Positions 1-64,000 of a DNA stretch of 64,000 nt are shown here, one piece after another. Source of the DNA: Massalongia carnosa (Eukaryota). The notes beneath the pieces are model-generated. The model was given only the letters and a program-made list of their open reading frames with translations. It had not been told where the DNA came from and searched no databases. How positions within the stretch are numbered: position 1 is the first letter of the stretch; each line of letters starts with the position of its first letter. The position numbers and the translations under genes were made by a program. The stretch spans positions 3,658,001 through 3,722,000 of the forward strand of contig OZ287067.1 in the NCBI GenBank assembly GCA_965645245.1, given 5' to 3'.

Positions 1-2794
1 CTTTTGGGTAGCGGATATGGGAGACTCACTATCGGCCGACGCTTTTTTCGAAGAGATAGAGCATTACATGGGCATTCACCTCCAGAGCCGCGACGCCAAG
101 AAAGAGCTCCTCACCGTCACCATGAATGGGGGCGAAAGCGTCAGCGAGTACTATCGCCGAATCTTCAAGCTATGGCAGAAAGCCAAAACTCCCATTGACG
201 AGCGAATTGAGAAGTTCCTCGTGACGTTAAAGCCTAGCATCTCCAACTCTCTTATGTGTTCAGTCTTTACTGATTTCCGCCCTTTACTTGACGAAGCACG
301 AAGAATCGAAGACCGCCGCAAAGATGTGGCGCACCACTTTCCTCCTCCCGATAAACCAGCCGCAACGAAGAACTCCGGCCAACGAAGCAACTTCTCCGGC
401 GGACAATCCTCAAACCAGTCCTCCGGCGGAAAGTCCGCCTCATCCTCCATCAATCAAACCAGCTCCAAGAAATCTGATGATCGGCCGAATGCGAAGCTGA
501 TGCCAACGATAGTCAAACCGGCCGGTTAGGTAGGCACCTGGTATGATCCAGACCCAAACCCAAAGAAGCTGAAGGATGACGAGCGCGAGTCCCTCTCCCG
601 TCAACGCTGATGCTGGGCATGCAGGGGATCAGGATATCGAGGAAACGATATCAATTGTCCTCAATACAGGGACAAGAACTTGAGCACCATGGGGACAGTA
701 GAAACAGATTCGGGAGCGGAATCTGAGGCGGGAAAAGCCTAGTCCTTGATCGAAATCGCGATCAAGGGCGTACAAACAAGGAGGTTGTTAATGGGAACGG
801 TGACACTGAAACGAAAATGGTTAGGGTCTCTACTTGTGCTGTCCGCGATACTGAAAGGAAAATCGAGGGCAAGCATTCATTTTTTAAAACTAGCATAGCT
901 GGAATTAAAACCCGTTTACTTATCGATAATGGAAGTGAAGCTGAACTCGTTGACGAATCCTTTGTGCGTAAACACAAATTGAACACCTTCAAACTGGATA
1001 AGAAGTCGAAACTTACTTTGCGAAATGGAGAGGTAGTACAGCTCCTCTCGAAGGCCGCCTTGATCGACGTGAAAATCGGAGATCATGAAGAGCAAGTCTT
1101 ATGTTATTTGGCAAAACTAGAAGCGTATGCAGTCATTTTAGGGGATGGATGGCTGCAAACGCACAACCCAATGATCAGTTGGAAAGAGAACGATGAAGTT
1201 CAACTCGTCAGATTGTCTTGAAAAGGGATGTCTAACACGAGGGATAACTTGCACCGAATTCGCTGTGAGAAGCAAGGTTTAAGAATAGGATCGAGCCTAA
1301 GGAAGATATCGAAGTTCTTCCAGTCAACGCAAAAAACTTCTTTCGAAGGGCCAGAAAGAAGGATCACGATGGCTATCTATGGATTCCTCGAAAAACAAAG
1401 AAGGCCTTCTGCGCAACTACCACCGGAGCAGTGACATCAGGAGATTACGACAAGTTCATGAAGGGAAAACCGGAATACACCCGAGAGGAATTGTTGAAGA
1501 GAGTCCCAGCAGCTTATCACAGCGTAATAGATGTTTCATGAAGCTCAAGGCGGATGAACTGCCTGAACACCGGAAGGAGGATCATCAGATAAATCTCGAA
1601 GCGGGAAAAGAAGCTCCGTACGTAAGGAACTATAAACCCATGTCAGAACAAGAATTGGAAGCGGTTAAGAAATACATCGACGAGCATCTGGGAAAAGGCT
1701 TCATCCATCCAAGTTTGTCAAGCGCAGCAGCCCCCGTTCTTCTAGTTAGAAAACCAGGGGGTGGTTTAAGATTTTGCGTAGATTATAGAGCCTTAAACTC
1801 CATCACGATCAAGAACAGGTACCCAATACCGTTGATAAATGAAACTTTGGGAAAACTATCACAAGCCAAGAAGTTCACAAAACCGGATGTGATTACCGCT
1901 TTCAATCGTATGAGAATGAAGGAAGGCCACGAATGGCTCACGGCTTTCAATTCTAGATATGGTCGGTTCGAATATCTGGTAATGCCATTCGGTCTCTGCA
2001 ACGCTCCGGGAACCTTTCAGAGCTTCATCAACGATACAGTCAGAGAATACTTAGACGTCTTCTGCACTGCGTACTTGGACGATGTCCTAATTTATAGCGA
2101 AATGGAAGAAGAGCATTCCGAACAAGTGTTAAAAGTTCTAACTCGATTGAAGGAGAAAGGACTGCAAGTGGACATAGACAAATGCGAATTCTCTGTGACG
2201 GAAGTAAAGTATCTTGGATTGATAGTTACCACCGATGGAATAAAGATGGACTCGGAGAAAATCGAGGCGATTCTGAAATGGGAGACTCCAGGCTCCGTAA
2301 AAGACGTGCAAGCATTTTTAGGCTTTGCGAATTTTTATCGACGATTTATATCGAGATTTTCGCAACGGGCGAGATCGTTAACAGAATTAACAAAGGGCGA
2401 ACAAATAAGGACGAAATCAGGAAAGAAACGAACCAAGTATAATTCGTTTGTATGGTCTGAAGATTGTCAAAAGGCCTTCGAAGATTAAAAAATTGCGTTC
2501 ACCACCGCTCCCGTCTTAGCACATTACGATCCGGCCCTGGAAACATGGGTCGAGACTGACTCTTTAGATTTCGTCAGCGCCGGAGTACTCTCTCAAATGC
2601 ACGATGGGGTACTGAAACCGGTAGCCTATTTTTCCAAGAAGATGACCCCTGCCGATTGTAACTATATGATTTATGATAAGGAACTCCTCGCTATTGTAAA
2701 GAGCTTCGAAGTCTGGCGCCCCGAGGTTGCAAGTGCTGCTCCTGATAAACCTGTTAAAGTATACACTGATCACAAGAATTTAGAGCACTTCACA
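1..2794 (+). mobile_element. Ty3/Gypsy LTR retrotransposon internal fragment (Gypsy-A: gag, protease, RT, RNase H), 5' end outside window, truncated in RNase H
   Basis: Gag 17-742 with premature stops (TAG 527-529, TGA 608-610) and a degenerate CCHC knuckle; protease LLIDNGSE (817-1221); RT motifs LRFCVDYRALN, MPFGLCNAP, YLDD (1379-2488); RNase H DKELLAIV...TDHKNLEHF ends at ~2794; several frameshifts. Confidence 0.95.
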
Positions 2795-3134
2795 ATGATA
2801 ATCAGAAAAGCCAGCGAAACTACTCTCCGTGTCATTATCTATGGTGCTATTCGCTGTGGAGCTGTCATCCAAATCCTCGTTGTTATCATTGTCTCGGCAT
2901 CTCCCTTGAGGCGGAATTTCCTGATCACATCTGCGTCGATTGTGATCCGTACTTCTGCAGAAAGAATAGCGTTTCATGCAAAGATTTTTCTTCTTTTTCT
3001 CCCGCCTCTTCTTTTTGAGACGACCAGATTTTCGACGAATCAGAGGAGCAGGACAATCGGAGGAACAATGAAGATCTTCTATGCAAATAGGAGGCATAAA
3101 CGTCCCGTACGTGCCACGATACGTTTCCATCCTA
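2795..3134 (-). pseudogene. C-terminal fragment of a Mutator-like (MULE) transposase
   Basis: Y..FMPPI..EDL...GRLKKKRR...[14 protein letters not shown] parallels the C-terminal knuckle of the MULE at 23850-24040 (GRPKIRRE...CSICTSFKHNRRTC), followed by an acidic tail. Confidence 0.7.
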
Positions 3135-3188
3135 GAGATGACCCCCAAATGACCCCCAGGGAATATGGGGGGGTATTTGGGGGTCAAT
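3135..3188 (+). repeat. Self-palindromic putative MULE terminal repeat (GAGATGACCCCCAAAT...TATTTGGGGGTCAAT)
   Basis: Highly similar to 11418-11473, which lies upstream of the MULE ORF; internal hairpin arms TGACCCCCAAAT/ATTTGGGGGTCA. Confidence 0.65.
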
Positions 3189-4334
3189 TACCGTAACATA
3201 CACGTAATTTTGCTTCTGGCGCCGTCACGATGACCCCCAAGAACTGTAATTAATTGAACGGCAAATTACCTTAAGGACGGTTGGGGGTTTTCGGACATGG
3301 TAATGGAATGGTCTCAAGATCCCGGACATGTCTTCGCTAAAATGGGTACACCGGCAGGTTCCCGGTTTGAATGTTTTTTTGAGCGCTTTCCTGATTGAGA
3401 TGACTCAACATTGTCCTGCACGTGTAAGATAGCTTAAAATTCTGCTTGTGACTGATGAGAAATATCTGCGGATAATATAGAGTCTGAAATCATTTTGAAA
3501 ATATTATAGTCTTGAAAAGGATATATCTTAGTGAACATTCATATTGGTATGAACAGTGCTTGCAGTAAAAAAGCATCTGGCAATGATTTGGAGATTGTCT
3601 CAGTTTTGACAAGATCTCAAGACCTTCAAGATCGTGTTCCGGATAAAACGATCAGAAAACAATCTTATAAAAGAGATATCACGTTCATGCAACCTCGTTA
3701 CAGCTGAGTTGTATTCGGGTTCACATGATGTATTCGCCCAGTTGATGGTTAGAGAAACAAGTTATTGATTTAGTGACAGCTTCTAATCTACAGCTCTATG
3801 AATGCTATCATCCTCATGCCATGTTTCTCGTTCTCGTTGCTGTCTCGCACGATCTAGTCTTGAATCACTCCATCGAGTCCTTCCCGTACCTCCTCTCACA
3901 ACATGCATGAAACTAATGAAACAAGGCAGACAAGAGATGTGCCTTGAGGATCTGAAGAATAAGACTGTTAGCTTGAATTGCAATATGCACAGAGAACATA
4001 ACGTACCAAGTGCCTATGTAGAAGATAGGGTAGCCTAACGCAACAAATAAATTAGTCTCGGTCCTTTCATACAAGTTTGAATGCGAGAGATCAATCACCA
4101 AATTTATGATGGAGAGTGTCAGCAAAACTCAGCTGTTCTGACCTGACAAACCCTTCTCGCCTGAGGAGATTCCAGAGGAGACTTCTAAGACTGCCTTCTC
4201 GGGGGCGTCCTTCTCGGAGGCGTCCTTCTCGGAAACGGCCTTCTCCAATAAAGCCTGCTTTGGCATGACTCTAGGTTCTCTATCGTCTGTTAGCTGTAGT
4301 TGCATCATCATCGTCAGCAGAATGGGAATAACTC

Positions 4335-7300
4335 TTACAAAACTCCAGCAGCATTGAGTATGCTCAAACATTGCTTGACATGTTGTTCCTCCACCCTTAA
4401 TTTAGCTTTGATGGCATTCGACACTTTGCTTGGTAATTTATCGTAAGTGCCCTGAGGACTAATCCTCATATATTGCTGATCTTGACCGAACCGAGCATGA
4501 AAGAGCAGCCTCAACGCTCGATCAAGTACTTCGATGTCGTCCAATTCCTCGACAGTGTAGACTCTTGTCGGTGACAAGCTCAACAAGTATCGTAAGTTCA
4601 TTTCATCTTGATTGTATTGCTCCTGCTCGATGGAAGTTAGTTTGCTGTAATTTTGTCTCAACTTCTTGGTCGTTGTCATCTCCAAAACAGTATCTTTCAA
4701 GGCAGTTATCTCATCTCCGTCTCCATCACTTCAAAAAGCATCATCACTATCATCCGATATCACCTCGGATTCCTCGTCATCGTTCTCCTCTTCGTTCTCA
4801 CTGTCCTTAAATGACGAGTCTTCCTCAAATTGATCTGAAAATTCTTCGTCCACATCTTCATTCATGGATGCTTTGCCCTTCAACTTACGGCGTTTACCTT
4901 GACCATACTCTTGATAAACATCATCTTGCAGCATTGTATCCGCGAATATGTCAGGTCTCAGACGTTTTCGGGGTGTAGGATTCGTGACTGTATCGAGATC
5001 AAGATCCAATGGATCTTGCACCGTGATAGCTAATCTACCGCCGGTCTCCTCGTCAAACTCGACATTCATCGAGTTATTTGAATCCTCTGTGGGAAGAAAT
5101 TCTTTTCCTTCAGAATCTCGTGTCCTCTCTGACTCTCGTGTGCCTCTTTTACGTATTTGTTTGACTCATTTAACAAGTCAACTAGTAGGTTCTGCACCTC
5201 TGACGAGAAGGATCGAGTGGCTAAGTCCACCACGGCCTTGTCTGTTTGCTTTGAGTCTCGATATTGATCATGAGAATTCTTTATTACAACTCGAACAACC
5301 AACACGGGTTCGGTTTGAGAAATCTGCATGAAAATGCAACGATTAGACTTTCGTATCGGTACGAAGAAAGGTCACGCTCTTTTCAGATAACATACCCGGA
5401 TTATTCGAGATCAAGCTTGAATTTCTGACGGTGCATTGATTGCTGGCGTTGGCACTAAAACCCGACAACAACATCTATCCAGATTTACTCCTTGTGCCGA
5501 CACCTGATACATTATTATCAAAATCAGTAAAGAATCTTTAGGATCGCTGAATCTTTTAACAAGATTCACGCGCTCTAAATCCGTCAATCCAGCGTGTAAC
5601 ACTTCGGTCTCCACGTATGTAAAATTACACACGCTATCCCAGAAAAAGGCGTTGAGTGGTACATCTTCTGTAATCAATAGCTTCCGTGGCTTGTCCGTAA
5701 CGATATGAGGTAATACATAAGTATGAATTTGATATAGTATGGACTTCATGGTAGGAGAACCGTAGGTCAGAAATTTGAGTTTTTCCGAACCAGTAGTAAC
5801 ATCAGAGTCTCCTTCTCGTTTCACAAGATTAATGATATGATGAGCAGTCACGCCTTTTGCTCGAAATCGGTTGATATCGTTGACCAAGGTGTTATGGCCT
5901 ATTTTTCGAAGCATGCGGTCGAGTCTACTGAGAAGAAGGGAGGCACTGGCGAGAGTTAAATGTCGTAATGGTGCTATGATGTGTGGAAATTATCGGCTCC
6001 AGCTTTCTTGATAGCTGTAATTTGTGGCTTCTCCGTCTTCTTGCCCTTCCAATCTTTTATGGCTTGAACAAATTCCCTGCATCCATAAATTAGCTTTTAT
6101 CTGCTTCTCAGATTCATATCGATATGAAGAATAAGCTAACCGAGCGTGAGCTCTATGTACCCATTGGGACTCCTCTGCTTCTTCTTCTTGATAAGTGAGC
6201 TCAACGGTTCTAACTTCGTGGCTTGGGATCATGGAGCGCATAGAAACAGTTTCATAATCATTGATCTTCAGGATGGAGGCAGTGGAGCGGCGAATCATTA
6301 TCAGCTCGTCCATGTAGTGATAATGTTTTGCAATAAGCTGCACATCTTGAGGGAGCAACAAAGCTTCGATTCTGTATGACAGTTAATAAATGATGAAAAA
6401 GAGGTCGAGATTCGATTGTGCATGCCTCTTAGGATCCATGACGATACGTCGTTTAGAGTCCGTTTCGGACAACGACTGAATCGCTTCAAGCTATGATAGG
6501 ACTCCGCCGCGTGCTGCATCAGCCATTCGAAGTCGGATTCATCAATATGTCTTGTTTTACCCATGGCCATAAGATTAATAAAGGTCCGAGTATGTCCTAA
6601 CAGACTCGTTAGAGATCATCAGCCCTTTTCATATCAATATGAAAACATTACCAATTAATCGTTGATGACGGGTGTAGCGGTCAAAAACCAGTGTACCTCA
6701 GCCTCGAGCTGCTTGATACTGGCAAAGATCTTGGTGCCAGGATGTCGCAATTTGTGGCCCTCATCTAAAAGAACTGGTCCAAATACTCCTGTCCATTTAG
6801 AATTAAAGGTTTTCTTTTCTCTTCCACTTTTGCTCAATTTCGTATGTACAGAAAGAGTTCTGCTCGCAAAAGTATCGTAAGATGAAAGTATTACGACCTG
6901 TGAAGCGGTTGGATTGCTTTGATCAAAAATATACCGCAAATGCGGAGGCGAATTCGTCAGCTTTCTGGGAGCTTCACGTATTGCTGTTGCTGAAACCCAA
7001 TTGATAGCAAATTTAGCGTTAATGGGTCTGTCTCCATGTGCGATTATTAGTGTAATGGTTGAGAACTGTATAATTTCTTCTTGCCATTGATGCAAGACAA
7101 TTCCACTCGGAGCAATGCAGAGTGCCGGTCGATGCGCAGCTATGATGTTCACGTCTCTCTCTGTCATGCATCGCGCGTAATACGCCAGAAAAAATAATGC
7201 TGTATAGGTTTTTCCAAACCCCATTGTGTCAACAACTATTCCACTAAATGTTTGAATACTCTCTAGTTTTTTTGCTGCCTTGGCCAGTTCGGGATCATTG

Positions 7301-8160
7301 ACGCGTCCCGAGTCGATAGGTATTCTCCCACATGATCGCTGTAGCATGAAATCTGCTCCATTTATCTGACTGTCAAGAAAGGAGACTTTGCAGTCTCCGA
7401 TGAGGGTACAAACACTTCTGTCAAGCAACTGTGCTTGACCGTGCTTCGAAATGAACTTCATGCCGAGTATTATCTTGCAGATAGCAATAGGTGGACCGGT
7501 CTGTGATGCGCTGCCTGTAAAGGCGTTTTGAATGTCGAAATATCGGTTGAGATCATGAACGGAATCGGGCTTTTCAAGACATGTTAGAGACAACTTCAAA
7601 CTGATATGAGATTGAATAAATACCTCAGCTGAGAGAAGCGCGGTCTCGCTATCAGTTTGAGCTTGTTGTAGCTCTTCTCGCACCTTTTATTAAGCTTCAA
7701 GATACTATTATCCTTTAAAGCCTTCGGCATCTGACCGCAGACTTTGTCCAGTACATGATGTTGCCAGCGTAGCAGACCTTCTTCGGTAAAAACATCAAAG
7801 TTTTCATGATATAGAAGCATTTCCGAGCGTTGCGTTGAGTCAAAATATGACTGCGGAATGGATTTTTTTTCGAGCAATCGTGGATCCATCAGACAAAAAT
7901 TGCCGCAGTTTATTGTGCAAAGACGGCGAATAGGATCCTTCCATTAAGCTAGGGTCCATGTTTTCCGTGTCATTTTGCATTGGCATACTGTCCTCGAGCG
8001 CTTGTGAAGTTTGTGACATCTTCTCGAAAGCTTCATCAATAGATCGAGTGCTCACTGGATCGATCACAGATCTCACAGCTACATCGTTGTCTTCCGTCAC
8101 CTGAATGTCTTTCAGAATTTCCAAGAGTGGTCCGTCATGCTCATAGATTCTACTTATCAA
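4335..8160 (-). pseudogene. SNF2/SWI2-family SF2 helicase-like ATPase, fragmented by frameshifts, stops and probable introns
   Basis: Walker A DTMGFGKT, LCIAPSGIVLHQWQEEI, DEGH box, FLTATPVIN (6655-7683); helicase-C motifs ER..LV.RF and SAQGVNL (5411-5914); flanking co-directional fragments 7596-8160 and 4335-5329 assigned by position only. Confidence 0.85.
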
Positions 8161-8248
8161 AGGACGAACCCTGACAAGAGTTTGACCTAGGGTCAGAGAT
8201 CGCGATCTTTGATCACGTCCAAAAAATATGACCTGTCCGCAGTGACCA

Positions 8249-9310
8249 TCATGAATAATCCATATTTATCATTGCCACAGCGATACTGCACAATGTCAGA
8301 GGGAAAATAGGGGATGAATCGGGAAATCTCGCAAAATCAGTGGAACATGTGCGAATAGAAGAACCCCAACTGTTTGAGTGCCAGTATTCCGAAGGACTAT
8401 CAACGATCTCTGCCATACCGATATGAATGTTTCGTTGAGTCGTGGCTGAAAGTAAGATACTGATGACAGTTCGAGTATCAAAGTAATAGACGTTCGCTTG
8501 AGCCGGTCTTGGTGTTCCGGTGGGTTGTTTTTCTCGTCGTACTGATATCGCTGCCTTCTGAATGGATGGAAGGGGAAGGCGCTTACGGCACCAGGAGTGC
8601 AAAGTTGATAGTCGCTTTGGCAAATTTCGCACTTCATGAATGTCTAACAGTTGCAAAACTTCGAGCAGGCCATCATAGGTGCGTCGCTTGATGCCTTCTT
8701 TATCACACCAGAGACCAAGAGCCAAGCAGAAATCCGATATTTCTCCTCGTACTGGGCGGGAGGGCACCCGGATATCATCATCAATCGTGCTTTCAGAAGC
8801 AGAAGGGGCAAACTCGTTGAAAGATTCAGCGGTGTCTGTGCTTTCTATATCAAATTCCGCGAGTTGATTGGATGATAATGTCATGATAGCATTTGAAGAT
8901 ATTAAGCCGACAGCAAAGGCCGATGTATCAGGGATTGAAGTAGGTCGAGTATTAACCTTTTGAAACTCTTCATCAGTTTCCCGCTCATAATCACTATTTT
9001 GATCGAATGCCGTCTCTATATCGGCTGGGAAATTGTCTTGAACGTGTTGTTCAGGAATTTTATTAGACGATGATTGAATTTTATCGAGATTCTCTATGGT
9101 TCTCTTCTTATGCGTCATTGCTATTGGTTCTGAGCTCTGAGTCTGCTTTTGCTCCTCGTGAATATGTGCAGAATTGTGTTGATATGAAGAACCGGCTTGC
9201 ATAGACTCATGATCGGGGAAGTCTATCGGTTGACTTTTGAAAGGCTGTGGGTTGGCCTGTGGGACACTGCTTTGAACAGTGGATGCTGAAACAATCAATG
9301 CCTTTTCCAC
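8249..9310 (-). pseudogene. N-terminal part of a putative (CMC/EnSpm- or Plavaka-like) fungal transposase, truncated before any catalytic core
   Basis: Motif string FCLALGLWC..GI.R..Y..LLEVL..LP..L.TL..LPL..YYFD..HIGMAEIVD.PSEYWHS..W.SSIRT..PIFP resembles, from memory, a fungal transposase-like family; lies inside TIRs; superfamily assignment is inference. Confidence 0.45.
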
Positions 9311-10224
9311 AAGAGGAGGACCCTGGAAACTTAAGGCGGTTTATTCAGACTGATATGAAGAAGGCTTACTGCTGAGATGATTGAAGTAGTGTCAATGGTT
9401 TAGGCTTTCTTCTCTTCCTCAAAACATGACCTTCATCGATCATCATATTCTCCGTCACATCATCCTGAAATACATGACGAGGCATCGTGTCTTATGACTG
9501 AGTTCAATTCTGTGCGCAGGTGAGGTATTCTCATGAAGAACTGCTGGTGCGTTGATATTTTAGTTCTTAGGGCTTTAGCACACTGTTTCAGAACATTACC
9601 ATTCTTCAGGCTTTCTTCCGATTGCACTATCGTTCATGCTGATATCACAAATACAATCATGAAATCTCATCCTCAAATGAAGAAGTCCTTGAACCTATGA
9701 CACAATCCGAGATAGAATCAGGGCCAATAGCGGCAGAAATATCAACAAAAAAGAGGCGGAGAAGACACGTCATTACGTCAGAATGGAAAATAATAGCGAT
9801 GCGGTAATCCGCGGGCTCCATCGTGTCAGCTGAACATATATAATTTCTATCTATGTTTGGGCAACTCTCCCCTCGCTGCTGCCCTGCTGGCGCTCAGTTT
9901 TGCTGAGGGCCCCTCCTATAATGGCTTTGTTTTGGCAGCAGTGAGGGGAAAAACTCCATCTACCTATGCGGCTGACTTAGGGAGTGGGTGGGTGGGCAAA
10001 AGACCTTTTGGTGCTGAACTCCGAATCAATGGTGATGATGAGGAGAAGAGTGCCAAAAGGCCATCTATTTATGCCCTTTCTTTCCCCTCCTTGTCCAACT
10101 ATTTGGACATCATCCTCCTTCGGCCTTCGTTGGCTATCCACGGCCTGCCTCCACTCGGTCCCGTCATTACCTTTCGCCCTAGCCGAATTACTATTGGAGG
10201 CTGCTTTGCGGCCATTTGCGCTTC

Positions 10225-10965
10225 GTTATGGCAAGTTGGACGCAGATCAGATAGCGCATATCGCACGTACTGCAATTAAGGAAAATGTGGATGACGAAGA
10301 TATATATTTCAGGAAAGGACTCACCAAAGCGCAGTCCAACGTTCAACGTGGAAACATCGCTCTCTGACCTGTATGGAAGTATGTAGCTTGCTATTAGCGT
10401 TTATACTCGACTTCTGAATTTTGTTAGGACTATGTGAAGTCTGCGATGAGGAGAGACAACCTAGGGCTGCTGCAATCCGAGCATGACTCGAGCAGATTAT
10501 TCAAAGCTTTTGCACAGAAATACGATCCTCACGATGCTGAAACTGTTTTTCCATGGGCTGCAAAAGATTTGATGTTTCATGAGTCTTCAAAAAAGGGCGT
10601 AATGCCTCGAGGACCCTATTGGATTAAAGGTACGTGACAAGGCATGGGAGAACTGATGATATTAACATACTGATATGAAACAAGTGTTTTTTCTTAATTT
10701 AGCGGTGAAGACCAAGTTGTTCTTGGATGCCCCCAGAGCAGAAGGGACAGATCGAACCTCCCTGCTAGAGTTCTATGATACGTTTCCCCAAATGGCGAAA
10801 TACCAAAACATCAAGCCACACCATTTCAAATTGAAACCAGCTCGGACAAAATGTCTGAGAAAGGAATCATCAGACAAACCAGAGACGAAGGAATTTGGTA
10901 CCATCATGGATGAGACGGAGGTCACCGAGGCCGAGAACGAAGACGAGGATCAGTTTAGCTCGTGA
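10225..10965 (+). CDS. Intron-containing ORF remnant of unknown function, divergent from the helicase/transposase; start uncertain
   Basis: Consecutive + ORF pieces separated by GTATGG..TTAG (~10371-10427) and GTACGT..AG (from ~10630) intron-like segments; acidic C-terminus. Confidence 0.45.
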
Positions 10966-11817
10966 ACGCTTTGCTTTTTTTGTACTGGTATGAAGAAAAG
11001 ATGTTTTGCTTGAAGTTGTTGGTGCAATCCTATTTAGCTTCTCATAGCTTGACCGAAGAAAATGTTTTGCTTGCACTTGGCTCTAACACAAACTGAAACT
11101 TGAAATCTTGTCAACCAAGTATCACACTGTTTCAAAGCACTCCTGATTCAAAAGAATCTTGAGCTAATCTGATGAAATTCTTCAAACGAAGATCGTCCTG
11201 AGATGATGTTGTTAGAAACATGCATTCCACGTCATAAGATATCTTACATATAACAAAGTCACGAGATTGTCTTGAAAACAAAATATCTGAACACTATTTG
11301 CTTCTTGACTGACGTAATCACTATATAGATAGACTAAGACAAGAACGTTCTAGTGGATTATATCTTGAGACCATCTCAAGACCATGTCCGAATACCCCCA
11401 ACCGCCCTTAAGGTACTGAGATGACCCCCAAATAACCCCCCCATCTTGCCTGGGGGTTATTTGGGGGTCAATCATAGGTAAAGTGACTGAACCTACCAAT
11501 TACAGCTCTATAACTTTCTGCTTTAAGTGCTATAGGCCAATGAAACTCCATAGAATGCTTAAACAAGGCATTTGGACTACGTGGCACTCGGGCTATCTAG
11601 CATTAACTCGGGACTTATTTGTGCATACCTTCGTCCATCATTTCTGCATACTTATGTCTCGTTCAATCTCACTATGGCCGAATCAACAATGTCGCTTTAT
11701 GTCGGTCAAGAGTGGGACGATAAATATGAGACAAGACAGGCGATCACTAATTGGCTTGCAAGCAAGGGCGAGTCATGGCGTGTTGAGAAGGCCGAGAAGA
11801 ATAGATATCTAGTTAAG

Positions 11818-12847
11818 TGTAATACGGATGGCGCTAGAGGGATACGTGCTCGCCTATGGCGGTTGCGGGATTAACTAGCGTGGACCATGCCGTAGTACGA
11901 AGTCGCATAAGCCGTCGAGGCTGACACACTGCCATCTTACCCCGAAACTTCGGAGTTATTGTTATCACGTTCTTGACTACTTACAGATCAAACACCTGTC
12001 GAGGCCGTGGTGGTAGATTGCCATGGAGTGTAAGGCGGACTCCTGTGGAGACGCCAAGGAACTCTATATGGGATCTACTGGCCTACTCGGAGCTACTGGA
12101 TCTCTTGATGGTTCAAGAGAGGTAGCAGGAGGCACGGCTCGCTGGACGCAGCTTGAGCTAGGCTCCCCGGTGTAAACTTCAGCTTCAACCTTTATTACTA
12201 CGTTGGTAGTGATGTCGGCTGAATGAACCTACATGACCTCGTTGTCTAGACCTTGTGTCTAGAGGCAGGTCCGCAGTGTAGCGAGGTATTCAGTCGGAGG
12301 TAACCTTCCATCACTAGGTAGTGGTGACGGCGAAATGAAGCTACATAGCCTGAGGCATGTAGTGAGGGATCTAGCCGGGGGTAGAATTGTTCTACCTTGC
12401 AAGGGAAGGTCTAGAAGGCTGCTCGAGGCTGACTAGATGATCCAGCGAACGCCGAGTTCGTGGATGGATCCTGAGGGATGGTTGGATGTAATGCGATAAA
12501 GTCGGATGTGGATTGCAAGGCTGTAATGCTCGCAAGACTCCCAAGGCTTGCAAGGCTCCTAAGGTTCCAAGGCTCCCAAGGCTATAGGCTTGGGGTGAGT
12601 AGGATAAATATCAGAACGAATCTTGTAGTATTCGTTAGCAATTAGTCTTTATTCTATGAACAACCTACGTTTGGGTCTCGAACGAGATCTCTTGGTCCAA
12701 GCACTTCCACATCCATTAGTTCTTTGGATCACATATACTCTCGGAGACTAGCACGTAGTAGCTATCTTCCTCCTCTCACACTGAGCATTTCCCCTTTCGA
12801 GATCAGTGTCGCTCGTGATAAGCTTACTGGTCTCGTAGCCCATTACA
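11818..12847. mobile_element. Solo LTR, 1030-bp family, copy 1
   Basis: TGTAAT...ATTACA termini, 5-bp TSD TTAAG; near-identical copies at 44427, 45860, 59080. Confidence 0.93.
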
Positions 12848-13312
12848 TTAAGTGCGATCATTGTGACTTTCGAATCAGAGCCAGCTTGTCCAACAGAACT
12901 GGGAGATGTAATACTTAAGTGTATAAGAGCTAAGACAAAGAAAGACTGACATTAGATCAGGGAAACTCACTAAAATGATCCCTCATACTGAAGAGGGGTA
13001 GTCGTGGGTGGTGCATACGTAATAACCTCAAGGAGAGAAGACCGGCAGAAAGCAAACAAGGAACACACGTGAAAACAACAAACAGAACGTTGGCGGTGAC
13101 GACTCGGCCACTCTGACACTGTCACTCGGACACGAATACTGACTCTGAAGGAAAGAAAAATGTTGATTGCCTGTCTGTCTAGAGGGTGAAACTTCCCCTA
13201 CCTATAGAAAAATGGGCGCCTCAGCCCCGGAAAAACCTCCCCTCCGCTCCGTCCACACCAATCCCCCCCCTCTCCCCTCAGCACCTGCCCTTGTCCCTAT
13301 TCACCCTATCAC

Positions 13313-13651
13313 TGTTGTAATGTGCAAAGTCACCCGGCTGATGCCTAGTAAAGTGTTCAGAGTCACATGGTACCGCATTGGGATTAGTGCGTTGGTAAGA
13401 ACATTAGGCAACACATAACGACCTCGAGAAGCACCGCAAAACTTCTATGAACATTCCCATTGAGTCATAAATTGGATATGAGTCAATCACCAATCTTAGA
13501 TTTCTAGGAAGCAGGAAGGTGAGTCATAGGGAGAACGGTTTTCGGCATGTTTTTCTATCTATATAAACACGGTCCTTAGATAGGTAGATAGAAATATCAA
13601 TCGTTTCAAAAGTGAGCTTTTTACTATGCCAGCAGAGCTTCTATTACAATA
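13313..13651 (+). mobile_element. Copia solo LTR (same family as 24610-29781) inserted 1 nt from the edge of the Gypsy-B LTR
   Basis: TGTTGTAA...TTACAATA, TSD ATCAC, 339 bp (6 bp longer than the paired LTRs). Confidence 0.93.
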
Positions 13652-14387
13652 ATCACACACCCACAGACCCCCATTGATGCCGTCCCCTGGCATCAATGTC
13701 TGCCTGTACTATCCGCCCACCCAGTCGGCGGCGCTCCCAAGTCCCACCACGTGTCCGTCTCGGGCATGGACCGCAAGCGGTCCACCCCTCTCTTCCTTTC
13801 TGCCCACAACCTTGCTAACAGCCTCACCTGTTCCCTAGGTTCGATAGGAGTTTTTAGTCCGAATAGGGCAGCAAGCATATTCACGTGACGAACACACAAA
13901 CCTATGGATCCATACTGATGGAAGGAGAGGAGCTCGATTCCCCCTCCCCCTCCAGGTCTGCTACCCACTCTTCTGGTGCCGTGCATGCGCATCTCTCGTC
14001 CTCTTCTTGTCCCTTCGCTTCCCCCAGTATCTTTCCCCCCGTGTCCGGCGCACAACTCCCCGGCCTCAGTGGTGACCCAATAGAATGACGGGACCTGTGT
14101 CCCAATACTTGCCTTCTCGCCGGCGTAAACTCAACCCCCCCACAGGAGGAGTGGCCACACGCGGTGAGTTTGGTGAACGATTGAAAGGCGGCGTATTAGA
14201 AAACTCTATCAACGGCGATGAATGTTCAGAGAATAGTGTAGAAGTAGCTCGCCGACTGGCGGGTGTGACCGATCGGATAGGCGCAGTAACAGAAGGCTCG
14301 GTGCCTGGAACAATAGATCTTCCGCGGTCACTTAATCTAGGATTAAGTGACCTTTTGGACTAGAACTAGTACCTGAGCTAGAGGGCG

Positions 14388-15197
14388 CTAACGGACCCGC
14401 AGCAGCAGACGGCGGAACACGACCAGGAATCTCTCTCTCAGCTTGTGCCTACTAGTAGGAGCATCTTCGGGAGGGAGTTGGGGGCGACGAGTAGGCCTAT
14501 TTTGTTCGGTTTGCTCGTCCCCTTCTTCCTCCACCCGACCAGGCACCTCCGGTGCAGGCGATCCAGGAACCAGAAGGCCATGTGGCCCATAGTGCATCCC
14601 TAATCTTGCTAACATTGGCCTCGGAATCTTTTCATATGTATTCGAGTCCTCGCTCGCAGTACTCCAATCCACATTTGATGCTCCCTTGAATAGCAATTTC
14701 TTTCCAGTCCTAGTGAGTCTCTCTACAATAGCTTGATTTACGGCCGCAATTGTATGCTCATATTTGTACCTCGTGGCGCACTTCCGCACCATCGACAGTG
14801 CAATATCCCCATAGGTGGTGCAGAAGTCCAGGTTTACATTTTTCCAAATTTTGGCTATTGCTTTCAGCATATCTTCCCTCTTTTTCTTTCTGTCGCGCAC
14901 CTTCCCGGCCACCGTCTTCACATATCCGAATCTCTCCCTCAGGCCACTCCGCCCCGTAACCAGTTCATTCATGGTTCCATCGGACTCTAAGTAGTCCCAG
15001 AATTTTGCTACAGTGTCCTCAAAATGTGCGCCCATTTCTTCTAGCGACCCGGCCACTAACTCCTGTGCCTGAAGGCGTACTGGTGGTGGTAATGTGCCCA
15101 TGTAGGCAATCGCACTATCCAGGGTGGGGAACTCTCTATCCCCGGCCCATATCTTTACCACCTGGAACTCAGGGAAGGACATGATGGGAACACACAA
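14388..15197 (-). CDS. Extra ORF (ORF3) of unknown function downstream of integrase in Gypsy-B
   Basis: 269-codon ORF between integrase stop (15463) and 3' LTR, same strand as pol; ATG at 15180-15182. Confidence 0.65.
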   Translation of the reverse strand: MCVPIMSFPEFQVVKIWAGDREFPTLDSAIAYMGTLPPPVRLQAQELVAGSLEEMGAHFEDTVAKFWDYLESDGTMNELVTGRSGLRERFGYVKTVAGKVRDRKKKREDMLKAIAKIWKNVNLDFCTTYGDIALSMVRKCATRYKYEHTIAAVNQAIVERLTRTGKKLLFKGASNVDWSTASEDSNTYEKIPRPMLARLGMHYGPHGLLVPGSPAPEVPGRVEEEGDEQTEQNRPTRRPQLPPEDAPTSRHKLRERFLVVFRRLLLRVR

Positions 15198-15462
15198 TCA
15201 GGTTATGGAAAGGCAGATGTAAATATGAGAAGAGAGGAGTTGTACTAGGTGTAAAAGTTTTGCTGATGATTGATGAAAGATGAAAGCTGAGGAAGGAGAG
15301 AATACAAGAGGTGAGGAGTTCTTATGGCTACGTCTTTAGGTGAGGGAGGAAATTGGTCAATACGTGAAGTTCAAAATCCAAGGAAACTCTCACTTCTTCA
15401 CTCATACAAAGGAAAATCATCATGAAAGAGCGACTACAGTCAGAAACACACACACACTCGGT

Positions 15463-18400
15463 CTATGCTATGCCGGAGATCGGAGGAACAACTACCGCTA
15501 ACGGCCAACCTTCGGGAATTGCATGCTGTCTGGGATCAATGTTGACTTCTTCTGTGTCATGCTCCGGAGTCGTAATACGAGTAAGGTCTTTTCTGGGGTG
15601 GAATTCTTTCAACCGATTGCCCGCAAAGGTGTTAGCCAAGACCGTCCCGTCCAATTCTGCTAGAAGGTATGTCCCTTTCTCGGGTTTAGCTTCATGTATC
15701 CTGTATGGTCCCAGCCATCGATAGGCCAGTTTGACGGAGGTAGACATCACCGCATCTCTCTTGGTGTCATGGAGCAGTACCAAGTCTCCTTTCTTTAGCT
15801 CTTTGGCTCTAATTAGGTGCGCATCATCAAACTCCTCTTTTCCTTCCATCCTCATGCGCTGTAAATGATGCACAGCTTCCTCAAGATCCTCCTCCCGCCT
15901 CTGAAGCTGACGAGCTCTCATAGCTAATAGCTCGGCAGTTGTATGAACCTCACTCCAAGGAAGAATACGCCAGGTAGGTACCTCCAACTCAATCGGTAGA
16001 ACAGGTTCACTGCCACAGGTCACATAATATGGGGATAAGCCGATGGTACTCTTGACAGTGGAACGGTCAGCCCATAATACAGCGGGTAGGTTCTCGACCC
16101 AATTTCCCAACCCTCCATCGGTCATCTTGGACAGTGCATCAACAATGGGTCTATGGCCCCTCTCGATCATACCATTGGCCTGTGGGTGATAAGAAGATAC
16201 CTAGACCCTCTTAATTCCGTATCGCGCTGTGAGTTCTTCAACTAAATCCTTGTTTTCCGGCCCTCCATCTACAATCAAGCGGCCAAAACAACCATGACGG
16301 CAGATGACATCTTCCCAAAGGAACCTAGCGACCGACAACGAATTGGCATTTCCTATTGCCCGAGCTTCTACCCAGCCTGAAAGATCATCTCTAGCAGCCA
16401 CCAGGAACTTCTTGCCCTCCCTTGAAGGCATGTACACAACATCCAGACCTACTTCGGCCCAACAAAGACTTATCCAGGTAGGATGTAGAGCTTCTTCCTG
16501 CCGTGTAGGGTCCCGCATTTGACATCTCTCGCAACTTCGTACGTAGGCCTTGACATGAGCATGAAGGTCCTCCCACCAGTAGCGGTCAGCAATCCTACGG
16601 TAGGTCCCTTCTCTCCCTTTGTGACCACTCTCATCATGTAGTTTCTCCATAATCTCCTGTCTCTCCTTGTCGTCATCTACAACTCTTCGTATGGGGACAT
16701 TTTTGTTGTTTCGTCGAAACAGCTTTCTCCCCTGCACACAGTATCTCATCGCTTCTTTCTTGAACTTGTAAAACTCTTTCCTTCCCATGCCGGCCGGTCT
16801 CTGTAAACTCGTAAGATAGGCAGCGATTTGTTGAGATTTTTCTGAATAACTCTCCTCTAAGGGCAGTTCGTCTGTAACGGAAATAGGGGCAACTCTTAGA
16901 GAGCCTAATTCTGCATCAATAAAATCTTCTATGTCTTCTTCCATCTCTCTCTCCCGTATATCGTCTTCGGTAGGGGGTTTACAAGACAGTCCATCTGCTG
17001 CTGTATGCTTTTTACCCGCAACGTGCTTCACGTCAAAGTCGAAGAGCTGAATCCAAGCTATCCATCTGGTAACAAGCGCACCTGGCAAATCCGTCCCTCC
17101 ACGATTTAATTGAGCCACAAGTACCGAAGCATCTGTCTCCAATAAGAAATGTACTCCATAAAGATAGTTGCGGACCTTCTTGAGAGCCTTCAAGACCCCT
17201 CTACACTCTCTCTTCGTCGCATCATAGGACTTTTCGGTGTCGGACCAAATACCACTTTCATATCGTGAAGGGTGTCGCTTGCCCTCCCACTCCTGCATCA
17301 AGACGGCACCCCATCCCTTACCACTCGAATCCACTCCCAAAATGATGAGCCCAGCTCCTATCGAATAATCCAGCGACCGCAGTGCCGGAGAGGTAGTCAA
17401 CGCAAGTTTCAGCTTATCCATGGCTTCCTGTTGCTCTACTCCCCAAACAAAAAGGATCTTCTTTTTGAACAGACGGTAGATAGGCTCAGCGACGATGGCA
17501 AACTCAAAGATCCATATACGATAGTACACGCAAACACCGGTGAAAGCTCGTGCACCAATAACATCCTGACAAGGAGGCCAATCAACAATTTTTATGACCT
17601 TGGCAGTATCCGGATGTGGACCGTCATAGTCACAAATATAACCAACAATACGGATCCCAGGCATGGCAAATTGTGATTTTGCCCCCGAGATAGTCACACC
17701 AGCTCTCTCATAATCGGCTAGAACCTCGTCCAGCGCCTGAAGATGTTCCTTTATAAATCGGCGGATGCCAGGGGCGACCATTTCATTGTCATACTTTGTC
17801 TTGGGCCCTTTGACTCCCACATCATCCATGAAAGGTTCCGCATTATGAGGTATCTGAGCCTGCAGGATTTGATTATTTATCCTAACAAATTGTCCCACGG
17901 AATTGGTGGCTGCTTGAGGAAGTCGAGTCATCCTCATGAGTCCTAGTGCCGTCTGAAAAGCTGTATAGTCTCTGCTCTTGAGGTCTAGCGAAACTTGATC
18001 ATATCCGGAAAACCAATCCACCAACGACGCTACCGAACATCCTGCGAAGTTCTCAGCAAAATCGTCCGCCATAGGAGGTAAAGTGGTGTCCCGCAAGGTA
18101 ACTCTGTTCATTTCCGTGCAGGCATTGATGAGCCTATATTTTCCCTTCTCCTTTTTCCCTATGACATACCAAGGATTGCGATAATGACCATGGCAAGGTT
18201 CTATTGCTCCGATCGCAAGGCGCTCTTTTACAATTTCGATGGTCTTCTCCTGTAGTGATTTTGGAATAGCGAAACCAGGATGCTGCCAAAACTTATGCTC
18301 GATCGTACGGATCTCCTGCGGAGGCGCCACTTCTGGTCGGACCAGTCCCATCTCTGAAAAGTCCCAGGCGAGTGCAGCTTCCCTACCGTGTAGGACTTCG

Positions 18401-19134
18401 GCCAAAAGGTCTCTCTCTTCCATGGACAACCCATCCCCTACTCGAATCTTTTGCAATCTTTCTGGAGTCAATCGTGCCCCTCGCGCCATACGTGAGAATT
18501 TCGGTATCAACCACCCTGGATATTTTTCGTTGGGCAACCTAGGCATCGCTCTTTCCCTCTCCAAAGCTCTTTCTCTCCAATCAGGCATCCCCCCAGGCAT
18601 TGAACCGTAAGAAATCCATCTTTCCGCCGGGCGCACCTTATCACCCTTTCTCTTGTATGCTCCATCAACCCGAACAAACTCCCTATCTCTATCTCTTCCT
18701 TGCGAAACCGAAAATGAATCAAACTTGCGTGATAACCGAAACTCCTGCCCAATATCAAAACTGGGTACAAACTCCCAATACGGACTAGTGGATGTTCCAA
18801 CCCTAAGCCTGTCGCTAAGGATGCAAGCTGCAGCTACTTTGGATTTAGCGTCAGAACGGCGCACTAGGCCTAATCGGTTACTTAATCCAAGATTAAGTGA
18901 AGCATTGGGACTAGCGCGCTTTTCTTTCTTCCTCGGGCTATTCGAACTCCACGCCGCAGACAAACCCCCGACAGCTCGCCTGAAAAATGTCCTCCTCCTG
19001 CCGGTTGCCTTCGTCTTGATAATCAATAGCTCGGAACACGACGGACTTATGACCAGTACAGTTCTTGATGACCGCAAAAGCTCCCTGAGGACGGTACTCA
19101 TACTGCAGCTCCACCATAAACAAGAAAGGCGCAC
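15463..19134 (-). pseudogene. pol: Gypsy-B pol (RT, RNase H, integrase) with one in-frame stop at 16201; true 5' boundary uncertain
   Basis: DWFSGYDQ, PFMDD, VDSS..GWGAVL, H..SGH..C..C, GLDVV..IVDGGPE..ER, GPY motif; no chromodomain seen. Confidence 0.93.
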
Positions 19135-21523
19135 CCAGGACCAGTTGATGATCCGCGGAGTCCACTACAAACACCTGTTGAAAACTCTTTAGACCCCCAA
19201 TGTTTATCTCAACATTCTCGCATACTCCATCGAAGTGTTTTCGGTGCCCGGTGTGAGAAACCAAACCCAAGTGAGGAGCCGGTCTCCAGGATAGTCCAGC
19301 TTGATGCATAAGCTTAGAGGTCATCACATTGACTTCCGCGCCAGAATCTAGAAGAGCCACACTTTTGAGAAAGCCTTCTAATCGAACAGGAGCCTTAGGA
19401 GTGGATAAGGAATACAAAAGCTTCGGAACCTGTCCGCTACCCATCATCGCATCATCGCTAACGCCCAGTGAACTAACATGCGCGGTCAGAGGTTTAGGAT
19501 GCTTTATAGGCTTGGAAAAGAGCTCTCGCACCCGAGGGGATATGGACCATAACTCGGACAAGGGCATGGTTATCGGTATTTGAGTCACCTTTTTCATCAG
19601 TGTTTCATCATCCATGTCGATTTTTGTCAGCTCTGGCAAACGGAGAGCTCGAGGAGGCTTCTCCTTGGCCTCATCAATTTCCACTACTTTAGGCTCAGAC
19701 GAAGTCTCCTTCTTATCGGCTATAGCTTTCTTCTTATTGTCCGCAAAAGTCACGTTTTCTTCGTAGAAGAAATCTCCGGTGTTCCATTTGGATAAGTCAC
19801 AAACTCCTCAACTTCTTCCATGTCAGTATCTTCTGTCGCATCTTCCACAGTCACTTGCTGCCAACTACCAAATCTCGTATTCTTTGGAGTAGGAAGCTTT
19901 TCCTCTTTCTCAACTTTTCGTTTCAATATCCGGCGAACTGGCTCATGAAAATTGGCGGTACTCTTCGGCTTCTCATTGACTCGGGCGGCGTTTACTATTG
20001 CCTCCTTGGTACTATCCGTGCGATGTTCCACAATGCAAAGGCCAAAATCTTTGTCGTCCCAACTCTCATCTTCACTAGACAACTCATCAGGTTCGAGCTC
20101 TCCAACACGCACCGGATTAGCTTCAACCGTGGCCGCAGGGGCGGAATAGCGAAGCCGTTCGGACTCTGCCACACACTGTCTTTGAGAACGGTCCAGCCTC
20201 ATCTGTACGGGACGTGCGCCTGGGTTCGGAGGTCCTACACATATCCGACCCTCGAAGTTTAAATGTATACGATTGCTGGAGAGGTCAGCCCTATAATCAG
20301 AGCACTGCCAGCGGCCTCTATGATCAGTAGACCAACAATAGTTGCAACGTTGAGGGTTCGAAGATGAGTAATTGCCACCAGCAGAGTTCGTTTGTGCCTG
20401 GGGAGGGATCAGAGAAGAAGATGGCTGTGCATTTCTAGGCTGCGACGTCGTTTATTCTGGCACTACAGTAGGGGCAGATTGAAAATTTTGCTGAAGTGGA
20501 GGAGGCTGATACGGTCGGTAAGGTCGTGGGCCCGGTAGGGGCGCTTGCATCACATTGCTCTATATGTTAGAGGTCACCGCAGTCACAGTTGACAACATCA
20601 TATCTTTAACACCGTGGGTAATTTCCTCGATAGCGCTATTCATAATAGCCCTGGGATCTATCACCGGAGGGGCTATAGGCGCTTGTGTAAGAGAAGAACT
20701 AGGAGGAGAGGCTTTTTGCTTGCTCGCTGCCCGTCCATAATCATCCACCAAGGCACTAATCTTATCTTGTTCCTTATCTCCTCGTACTAGATCTCTCAGG
20801 CGCTGACTTGAGGTAGCCAGAGTTATAGTGTACTGGACCAAAGTATCGAGCATCAGGGGTTCGTCGCCTTCTAGGTCAATATCATATCGCATGAATAGCT
20901 CCGAACATAATTTCTCCGGTAAACCTTGAACAAACCATGAACATTGAGTGAAATTGTCAAGCCTTTGGCCGCCAGGAAGCTGCCTGCAAATAGCCACAAA
21001 ACGACGACAATATAGCGGTATGTCATCCTCCTCCATGCGAGGCTTATTCTTTAGTGCTTCCAGAAAAGCTCGAGAGTTGACTTGTTACGAGGTGTCATTA
21101 TGACGGTATTCCTTGCGCATTGCCTTGGCTAGGCTGTCCCAATCACCAGAGGTAAACTCGATCATAGACTTGACGTTCTGGCCTATCAGGTTCTCACAGT
21201 ACCAGGGCAAACGTGGAATAATATGATCTTCGGCGAGTCGGTAGTCGCGACACATAAGAAGATAGCGATCCAGGAAATCGGTGACATTTCCTCCCGTGAA
21301 AAAGGGCGTTCCAGGGGAACCAGGGTGAGGTAAGGCCATATAAAAACGCGGGTCCATCGGGAACGGTCCTATAGCAGGAGGTGGTGGCAATTCCGCCGTC
21401 GGTTGGTACACAGGCTCACCGGCAGGAGCTTTTTCTGAACGTATGGAGGCGTCAGGAGTAGAGTCTTCGGATTTTTGTTCGAGTGTCTCCGGTCGCAGGC
21501 TAAAAGGGTCACTATTGGACATG
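18938..21523 (-). pseudogene. gag: Gypsy-B gag-protease region with stops and frameshifts
   Basis: Capsid-like PFFTGGNVTDFLDRY, Cys/His knuckle CNYCWSTDH..WQC (~20300-20347), aspartic protease LLDSGAEVN. Confidence 0.85.
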
Positions 21524-22582
21524 ATCAGCTCACTGTAAGACTTGTCGTATACTGTACCCAATTGCTCCAAGGAATGAGGCACTAAACTGGGGGGGTAAGA
21601 AACACAAGGAAAATTTGGGGATCTCGATTTTCTAATAACAGAACGATGAACTTTTTTCGAATTTTCATTTCTGCTCACTCTCTGAATTTTCTGTCTTTTT
21701 GTTGCGTCTCTTCTTTACGCGGCCGAAAGGCTCAGTCTTATAGTACTCTCGGAACAATGGCTCCATCTCTCGGACCTCTTGGAGATATTTTCCGCCGAGC
21801 CATAACAGCATGAAATCGGGAACTTGTAGCGAAATAGTAACCATTTTTCGTTAGTCGAGACGCGCCGTCGCATAGGCCGCTGCCACCAGTATTGAGGTTT
21901 TTCGGGATTCGCCACTCGCTAAAACCCGACGAAGCTTCCAAAAAGGGTAAAGTATGGCTTGCGTCGTCCCGCGGATTGCTTCTTAGACTTCCAATTGGTC
22001 TTCTTTCAGCTCACCGCCTTCGGTCTAGAACATCAAGGTCGAACTCGATCCCACTATCAAACAAAGAAATAAGAAACACTCTGAAGGTTAGTTCACGATC
22101 CGTGCCCCGCCCCTTTTGAACTCTTGGCTTTTTCAGGGTCAAACGCGTTCCCACTCTCTTTTTCTCTTTTCGTTCGAATCTGCACTCGTTGGTCTCTCTG
22201 GACTCTTGCTTTTACCGAATAGCCTCAAAAGGTCATCGCACCGTGGTCGCCAATGAAGAGGGGTAGTCGTGGATGGTGCATAAGTGATGACCTCAAGGAG
22301 AGAAGACCGGCAGAAAGCAAACAAGGAACACACGTGAAAACAACAAACAGAACGTTGGCGGTGACGACTCGGCCACTCTGACACTGTCACTCGGACACGA
22401 ATACTGACTCTGAAGGAAAGAAAAATGTTGATTGCCTGTCTGTCTAGAGGGTGAAACTTCCCATATCTATAGAAAAATGGGCGCCTCAGCCCCGGAAAAA
22501 CCTCCCCTCCGCTCCGTCCACACCAATCCCCCCCCCCTCCCCTCAGCACCTGCCCTTGTCCCTATTCACCCTATCACAATAC

Positions 22583-24390
22583 CTGTGCCATATCGAACCA
22601 CTCCGGCCATTCAGGTAGCAATGCTGTTCAGTATTTAGCCACCAACAAGACAAATCAAGCGCTTGTGCAATCTGATCATCGGGTTAAATCGAGGCATTTA
22701 ATGACCGTCGAGACTTCCAGTCGAGGAAACAATACAAACTATATGGCGATGTGGCGCACAAAAGAGTTTCTCAAGATTAAACGGTTTGGCAATATTAAGC
22801 AAAGCTTTCAATATATACCTGCATTCTTATCAGCATGCGAAGAACAAAACAATACACGAACAGCATGGAAAAATCTGGAGCTAGATGAGAATGGTTGTTT
22901 CAAACGATGTTGGGTACTGCCAAAGGCGACTGAGCGTGCTTTTCGTCATTGTCGTTCGGTGCTTCAGGGTGATGGTACCGCTTGCAAGACATCGGACGGC
23001 CTTGTGATCTTATCTCTTGTTACTCAAGACGGTAATAACCAGGTATTGGAACTGGCGTGGGCATTGGTCCCAATCGAGAACAAAGATAACTGGATCTATT
23101 TTTTACGGGCAATGGCATTATATATTCAATTTCGCTCGGGACGACAAGCGGTGATTATTAGTGATCGCAACAAAGGTATCAAACATGCAGTAACTGATCA
23201 TTTTCCTGTCGCTTCAAGTGCTCATTGTTGCAAACATCTCGGAGACAATGTCGATAAAAATGGAAGAAGACATATCGGAATCTTTTCTGGGATGCGGCCA
23301 AAGCTAAAACACAGGCAAAATTCAACACTATACTCAACAGAATTAGAGCGACGAGACCTAATTGCGCAGGTTATATTGAAGACATACCTCCAGAGCAGTG
23401 GGCTGTATATGCTTTTCCTCGTCCTCGATATGGTCAATTATGTTCTAATGCTCAAGATTCGCAAAATAATATTTGGCTGGAGGCACGTCACATGCCCGCA
23501 TTGCTTTGTCTCCATCAGATTTGGAACCAATACATGGACAAACTTTATGAACGGCACAAGCTTGAACACAAGACAGATAGAGTCACTGATTATGCCTGGA
23601 GATGGATTCAAGATGGACGGAAACAATCGGCCGAGTATACTGTTCAAAATTCTCGTCCTTTCTGCGGTATCGTCACTACTGGTACTGGAAGTCATCACAT
23701 CGTGGATCTGGAAGCCAAGACGTGTACTTGTCATGATTTTCAGGATTATGAGATGCCATGTGATCATGCCGTTGCGTTATGTATGAAGTAAGAAAGAGAA
23801 CCAGAGGATTTTGTCAGTCCCATCTTTACAATCGCTGAGTACAGTACAAGGCAGCATACCAGTCATTTTTACATCCTATTGATCTCAATGTTCTCGCAGC
23901 GGCCGATGTGAAACCACCAGAATTTGTAGTCCAGGCTGGTCGCCCAAAAATCAGACGTGAGAGAAGAAAACGATTTGATTTATCAAAGCAGAGAATGAGG
24001 TGCTCAATCTGCACGAGTTTCAAGCATAACAGGCGTACATGTGATCACTCGGGACCTTCCGCAAGTGACGTTTCAAAACTGCCTTCTGTCTCTCAATCTA
24101 GTCACAACGAAGATGAAGTTGATAAAGAGAATGACAATGACTCTAATGACAATAATAGCGACAGCAATCATGACGGCGAGAGCGACAATATGAGTGTTCA
24201 TACTGACATAAGTGACTGGAATAGATTCAGTGATCGTTCTTTTGTTTTTAGGTCTCGCAGATTCTCGGCTCAAAACGATGAAGATATTGCGACCGAGACT
24301 GACAAGAGTTTTACATCTTATCGCGACAAAAGTATTACACTCGAGAGTGAGATGGATCCTCATCTCGATCTCAATCGTCGCCAATTGTAA
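22583..24390 (+). pseudogene. MULE transposase core (DDE, SWIM finger, CCHC knuckle), frameshifted; N-terminal exons at 11674-11817 and 12853-12988
   Basis: LQGDGT, LAWALVPIENKDNW, IISDRNKGI, HCCKH, SWIM CTCHDFQDYEMPCDHAVA, CSIC....HNRRTC. Confidence 0.92.
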
Positions 24391-24609
24391 CAGACTCATC
24401 GGAAGAGACTAAGGAAGAGCAGAAGAACTATGATCGTTGGGCTATTAGATGGTTAGACATGGACGAGGCACAGTTACAACAATTTCAAAGGTTTGATATG
24501 AATCAGACGTTTGCTGGAACACTACAGGGACATAGAAATTACAAACGTCGCTTTCCAAAGGCGGCCGAAGAAGATGCTCCCAAAAAACGAATACTTTATG
24601 CTAAACAGG

Positions 24610-27600
24610 TATTGTAATTGAAGCTCTGCTGGCATAGTAAAAAGCTCACTTTTGAAACGATTGATATTTCTATCTACCTATCTAAGGACCGTGTTTATAT
24701 AGATAGAAAAACATGCCGAAAACCGTTCTTCCTCACCTTCCTGCTTCCTAGAAATCTAAGATTGGTGATTGACTCATATCCAATTTATGACTCGATGGGA
24801 ATGTTCATAGAAGTTTTGCGGTGCTTCTCGAGGTCGTTATGTGTTGCCTAATGTTCTTACCAACGCACTAATCCCAATGCGGTACTATGTGACTCTGAAC
24901 ACTTTACTAGGCATCAGCCGGGTGACTTTGCACATTACAACACTCCCACTGCAAAGTTGCCAGGTGAGTAATAATATCCTAAACGCCGGTTTCCAATCTG
25001 ATTTTGTGTGGCCTATGTGGTCAATTTAGGTGGCCTTATGATGAAGCGTCCTCCATCTTCCTATGCCTCTCTTAGGCCTAATTTCTCGCGCAACTTTCGA
25101 AAGATAGGTGCCGCCAGTGGTTTAGTGAAGATATCTGCCACCATATCGTGAGTGGATACGTACTGTATAGTGGCATAGTTGTCTTCAACGACCTCCCGAA
25201 GATAATGAAGCTGAATATCCATATGTTTGGACCGACTATGGTGCTCAGGGTTTTTTATCAAATCGAGCGTACCCTGGTTGTCGCCATTTAGGATAATTGG
25301 TAGGTTCATATCTTTGGAGAAGTTCAACTCTCCGAACCATCTAGTTGCCCACACTATATCTTTTGAAGCCTGGCACATGGAAGAATACTCTGCTTCCATG
25401 GTGGATGTGACGACTGACCGTTGCCTCTTACTGGCCCATATAACTGCCCCGTTTCCTAGCATCAGAACGTGGCCATATGATGATTTTCTATCATGGTTAT
25501 CACCATACGCTGCATCAGCATAACTAGTGGGTCCGGTGTCATTGGGTTCGTAGGTAAGTGCCAAATTCGTGGTCCCATTCAGATATTTCATGAGATGGTC
25601 TACCGCGTTTTGGTACCTAATTGCTGGATCGTGCGTATATTGACTAAGCTTTCCAACTGCTTGGGCAATGTCTGGTCGCGTGTTGATCATCAAAAACATC
25701 AAACTCCCTATCCGTTCTTGATATTCTAATTGGTTTGTCCTAGGTTCGTTGACGATGGCAGGACTGCATGCAGCATAGTTGATCATAGGGGTAAGGACTG
25801 AATTTGCTTTATCCATCTTATATTTCTGCAGGAAGCTGCGAATGTAAGATGATTGGTCAATCATTATTTTGTCTTTCTCGCGACGTATGCGAATCCCTAA
25901 GATGAACTTTGCTGGCCCTAAGTCTTTCATATTATATTCCTTTATTAGTAGACTTTTGAGCTCCTTTATGGCTGTCATGCTTTTGGAAAATATCAGAAAA
26001 TCATCAACATAAAGGCTAATGATAACGTGGGTAGTGTGATTAACGAACACACAATTGTCTCCTGAGAGCGCTTTGAAACCAATGGATGTTAGATAATTGG
26101 TTATCTTTTTATTCCATCCTCGGCCAGATTGTTTGAGACCATAGAGTCCTTTCAGAACGCGCAACACATGGTTCGTCAGATGTGGGGGAAGCACCAAGCC
26201 TTGGGGAGGCTCCATATAGATTTCGTCATCTAGGGAGCTTTGCAAGTATGCGTTTGGTGCGTCCATTTGCTCAATATAGAAGTTATATTTACATGCGAAA
26301 TATAGGAGCATTCGTAAGGATTCATACCTTAGGGTGGGTGAAAACGTGTCCCCATAGTCTGTCCCGGGGATTTGTTTGAAGCCCCTTGCTACTAATCGTG
26401 CTTTATAGCGGTCAACATGGTTAGTAGGGGTGTATTTCACTTTGAAGACCCATCTAGCGGTGATGATGTTCTTATCTGCTGGTCTTTCAACATATTTCCA
26501 TGTATTATTGGCGGCGAGAGCATTTAATTCGTCTTGAATAGCAATTTTCCATTTGCCTGATTATATGACTGCGGCTCGTACACTTTGGATGGTTGTTTTG
26601 CTATATTTGCCCGGTCCCGGTCCTTTTTGTTTCCATAAGAGTTATCGAATTCGTATCGGTTATACACATCTTTCCTGCGGTTGGAACGTCTGGTAGGTGA
26701 TGAAGAAGGGGTCCTATTTGTCTCCTGAGTTTGGTTGTTTTGGTGCTGGGCACCTGCATCATCTTGGTGCAGATTATCCTGAGCACCTGCATCATCATCC
26801 TGATGCTGAATACCATCGCCCTGGTGCTGATCACCATTAGTAGGTACTCCCACTTGATCAGTAGTAGGGTGGTTGGTTGGTGGTGAAGATTCATTGTCAT
26901 CGGAAGAGTCATCGTCATTTAGGACGACGGACGGGGATGATAGGCCTTTTGTAAGTAAGGATCCCCCCGGTCTTTTTTCATCAAACTTTATTGAAGTCTG
27001 AATTTCCACCTTTTTTGTTTCCACATTGTATAACCTATATTGATTGCTTGAATGATATCCGGTGAATATTGCCTGATATGACACATTATCTAGTTTGGAG
27101 CGTTTTTCCTTTGGGACATGCACAAAAGAGACGCATCCGAACGTACGAAGAGTGTTGATGTTAGGTCTTAGCCCGGTCCAAGACTCATTAGGCGACGTGG
27201 TGTTGGTGGTAGGTAAGAAGTTTCTGAGGTGGTTTGCTGCTACTGCTGCTTCCCCCCAGAAAGATTGTGGCAATTTGGCCCATACCAACATAGACCTTAC
27301 CATTTGAACAATGGTTCTATTGAATCTTTCGGCGACACCGTTCTGCTGGGGCGTGTATGCGGTGGTTGGCTCCATACGAATTCCTAATGGCTGAAGTTGC
27401 TCTGCGAGATATTTATACTCTTTGGCATTATCAGCACGAAAGCGAATGATTTTGAGCCCCTTTTCCAACTCGACCATTGCCTTCCAGTCTTTTATGATGC
27501 GGTATATGTCTGCCCTACTTTTCATACAGAAGAGCCAAGATTTTCGGGTATAGTCGTCTATCAAAGAAACGAAATAGGTATGCCCACCTAAACTGGCCTT

Positions 27601-29781
27601 CTTATATGGACCCCAAACGTCAGTATGTATTCTATCGAGTGGTCTATTTGCCTTCGAGAAAGGAATTTTGCTGATTGTACGGGTCATCTTAGTTAAATTG
27701 CAAATTTGGCACGGTAGGTCCAGAATTGCCTTTGAAAATTTCTTCCCTGTTGCTTGTTGAAGTCGTATATCATTGGGGTGCCCCAATCGTGTGTGCCATA
27801 ACCAATATTGGGCCTCATTGGTGGCCTCATTGGTGGTCTCTTTGGGTGCTCCCACTGGATCGCTATCGATGCAGTCAGGGGTAATAGGAGGAGGAGTTTT
27901 GGGTAGAATTTCGCCGGAGGAAAGCGAGGTCAGATATGTGGTTGATTTAAGGTTTGCCGGTGGTTCGGGGCCATCTAAATCATCATTTTCATCATGGGCT
28001 TCGAGGGCCACATGAGATGTGTGGAGGAAGTACGCCCGTCCCCTAAGAATTCCGGTAGCGACCAAAGTACCATCCCTGAAAATCTCGACACCTCTCCGGT
28101 TAAATGAAACGTTCAAACCCTTCCGATTAAGGGCTGCAATTGATAGCAAGTTGACGTCTAGTTCAGGCACGAATAGAACGTTTGTCATCCGGATATTTTT
28201 CCCATCGATATTGGTGCAAATCGTACCTACTCCTACGGAGAAGAGTTTTTCGCCGTTTGCAATTCTAATGGTGGTCCGGTATGGCTTGATTTGGGTAAAG
28301 ATCGATTTGTTGTATGTCATATGCCTGGAGGCTCCTGAGTCGATTACCCATCCAGGTGAGTGTTGATCATCTTGCGCCATCCACGCACTATTCTCACTAT
28401 CACTATTCGATTCATCCTTTGCTGCTCGTGCTGCCCCCCTTCCTCTCGGTTTGTTTTTGGACTGCTTGTTATCACTCTTTGGTTTTCGGTTATTTTCTGG
28501 TCTAGGTTTCACCTCATTAGGGTGTTCTTTGACCCATTTTTTACCTTCATCTGTGTTGTCCTGCCAGTCCCAGCAATCATTGCTATTATGCCTCTTTGGG
28601 CAATGTGAGCATTTGGGGATTGCCTTACCCTTGTTAATGGCCTTATTGGCCGTCTCGGTCTCTTGCCCATCTTTTAGTCGTTGCTCCACCCGTTTTAGGC
28701 TTTCCAGAGTCTTTTCTAATGTGGGATCACCAAGGTCTTCAAGGATGAACTTCGCGGTGTCATAAGCTGGGTCCTTAATGGCGTTCATGAGGGTCATGGC
28801 CACAGACAGATCTGATGGCTGTTCTGAAGTCTTTATATCTGCGATTTCCATCGCAAGGTTCTGCAATTCATTGGCGACCTCATCGATGGGTTGATCGACT
28901 GACATTTCATATGTATAGAATTTTCTGTGAAGCACAAATATTCTGCTTTTGGCTTTGACTCCATGGACGTTCCTCAATGCTGCCCAAACATCCTTTGCGG
29001 TCTCCTTGTTCCTAACAGTGACATATTGAGACTTTTCTATATTGCCCCTGATCCAGAGCTGTGCCTGAGTGTCATCAGTAAACCATTCCTCATAGTCTTT
29101 TGGATGGGTGACAGGGTCTGGAGAAGAAATGGCCCCGTTTACTATCCTCCACATCCTTTTCGATTTGAGAAGAAGTTGCATGTCATCGGCCCAGGTCAGA
29201 TAGTTGTTGGACCCAAGCTTCGGCTCTACTTTATAGTCTCCTTTTCGAATGGCTTTTGAATATGATCCATCAGGGGTTGTGCCCTCTTTCGCGGGAGCTG
29301 CGGAATCGCTCTCTTTTCCAGACATGGTCCAATAATAGGAGAACTGATGGATGGAACGAAGAGAAGTATGGCTTCGTAACTTTGAAAAACAACAGAATAG
29401 ATAGATTAATTTATGCGGAAGAAAAAATTGCTTTCCGGGCTCATAACCTATTGTAATTGAAGCTCTGCTGGCATAGTAAAAAGCTCACTTTTGAAACGAT
29501 TGATATTTCTATCTACCTATCTAAGGACCGTGTTTATATAGATAGAAAAACATGCCGAAAACCGTTCTTCCTCACCTTCCTGCTTCCTAGAAATCTAAGA
29601 TTGGTGATTGACTCATATCCAATTTATGACTCGATGGGAATGTTCATAGAAGTTTTGCGGTGCTTCTCGAGGTCGTTATGTGTTGCCTAATGTTCTTACC
29701 AACGCACTAATCCCAATGCGGTACTATGTGACTCTGAACACTTTACTAGGCATCAGCCGGGTGACTTTGCACATTACAACA
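24610..29781 (-). mobile_element. Full-length Ty1/Copia element (Copia-1) with TG..TA LTRs
   Basis: 333-bp LTRs 24610-24942 and 29449-29781, no difference seen; TSD ACAGG; PBS GGTTATGAGCCC; PPT AGTGGGAG. Confidence 0.96.
25061..29325 (-). pseudogene. Copia-1 gag-pol polyprotein, single frameshift at ~26554
   Basis: CSHC..H..C knuckle, WVIDSGAS protease, WHTRLGH..CQIC, HTDVWGP/ADNAKE/GVAER integrase, YVDD RT, ADIFTKPL RNase H. Confidence 0.95.
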
Positions 29782-30127
29782 ACAGGTACGTACTCACCTT
29801 AAGATTAATTCATAGCTAATCATTGAGAGCAGGGTCGAAGATATCTGACAGAGCGACAGTATCAAATTATCGTTCCTCATTTCGAGCATATAGCTCCAGC
29901 TCCATCGTCGCATACTCCAGTTCTTAGAAAGTTGTTCACCCGCCCATTATGGACGTATCCTCAAAGACGATGTCCTCTTCCTCTACGCATTCCATTAGGA
30001 GAGCTAACACCACTTTCGGAAGGGGAGAGAACACCAGTGTGCTATGATTCTGATGACTTTCCGTACGAAAAAGACGATGCATTATCGGAAGAAAGAGAGG
30101 AAGTCGAGAATACATTAGCGGAAGAGC

Positions 30128-30390
30128 TGTCATGGAGTGACTGGGCACCTGGACTAAGCCTAATCCGATTCAGTTAGGGCAACCGTAAGTGCCAATAGTG
30201 TCATGATAAGGACTCGGGTGGAAATTGGATCAACATCCGGATTGGGACTAGTTCCACTCGGCAGTCTTATACTCGCCCACGTTTGATTTTCTGTTTCTTT
30301 TCTCCTTGTCGAACGTCTTTTCCACCTAGCTAGACAATCAAGTAATACGTTTGCACCATCTGAATTTCTACCTGACCTCGCACCGTGACA
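30128..30390 (+). mobile_element. Solo LTR (263 bp)
   Basis: TGTCA...TGACA, TSD AGAGC; related to 63086-63430. Confidence 0.9.
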
Positions 30391-30859
30391 AGAGCGACAA
30401 GAAGTCGAGAATACATCAGTGGATGAGCGACAGGAAGCTGATAATATACTAGCGGAGGAGCAAATTTGGAGCATGCTTACGCCGCGGAATGGGTTGGGTT
30501 GGGTTATTAAAATAGGAACCCAACCCAATGGGTTTTGGGTTGGGTTGGGTTATCGTTGGGTTACCCAACAGAAAAACTCTGCGAGTGTAAATGATGACTA
30601 CTAGCATGACTACCACAAAACACGAATGTAACATTTATCACATGAGTTAGGATTTTCAATCATTGTAGATTTATTTTAATGGACTAGCACAAAGTAAAAT
30701 GTAGATTATAGATAAAACATTTGTTTCGTTGACGTCGAACTACCATAAAGACTATCACAAATTCATATGCTATCTTCTATCGAATATCGAAGTATGTCGC
30801 CCATTTATCGCTTCCTATTCAAATCTCGTAAAGAAAGTCTCTCGCCATCTCTTCCTTTA

Positions 30860-31050
30860 TTCTCTACCTTCTTGTCACCCCCACCCTCACCACCCCCCTC
30901 CTCTACCTCATCCTCTACCGCACCCTCCTCCTCCTCCTCCTCCTCTACCTCATCCACTACACTCTCTTCCTCCTCCTCCTCCTCTATCTCATCTACTACA
31001 CCCTCCTCCATCACACCCTCCTCTATCATACCATCCTTCACCTCCTCGCT
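30860..31050. repeat. Pyrimidine-rich low-complexity tract (CCT-rich)
   Basis: (TCC)n runs. Confidence 0.8.
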
Positions 31051-33441
31051 TGATGGAAGCCTACCCCTTCTTGTGCGCGTTTCAATCCTCTTATTCCTAT
31101 CGCGTTGCTCGGAAATAGAGTTTCTGTTATTGTAAGTTCGTTTCTTACTTTTCTGTAGAATAATTAGCTCAAGAAGACACGAAAGTAAGTGACTCGATGC
31201 TTACATCTCGCGCTGAGACCTGCTCAACCTGCGATAACCCGATCTGCGTTAACTGGTCCTCGTCATTGTTATCGTCTTCTTCATCACTAATGTAGACCTT
31301 CTGAAAAACCTGTGTTAGGTCTTCATGTCGCCTTTGCATCTCATTAGTCAAATCCTCAAGACTCATGCTTTCCTCTTCTTCTAAATCTACGTGTAAACTT
31401 GCATCTGCATCCTCCTTCTGATCGTAGAAACGAACAATCATCATCGCAGAAAATGTATCCGGATGAAAATTCTTGCGATGATCGTAAAGGGCTCCCGCAA
31501 CGCTAAAAACGCGCTCACATCCAACGCCAGCGGCTGGTACAGCAAGGATGTCCCTGGCCACCATACTCATTTGTGGAAATTCCGGCTCGAGATCTTTCCA
31601 CTGTTGTAGAATAGGACCCGAACGATCATTCATCGCTGTATATTGTAAATAAGTTGAACACAATGAGAAAAGACCTGATTTATTGCATCAGTTAACGTAC
31701 CTCGCTGACGATAGCAGTTGAACTCGTCATCTAGAGCGAGCGGAGTAGCATTATTCGTACTCAGAAGAAGATCCAGATTATTCAAGTCTCGAATGACCGC
31801 GATATTACGCCCGCGTACTTGTGAGGTTTGAGAATTCTCGTAGATATCGAATTCCGCTTCCAGAGATTGCCAATATTGATCTTCCCATCGACTTTCCCCA
31901 TAGGGCGCATCCCAATTGGAACCCTTGAAAATCAGGTCCTTCTTATTGGGAGATAGCAATGCCGCCTTTCCATACAGATAACCTAATGACCCCTGAGTTT
32001 TAGAATAGTATTGACGTAATTTCGTTGCAGCCGCCTCGATGCCATTCAATAGCGCACGTTTCCACGATACTCGCTTACGAGATAATCTTGCGCGAGCTTG
32101 ATCCAGATGATCGAACAGCTTATTGTAGATCTCGAACACCTGATGAATGGTCAGTTGCTTTGATTGACCAATTATCTTTGTAAAGACACAGAATAGCTTC
32201 GTTAAATCGATAAGATATTCTATCTGTGACCATTCCACGTCGAGCAATCTCAAATACTCGGCTTCATGTTTATCATGATATCTATTCAGCGCTTGTCGCA
32301 ACTTGAGCGCTCGAATTAACATGTGACATGTGGAGTCCCATCGAGTATTAACATCTTGAAAAAGCTTAGGTACTGTACCGCTGACAAAGTTTCCAGTGCG
32401 TCTCTCTTCGTCATTCAAAGCTCGTTGAACAGCGTAGAAGTTCTCCTTACGTAAACTGCTACTGTTAATGTAAACAGCTAATGCTCGAACCTAATCGAAA
32501 TTTAGAACGACTACCACAACGACTACCACAGAATAAATCTTACCTTAGCTAGCGTAAGGGGAAATCCAGGTGTCGGGTTTTCGAAATCCCGTCTATCTTG
32601 CTTATCATCCCAGCTAGTTATGAAATCGGCATTTTTGGGATTAATGTGAATACACCCAAGTAGCTGTTTCACGACAAGTTGAATTACATGCGATAAACAA
32701 GGCACTCGCTGTATCTCATTAGCATCAGTGTGTAGAAGTGCCAAGGCTCGATTGCTTCGTATCATTCGTCGCAGCTCATCTACCATCGTTGTGTTATTAG
32801 ATACACTGTCAGTGGCTAATGCCAAAACACGATCTTCAATAGAATGTCTGATTAAAACGCTGTTCAATACTTCAGCAAGTTTTATTCCCGTGTTTGAGCC
32901 TTCAACGTGTTCGAAGGCAAGAAGCACTTCGTGATAATTCCATTTATCGTCAATAAAGTAAGCATTGATAGCCAGATAACCTTGACGATTAAATGACGAC
33001 CAACAATCCAAAGCCAGAGAGACCTTTGAACTACCCCTAGGTAGCCTCTCGAGCAAAAGCGGAATAATATCTTGACTTCGGGTCATCAAGCGATTCTTGA
33101 TTGTCGATGGTGAAGGAAACTGTACATTATCGAGCAGACAGTTGAATGCTCTTTGCAATTCGACATTGGCGACACTTCGTAACGGTAGCCCAAGAGCAAC
33201 AATCATACGGAGCAATTGAGGCGTGAAATCATCCTTTTTTAGTCTACGCCCGTTGAGAGTTAAAGAATCTTGTCTTTTTGCTTCAATCTAATATTGATTA
33301 GCAAAGCACGTAATGTGGTAATCGTGCCATGCCTCACCCCCTAGCGGGGGTGCTGGCCACCCAAATGACGTACACCACCCATATGACGTTTTTTTCGATT
33401 TTTGACTTCAACTATTTCAACGATCATCATTCAACAACACA

Positions 33442-35157
33442 ATGCCTACCAGTTATGAAGAGTTGGAGCATTATATTTAGGATGCCCTGGATGCTATTGG
33501 CGATGGCGAATACCGCTTTGCAACCGATGTTGCCGTCGCATTCAACGTCAAAGTCAGAACTCTTCAGAGACGCATTGCTGGAAGCCATACTTCCTTCTTT
33601 GAACGTGAGCCTCATGGTCATACTCTAACTGACGATCAAAGAGGTGCAATAGTCATATATTTGACAAGACTGGATAAACTATCGATTTCTGCGCGCATTA
33701 GGCATCTGCGGGGTGCAGCAAATTACCTTCTTGCTGAGGCGAATCCTGTCGATCCTCCCCGAGTCGGACAGCACTGGCGAGCACGATTTCTAGCTCAGCA
33801 CCCTCAATTTCATAGGAGGAAGCAGACACATCTTGCAGTCGAAAGGAAGACTTCCCTTACAAACGATGTTGCAAAGGCTTACTTCCATGAATTTCGTCAA
33901 ATTTGTCACGAGAAGGGGATCGGACCCGAAGATATTTGGAACATGGACGAGTCAGGCTTTCGGATAGGCGTTGGCAGGGGTCATACTGTCATCACATTGC
34001 TTGCCAAAGGTCCTGTTCGTGTTACTGATCGGGGTGTACGTGATCTGATCAGTGACGTTGAAAGTATTAGTGGTGGAGGAGCGACGATCCCTCCGATGCT
34101 CATCGTGCCCGGAGTTTATATTCTAAATAAATGGGTGCAAGAAAACGACCTCGACGACGATATACTGCTTGCTACTACTTCCTCTGGGTATTCCGATGAT
34201 GTTAAGGCTTATGAGTGGATACAGCACTTTGAAAAACATAGTCGGAAGACTCAGGTAGGTGGCTGGAGACTCCTTATCATGGACAATTATGGATCTCATC
34301 TTACATACGAATTTATTGAGTACTGCAATCACAAGAATATCATCTTGTTCGGTCTTCCCCCGCATTCTACACATGTTACTCAGCCATTGGATGTGGGAAT
34401 ATTTCAGCCCATGAAGCACTATCATTCCGATGTAATTGACGATGCTGTTCGACTCGGGAGCGATAATTTCAACAAACAAGACTTTTTTGCCGCTTTCACA
34501 GACATGCGAGCAAAGGCCTTTACTAGATCAAATATTCTATCGGCCTTCGAACACACTGGTCTAATTCCTTACTCACCCAAGATAGTGCTAGATAAAATAA
34601 GTGGCTGGCAACCCCCTTCAAAGGAGCCAACTCCGGACCCTTTCGGCTCGTCACCATCCTTTCAAGGCACTCCACATGGTCCTAAGCAGTTGTTTAGACG
34701 CGGAAGGGAGTTACAAAGAGATCTAGAAGACTTACATCTGCCGGAGGATCGTCGTAAAAAGATGGATCAATATTTAAAAGGGTCGCTCAAAGCTGCGAAT
34801 TCGCTAGCGTTGGCGGAGCGAGATATTGCAGCCACTCAAAATCATCACAAACAACGCTCAAAAAGAGAAGCACTAGATGGATCGCTTGCTCAAAAGGGCG
34901 GTGTTATAACTGTGGGCGACGCAAGAGGAAAAATTAAGGCCTGGAGGATAGAGAAAGTGGCTAAGCATAATAGAGCGAAGGAGCGGCAAGAGAGGATCGA
35001 TGCAAATGCACGAAATAAGTGGAATAAACAGTGCGCCAAAGGCTTCAAATTGATAGGTAAGAAAGCTGATCAGTGGATCAACACCTGGATAGAGTTATTA
35101 GACATAGAATATGAGGATGGGGCTACCTTTGAGGAGGTAATAGAACTTTTTAATTAA
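33442..35157 (+). pseudogene. pogo/Fot1 DDD transposase with one premature stop (TAG 33478-33480)
   Basis: HTH region, NMDESGF, LLIMDNYGSH, LPPHSTH..QPLDVGIF. Confidence 0.94.
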
Positions 35158-36493
35158 AAACGTCATATGGGTGGTGTACAGTCCCGTGCCAAAAGTCTGC
35201 GGCCCAACCCATGATTTTCGTGATTTCGCGTTTTCAACTCATCAACCCCCCATCTTCCACCTTATCATTTCACCATGCTTCGTGCTTCTTTGACCCCCAT
35301 AAGTGGTAATCGGCCTCGTAACACTGAATTGACGCCATATCAATGTGGTATGATTGTTGGGGCCCAGGCGTTGGGGCACACACCGACCGAGATTGGGAAG
35401 ACTCTTAATTTCACTAAATCGACCGTGCAGAGCACCATTCAGAAGCACTCAATTCGCAACGACGGCGTGTCTAAATCACGTTCTGGACGGCCTGAAGTGC
35501 TGTCAGAACGCGATCGACGTTATATCATCAAGCATGCACGAATCAATCCACGAATCACTTATGCACAAATCAAACTAGAAGTGGGGCTCGGCTGCAGTCG
35601 TACGACTATTTATCGGGCACTCAAACTGTATGGTTTAACCAACTGGGTGGCTAAAAAACGACCTTTATTGACGCCTGAGGTGGCCAAGAAACGATTGGAT
35701 TGGTGCTTGCTGCGGCGTGAGTGGACTTTTGAGCAGTGGTCAAGAGTTATATGGTCAGATGAGTGCTCGGTGGAAAAGGGGTCAGGAAAACAGCGTCAGT
35801 GGGTGTTCAGATTGCCAAAAGAAAAATGGAATAAAGAGATGATACAACCTGTCCCCAAAGGCAAAGGAGTCAGTGTCATGGTCTGGGCAGCTTTTTGGGG
35901 AGATGACAGGTCAGATCTTTACAAATTGGCTCGTGATTTTGCTGCGAAGAAGATGGGGTACTCTGTCACGAAATCAGGTCGAGGGCAAGGGCAAAGGCAA
36001 GGTGGGTTGATGGTCAAGCTTATTGATTGAGTCTATAGCTATGAATCTAGGCTAGGCTAGGTTGGCTATTCAAGACGTTCGACAAAGAATCAGAACTTCC
36101 ATGATTCGACTTCTATCTTATATCTTTGTCCTCCCATATTCATCTTTCTAGGGTGGCGGCGAATGATGTCTAGTCAGTGCGATGATGAATGAGGGGCATT
36201 ATAGCGGCAATAAGCACGATGGGGTCAGCGAGGAGACGGGAGATGTCAAACATCAATGCGAAGCTATTAGACATGATAATAGTCGAAAGACGGGAATAAA
36301 TCATCAATGCGAGGCTGATTAATGATCAGTAATCGGCGAATTCGAAGAATGATATGAGGGTCCCGAAGGCATGGCACGACGTCCGTGAGTAGTCATCAGA
36401 TCAAGGCACGTGATAGAGGCACGTGGTGAGGTCGGAGGCATTTCATGACAGTAGCTCCCCCTTCAAGGCAGAGCTCCTGCGATGCCATCTTAT

Positions 36494-39400
36494 CTATGCC
36501 TCGTGGCATTGGCAACGGGGAATTTGACAGGGGTTTAGATGAGGGCCGGCCGCATTGGGATAGGCTTGGTGGTATTCGTCTATGACTTGCTGACAATTGA
36601 TGAGATAGTTGAAAGGCTCCCAGGTGGAAGGATGCCCTTCCCAATCCACTAGGTATTTCAGAAGCGGGGGTTGAAAACGTCGGTCGAGCTTGGAATTCAA
36701 TACCCTATTGACATACCATTCTCGTTGGCCATCTTCGGCGATGACGGGGTCTCTAGGCTCCGGTCTCTGCCCGGGGAGGGGGTCATTGGCATCATGCTGC
36801 AACAGATTGACGTGAAAGACGGGATGGATTTTGACGGTATCGGGAAGCTCCAGCTGTATGATCAAGGGGTTGGAAAACACCTTGCTGACGCGGTAGGGGC
36901 CGATATTTCGGTCATCCAGCTTGACTGTGGGGCGAGCGGTTTGGATATTTCTGGTGCTTAGCCACACCATATTGCCAACGAAATAGCGGGGGCAGGGACG
37001 TCGGTTAGCATTTGCAGTTGCTTCGTACGAAGCTTGGGCCATCAGCATTTCGTCTCGAAGATGAGTGTCGATATCCTGCATCTTATTCACGAACTGATTG
37101 GCTGCAACTAGGTTTGCTCTGCCCTGAGCGGTTAGGTCTTGCGGCAGGGGTTCCTCCGGTTCAAATCCCATGCGGGGATGTTGCCCGAAGTTGGCTAGGA
37201 AGGGGGAGGCCAGGATACTAGATGAATCGGTGTTATTGCTGGCGAATTCGGCGCCAGGAAGCCATTGTGCCCAGTCATCCTGCATGTAGTTGACATAAGC
37301 CCTTAGGTAGTGCTCCATGGTGGCGTTGGCTCGCTCGGTCTGCCCGTCGGTCTCCGGGTGGTATCCGGTGGATAGCTTGGCGTCGATTTTCAGCCTCTTG
37401 CACATGAGCTGCCAGAAATCGGAGACGAATTGGGGGCCACGATCAGAAACCATGGCTTCGGGAAGCCCATGTACTTTCCAGACATTCTGATAGAACGCAT
37501 CGGCGGCGTCTTCAACTTCCATGGACGTGATAGGAATGAAATGTCGCATCTTGGACAGGCGATCTATAACCACCAAGATGTAGCGATAAGTGATTCCCAT
37601 GAAGGTGCTGGGGGTCAGGGGGCCTACATAATCCATGGAAATATCCCGCCATCTGCGCTCGGGGGGGGGGAGTGGGCGTAGCCAGCCCTGATAGCGCTGG
37701 CGGGATGGTTTTGATCTTCTGCAAGTGTGGCAGTTTCGGATAAATCGCTTGATGGACTGATGCATGCTGGGCCACCAGTAGGATCGATTTACCAACTCAT
37801 GGCATTTGGAACGGCCCGGATGTCCGCCGGCGACGCTATCGTGAGCGAGTTGAATGATACGAAGCCTCAGACGATCGGATCGAGGTACGTATTTCTTGTT
37901 TCGAAAATACAAGATACCGTCCCTATCTTCGCATTCGGCTAATTGGATTCGATTGTGATGCCTCTCGTTATTACGAAGGGCTTCCAGGACTTCGGGGGCG
38001 AATTGGTCTCGTGTCAGGGCTTGTTCCCAGAGGAGCTCCGTGGAGATATCCTCATCGGGATCGATGAGGTCCTCATCTAGCTGAGGTTCTGCTTCTTCGA
38101 TATCTGCATCATCTAGGAAAGCTGGTGCCAGAAGAATGGATCGCAAATAACTTTTTGCGACTTCCTCATCCAGGTTTTCGGTTTTCAAAATGGTTTGGTG
38201 TTGAAATTTCCTTCGCTCGTCCGTATCATCCCCTTCTTTAGGAAGATCTCCCGATCGACGAGTTAGAGCGTCCGGTTTTCCTCCGGCTTTTCCTGGTCGA
38301 TAGACTATCTTGAAGTCAAATCGAGAGAGAAATTCGCTCCATCTAGCTTGGCGACGGCTGAGCTGCTTGGTGGAGGCAAAATACTCCAGGTTTTTGTGGT
38401 CGGATATGACGCTGATGGGGAAGGCAGATCCTTCTAGTTCGGGTCGCCATTCTTCAAAACATCGAACGATTGCCATCAGTTCTTTGTCATAGATCTCGTA
38501 GTTGCACTCGGCGGGATTGTGCTTCTTTGAGAAGTAGGCGACGGGGTGAAGTATCCCATCATCGTCGTATTGAGAAAGAATGCCCCCCGAAACATAGTCG
38601 GAGGCATCGGTTTCGACGATGATGGGACGATCGGGGTCGAAATGCCTGAGAATGACATCGGAGGTGAAAGCTTTTTTCAGCATTTCGAATGCCAATTGGC
38701 ATTTGTCAGTCCACAGGAATTCCGTCTCCTTCTTGGTCAGGTTGGTTAGGGGGCCAGCTATGTCGCTAAACCCATACACGAATCGTCTATAAAAGTTAGC
38801 AAAACCCAGAAAGCTTTGCACATCTTTCACATTGACGAGGTTTGGCCAATTGACGACGGTTTCCACCTTGGCCGGGTCCATTTTTATCCCTTCGGTGGTC
38901 ACGATCATCCCTAGGTATGCAATTTCGGTGACATGGAACTTGCACTTGGTGATGTCGGCTTGCAGGCCTGCATCTCGGAGTCGAGACAGGATTTTTTTGA
39001 CGTGGACCTCGTGCTCCAGCTCATTGTCACTGTAGATGAGGATATCATCTAGGTACGCAGTGCAAAAGTCAGCAAGATACTCGTGAAGCGTATCGTTGAT
39101 GAAGTGCTGAAATGAGGCGGGCCCGTTGCATAGGCCGAAGGGTAGGACCAAGGACTCGAAAAGGCCGAAACGAGTGCGAAAAGCGGTGAGTTCTTCGTCT
39201 CCTTCTCGTATGCGGAGCATATTGAAGGCGGCGATGATGTCTATCTTGGTGAATATCTTGGCTTTGATTAATTGGTGCAGGGTCTCGGCGATCAAGGGCA
39301 GCGGATAGCGATCCTTAATCGTGATGGCATTCAGAGCACGATAATCCACGCAAAATCGAAGTCCCCCACCTGGCTTTTTCACGAACATCACCGGGGAGGC

Positions 39401-40951
39401 GGCGTGGGAGCGACTAGCCCGAATAAATCCCTTGGCTAGATTTTCGTCGAGGTAGCGGCGGAGCTCCTCGATTTCGGTACGACTCATACCATACAGGGCC
39501 TGACTAGGGGCCTGCGTACCTTCTTTCAGGTTTATGGCATGATCGTAGGGACGGCGGGGGGGCAAGTCTTCGGATTTCTTCTTCGAGAAGACATCTAGGA
39601 ATTCGTGGTATTGCTTGGGCAGAAGGGGGGCTGGGTCGACGTTCTTACTTTCTCGGTAAGCGTCTAACTCTTCACGAGTCACGGCGGTGGCTAGGGTTAG
39701 GGCCTTATTCATCTTAAATAAGGCTAGGTGGATTTCTTTCTCGTGCGGGCTTGCTCGAGATGGCAATGGTTGGTAGGCTGGGCTGGGTTTTTTGGCTTTT
39801 TCGATCAAATCGAGGGCTGAACTAGGTGAGGCTTTCATTACTAGAGGTTCGGGGTTGGTTTTTCCTAGAAAGAGGTCAATTTCTTTCATGGACAGGGCGA
39901 AACTATCGTGGTTTTTCTTCCGAGTCAGTCGATTGAAGGAGATAGCTCCGATTTCGCAGACATTCATCTGCGGGGTGGTTTTGCGTGCTGCTTGATGAGC
40001 ACGTCTTTGGGTGGATATCCGCAATTTGGACGGGCTTCGGTATCGGATTTTCGGGAGGGGAAGCCCTTGCTGGATTGCATTTTCAATGCGACTGGGTTCA
40101 TCGGTGGGGTTTTGAGGCTGGGGTTCGGGTTCATTGATTTCGGGTTTGATTAAGGTGAAATCGCGCGGCGCGGTTTTGAACAAAGGGATGGATTCCTCGA
40201 TTTTGACGGGATTGTCAGGAATGGAATTTTTGATTGTGGGAATTTCTTCCCCCTCTTCTAGAGAAGTTATCGACGTTCTGATAGACGTGTCTTGATTGAT
40301 AACTTTTCCTAGGGCGTCTTCGAGGATCTCTTCATCCCAGATTTTTCGACTCTCGGCTGGGGTGAGGAATTCTTCCTCAACGGCTTGAAGCTTGACGGGG
40401 TGGGGGCAACAGTGAGTGAGGCAGTAGGGGGAGGCAAAGGTGAGCGTATTATGCCCAAAATCGGCTATGGCGTTATGCCGGCGGAGCCATGGATGGCCCA
40501 GGATAATGGGATAATTTTTTAACCCGGTGACATATAGAAAGAGTTTTTCTACATGACCTTCTAGATCCATGGTGATTTCGGCCACATGAGTGATATTGCC
40601 GGATAGAGCCCTTTGGCCGTCGAATCCTTCGAGCCGGCGGGGATATTTGAGAAGATGAAGGGGAATTTGGTTAGTATGCGCAAATTTCTCATCGATGAAT
40701 AAAAAGCCAGATGCACCACAATCAATTAGATTATACGTTCTAATCCTAGATCTAGATAATCGCAAGATACCTGTCATCACCATGTGACTGTCTCTGAACG
40801 TCTTATCTGATTCAAACAGCTCCAAAGCGGAGGCTGCGGAAAATCGCGTATTGGATCTCAAAGAGGGGGAAAAACTGGTCATCAAACATGAGGAAATGAG
40901 AAGGGGGGGGAGTCCCTGCACGCGACGATGTGCAGAGACTAGGCTTTTCCC
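36494..40951 (-). CDS. pol: Gypsy-C pol (protease, RT, RNase H, integrase, chromodomain), uninterrupted, in -1 frame to gag
   Basis: LIDCGAS, YLDD, ETDASD, H..GH..C..C, SMDYV/SDRGPQF/GQTER, GPY, chromodomain EWYVNRVL..YLVDWEG..TWEP. Confidence 0.96.
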   Translation of the reverse strand, partial: GKSLVSAHRRVQGLPPLLISSCLMTSFSPSLRSNTRFSAASALELFESDKTFRDSHMVMTGILRLSRSRIRTYNLIDCGASGFLFIDEKFAHTNQIPLHLLKYPRRLEGFDGQRALSGNITHVAEITMDLEGHVEKLFLYVTGLKNYPIILGHPWLRRHNAIADFGHNTLTFASPYCLTHCCPHPVKLQAVEEEFLTPAESRKIWDEEILEDALGKVINQDTSIRTSITSLEEGEEIPTIKNSIPDNPVKIEESIPLFKTAPRDFTLIKPEINEPEPQPQNPTDEPSRIENAIQQGLPLPKIRYRSPSKLRISTQRRAHQAARKTTPQMNVCEIGAISFNRLTRKKNHDSFALSMKEIDLFLGKTNPEPLVMKASPSSALDLIEKAKKPSPAYQPLPSRASPHEKEIHLALFKMNKALTLATAVTREELDAYRESKNVDPAPLLPKQYHEFLDVFSKKKSEDLPPRRPYDHAINLKEGTQAPSQALYGMSRTEIEELRRYLDENLAKGFIRASRSHAASPVMFVKKPGGGLRFCVDYRALNAITIKDRYPLPLIAETLHQLIKAKIFTKIDIIAAFNMLRIREGDEELTAFRTRFGLFESLVLPFGLCNGPASFQHFINDTLHEYLADFCTAYLDDILIYSDNELEHEVHVKKILSRLRDAGLQADITKCKFHVTEIAYLGMIVTTEGIKMDPAKVETVVNWPNLVNVKDVQSFLGFANFYRRFVYGFSDIAGPLTNLTKKETEFLWTDKCQLAFEMLKKAFTSDVILRHFDPDRPIIVETDASDYVSGGILSQYDDDGILHPVAYFSKKHNPAECNYEIYDKELMAIVRCFEEWRPELEGSAFPISVISDHKNLEYFASTKQLSRRQARWSEFLSRFDFKIVYRPGKAGGKPDALTRRSGDLPKEGDDTDERRKFQHQTILKTENLDEEVAKSYLRSILLAPAFLDDADIEEAEPQLDEDLIDPDEDISTELLWEQALTRDQFAPEVLEALRNNERHHNRIQLAECEDRDGILYFRNKKYVPRSDRLRLRIIQLAHDSVAGGHPGRSKCHELVNRSYWWPSMHQSIKRFIRNCHTCRRSKPSRQRYQGWLRPLPPPERRWRDISMDYVGPLTPSTFMGITYRYILVVIDRLSKMRHFIPITSMEVEDAADAFYQNVWKVHGLPEAMVSDRGPQFVSDFWQLMCKRLKIDAKLSTGYHPETDGQTERANATMEHYLRAYVNYMQDDWAQWLPGAEFASNNTDSSSILASPFLANFGQHPRMGFEPEEPLPQDLTAQGRANLVAANQFVNKMQDIDTHLRDEMLMAQASYEATANANRRPCPRYFVGNMVWLSTRNIQTARPTVKLDDRNIGPYRVSKVFSNPLIIQLELPDTVKIHPVFHVNLLQHDANDPLPGQRPEPRDPVIAEDGQREWYVNRVLNSKLDRRFQPPLLKYLVDWEGHPSTWEPFNYLINCQQVIDEYHQAYPNAAGPHLNPCQIPRCQCHEA

Positions 40952-42081
40952 TGATCAATATCAGGGGCTTCGAGCTCCATGCTCCGAAGGTTGGTTCGCT
41001 TGTTGGGACAGTCAGTTGCTGACTTCCCTGGATGCTGCAATTTGCAGTAGAAACACAACTTCCAGTCTTCGCAGATTTTGCGGACCCCCTCGGTTTTGAG
41101 CGATTGACCTTTCACCGCTGCCATGGCAGAGCTTAGGTCCATGGGGTCGCCAATGAGCAGCGCAGGGGAGGCGGGAGAAGAGACAGGTGCTTTGGCAGCG
41201 GGAGCGACTGTCGGGGGAAGTGCTGATAACGGGTTTGGCTTTTTCGGTGTCGGGGTGATAGTGGTGGTGTTCGCCTTTGGGGCAATGTGGCGGATCTGCC
41301 GAAGGCCACGATCTGTCTCCAACCACATGGTGACGTGCTCGTCGAAGGTGGTTGGTTGCCTTTGGGTTCCGGGGACCCTATACATTAGGGCTGCGGTCTG
41401 GGTTGAATAATTCACATTTGCCTTCATGGCATCGATCAGGCTGGCATCTTCCATCTTGGACCGGTCTTTTTTCTGCGCAAAAAGGTTGTAGTACTCCTCG
41501 AAGCTACTACTTCCCTGTTTGAGGATATCGCGAAGGTATTTGCGAGCATCCTCCTGCTCGTAGGGATTTCCGCATGCGCGGCGGAGGGCTGATCGCCATT
41601 CAGCAAATGAGGTGAATACGCAAAGGCCATCGACCCTGTACGCATTCATTAGGTTATGAGCCTTTTTGCCTATGGTGAGTCGGCTTTCGGCATAGGCAAT
41701 TTTGGCTTGATCGAACGGGTATCGATCATTGTTGACATGCATTCTTTGAATCAGGGACTGCTCCCACGCATCCAGCTTGACTTCTTCGCCCTCATACTCC
41801 GTGATGTCCGGGAGCTTTTCGGAGCGGATGAGGGAGTTTTTTTACGCCAGGAGCAGCTGCATCATGGCCATGATTTGCGGATCCAAGGTAGGGGGGGGTG
41901 GATTTGAGATAGGTATGGGCTCGGAAATAGAAGGGGTATTGGCATTGTTGCGAAGTTGGTTTACTTCGGCTTCTAGGTTGTCCATTTGACTCAGGAATTG
42001 CTGAGGGTCTGCCTGAAGACGTTCCTGAATGAATCGAATACGCTTATCCAGCTCGGAGAGGTTCTCTTCTGCTGAAGACAT
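40939..42081 (-). pseudogene. gag: Gypsy-C gag with one in-frame TAA at 41842-41844
   Basis: ORFs 41842-42081 and 40939-41742 share a frame; CFYC..H...C knuckle. Confidence 0.9.
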
Positions 42082-43561
42082 GATTGAGGGGGAATGAGAT
42101 AAAGGGAGATGAGGGAAAATGCTATGGAAGGCACTTTTGAATGTTGGTCGAACGTAATGTCACGAAATCAGGTCGAGGGCAAGGGCAAAGGCAAGGTGGG
42201 TTGATGGTCAAGCTTATTGATTGAGTCTATAGCTATGAATCTAGGCTAGGCTAGGTTGGCTATTCAAGACGTTCGACAAAGAATCAGAACTTCCATGATT
42301 CGACTTCTTTCTTATATCTTTGTCCTCCCATATTCATCTTTCTAGGGTGGCGGCGAATGATGTCTAGTCAGTGCGATGATGAATGAGGGGCATTATAGCG
42401 GCAATAAGCACGATGGGGTCAGCGAGGAGACGGGAGATGTCAAACATCAATGCGAAGCTATTAGACATGATAATAGTCGAAAGACGGGAATAAATCATCA
42501 ATGCGAGGCTGATTAATGATCAGTAATCGGCGAATTCGAAGAATGATATGAGGGTCCCGAAGGCATGGCACGACGTCCGTGAGTAGTCATCAGATCAAGG
42601 CACGTGATAGAGGCACGTGGTGAGGTCGGAGGCATTTCATGACATACTCGGCGAACTCATATATGGAATTATTGAACGATAATCTGCTTGGAATTTGACA
42701 ACCGGGCCTTATTTTCATGCAGGATAACGCACCTATACATAAGGCTAAAAAGGCGATGGAATGGTTCAATGAGAACGGCATAGAGGTCATCGATTGGCCC
42801 CCCTATTCACCTGATTTAAATCCCATCGAGCAAGTTTGGTATGTGCTCAAAAAGCTCGTCTATCAAGTCAACCCGAACATAGATTTGGTGATCGGCAGTG
42901 ATGAAACTGTTCGTGAGGTACTTTGGAAAGCGTTAGAAGAAGCCTGGACGTTGATAGATGTGAAAATGATGAGGAGGTAAATAGAGAGCATGAATAGGAG
43001 GATAAAAGCGTGTATAGCGTCGGAAGGATGGTATACTAAATATTAAAAATCAATTTTTGGGGGAATTCTTGTTTAGTATGTATGTAATCATTATGTAAAG
43101 TTTCAAGACATTTCAGCAATCGTGACGTGGTTGATTGTTGATTGAATAGAATGATTGAAATGTTAGTGGGGTGCGGGGCCGCAGACTTTTGGCCTAGTAC
43201 TGTACGTCATTTTGGTGGCCAGCACCCCCGCTAGGGGGTGAGGCGTGGCACGATTAGTCATTGTGGTAGTCATACTTCGGCACGATATCCAACTTTTAAG
43301 GAAAGTTGCTTCATTCCTTTCAATTTCGACGTCTTTTTACAGGACTCGGAATTTAAGTGGTTAGTCATGCAGTTATTTCCGGAGCCCAGTGAGGGATGAG
43401 TCAAGACCAGGGAGCATCGGGAGCAGATTATTTTGGGATTACCATCGCCCACAGTGGCGCCTTCCTGAAACTCTTTCCATTCCGCCGCCTTTCTTTTGGT
43501 CGATCCCCAATCGATCTTCTTCATCGCCTTTCTACTCTTCTCTTCATTAGCAAAATGCCAT

Positions 43562-44092
43562 TGTCACGGACAAGGTCCAGATAGGGAGATATACAAGAGT
43601 TACTATTTAGAAAGCTAGGTCTAGGGATAGTATACAAGAGTTACTATTTAGAAAGCTAGGTCTAGGGATAGTATACAAGACGTCCGACGAAGAGCTCCAA
43701 ACACCTGAGAAACCACATAGGTTTTATAGCCATGGCTTCCAACTCCCCTATTCTTGACTTGCCCTCATCTCTGTTCCTGTTCTAATTTCCTAACCATGAT
43801 CGCTTTGACCTGTTCCGCCTTTCTCCATGCCGAAGCAATCTCTCTCTGCTGGGCAATCCCAGTCGTAGGCTTGGATAGTGGAGACGTTGAGATTGGATTC
43901 GGGATATAGGAGTTTGGGAGTGCACTGAAGGCAGCGGAAGAACGTCTGAACACATGGGGCGAGGTTTCAGGATAGTTCGGAATAACGGGTCACGGTTCTA
44001 TTCAACATGCAGGGCAGGTTTCACGGCAAGAGAGCCTGTTAAATACTAACCCGATCAGGAAACGTGGGAGGGTGCGAGGTAATTCCATGACA
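43562..44092 (-). mobile_element. Solo LTR (531 bp) with an internal 41-bp tandem duplication (43590-43680)
   Basis: TGTCA...TGACA, TSD GCCAT; interrupts hAT ORF; strand inferred from TATA/motif orientation. Confidence 0.9.
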
Positions 44093-44426
44093 GCCATCTC
44101 GTACTTCGCCACTACTCCATAAACTTCTCGCTCTTCTCGGCCACATATGCGTAGCATCTGGTGCGTTTGCCCACAACTCGAAGATCGTATATCTCTGAAT
44201 CCATCATCTGCGAGCTGCTCATTATTGCGAATAACGAGGATTGTATATATAGGAATGTATATAAAGGATGTAGCTGTAGGAATGTAGCTGTAGGAATATA
44301 ACTTTATTGCCTAGATTATGTTGCGATAAAGCATTAATAACTACGTTTACGTTCTAAAAACTCATTCAAATCCAACGCATGCATACATATTCAACCCAAA
44401 CTAGCCAAACCAACCTAGTCATACTG

Positions 44427-45456
44427 TGTAATACGGATGGCGTTAGAGGGATACGTGATCGCCTATGGCGGTTGCGGGATTAACTAGCGTGGACCATGCC
44501 GTAGTACGAAGTCGCATAAGCCGTCGAGGCTGACACACTGCCATCTTGCCCCGAAACTTCGGAGTTATTGTTATCACGTTCTTGACTACTTACAGATCAA
44601 ACACCTGTCGAGGCCGTGGTGGTAGATTGCCATGGAGTGTAAGGCGGACTCCTGTGGAGACGCCAAGGAACTCTATATGGGATCTACTGGCCTACTCGGA
44701 GCTACTGGATCTCTTGATGGTTCAAGAGAGGTAGCAGGAGGCACGGCTCGCTGGACGCAGCTTGAGCTAGGCTCCCCGGTGTAAACTTCAGCTTCAACCT
44801 TTATTACTACGTTGGTAGTGATGTCGGCTGAATGAACCTACATGACCTCGTTGTCTAGACCTTGTGTCTAGAGGCAGGTCCGCAGTGTAGCGAGGTATTC
44901 AGTCGGAGGTAACCTTCCATCACTAGGTAGTGGTGACGGCGAAATGAAGCTACATAGCCTGAGGCATGTAGTGAGGGATCTAGCCGGGGGTAGAATTGTT
45001 CTACCTTGCAAGGGAAGGTCTAGAAGGCTGCTCGAGGCTGACTAGATGATCCAGCGAACGCCGAGTTCGTGGATGGATCCTGAGGGATGGTTGGATGTAA
45101 TGCGGTAAAGTCGGATGTGGATTGCAAGGCTGTAATGCTCGCAAGACTCCCAAGGCTTGCAAGGCTCCTAAGGTTCCAAGGCTCCCAAGGCTATAGGCTT
45201 GGGGTGAGTAGGATAAATATCAGAACGAATCTTGTAGTATTCGTTAGCAATTAGTCTTTATTCTATGAACAACCTACGTTTGGGTCTCGGACGAGATCTC
45301 TTGGTCTAAGCACTTCCACATCAATTAGTTCTTTGGATCACATATACTCTCGGAGACTAGCACGTAGTAGCTATCTTCCTCCTCTCACGCTGAGCATTTC
45401 CCCTTTCGAGATCAGTGTCGCTCGTGATAAGCTTACTGGTCTCGTAGCCCATTACA
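44427..45456. mobile_element. Solo LTR, 1030-bp family, copy 2
   Basis: TSD TACTG. Confidence 0.93.
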
Positions 45457-45859
45457 TACTGAACCTAACCATACCCAACCTTACATAGTTGCCACGCGCG
45501 ACTACTGATAACGTAATTCACTAGTCAACGGGACAAACCGCTCAACGGGACTAACTAAATTTCGCTTAATTCTTGAAGCCTTGTTGAAATAGGTGTATGA
45601 CTATGGCTATATGGCTATGTAATAATAAAGGTATGTATGACCGTGATGTTAAGGATGAAGAGTTGCTAGGCAGCAATCTTTTCCTATTACTGGTCACCCC
45701 ATTCTAAGCGAGGTGATCTTATCTTATCTTGGGACTAAGCCTAATGCGGCATCTACGGTTTCCGTAGATGATATGTCCATCTAGAGCAGCCGTAGGTGCT
45801 ATGTTCATCGTACTGATAGGTGTTCATTGTGCTGGTAGGAATTGGATATTCAACACCCC

Positions 45860-46889
45860 TGTAATGGGCTACGAGACCAGTAAGCTTATCACGAGCGACA
45901 CTGATCTCGAAAGGGGAAATGCTCAGCGTGAGAGGAGGAAGATAGCTACTACGTGCTAGTCTCCGAGAGTATACGTGATCCAAAGAACTAATGGATGTGG
46001 AAGTGCTTAGACCAAGAGATCTCGTCCGAGACCCAAACGTAGGTTGTTCATAGAATAAAGACTAATTGCTAACGAATACTACAAGATTCGTTCTGATATT
46101 TATCCTACTCACCCCAAGCCTATAGCCTTGGGAGCCTTGGAACCTTAGGAGCCTTGCAAGCCTTGGGAGTCTTGCGAGCATTACAGCCTTGCAATCCACA
46201 TCCGACTTTATCGCATTACATCCAACCATCCCTCAGGATCCATCCACGAACTCGGCGTTCGCTGGATCATCTAGTCAGCCTCGAGCAGCCTTCTAGACCT
46301 TCCCTTGCAAGGTAGAACAATTCTACCCCCGGCTAGATCCCTCACTACATGCCTCAGGCTATGTAGCTTCATTTCGCCGTCACCACTACCTAGTGATGGA
46401 AGGTTACCTCCGACTGAATACCTCGCTACACTGCGGACCTGCCTCTAGACACAAGGTCTAGACAACGAGGTCATGTAGGTTCATTCAGCCGACATCACTA
46501 CCAACGTAGTAATAAAGGTTGAAGCTGAAGTTTACACCGGGGAGCCTAGCTCAAGCTGCGTCCAGCGAGCCGTGCCTCCTGCTACCTCTCTTGAACCATC
46601 AAGAGATCCAGTAGCTCCGAGTAGGCCAGTAGATCCCATATAGAGTTCCTTGGCGTCTCCACAGGAGTCCGCCTTACACTCCATGGCAATCTACCACCAC
46701 GGCCTCGACAGGTGTTTGATCTGTAAGTAGTCAAGAACGTGATAACAATAACTCCGAAGTTTTGGGGCAAGATGGCAGTGTGTCAGCCTCGACGGCTTAT
46801 GCGACTTTGTCCTACGGCATGGTCCACGCTAGTTAATCCCGCAACCGCCATAGGCGATCACGTATCCCTCTAGCGCCATCCGTATTACA
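45860..46889. mobile_element. Solo LTR, 1030-bp family, copy 3 (inverted relative to the others), inserted at the Copia-2 PPT/LTR junction
   Basis: TSD ACCCC. Confidence 0.93.
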
Positions 46890-46913
46890 ACCCCCCTTCA
46901 AGTCCTACCAGTA

Positions 46914-47361
46914 TGTCAAGGACTGGGCAGGGGATTGAACTAATGTTCCTAGGAATTGGATTGGGTGATCAAGATGTCTTTATTAATAAGGCTATAGCTA
47001 GGTGATGGATTGCTATACAAGACGTCGGACAAGGAGTCAACAATCTAATTAACTTGTCCTTCCTTTTATATTTGTCTCGAACCCCTTTGCATGAAGATTC
47101 GATCAGTGTTCATCTCCCCCTATTAGGAGACGTACGGCACGAAGGTTTGACGAGGTGTTTGACGATAAAAGGTGGAGATGAGGTTCTCCTGTCGTTGGTA
47201 CGCTTTGATGGTGATGGTACAGCTTTCACCTGAAGCCGTTGAGAGGGGTCTAAACTCGATTTAGTTAATGAGATTCTTACTAAGCCGAATAGAGGAACGG
47301 GAGCTTAGTCAGATTCATCTGCGGGATTGATTCTGGATCGGGTTGGTTCGATTTCATGACA
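46914..47361 (-). mobile_element. Solo LTR (448 bp)
   Basis: TGTCA...TGACA, TSD CAGTA. Confidence 0.88.
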
Positions 47362-49801
47362 CAGTACTTGTTTCCATCGTGGATTCAACCGTGGTTGAAC
47401 TTCTTTACCTCTCATGTCTGTTTGTCCATGTTGAGCTGTCTGATAAAGGAGAAGAACTTGACGTGCGTGAGGGTTTTTGTCAGTCAATCTGCAATCATCT
47501 CTTCAGTCGGAACATAGGTGAGGTCGATTCTTCCTTCTAGCACCTCGTTTTGTATCAAGTAGTGCTGAATGTCGATATGCTTGGTCCTGGAGTGTAATAC
47601 GGGGTTATTGGCCAGTGCTATGGCGCTTTGATTGTCGCCTTTCAATGCAATTGTGCCTTCTCCTCTTAACATGTTTATTGTCGGGGATCCGTCATCAGAA
47701 GTCGTCAATCCGAGTTCGGTCATCAGTAAACGTAGCCATGTTACCTCCTTTGCTACTAAGGTGAGTGCCATATACTCTGCTTCGGTTGATGACAATGTGA
47801 CGGTTATTTGTCTTTTGAAACACCAGCTTATTGGTCCATTGTTCAGCATGAACACATAACCCCAGTTGGATTTTCGCTGCTATTTGTCGAAGGTGATGTC
47901 TCTATTCTTGGTACCGCTAAGGTATCTGAGAATGTGTTTGGCCGCTTCCATATGTGTTTTGCCTGGATTCTTTGCATTTCGACTGATTACGGACGTTGCG
48001 AAAGCTACGTCTGGCCTGGTTTCTATCATTGCGAACGTGATGGATACGACCATGGTTTGATATTGCTTTATGTCCTTGTCGGAGTCCTGAAATTCATTGA
48101 TGAAGAGACAGCCTTCTCGCATGGGAGTGCTTTATGGTTTTGTTGACTCGATCTCGTTCGACTTTAAGGCCTAGATAGTAGCTGATTGGTCCCATGTCTA
48201 CCATCTTGAAAGCTAGCTTGAGCTGTTTCTTGACTTCGGTGATCATCGGGGAACCCTTGGGCCTATGATGTTCAAATCGTCAACGAAAGAGGTAACAATG
48301 TGTCCTTTTATCCCTTGAGGTGTGACGAAAATGTTATGATCTGCGTGGAGTTTCTCCAATCCTAATTTGCTCAATAGAAAAGCTGACAGTCGTTCATACC
48401 AGGGACGCGGAGACTGTTCAAACCGTATAGGGCTTTGTTCAACCTGCACACCATGCCAGCTGTGTCATATCCTTTCGGCATGTGGACATAGATGAGTTGA
48501 TAATGAGACCGTTCAGAAAAGCTGTCACTATATCCAGTCGCTCGATGTGCAGATAATGATGAGCAGCTAACGCGAATAGCAAGCGAAAAGCCATTGTTTG
48601 GCCATAGATGCAAAGGTTTGATCGAAATCTACTCAGTATTGTTGGAGATATCCTTGACAACCCATCTGGCTTTAAAGCGAACGGTCTTTTCATTTACGTC
48701 CCGTTTCAGCTTGAATACTCATTTGCCACTTAAGACTATATGTTCGGGTTCCATGGACTCGGTAGGTAATGTATCCCATCTTTGAATGTGGCGTCTTCAT
48801 GAATTCGTAAGTTCTTGACCCTAATGACCTTGTAGTCTTTTTCCATAAAGACGCGATAGATGGTGCTTCTGTCATATCCACACAGGATTCCTTTCTGAGC
48901 CCTCGGAGAAAATTTAGCAGCCTTGCTGTTTATTCCTTTTCGCTCTTCTTCGTGAATTAATGCATAGACTGTAGATCCGAGAATTCTCAGGTGATCCAGC
49001 TTAGGTGACTTCTTCTCGAAGATCTCATACGGGGTTTTACCTGCTAAGGCGTTGGTTGGTCTGACGTTCTTGGTGTGAACCATGGCTAGAACCACTTCTG
49101 CCTACAAGTAGTCTGGAATGTCTCTGGCAATGACACTGCATCTTGTCATGTCTATGATGGTTCTGCCCATTCGTTCCGCGACTCCGTTTTCATCTTGAGA
49201 GTATGGAGCAGCTGTTTCAAACGTTATGCCTTGTTCCAAGGACCAAACGTCTGACTTGTGACTGCGAAGCTCCGCGCCGAAGTCAGTGCGAAAACTGCTT
49301 ATGAGTTTAGCCTTTCCGGATTTGTTTTGAGCCATGCTGTAGTATGTCAACAAGTGATCAAACCATTCACTCTTCTTGTGTCCGGTATAGACATGAGTAT
49401 ATCTGCTAGCATCACAGGTGAAAGGAAAGAGGTAAAGTTCTTCAAGAAGTCCTGATTGATTCATACACCGATCCAAGGGCCGAAGGCCCTTATGCGGGAG
49501 TGCTAAACTACATCGGGGGGTGTCCCAGGGGATGGGTATCTAAGTCTGCTGAGGGCAGAATTGCTGCACTAAGCGCTGAAAGTACAAAAAATACAAAAAC
49601 TCTTTTAGCTGTACAAGGGGTTGTGAATGCAAGGAAGAGGGAAAAGAAGACATGAACAGAGGGACAAACCGCTTGAGACAAATCGATAAATAGAACTCCA
49701 ACGCCACCCTCCTGGGCCCCTGTGCTTGGTGTTGATACATGCAAGCCCTACCATGGTAGAGACTATTCTGTGAGCGGGATAAAACAAGAGCCGGCCTGCC
49801 G

Positions 49802-52800
49802 TTAACTCGTGGATTGTTCGGTTGCTATCCTCACGTCTCCAAATTGGCCGAGGAGACGTGAGGATAGCATGAATTTGGATGCTGCCTTGGCCAGTCTGGG
49901 GGTGCTAAAAATTTCTTGGAGATCGAACACCTTCCGGCCTATCCAGATAGTCTCCATGCGCAATCGATGGTGCCTGACGCACTCCAGAAGCACATGGTGA
50001 ACTGTTTGATAACCGAAGCCGCATGGGCATTCGCCCGTTTCGGTGCGGCCTATATCTGAGAGATACTTGCGTAGACCAATCTTACCTGTTCTCATCTGCA
50101 CCAGGGTGGAACTCATTGACTTGTGAAGCCCCTGGTAGAGCTGCAAGACCTTGTTAGTGGGCTGGGGGAGGAGCTTTTTCGTCATCTGTCCGCGTTTTTC
50201 TGCCTCCCAATCCCCAGCCCATTCTTTGCTGATCATTGTCCTCATGTTGCGTTTTATCGCCGACTTCACTGTGTGTCCGAGGAAGTCGAAGTGGGTGATG
50301 GAGGGACTCTGGCCAGGTTCTAACCAGCCTGATGCTTCTTTTGCTGCTTGGTCTGCTATCTCGTTGCCTTCTACTCCCATATGCCCAGGTATCCAGCAGA
50401 GTCTGACTCTGGCCTGCATCTCCCGGCATGCGTGGAGTTTTCCAATGATCTCGCGTAGTATGAACTGACCTGATTGAGTTCCTGGGTCGGCTACTGATTT
50501 GATGGCTGATTGATTATCTGCAAAAACCGTTATTATCTCCCCTTGCCATCGTGCAATAGCCGCCGCCAGTCCCAGGTCGATGCCCACTAGTTCCGCGAGG
50601 TAAACTGTGGCTTCTTTGTTCGTTCCGAGGCGGGTTCCTACCCGTGTGTTGTCGCTGGGGATGACTGCTGCCGCACCAACTCCGAAGGGGTTATCACTCC
50701 CATCCGTGTATATGACTATTTGGTTCGGCTCTGATGTCATCTTATCATGCTCTTTGATTGCTTCCTCTTTACTGGAAGCAATGTGCGTTTCGGGGGGAGA
50801 CCACCATGGTTCCACTATGAATGGAAGAATGACCTCTAACCGCCAGGGTTGAGGGCATTTCCCCGAAGTCATTAAGCGGGACTCTAGCTTAGCTAGAGGG
50901 CTCCAGTATCGATAGTGGGAGTCCGCTTGGCTTGTCCAGGCGCGGATCTCACGTATTATGGCGTAAAGGGGGCTTGAACGTATGCGCAGTAGTGACTCGT
51001 TCACTGCCTGCTCCATGCGTTGCCGGCCAGGCAGGAGGTGAAGCTCCATATCCAAGGCCGGGCCCGAGGTTGTTCTAAATGCCCCTGAAATGATCAGTGC
51101 CGCCCGTCGCTGAATAGATCTGACGGCTTTGAGCACGGCGGTTGCTTGCGTGATAGTCCCGTATCCGCCCTCGGGAACATACCATGCAGAGCATCCAAAG
51201 GTGAGTTGCGGTAGTATGGTGGCTTGATAGATCCTTCGAAGGCTCGCAAGACTGGTGCCCCATGTGGAGCCCGCAAGGCTGCCTAGGGCCCCCAGTCTCT
51301 TTGAGGTTTTGGCTTCCAGTTTCCTTAAATGGGCGTGCCATTTGAGCTTGTCGTCGAATGTGGCGCCCAGGTAGGTGGCGGTATGCTGTGGCTTGATGGT
51401 TTTGCCCGCTAGGGAGATAGCTCTCTCTGGGGGGTTCAAATCCGTCTCTGAGGGTCCTTTGATAAAGTGCAAGAGCTGGAATTTGGCGGGGGCAAATTTG
51501 GAGGCGTGTGTGTCCGCCCATTTCTGCTCTCTCGTCATGAACGAGGCTTCGAGATTTCTACAGTTCTGTTCTGCTGAAGTTCCAATAATTAGTTTGGATA
51601 TGTCATCGACATAGCCCAAGTTCATCTTTTTGGGCCCTTCCTCTTCCATAAGGTCGGCGTTGTAGAAGAGATAAAGAATAGGAGATATAGGGGATCCCTG
51701 AGGGACTCCAAAGTTCGTGGTGAATGGTTGCGAGGTGTAGTCGGGCATGGCGATGGTCGTTTTCCTTTCCTGAAGGAAGCTTTTGATCCATTTAGCTATG
51801 TTGCCGCCTATTCTTCTCTTCCGTAGGTTGTGCAGTAGTCTTTCGTGGGATACGTTATCGTAAGCACCCGAGATGTCCAGCATGAGCACTGTGGCCACTT
51901 CGTTGTTAAGCCAGGCTGCGTGGATGGCCTCTAGGAGCAGATGGAGGGCGTGTTCGGGTGATCTAGCTCGCCTGCCGCCTATATGGAGTCTGGGGAGTAG
52001 GCTCTCGGTCTCCACCGCGTGATTGATTCTGGTTGCAATGATCTTCTCCATAGTCTTACCTAAAGTGTTGAGCAAGGCTATGGGTCTGTATGAATTCGGC
52101 AAACTGTAGTCGGCCTTAGCTGGTTTTCTGAGAACCACCGTGGTGGATTCTCTGAAAGCATTGGGGTGATGACCCAGTTCCCAGCTGGCGTTATACAGAG
52201 CTACAAGTGTGGGCATGATGAGCGGTAACACATCTCTGAGGATTCTATTAGGCAGTCCGTCGGGGCCTGGGGCCGAGAGTGGTGCTGCCTTTGTGATGGC
52301 TTTAGTTATTTCCCGAGCTGAGATGGGAGCAAATTGGATTGGCTCTGGATAGTTATAATCGGCCATGTCTTCAAGATTGGTCGCGTCCGGGATAGGAAAA
52401 AACTGTCTGCGAAGCAGTTCAGCCTTGCCCGAGGCCTCCGTCAATTTGGAGCCATCGCTTTTCATTAGGGTTGGGGTGAAGGCTTGGAATGGGGTCGACC
52501 TGTTCTTAGCCCATTTCGCAAGCTTCCAGAGACCATCTGGAGTGCTGGTGGCCTCCTCTACCCTGTCCCTATGTGTTGTCTTAAGAGCTTTTTGTACGAT
52601 TTTGTTTTTGCTGTTTCTCGCCTCTCGGTAGGCTTCCCAGTCTTCCAGAGAGCGCGTTTCCTTATGCTTGCGCCTGAGACGTCTGCATAGGGTGACTGCC
52701 TCTTTGCATTCCGGGGTAAAGCCAGGTTTTGAATGATTGCACCCTCTAGAAAGTGGGACTGCTGTCTCCACTGCGTGCTGGATAGCTTCAACTAACTCAT

Positions 52801-53656
52801 GGGCCAAGTTGTCGAGTTCTTGAACTGTACTCACGCTCCTAGGTGCCGGGAGCTTGTCTGTCATCGTGTCTAGTAGCTTTTTCCTATCAGTCTTAGACCA
52901 CATGCGAGAGGACCTTATGGCCCTCTTAACTGTGGTGATATCGAATGCTGTGCCAATGGGGTAGTGATCTGAGTCACAATCCAACTCTCTTCTCACATCG
53001 CACATGAGTACGGCTGAAGCCACTGCGGGGGTTGCGAACGTTAAGTCTATCGTGCTCTGTGCTGATCTATGATCGTATGTTATGGTGCCAGGGGGGAGCA
53101 GAAGTTCTAGCTCGCTTTGATCGAGAATCTCCAGTAGTTGGTCTGCCTCCGGGTGTTGATGATGGTAGTCTTCGCCAGTCCATAGGGGATGGTGAAGATT
53201 GAAGTCCCCTACCACTATGTGTTCTCCCTCCACCTCTAGCGCCTTGCTTAGGTCTGGCAAGGTGCTGTAGTTTCCCTGAGAGGGGGAGGGATTGTAGATG
53301 TTATGGATATTGATGACTCGCTGGGTTTCGCCAGGAAATTCCAAGTGCAAAGTCATCAGATCGGGAGAGTGGAAGGTTACCTTCCAAGAGGCGCTTGCTA
53401 TGTCTTTGTTGACGAACATGCATACTCTCGGAGGGAGCTCTTGTTCTCCTGTTTCGGGGGGATAGAGAAGGTGGAAAACATTTTTGACCGGATTGTGCGT
53501 GGTGTGTTGATAGGGGTTCCCCGCCCAGGGTTCCTGGATGGCCAGGATGCCGTATTTCATGCTTTCCTCCCTGCGAAGGAAGTCCGCCATGACAGTGTTC
53601 TTGGATTTGTTGCAGTTGTACTGAAGTATGGACAGATAGTGGGTGTATTCACTCAT
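49802..53656 (-). CDS. LINE ORF2: AP endonuclease, RT, RNase H, C-terminal Cys/His finger (1284 aa), intact
   Basis: LQYN, IQEP, GDFNLHH, SDH; GVPQGSPISP, YVDD; YTDGS..AEL..ADNQSA..WIPGH..GNE.AD; CPCG..H..C; ATGA overlap with ORF1 stop. Confidence 0.97.
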   Translation of the reverse strand: MSEYTHYLSILQYNCNKSKNTVMADFLRREESMKYGILAIQEPWAGNPYQHTTHNPVKNVFHLLYPPETGEQELPPRVCMFVNKDIASASWKVTFHSPDLMTLHLEFPGETQRVINIHNIYNPSPSQGNYSTLPDLSKALEVEGEHIVVGDFNLHHPLWTGEDYHHQHPEADQLLEILDQSELELLLPPGTITYDHRSAQSTIDLTFATPAVASAVLMCDVRRELDCDSDHYPIGTAFDITTVKRAIRSSRMWSKTDRKKLLDTMTDKLPAPRSVSTVQELDNLAHELVEAIQHAVETAVPLSRGCNHSKPGFTPECKEAVTLCRRLRRKHKETRSLEDWEAYREARNSKNKIVQKALKTTHRDRVEEATSTPDGLWKLAKWAKNRSTPFQAFTPTLMKSDGSKLTEASGKAELLRRQFFPIPDATNLEDMADYNYPEPIQFAPISAREITKAITKAAPLSAPGPDGLPNRILRDVLPLIMPTLVALYNASWELGHHPNAFRESTTVVLRKPAKADYSLPNSYRPIALLNTLGKTMEKIIATRINHAVETESLLPRLHIGGRRARSPEHALHLLLEAIHAAWLNNEVATVLMLDISGAYDNVSHERLLHNLRKRRIGGNIAKWIKSFLQERKTTIAMPDYTSQPFTTNFGVPQGSPISPILYLFYNADLMEEEGPKKMNLGYVDDISKLIIGTSAEQNCRNLEASFMTREQKWADTHASKFAPAKFQLLHFIKGPSETDLNPPERAISLAGKTIKPQHTATYLGATFDDKLKWHAHLRKLEAKTSKRLGALGSLAGSTWGTSLASLRRIYQATILPQLTFGCSAWYVPEGGYGTITQATAVLKAVRSIQRRAALIISGAFRTTSGPALDMELHLLPGRQRMEQAVNESLLRIRSSPLYAIIREIRAWTSQADSHYRYWSPLAKLESRLMTSGKCPQPWRLEVILPFIVEPWWSPPETHIASSKEEAIKEHDKMTSEPNQIVIYTDGSDNPFGVGAAAVIPSDNTRVGTRLGTNKEATVYLAELVGIDLGLAAAIARWQGEIITVFADNQSAIKSVADPGTQSGQFILREIIGKLHACREMQARVRLCWIPGHMGVEGNEIADQAAKEASGWLEPGQSPSITHFDFLGHTVKSAIKRNMRTMISKEWAGDWEAEKRGQMTKKLLPQPTNKVLQLYQGLHKSMSSTLVQMRTGKIGLRKYLSDIGRTETGECPCGFGYQTVHHVLLECVRHHRLRMETIWIGRKVFDLQEIFSTPRLAKAASKFMLSSRLLGQFGDVRIATEQSTS

Positions 53657-55350
53657 AGTTCCTCTAATATCTGAGTACTGGGCTGCAAGCGACGGGTTGC
53701 CGATCTGGTGGTCATTGAAGAACTATCGTCGTTCTCCTTATCGCTCAAGACCTCCACAGCCTTCGAGGAGGGTTCCTTCTTTCCCTTCTTAGAAGCTGCT
53801 TGTGCCATGCTCCTGTTGGTAGAACTGGGGTTGTCTGCCAGGGGCTCTACCTCCCCATGCGCCCGCTTCTTCCCCTTGCGGAGAGTTGGCACGGTTTGCC
53901 AATCTTTCTCTCGTACAGAGCTCGTTCGAGGGCCCTGTTCCACCTGGGTTGAGGCTGGGGTCACCTCACTGCTTGTCGTGACCGTCGGCGTGGTCGATGC
54001 CGGCGGACCGCTCCGTTCTTGTTCCTGACCATTTAGGGTCTCCCTTGAGGAGGCCCTGAGAGGCCAGAAGGGGAGAGCTTCTTCTTTGGCCCGCTTCATT
54101 CGGGCCTTTTCCTTCTTTCGCTCCGGGCAAGACTCTGCGCTTGCCCCGTGGCCCTCCTTGCCACACGCATTGCATTTGAGAGTGACCGATTTGCAATCGG
54201 TCATGTGGTGACTTTCGGAACATTTGAAGCATGTTTGATGCTTCTGTCGGCAAGCATGGCTCGTGTGACCATACTTACCGCACCGGAAACATTGCCTAAG
54301 CCTGGCCTCCGGAACATGTCTTTCCACCGCGAAAGATCTCCCATCCAAATATAGCTGCGAGGCCAAAATGGCATTGCAGTCTAATTCGTTCTCAAAGTAT
54401 ACCACCATGGATCTAGCTGTGGCTCCTGCCTTACTCGTGCGGGACAACCATTCTACTCCTGTTACCCTATTCCTAACGGGCATATGTGACTTATTTTCCT
54501 CCCAGAGGCGTTCCTTGATGTCTGTCATGCTTAGATTAGCCGGTACAAAGTGCGCGATTAAGCCGAAGCTTGGCTGTATTATAGTAGCTTTGCTCGATAG
54601 CCTGATGGCCCATCGGGTGTCTTTTCTTAGGCGTTCCGTGTCTGAGGCGTTGTTGACTATTACCTGTAGGTCTCCGCTAGGGAGGACCCTTGCTGCTATT
54701 GCTACGGCTGCTGCCTTGGCTGTGCCATTGGAAATAGAGGGGGCGTGAGCGTTTTGATTGGTCGGAATTCTCGTGTTGTTATGATCCTTTAACGCGTTAG
54801 ATATTGCCGCGTTGATTCTGTCTTTGAGCGCTGAGGAGGCCAGTTTGGCCAGATCCTTTGCTATGGCTTCGTTGTTCAGTTTGACGACGATTTCCCGAGC
54901 TTTCTCTTCTAGTATAGGAGCGGGGATGGACGTCCCCGAAAGCGTAGAGATCGTTGGGGCCGAGGCAGCAAAGGCTGCCCGTTCTGCCCAGGTTATCGTC
55001 CTCTTGTAGCCAGTAGTGGCCGCGGAGGAGGTAGTGGGTGTTGTGCGGGCGGTGTCTTGCTTGCGTTCGACATAGGTGACTTTAGTGAGCGTTTGCTCTG
55101 TAGTGTTCTTTATTTGGTTGATGGTAGCTTGGAGCTGATCCATTGTGGGCTGGTTGCGCATCTTCTCCAGTAGGCTGAGCATACTGGAGAGTAACGGGGT
55201 GTAAGACTGAACCTTCATAGGTCTTTGCTTCTGATATGCCTCGCAGTTAGTTAAGTTATTAAGCACATTGGTGAGGAAGTGACGATGCTCGTCTAGTGAA
55301 TCGGGGGGGGCGTCGTTGGGCACGACAAAAGAGCTCCCCATGGTTGCCAC
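53653..55350 (-). CDS. LINE ORF1 gag-like nucleic-acid-binding protein (565 aa)
   Basis: Three CCHC knuckles (CFRC..GH..C, CFKC..H..C, CNAC..GH..C). Confidence 0.94.
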   Translation of the reverse strand: MATMGSSFVVPNDAPPDSLDEHRHFLTNVLNNLTNCEAYQKQRPMKVQSYTPLLSSMLSLLEKMRNQPTMDQLQATINQIKNTTEQTLTKVTYVERKQDTARTTPTTSSAATTGYKRTITWAERAAFAASAPTISTLSGTSIPAPILEEKAREIVVKLNNEAIAKDLAKLASSALKDRINAAISNALKDHNNTRIPTNQNAHAPSISNGTAKAAAVAIAARVLPSGDLQVIVNNASDTERLRKDTRWAIRLSSKATIIQPSFGLIAHFVPANLSMTDIKERLWEENKSHMPVRNRVTGVEWLSRTSKAGATARSMVVYFENELDCNAILASQLYLDGRSFAVERHVPEARLRQCFRCGKYGHTSHACRQKHQTCFKCSESHHMTDCKSVTLKCNACGKEGHGASAESCPERKKEKARMKRAKEEALPFWPLRASSRETLNGQEQERSGPPASTTPTVTTSSEVTPASTQVEQGPRTSSVREKDWQTVPTLRKGKKRAHGEVEPLADNPSSTNRSMAQAASKKGKKEPSSKAVEVLSDKENDDSSSMTTRSATRRLQPSTQILEEL

Positions 55351-57213
55351 AATGCAGCCACAACAGAAGGGACGACATAACTTTCGGCCAAGATAGCTAC
55401 AGAGTCGGGGAGCAATTCTACGTGATCACAATGACTATTGAGGGCTTGTATGGGTAACGAATGCAATTTCTAGTGCTAGCTAAAAAAGTGCGAAAGGTTT
55501 CAAGAAGTCCTGATGGCTTGATTAGTCCCACTAGGTCAGAGTTTATCTTTTGAAAGAGCTCTGTGGCCTTCTCTTGCCGTGTTCGGTTATATATCTTTTT
55601 GGCTTTTCCCATTTCGCATGCATGGCAAAACCAACCGTGGTTGATATCGTCATCGTACGTTATGTCTAGCGTTTTCAGATATTTTCGACACGTTGCTATG
55701 TTGAGATGACCAAGCCTTCCATGCCATGTAATGAGTTTTGATTTGACAGATAATGACGTCCAGTCCTTGATAGGTGTCCTCGTCTACTTTGCTCAAATGC
55801 ATCCTCAAATCTGGAGTGTCAATGGTCGTTGAAATGTTGGTTGATGTATGAGATAAGTCCGCCTTCGTTTCTAACGAGGTAGTCTTTTGTTCCTTTGCTC
55901 TTCCGGATTCGAGCGAACTTCTATGTCTTTTTAACTGTGGAAACTTCTGCAAACAGGTACCTAGCCAATGACGAGTGTTCTTTCTCTTGACACATTAAGA
56001 GAAGGTGCAGTTCCCTGATGGGGCTCGACCTCTTGAGTCAGGTGTGCTGATATGAAGTGCCTTGGTGATTTTCATGTTGACATAATAAGCAATAATGGTC
56101 TTCATTGCTTCCGACAGGTTTGTGGTTTCGTATGTTCAATCTCGTCGAAGTTGGGCTATCAATGGGGAATAGACGTCTGGTATTACCCAGCATCATTCCC
56201 TTAAGCATAAACTCCACGGTATGCACATCCACTTTGGCCTTGTCGTCCAGCATTCCTTTAATCTTGTTTATAGCGCTCTCGTAATATGCACAGTATAGAC
56301 TGGTCGTCTCGAAGTCGGTCATCTTCTTGGAACTAACCTTCAGAATGATGTCGCTGATGCTCATTGGTGCTATATCTTGGAATCTATCCTTCAGGATTTT
56401 CCACATTTCTGCCACATTCTTGTTATCGATGAGGCTGTAATGGCACTCCGCAACTAATCCGTGAATGATTCCTATAGCCTTGGTCATCTCGGCCTTCTGT
56501 CTATTCTTCTAGTCACGCAGTTCTTTTACCAAGATGCTGACTGAAAGACCTTTGGCGTCGAAGCCTGCTTGTATTAAACCTTCCTCGATGATTTCAGCGG
56601 TGATTTCTGATTGATTCTCCAGAATGGCTCCTTCGCAGTTGTTCTTGAGCAGAATGCCCTTCGTATAGATTGCCCCTGCCGAATATCTTTCGGCTTTCTC
56701 CAAAAGATGTGACGTATCTATGATATACATAATGGGAGAATGGGGAGCAATTGAACAAGGCGAGAAACTTAGTAGTGACTGAAAGAATGTGGATCTGTGA
56801 CCTTTCGTATAGACAAGGAAAAAACAGTCCCTCCTTAGCCAGTGTCCACTCTGATGTCTCAACAGAGAAACCTGTTAGCTTAACATGCTTGTTTGCCATG
56901 ATGAGAATTTCAACTCCGGCTTTTTCAAGGGTCCAATTGACCAAAAGCAAATTGATTATTGCAATTTGATTTAACCGGCCTTAGGCCGGTTAGATAATAA
57001 GAGGCAACTGCCGCACAATCTCATCTAGTGCCTTAAGGAGGCATAATTGCCAAAAAGAAAGGTCTTTGTGCCTTCGATCAATGAGTTTACTAAGCTCTTT
57101 GATGTCCGAGGGATTTTGTATTTTTTGCGTGTCCAGAACTCAACCACGGGTGAACTGACGCTTTGATGATTTTTGAACCAATGGGGCGCTCAGGGCCAGC
57201 AATATACTTTTTT

Positions 57214-57635
57214 TGCCTTCGACCATCGAGCTTAGCGAGCTCTTTTGGTGTCCGAGGACTTCGGTGCCTTCGACCATCGAGATTAGCGAGCTCTTTGGTG
57301 TCCGAGGACTTCGGTGCCTTCGACCATCGAGCTTAGCAGGCTCTTTGGTATCCGAGGACTTGAGCGCCTTCGACCATCGAGCTTAGCAAGCTTTTTGGTG
57401 TCCGAGGACTTGAGTGCCTTCGACCATCGAGCGTAGCAAGCTCTTCTGGTGTCCGAGGACTTGGGTGCCTTCGACCATCGAGCGTAGCAAGCTCTTCTGG
57501 TGTCCGAGGACTTGGGTGCCTTCGACCATCGAGCGTAGCAAGCTCTTCAGCTTAGCAAGCTCTTTGGTATCCGAGGACTTGAGTGCCTTCGACCATCGAG
57601 CTTAGCAAGCTCTTTGGTGTCCGAGGGCTTCGGTG
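57214..57635. repeat. Tandem array of ~50-51-bp units (about 8 copies) in the Copia-2 5' UTR
   Basis: Unit GTGCCTTCGACCATCGAGCTTAGCAAGCTCTTTGGTGTCCGAGGACTTGA; a diverged copy near 57068-57115. Confidence 0.92.
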
Positions 57636-58250
57636 TAGTCCGATCAATGTGTTCATGCTCTTTCTAACACGCAGTTTTTGTGCTTCTGACAAGAAATCGC
57701 TGTGTACAGAAGAGAGAACTGATTGATGTGATTTAAGGGATCGTTTCTAAAGACACAGAAAGATTTTAGTCATGTGTCTACGATTCATTGAATAGGAACG
57801 ATGCTTAGCTGATTGCACTGCGAAGCTGCGGATTAAAAGTTTCGATTCGTTTAAATCGATAGCACCCTTCCGGGCTCATAACCTGTTGAAATAGGTGTAT
57901 GACTATGGCTATATGGCTATGTAATAATAAAGGTATGTATGACCGTGATGTTAAGGATGAAGAGTTGCTAGGCAGCAATCTTTTCCTATTACTGGTCACC
58001 CCCTTCTAAGCGAGGTGATCTTATCTTATCTTGGGACTAAGCCTAATGCGGCATCTACGGTTTCCGTAGATGATCTGTCCATCTAGGGCAGCCGTAGGTG
58101 CTATGTTCATCGTACTGATAGGTGTTCATTGTGCTGGTAGGAATTGGATATTCAACAAGCCTCCCTCCACCCATTTTACATACAGTTTCGGCTTCAATAT
58201 CTAATAATTGTAAAAATGATGATCATCTGCATGTAAGTTTACTAAAACAA

Positions 58251-61200
58251 TCACATTTTACGTGGTGGACGAACAATACGACCCCGTCTGGTAGTTTGAA
58301 CCTCCTTCACCACCTCAACCACCTCCACCACCTCCTTTGCCCCTTCCACTCTCTCTGTCACCTCCGTGATTGGATGAAGCATGAAGGTGGGTAACAAACA
58401 CTCTTTTGAAGGACTTATAGGCCTTATTTGTGAATTACAGGGAATTTTTTGAGGACTTTTCGTAGGGGATGTAGACGTTTGTCCTAGTAAATCAGGCCCA
58501 AATCGACACATTTCTCTGAAGGTTTTGATAAGATCCTGCTCCGCTCGTTTCAACTGAGCTGCCTTCTTTTTGTCATCCTTCACCTTCTGTTGAGTTTTAG
58601 CCCATTGCTGTCTTTGTTGAACGTATTCGAGGCTCAGGACTCGAGCCTTTCCACCATAGTGAGCCCCGCTACGATTGGCTCGATGATGCCGCCGTAAATT
58701 GGCCTGAAGAAGCTCGTTGTTGGTAATTCGTAGCAAGGTAGAGTCGGCAAAGGCGTATTTGGCCCCCTTTATCAATTTGTTAAGCGCTCGGGCGGGTGTC
58801 GAGTCTGAATTCTCATCAGATCGAATTCGACGAATCAATTGATCTAATTGATCGATATTTGCATGTGTCTTTTCCACCTCGATGACAGCTTTCTGAGAAC
58901 TCTGAATTATCGGAGTGTCAGGGTCAGAGACAGACGTGGTCTCCGGATCAATTCCGACATTCGTAAAAGTGGAAGTAGTGGTGGTGGTAGTGGTGGTGAT
59001 GGTAGTGGTAATTATGCTGTCAGTCTTTCACAACACCGATTGTTTATTAGAGAGTATCTGAAGAACTAGAGAAGGATTGTGTAATACGGATGGCGCTAGA
59101 GTGATACGTGATCGCCTATGGCGGTTGCGGGATTAACTAGCGTGGACCATGCCGTAGTACGAAGTCGCATAAGCCGTCGAGGCTGACACACTGCCATCTT
59201 GCCCCGAAACTTCGGAGTTATTGTTATCACGTTCTTGACTACTTACAGATCAAACACCTGTCGAGGCCGTGGTGGTAGATTGCCATGGAGTGTAAGGCGG
59301 ACTCCTGTGGAGACGCCAAGGAACTCTATATGGGATCTACTGGCCTACTCGGAGCTACTGGATCTCTTGTTGGTTCAAGAGAGGTAGCAGGAGGCACGGC
59401 TCGCTGGACGCAGCTTGAGCTAGGCTCCCCGGTGTAAACTTCAGCTTCAACCTTTATTACTACGTTGGTAGTGATGTCGGCTGAATGAACCTACATGACC
59501 TCGTTGTCTAGACCTTGTGTCTAGAGGCAGGTCCGCAGTGTAGCGAGGTATTCAGTCGGAGGTAACCTTCCATCACTAGGTAGAGGTGACGGCGAAATGA
59601 AGCTACATAGCCTGAGGCATGTAGTGAGAGATCTAGCCGGGGGTAGAATTGTTCTACCTTGCAAGGGAAGATCTAGAAGGCTGCTCGAGGCTGACTAGAT
59701 GATCCAGTAAACGCCGAGTTCGTGGATGGATCCTGAGGGATGGTTGGATGTAATGCGATAAAGTCGGATGTGGATTGCAAGGCTGTAATGCTCGCAAGAC
59801 TCCCAAGGCTTGCAAGGCTCCTAAGGTTCCAAGGCTCCCAAGGCTATAGGCTTGGGGTGAGTAGGATAAATATCAGAACGAATCTTGTAGTATTCGTTAG
59901 CAATTAGTCTTTATTCTATGAACAACCTACGTTTGGGTCTCGGACGAGATCTCTTGGTCTAAGCACTTCCACATCAATTAGTTCTTTGGATCACATATAC
60001 TCTCGGAGACTAGCACGTAGTAGCTATCTTCCTCCTCTCACGTTGAGCATTTCCCCTTTCGAGATCAGTGTCGCTCGTGATAAGCTTACTGGTCTCGTAG
60101 CCCATTACAGATTTTATGGCACTAATCCGGTGACTCTCCACGCAGTGAGCACGTTTTTTGTGTTGATTGCTTCTTTTCTTGCTTTTTGTATGATCTTCAA
60201 AAAGTCCACCTTTTCAATCGAACAAACGTTGAATCGAGTGACGGCCTCCAGTTGTTTTTTATACTCCCAAGACAGGGGACCGAAAACGCTCACGTCTAGA
60301 GGTTGTAGTAAATGTGTAGTATGAGGAGGTAGACATAGAGGAATTATTTTCTTTTCATTGCAAAACTGGATAAATTCAGTAGAAATATGAGAAGCATGAC
60401 CGTCTACCATCAGAAGTCGATAATCACCATGTAAATATTTTGCAGTAGCAGGCTCAAAACATCTTTTCAACCAATCGACACCTAGTTCGTTATCTGTCCA
60501 TCCGTTTTCACTGGTGGCAATTTCTCTGTGAATATCTTCCAGAACATCAAACCAGGCCTTTAGTTTGTTTACCCCTTTGAAAATGACGAAGAGGGGTAGA
60601 CTGCGTCCAGTAGCAGAAATGGCCTCGATTAATGACACCCATTCTCGATTACCTGATTGTGCTGAAATGGCCTGCTTTTCGTGCTTAGGTATTACCACTT
60701 TAGCACTAGCGGCCACCCCCATCATGAACCCTTTTTCATCCATATTGTAGATGTCTTCATCAAGAATTCCGTGTTTTTGTTTGACGGAAAGAAAAAGCTC
60801 GAACCAGTGTTTAAAAATCTCTTCGTTCTCCGCAAATAATCGTTCCTGATCCAATGTGCGATTATATTTGGCCTGCAAATCGGGATAACGATGTAAAAAA
60901 TGCTGTTGCCAATTAACTCCCAGGGCAGTATGATTTCCCCTTGCTCGCAATAATTCGATGGCCATTTGACGCAATTGAGCGACTTTAGCAGGCCAGCCCC
61001 AGTCGTACAATTGTAAAACACAGTCCTTCATAGCGTCCTCTTCTTCAGGTGTCAACAGCTGTCTGACTTGATCGGATGAAAATCGTGGTTGACAACCCTG
61101 AATGCGAGCATGAAGGGTGGACTTTGAAACGCCATACAGAGCAGCTGCCTTCGTGATGGAAAGACTCTTGTCGGTCTGTTTCCAGGCCAGAAAAGCTGAT

Positions 61201-61286
61201 TGTAATCGTTGTTGATACGCGGAGGTGGGGTGGGAAGAAGGAAGCTTGGAGGTTTTTTTAGAGGTGGATTTTTTACAAACAGCTAT
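58251..61286 (-). pseudogene. Fot1 transposase, start codon apparently ATG>ATA, interrupted by a solo LTR
   Basis: HTH AAALYGVSKSTL, NMDEKGF, ENGWTD, LMVDGHASH, QPLDVSVF, C-terminal TRRGR. Confidence 0.92.
59080..60109. mobile_element. Solo LTR, 1030-bp family, copy 4
   Basis: Imperfect TSD GATTG/GATTT; interrupts Fot1 GLVP(Y)NP. Confidence 0.9.
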
Positions 61287-61458
61287 GATTATACTGTTTA
61301 ATAAGATGATATTAATAAGTTTTATTATTTGAAGCTACTTTTGTATGGAAAATGTATGATGAAAAGGCTTCAACATGTAAGATAGTCCAAATATTGATAT
61401 TTTCGGATTTTCTTAGTCCCGTTGAGCGGTTTGTACCGTTGACTAGTGAATTACGTTA

Positions 61459-61990
61459 TCAATGATCTCATCTTCGTCGGGGTTGGATATCTTCAAAAAT
61501 CGCTTGAGTTGCTCCCATCTTCGAAGACTCATGGCTTGAATTACCATGTCATGTATGGCAAATTTAGGAGACGTGTTCCAATAGTCAGTAAGACGTGGCA
61601 TCAGTGTATACCCCATATATAATAGAATTACCAGAAAAGCTCCTATTTCAGAAGAAGAGGTGTCATGCCATTGACGTCTCTTGATGTCGTTTAGGGCATA
61701 CTTCTTTTTCGCTTTAAGATTGGTGTTTTTAGCTATTATTTCAAGCATTTCAAAGTTAAAGAAGAGGCAGAATAAACTGAAAGGAGTCTGATTTATCAAG
61801 CGCAACGTCTCGTCCGGCTGTGGTTTTCGAAATGGGATCGAAATTGGACAATAATTTGATGACGGAGGGGGCATGGAGTCAATTATGCTTTGTACGCTGG
61901 GTTTATTCTTTTTGGCCTGTTCTTTCAGAATTGAGAGGGTAAAGCGTCTGATTGGTCAGGAACTTCTATCTCAATGCCTCTCATGATTAT
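61459..61990 (-). pseudogene. N-terminal fragment of a piggyBac-like transposase
   Basis: PFSLFCLFF..EII.KNTN..W..T..EI.AF..ILLYMG..P..DYW..MS..RWEQLKRFL. Confidence 0.85.
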
Positions 61991-62310
61991 TCTAAAGAAA
62001 TTGTAGATGTTTTGATGATTTTCAACTGATGTTTACCTTCTTATTTACAAAAAAAGGGGAGAATGTTTTGAAGTTCGCGACTCAGCCCTACGGTATCTCA
62101 CTAAGCCTATTTAAGGTGGCTGCCAAATTGCCAGACAAAGGGATACCGATCTATTTAATAGGCCGGGCCTTTTAAATGGAATAAGGTTTTTTCGAGGTCT
62201 GTAACTACCAATACTGTCAGGACAGCTTTCTATAAGACAGGAACGGTGGCACACTTCTGCAGGGGGTGCGCGGGAAGATACCCTTGCGATAGTCTCAACC
62301 GGTCCAATCA

Positions 62311-62419
62311 TGTAATAGCAATTAGTTTGACGAACGTGGCCTGATCAAGGTGGGGCTATAGGATAAACAGCCCTTTGCCAACCTCTTTCGGAGGGCCACT
62401 GATCAATCTATTGATTACA
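62311..62419 (+). repeat. Putative short 5' LTR of the Gypsy at the right edge
   Basis: TGTAAT...ATTACA, 109 bp, upstream of gag; partner LTR not in window. Confidence 0.45.
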
Positions 62420-62773
62420 CTCCACCTACTGCTGTTCCATAGCGACTCCTATTCTATTGTCCTACCACTACTGTAGAGCCATATAGTCACACTATTCGTA
62501 TTTCGCCTAACATATTGATCAGTCTTAAAACGAAGAACGGTCCGACTACGATATGGCACCACGAGGTCGTCCTGCTGCATCTGCTAGAGGTAACCCCATT
62601 ACCCAACCTGAAGGAACTGACTATTCTTCTACAACGCGTACCTCTGGCGAGGGGCCTGGTAATGACCAGCGACTACCAACTATGGAAGATATACGACAGG
62701 AGTTGGATGATATCAACGACCAGCGCGCCCGAGCCCAATTGGCAACTAACCTCGAAAAGGCCAGGGCCGAACG

Positions 62774-63651
62774 TATAAGAGGGACAGTAGACACTAGTCT
62801 TATGGGTTATAATGCTCAGTGTGACTGCTAATAGATTGATAGGTGCTAAAGCTAAAAGCTTATTCCCTGAAGATGGGAATCGAGCTTTCTATATACCCCT
62901 TGGGGTCCTATTTACTAACTACTTGTCTGGTTACCTGTCTGCCTTGTTGCCTTCAGCTGAGGTCTAGTAGATAGCCTTGCTGCCTTCAGCTGAGGTCTAG
63001 CAGATAACCTTGTTGCCTTCAGCTGAGGTCTAGCAGATAGCCTTGTTGCCTTCAGCTGAGGTCTAGCAGATAGCCTTGTTGCCTTTGTCATGGAGTGACT
63101 GGGCACCTGCCAGTAAGTTCATTGAATCAACCTTAGCTTCTTGAACGAAGCACTAGCCGGTTAGCCGATCCGAAAGGAACTAAGCTTAATCCGGTTCAAA
63201 GGTAAGTGTTCCGACTATCAATAGTGTCATGGCGATAGTTTCATGCTAGGGACTTGGGGAAATTGGATCAACGGCTGGATTGGGACTAGTTCCGTTCGCC
63301 AGAGTCTTATACTCGCCCACGTTGGATTTTCTGTTTCTTTTCTCCTTGTCGAACGTCTTGTCCACCTAGCTAGACAATCAAGTAACACGTTTGCACTACC
63401 TGAATTCCTACCTGACCTCGCACCGTGACAGCCTTCAGCTGAGGTCTCCTAGGCGTCCCAGGCCTCCCATGAGATCGAGGCTTATCTGAATAGCTTCAGT
63501 TGCTGCCTATCAAACTGGTAAGGCTGATTGCTGATGGCTTAGTATTGCTATCCGCCTTATCATGACTAAGCATCCGGATTATCAGTCACCCGGTCTTCTT
63601 GGGTGAGTCATCTCAGGAGCTAGCGCAGTCCTGTATTGCCGCGCTATTACA
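62774..63651. mobile_element. Solo LTR (~528 bp net) with 33-bp tandem repeats (62941-63085)
   Basis: TATAAG (probably mutated TGTAAG)...ATTACA, TSD GAACG. Confidence 0.82.
63086..63430 (+). mobile_element. Solo LTR (345 bp) nested in the previous solo LTR
   Basis: TGTCA...TGACA, TSD GCCTT; shares both ends with 30128-30390. Confidence 0.9.
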
Positions 63652-64000
63652 GAACGAGACGCTGGTTTCCCAACAGAACCTCCTACTATGACAATACCTA
63701 TCAGAGCAAAGGAAGTGGACCCTCTTAGTCTCGAAAAGTCCTTTAAAGTTGCTGACCCTAAGCTTAACACGGGTACTAATCAGAAGGACTATGAGACCTT
63801 CATTAGAGAATGTCAACGGACGTTCGAGACTAAACCCATCACTTATGCGACTGACAGGGCAAAGATTCTCTATGCTGAGAACTTTATTGACGGCACCCCG
63901 GCGAATGACTGGCATCGCGAAAGACCAACCCCAGACCAACCCTCCTATACGTGGGAACATATGACTCACTTTTTACAGGAGAAACTCAAACCCAAACACC

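Follow-up and report, generated by a model that had tools for sequence, protein, structure and literature searches.

A probable Enton-like transposon remnant combining a SNF2-family ATPase with a RAG1-like transposase family in Massalongia carnosa

Can a cut-and-paste transposon carry its own chromatin remodeller? This question is raised by a locus in Massalongia carnosa, studied here within a window of 64,000 nucleotides (contig OZ287067.1, positions 3,658,001 to 3,722,000). The initial annotation had described terminal inverted repeats (TIRs) enclosing a SNF2-type ATPase, an unclassified transposase and a divergent third gene. The favored reading, with a probability of roughly 60%, is that positions 3269-11413 (8,145 bp; Table 1) are a non-autonomous copy, internally deleted and carrying mutations, of an Enton-like cut-and-paste transposon with several genes, from a fungus that probably forms lichens. 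Such an element would be of a rare and poorly documented kind, with its own SNF2 chromatin-remodelling motor beside a RAG1-like transposase.

Table 1. Coordinates of the element, its genes and its immediate flanks in the window.
Feature	Position	Strand	Remarks
Mutator-type transposase last-exon fragment (..GR.KKKR.. CCHC knuckle), flank	2912..3121	-	tblastn 35% identity, E 4e-8, to 23845-24057
Left flank, outside element	3139..3266	.	48-nt palindrome 3139-3186 and 80-nt spacer with one further GATGACCCCCAA motif; read as end region of a Mutator-like element
TA at left end, candidate target-site duplication	3267..3268	.	Identical TA at 11414-11415; lone TA in 22-nt empty-site-like string
Left TIR	3269..3320	+	52 nt, starts CCTTAAGG; matched to right arm
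SNF2-family ATPase pseudogene, 5'-truncated	4335..8146	-	Lacks about the first 380-500 codons; Pfam SNF2-rel_dom E 4.4e-19
Deletion/fusion junction	8146..8148	-	Transposase codon ~385 (..RPLISR) in frame with SNF2 interior (YEHDGPLL..)
Transposase gene remnant	8148..9310	-	Keeps the N-terminal ~385 codons out of ~1150-1190; frameshifts at two sites, near 8300 and 8259
Third gene, divergent from transposase gene	9784..10965	+	At least two putative introns; broken by 389-bp insertion and 1-nt deletion near 10341
MITE-like high-copy insertion, foreign to element	9804..10192	.	389 bp; joint 9803->10193 in X1 (2 contigs), X3 (1) and X5 (1)
Right TIR	11362..11413	-	52 nt; matched to left arm
TA at right end	11414..11415	.	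Read from sequence
Right flank, outside element	11416..11470	.	CTGAGA linker and 48-nt palindrome 11422-11470, inverted relative to left palindrome
Mutator-type transposase gene start (MuDR DNA-binding domain), flank	11674..12920	+	Pfam DBD_Tnp_Mut, E 7.2e-7 (29.2 bits; cut-off 25)

The inverted repeat is real and not a product of chance. A search of the 64-kb window returned arms at 3267-3320 and 11362-11415 (54 nt, 89%), and self-BLASTN recovered them at E 1.8e-11. Aligned arm against arm, 48 of 54 positions are identical, TA included (the repeat measures 52 nt without it); this alignment contains the 46-bp TIRs first reported, with the same 40/46 identities over 3275-3320. A 20-mer from the arm occurs exactly twice in 64 kb (0.01 expected), and the space between the arms is filled by the element's genes. 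The repeat extends past the ends first proposed, continuing outward as GATGACCCCCAA palindromes of 48 nt (3139-3186 and 11422-11470, 45/48 identical), after a spacer of 6 nt on the right and 80 nt on the left.

Inside the arms, every motif quoted in the initial annotation was located: DTMGFGKT, DEGH and LTATP in ORF 6655-7686(-), GVNL in ORF 5411-5989(-), and EYWHS..W.SSIRT..PIFP in ORF 8249-9340(-). Pfam confirmed the SNF2-related domain. The ATPase gene is interrupted by four in-frame stops (6385, 5992, 5413 and 5374), by several frame changes and, following TATPVIND (about 6597-6660), probably by one or more introns. In tblastn of full-length SNF2 homologues, residues 378-867 of P0046 aligned to 8142-6661 and residues 2039-2155 of P0050 to 4694-4344. 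The co-directional transposase and helicase ORFs are both present, but as a fusion at 8146-8148 and not as two intact genes. Contigs of run X1 split both ways at this junction: one set continues into KNVDEYSV of the transposase, and in the other the SNF2 sequence is preceded by its N-terminal motif EHEDFD. The fusion, the truncation of both genes, the four stops and the frameshifts bear out the proposal of an internally deleted, decayed copy.

The transposase ORF matches residues 21-383 of proteins of 1153-1191 aa, with no match beyond. It retains a helical domain and, at about 8420-8148, roughly the N-terminal two thirds of a BAH-like domain, and it lacks the catalytic core. The core was characterized in homologues. 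All ten that span it have the order FIDxFG (D), ~84 aa, LGDMxQQ (D), CRxC, GR[YF]H and DPxHSE (E), and five of the ten have the H(3)H form. This D-D-C(2)C-His-E order is the CMCT layout as described in passages of PMC12730594. An AF2 model of the homologue P0012 (pLDDT 69, pTM 0.60) matched RAG1 core chains at Z 9.0-9.5 (312-325 residues aligned, rmsd about 7 A) and BAH domains at Z 9.5-10.7 (120-135 aligned). For a model of P0002, an 89% paralogue, a search that did not use Foldseek placed BAH domains in all of its first 15 rows (Z 6.8-9.3); both models are of moderate confidence. Among 18 family members, one gave a weak Pfam Plavaka match below the cut-off and 17 gave none. Judged by motifs and models, the family belongs to the EnSpm/Mirage/Chapaev/Transib-like (CMCT) group, unassigned in Pfam and with a RAG1-like core, and a BAH-like chromatin-reader domain is predicted ahead of the RNase H core. 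The unclassified protein at 8249-9310 can now be described as the N-terminus of a DDE transposase, and structure prediction on the homologue P0012 returned the RNase H-fold, RAG1-like DDE core (Z 9-9.5) that had been sought.

Is the ATPase part of the element, or an ordinary host gene or one-off capture that was hit by a transposon fragment and later fused to it by deletion, with no role in transposition? The fusion shows that the locus was rearranged. No SNF2 gene was found near any of four more distant transposase relatives with usable flanks (L005, L007, L009 and L010), and runs X3 and X5 cover 6411-7212 at about single-contig depth, although depth is not copy number. However, both families are repetitive. 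The transposase family was confirmed as multi-copy, with 16 ORF fragments on 11 contigs at identities of at least ~83%, and 459 relatives of the SNF2 piece were returned at E <= 1e-3, in many cases as short fragments. The window's own chromosome-size contig also carries paralogues of both, P0068 for SNF2 (91%) and P0023 for the transposase (84%). On another contig, of 3.63 Mb, P0021 (98-99% identical) reads over the same transposase/SNF2 junction, whereas the 87% paralogues P0024 and P0026 read on into the catalytic core (FIDDFGLYRN/LGDMKQQQ). At 56-65% identity to the one in the window, SNF2 fragments P0045, P0195 and P0085 lie on contigs of 10,339, 25,045 and 10,404 bp, and transposases P0035, P0013 and P0034/36/37 lie on contigs equal to these in size and source; co-occurrence on the three contigs is read from these equal sizes and sources, not from coordinates. 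The transposase of this lineage is only 41% identical to the window's. Because the two genes co-occur on three contigs of so distant a lineage, the helicase is, judged by these matching lengths, a lineage trait and not the one-off capture that had been named as a refutation. The missing SNF2 N-terminus is found neither beyond the transposase remnant nor anywhere else in the window by tblastn of full-length homologues, the SNF2 family is remote from all solved host subfamilies (best RAD5, E 1.7e-13), and Entons are reported to carry a SNF2 helicase (in the passages of PMC3627910). A host gene or chance capture is most improbable.

Whether the repeat belongs to the SNF2/transposase unit is less certain. 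Mutator-type gene pieces and inverted palindromes lie directly outside the arms, and the repeat could therefore be owned by Mutator-like elements (MULEs): two copies of one family, or one rearranged copy, head to head. In each copy, arm and palindrome would then make up the 5' TIR, with the transposase gene next to it; of the left copy only the last exon would survive, and the 8 kb between would be a fragment of a SNF2 transposon that has lost its own ends or whose ends go unrecognised. An ORF with a MuDR DNA-binding domain does begin 204 nt outside the right palindrome, and on the opposite strand, 17 nt beyond the left one, there is a C-terminal MULE fragment. Both point away from the element, as expected of two head-to-head Mutator ends. 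The right-side repeat totals 109 nt, a typical length for a MULE TIR. Weak similarity continues ~10 nt past the palindromes, no target-site duplication occurs at their outer ends, and the termini are not CA..TG, the form given in the source passages. Against this, the arm motif turns up again in the two subterminal regions of the interior and not in the MULE flanks: the 11-mer ATCTCAAGACC of the right arm recurs in both, and the 10-mer TTGACAAGAT at 3606+ and 11105-. Inverted local alignment of these regions scored 29, matched by 5/400 shuffles and 0/400 real-sequence controls, with direct orientation scoring close to it at 28. GACCCCCAA is confined to the palindromes and spacer. For the MULE-domain copy at 22473-24387, the whole window contains no such TIR, and the C-terminus of that copy (23845-24057, downstream of the ORF with the Pfam MULE domain) shares only 35% identity with the left fragment. 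Two truncated MULEs would also be required symmetrically around a complete-looking gene set. Finally, one run X1 contig contains the 22-nt string CGGCAAAT-TA-CTGAGATGACCC, exactly the left flank, a single TA and the right flank, which breaks at the outer end of the arm; the sequence at hand covers the string alone, and the computed joins of this contig, at 11241 and 3174, count against it. This one read-derived string supports our reading of the sequence as an insertion of the element at TA within Mutator ends. Since TACCTTAAGGTA is itself palindromic, the TA may instead form part of the palindromic repeat end. In sum, the TIRs probably belong to the SNF2/transposase unit, and MULE ownership is unlikely but to be taken seriously.

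A Tc1/mariner/pogo-type transposase could also have moved the unit, with the EnSpm-like/SNF2 interior as passenger in a non-autonomous element. The window contains two pogo-like elements with TA-flanked TIRs of ~52-55 nt and DDE_1 transposases, and the ends studied here lack the CA/CAC start usual in CMCT elements. The arms are unlike the TIRs of those two elements (alignment scores 10-12), and their motif recurs in the element interior. CMCT elements with TA duplications do exist (ESTA), and capture of 8 kb would be unusual for a Tc1-type element. This origin is very unlikely.

Within the Enton-like reading, the autonomous form would encode a CMCT-group DDE transposase of ~1150-1190 aa, RAG1-like in its core and with a BAH-like domain inserted; downstream on that strand, a divergent SNF2-family ATPase of great length (at least 1500 aa); and at least one additional gene on the opposite strand. 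A single deletion may have removed the transposase past codon ~385, anything intervening and the first ~380-500 ATPase codons, leaving the in-frame fusion. At least two copies of the deleted form exist, so copying followed the deletion; full-length relatives still in the genome most likely mobilised it in trans. With ends of 52-nt inverted repeats flanked by TA, it would have landed at a TA where the motif-rich ends of Mutator-like elements lie, in a region crowded with dead transposons. The transposase would cut and join at the TIRs through RNase H-fold DDE chemistry, the BAH-like domain would tether it to nucleosomes or a histone mark, and the SNF2 motor would open chromatin-packed donor or target DNA. 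The earlier suggestion that the remodeller may help excision from or insertion into heterochromatin is strengthened by the predicted BAH-like reader in the transposase.

AcademH and KolobokH are helicase-bearing cut-and-paste elements of RecQ type. The present element resembles them as a DDE transposon with a superfamily-2 motor protein as second gene; the motor here is a SNF2-type dsDNA translocase, and the transposase superfamily differs. Passages of PMC3627910 mention a RecQ helicase for Academ and SNF2 helicases for Entons and Intons, and Entons are said to derive from En/Spm (passages of PMC3520738). The Inton/Enton lead was thus real. Enton was presented by Kapitonov at a 2012 meeting as a fungal element with several conserved proteins including a SNF2 helicase (as cited in PMC3520738 and PMC3627910), and is said to be in Repbase; whole-word searches for Enton and Inton in the searched texts returned one mention only. 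The transposase and SNF2 combination fits Enton, known almost only from that meeting report. Here an EnSpm/Transib-like transposase, a SNF2 ATPase and a third gene lie in one TIR-bounded unit, but the deleted copy has 3 genes, not 5-6, and its BAH-like domain has no counterpart in the passages on Entons.

The CMCT clade comprises EnSpm/CACTA, Mirage, Chapaev, Transib/RAG1, Plavaka, ESTA and Lanisha (Kojima 2025, PMC12730594, in part). The element shares with it the D, D, C(2)C, His motif, E order of its homologues and the RAG1-core fold match, with ESTA the 2-bp TA duplication, and with Plavaka the single sub-threshold Pfam match. In contrast, its 52-nt TIRs start CCTTAAGG and not CA/CAC/CATCA/TGT (ESTA consensus sequences start CACCAC), and it has a BAH-like domain before the RNase H core and a SNF2 partner gene. 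Chromo and PHD readers and SNF2_N remodellers have repeatedly been found within transposons or fused to them, and a role in steering insertion has been proposed (bioRxiv 10.1101/2021.11.30.470311, in part). As in chromodomain Gypsy elements and the fusions surveyed there, a chromatin reader or remodeller would have been recruited; unlike those, mostly single fusion genes, a BAH-like reader here lies inside a RAG1-like transposase with a separate SNF2 gene, an arrangement not described in the passages of that survey.

The third gene has no Pfam match, and its best Atlas score (0.87) lies under the 0.9 mark, with no known family. A head-to-head, intron-containing ORF had been proposed at 9797-10367; the divergent gene with putative introns stands, while the ORF as drawn is largely the 389-bp insertion. 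An extra T at 10341 occurs in every X3 and X5 contig there and in two X1 contigs, and in X5 the depth over bins 9619-10420 reaches about 6-14 times the level of adjacent bins. In the right flank, a 1032-bp solo LTR (11817-12848), copies of which were recovered by self-BLASTN, splits the Mutator gene and is skipped by one X1 contig.

An EnSpm-like fungal transposon that bears an SNF2 gene is present in the window as a decayed, non-autonomous copy, probably bounded at 3269-11413. Every sequence motif quoted in the initial annotation is present in the window. The minus-strand ORF at 8249-9340, which lies upstream of the SNF2 gene, has no Pfam match. A word-indexed search with it recovered 18 relatives, of which 10 are about as long and 8 are longer (684-1191 aa). 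The long homologues align to the window through their first ~350-385 residues only (9166 to about 8125), and no trace of their remaining ~800 residues was found within the window, leaving this copy without a catalytic core. No Pfam family was matched above threshold by any of the 18 family members. Plavaka (PF18759) was set aside, as it matched a single member below its cut-off (E 4.8e-5, 23.2 bits against 26.3) and the other 17 not at all. The homologues that span the core carry, in 10 of 10 cases and in this order, FIDxFG.YRN, a stretch of ~84 residues, LGDMxQQ, CRxC, GR[YF]H and DPxHSE; the H(3)H form HGRYH occurs in half of them (5/10). A D-D-C(2)C-H..H-E layout is described for EnSpm, Mirage, Chapaev, Transib/RAG1, Plavaka, ESTA and Lanisha, together the CMCT group (Kojima, 2025, PMC12730594). 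Judged by the motifs of its homologues, the transposase family has this layout and is of En/Spm type at clade level; the core itself is lost in the window copy. The ORF, initially annotated as an unclassified transposase, is identified by these full-length homologues with CMCT motifs as the N-terminus of a DDE transposase. A profile of the transposase had no match in collections of genome contigs and viral contigs. In metagenomes it found 15 distant loci, the four longest of which contain no inverted repeat bracketing the transposase. The three 90% clusters nearest to the window comprise 16 ORF fragments on 11 contigs of different sizes, from one or several assemblies.

The transposase remnant runs directly into the SNF2 gene. 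The initial annotation had drawn two co-directional genes; both sequences are present, as one fusion. On the minus strand the junction (8146-8148) reads ..CCT TTG ATA AGT AGA ATC TAT GAG CAT.. (RPLISR-I-YEHDG), in frame and with one base assigned to neither gene. In contigs of X1, one of the public sequencing runs that match stretches of the window, those matching from 8148 upward read KNVDEYSV below it, as the full-length transposase does at this point. X1 contigs matching from 8146 downward are preceded by EHEDFD, which completes the conserved ..EEDFxxEYxGPPL.. of the SNF2 N-terminal region. Since these contigs diverge to both genes at 8146/8148, a single event fused transposase codon ~385 to the SNF2 interior. 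The product of an ORF on a different, 3.63-Mb contig (P0021, 98-99% identical) crosses the same junction to 7843, so the deleted form is present at least twice. Two further products on other contigs (P0024 and P0026, 87% identical) go on into FIDDFGLYRN and LGDMKQQQ; full-length transposase genes therefore exist in the same set of assemblies.

The suggestion that this copy is internally deleted and decayed is borne out by the loss of the transposase core, the loss of the SNF2 start and four in-frame stops. The stops (6385, 5992, 5413 and 5374) lie inside conserved SNF2 alignments and are accompanied by several frame changes. Relative to the window, one extra base is found at 5096, 7684, 8259, 8300, 10341 and 11301 in every contig of run X3 and most contigs of run X5; X5 has none at 8259 and the extra base in part of the depth at 11301, and in X1 some contigs only carry these bases. 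Several of them would restore reading frames. These sites may be real frameshifts that reflect decay of the window copy, or homopolymer errors or indels of the assembly.

The SNF2 gene occupies 8142 to 4344 on the minus strand and lacks the first ~380-500 codons of its relatives. Its ORF at 6655-7686 matches Pfam SNF2-rel_dom (PF00176, E 4.4e-19). The C-lobe is aligned to homologues across 6481-5123, and its ORF has no Pfam match at E 0.01. By these alignments the ATPase of the element is a member of the SNF2 family with N-lobe and C-lobe. Of the 459 proteins that an exhaustive, profile-free search with the 343-aa ORF returned (E <= 1e-3), 65 reach E <= 1e-30; short fragments are common among them. 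Full-length relatives are ascomycete proteins of 1499-2330 aa with an SNF2 N-lobe, in 5 of 10 cases also Helicase_C, and long N- and C-terminal regions that match no family. Against the sequences of solved structures the best match was RAD5 (E 1.7e-13), followed by many subfamilies (1e-12 to 1e-4), which places the family apart from the well-known remodeller subfamilies. In one full-length relative (P0050, 2330 aa, from a Blastenia crenularia MAG), the shared N-terminal region is preceded by an OTT_1508-like deaminase domain (residues 321-391). Provided that the gene model is correct, this would be a nucleic-acid deaminase fused to the transposon-associated remodeller family. None of the runs listed as matching the stretch is recorded as RNA. 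Run X6, which has a different organism label, matches at 98% identity over 3364-6316 only, the 3' half of the SNF2 gene, and its contigs carry a 23-nt string at both ends, 3364 and 6316. We take this string to be a SMART-type cDNA amplification adaptor, in which case the contigs would represent a putative cDNA of ~2.95 kb, with its end some 45 nt inside the left arm.

Several observations connect the helicase to the element. In the window the SNF2 and transposase genes are adjacent and fused. The missing SNF2 N-terminus was found neither beyond the transposase remnant nor elsewhere in the window, which argues against a simple landing of the transposon in a host gene. Beyond the window, the best SNF2 relative (P0045, 65% identical) is on a JGI/IMG contig of 10,339 bp, the size of the contig of transposase P0035. 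Its cluster mate P0195 and transposase P0013 are each recorded on two NCBI contigs with a maximum length of 25,045 bp. A third SNF2 protein (P0085, 56%) is on a JGI/IMG contig of 10,404 bp, again the contig size of the transposase fragments P0034, P0036 and P0037. Co-occurrence on these three contigs is read from identical sources, contig counts and sizes, not from coordinates. On this basis the initial view that the helicase belongs to the element, rather than being a one-off capture, holds, with both genes on three contigs of a distant lineage. The transposase of that lineage (P0013/P0034-37) is only 41% identical to that of the window, so the linkage is old. In four distant metagenome loci with usable flanks (30-34% identical), neither an SNF2 gene nor a relative of the third gene was found. 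A tblastn match of window 7840-8265 to one of the metagenome loci (L004) was discarded as SNF2, as it falls in the transposase part of that ORF. The four loci speak against a linkage that is universal in the family; it is seen in the window and one other lineage only.

The inverted repeat reported in the initial annotation is real. Its arms (3267-3320 and 11362-11415) are identical at 48 of 54 positions (self-BLAST E 1.8e-11), and an arm 20-mer occurs exactly twice in the 64 kb against 0.01 expected. Scanning the genome contig collection with this 20-mer gave one chance match, in an Acidobacteriota MAG. The repeat does not end with the arms, as had been assumed. It resumes outward as 48-nt palindromes (3139-3186 and 11422-11470, 45/48 identical), which are mutually inverted, judged by their asymmetric loops; the spacer between arm and palindrome measures 80 nt at the left end and 6 nt at the right. 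This arrangement raises the alternative that the arms are the property of Mutator elements, as a pair of diverging Mutator pieces accompanied by inverted palindromes resembles MULE ends placed head to head. An ORF with a MuDR DNA-binding domain begins 204 nt outside the right palindrome (DBD_Tnp_Mut, E 7.2e-7, 29.2 bits, above cut-off). On the opposite strand, a last-exon part of a Mutator-type transposase lies 17 nt outside the left palindrome; this C-terminal fragment is recognised solely through its similarity to another copy, the MULE at 22473-24387 (35% identical to its C-terminus, E 4e-8). Pfam detected no MULE catalytic domain in either flank.

Other observations point to the arms as part of the interior unit. 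The motif GATGACCCCCAA occurs five times, confined to the palindromes and the left spacer, whereas the arm motif is repeated in the interior subterminal regions, with ATCTCAAGACC in the right arm and at 3612 and TTGACAAGAT at 3606(+), 11105(-) and no other site in the window. In inverted local alignment the subterminal regions score 29, which 5 of 400 shuffles but none of 400 real-sequence controls attain; in direct orientation, however, they score 28. A TA borders each arm, and this 2-bp flank is within the range of CMCT target site duplications (TSDs). One X1 contig contains 26 unaligned letters, the first 22 of which equal the left flank (3259-3266), one TA and the right flank (11416-11427). 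An unoccupied site would give this sequence, as would a break exactly at the right terminus. Unexpectedly, the two sides of the contig are placed at 11241 and 3174, and the right-side placement may be ambiguous within the palindrome. No TSD was found at the outer palindrome ends, or with CA- or CAC-type termini shifted up to ~20 nt outward. Taken together, we favor, with a probability of about two in three, that the 8,145-bp unit 3269-11413 was inserted at a TA into a motif-rich end region of Mutator elements, with the caveat that TACCTTAAGGTA at the ends is itself palindromic. Depth bins do not separate the two ownerships of the arms; depth is not copy number. X3 and X5 contig ends at 11367-11371 were considered as a repeat boundary and dropped as uninterpretable.

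The third gene has no Pfam family. With a 389-bp insertion removed, its ORF starts at 9784, divergent from the transposase gene across about 470 bp, has at least two GT..AG intervals and stops at 10965. An extra T at 10341, which would keep its frame, is present in every X3 and X5 contig there and in two X1 contigs. The initial annotation of a head-to-head, intron-containing ORF was right in that a divergent gene with putative introns exists; the ORF as drawn was largely the insertion. Contigs of X1, X3 and X5 lack the insertion at this site, and its depth in X5 is ~6-14 times that of neighbouring bins, so it is high-copy and apparently a recent mover. Gtr1/RagA clusters were rejected as relatives of the third gene; the best atlas score was 0.87, below the 0.9 mark, and was taken as chance.

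An RNase H-fold DDE core, for which the initial annotation had proposed a search, is present in the family according to a predicted model. The AlphaFold2 model of the homologue P0012, built from an 18-sequence alignment (pLDDT 69, pTM 0.60), resembles the core chains of RAG1 (VIA-align Z 9.0-9.5 over 312-325 aligned residues; Foldseek E about 5e-4). The rmsd is about 7 A, as is to be expected where several domains are matched together. Residues 220-398 match the BAH domains of ASI1, ORC1, polybromo, EBS, AIPP3 and Rsc2 (Z 9.5-10.7, 120-135 residues aligned, rmsd 3.4-4.3 A; best 135/159 residues). The model of its 89% paralogue P0002 was compared with 48,161 chains without Foldseek; the top 15 rows are all BAH (Z 6.8-9.3), and Tudor, chromo and PWWP barrels rank after them. 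Both models are of moderate confidence, and the Pfam BAH profile has no match in any family member. The family is thus predicted to carry a BAH-like domain in front of the RNase H-fold core. Among the papers listed by a literature search and judged by title and the opening of the abstract, none reports a transposase with a BAH domain. The recruitment of chromatin readers and SNF2_N remodellers by transposons is a known general theme (bioRxiv 10.1101/2021.11.30.470311).

The most likely mode of action follows from these predictions by inference. The window copy was probably mobilised in trans through its TIRs. The transposase would be anchored by its BAH-like domain to nucleosomes or a histone mark, and chromatin at the donor or target would be opened by the SNF2 motor. 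A more far-reaching reading is chromatin-guided cut-and-paste by a RAG1-like transposase with a BAH-type reader and a dedicated SNF2 motor, which would together allow the element to leave and enter silenced, nucleosome-dense repeats; the window copy itself probably lies inside the end of another transposon, in a transposon graveyard. This reading is in our estimate rather unlikely. If true, it would be the DNA-transposon counterpart of chromodomain-targeted retrotransposons, and a natural RAG1-like enzyme coupled to chromatin reading, comparable to the coupling of RAG1/RAG2 via the RAG2 PHD finger. It would also provide a handle on how DNA transposons deal with chromatin and a comparison for the chromatin coupling of V(D)J recombination.

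Among known classes, the element is best filed as Enton-type. Kapitonov reported fungal Entons and Intons, which according to PMC3627910 carry an SNF2 helicase, in agreement with the initial annotation. Like Entons, the element has a fungal host, an En/Spm-type transposase (at clade level) and an SNF2 gene within it. Entons have five to six conserved proteins; three genes are present in the window copy, from which the deletion may have removed others. The assignment is by gene combination, set against Entons by description alone; in the 8.4 million papers searched, Entons and Intons are named only in a meeting report and one later sentence, with no Enton sequence. The motif order is that of the CMCT group, most of whose elements have CA termini, unlike the CCTTAAGG that begins those here. 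ESTA elements share the TA flank and the RAG1-like fold, but the termini do not agree, as ESTA consensus sequences (Table S1, Data S1) start with CACCAC or CACGGC. A Tc1/mariner/pogo assignment would fit the TA and the TIR length, which resembles the ~55-nt TIRs of pogo-like elements in the window; it was rejected, as no DDE_1 or Tc1 transposase lies inside and the arms are unrelated in sequence to those TIRs.

An obscure class is confirmed and described more fully here; no new class is revealed. In the literature searched, the make-up of Entons is effectively undocumented, and this locus with its relatives gives a concrete, checkable family description. What is added is a RAG1-like transposase family that Pfam does not assign, with its catalytic motifs clearly recognisable and a BAH-like reader predicted, a conserved SNF2 partner gene and a nucleotide-resolved deletion derivative that was copied after its deletion. 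The predicted reader and the conserved partner make the family worth a proper description. Some of the long SNF2 genes and "hypothetical proteins" of ~1150 aa annotated in genomes of ascomycetes and lichens may belong to transposons and not to the host. The named homologues of the element's genes come from Lasallia, Pyrenodesmia, Coccidioides, Blastenia, Peltula, Pseudogymnoascus, Penicillium and Diplodia. All are ascomycetes, several of them lichen-forming, and one public run matching the stretch is labelled as a lichen metagenome.

The window as a whole is a fungal transposon graveyard. Pfam analysis of 40 further large ORFs identified two Ty3/gypsy polyproteins and copia, LINE-like, hAT, piggyBac-like, pogo/Tc1-like and Mutator-type pieces, and self-BLAST revealed nested LTRs, including four copies of one LTR (Table).

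Table. Coordinates of repeats and insertions in the window
Feature	Position	Remarks
Ty3/gypsy polyprotein (protease, RT, RNase H)	1-2794	truncated at the window's left end
MITE-like insertion (389 bp) in the third gene	9804-10192	short inverted ends GTAATCCG.. / ..CGAATTAC
1032-bp LTR, four copies	11817-12848, 44426-45457, 45860-46889, 59079-60109	98.6-99.3% identical
324-bp duplicated unit	12989-13312 and 22254-22577	97.8% identity
pogo/Tc1-like element	33319-43256	56-nt TIRs 33319-33374 / 43201-43256, TA-flanked; DDE_1 and HTH_Tnp_Tc3 ORFs

The integrase half and remainder of the left-hand gypsy element were not found within the window. Its polyprotein breaks at about 2787-2794 against the Mutator C-terminal fragment, and other X1 copies go on with ..FMTTKQLN. 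The first of the four LTR copies stands alone, as a solo LTR, and interrupts the MuDR DNA-binding-domain ORF; one X1 contig joins 11813 to 12849 without it. An inverted copia LTR, of which identical copies lie at 24610-24942 and 29449-29781, truncates the first copy of the 324-bp unit at 13313; the second copy leads into a MULE-domain ORF (22473-23783). Within the pogo/Tc1-like element lies a complete gypsy element that interrupts it and has LTRs of 487 bp (35964-36450 and 42158-42644).
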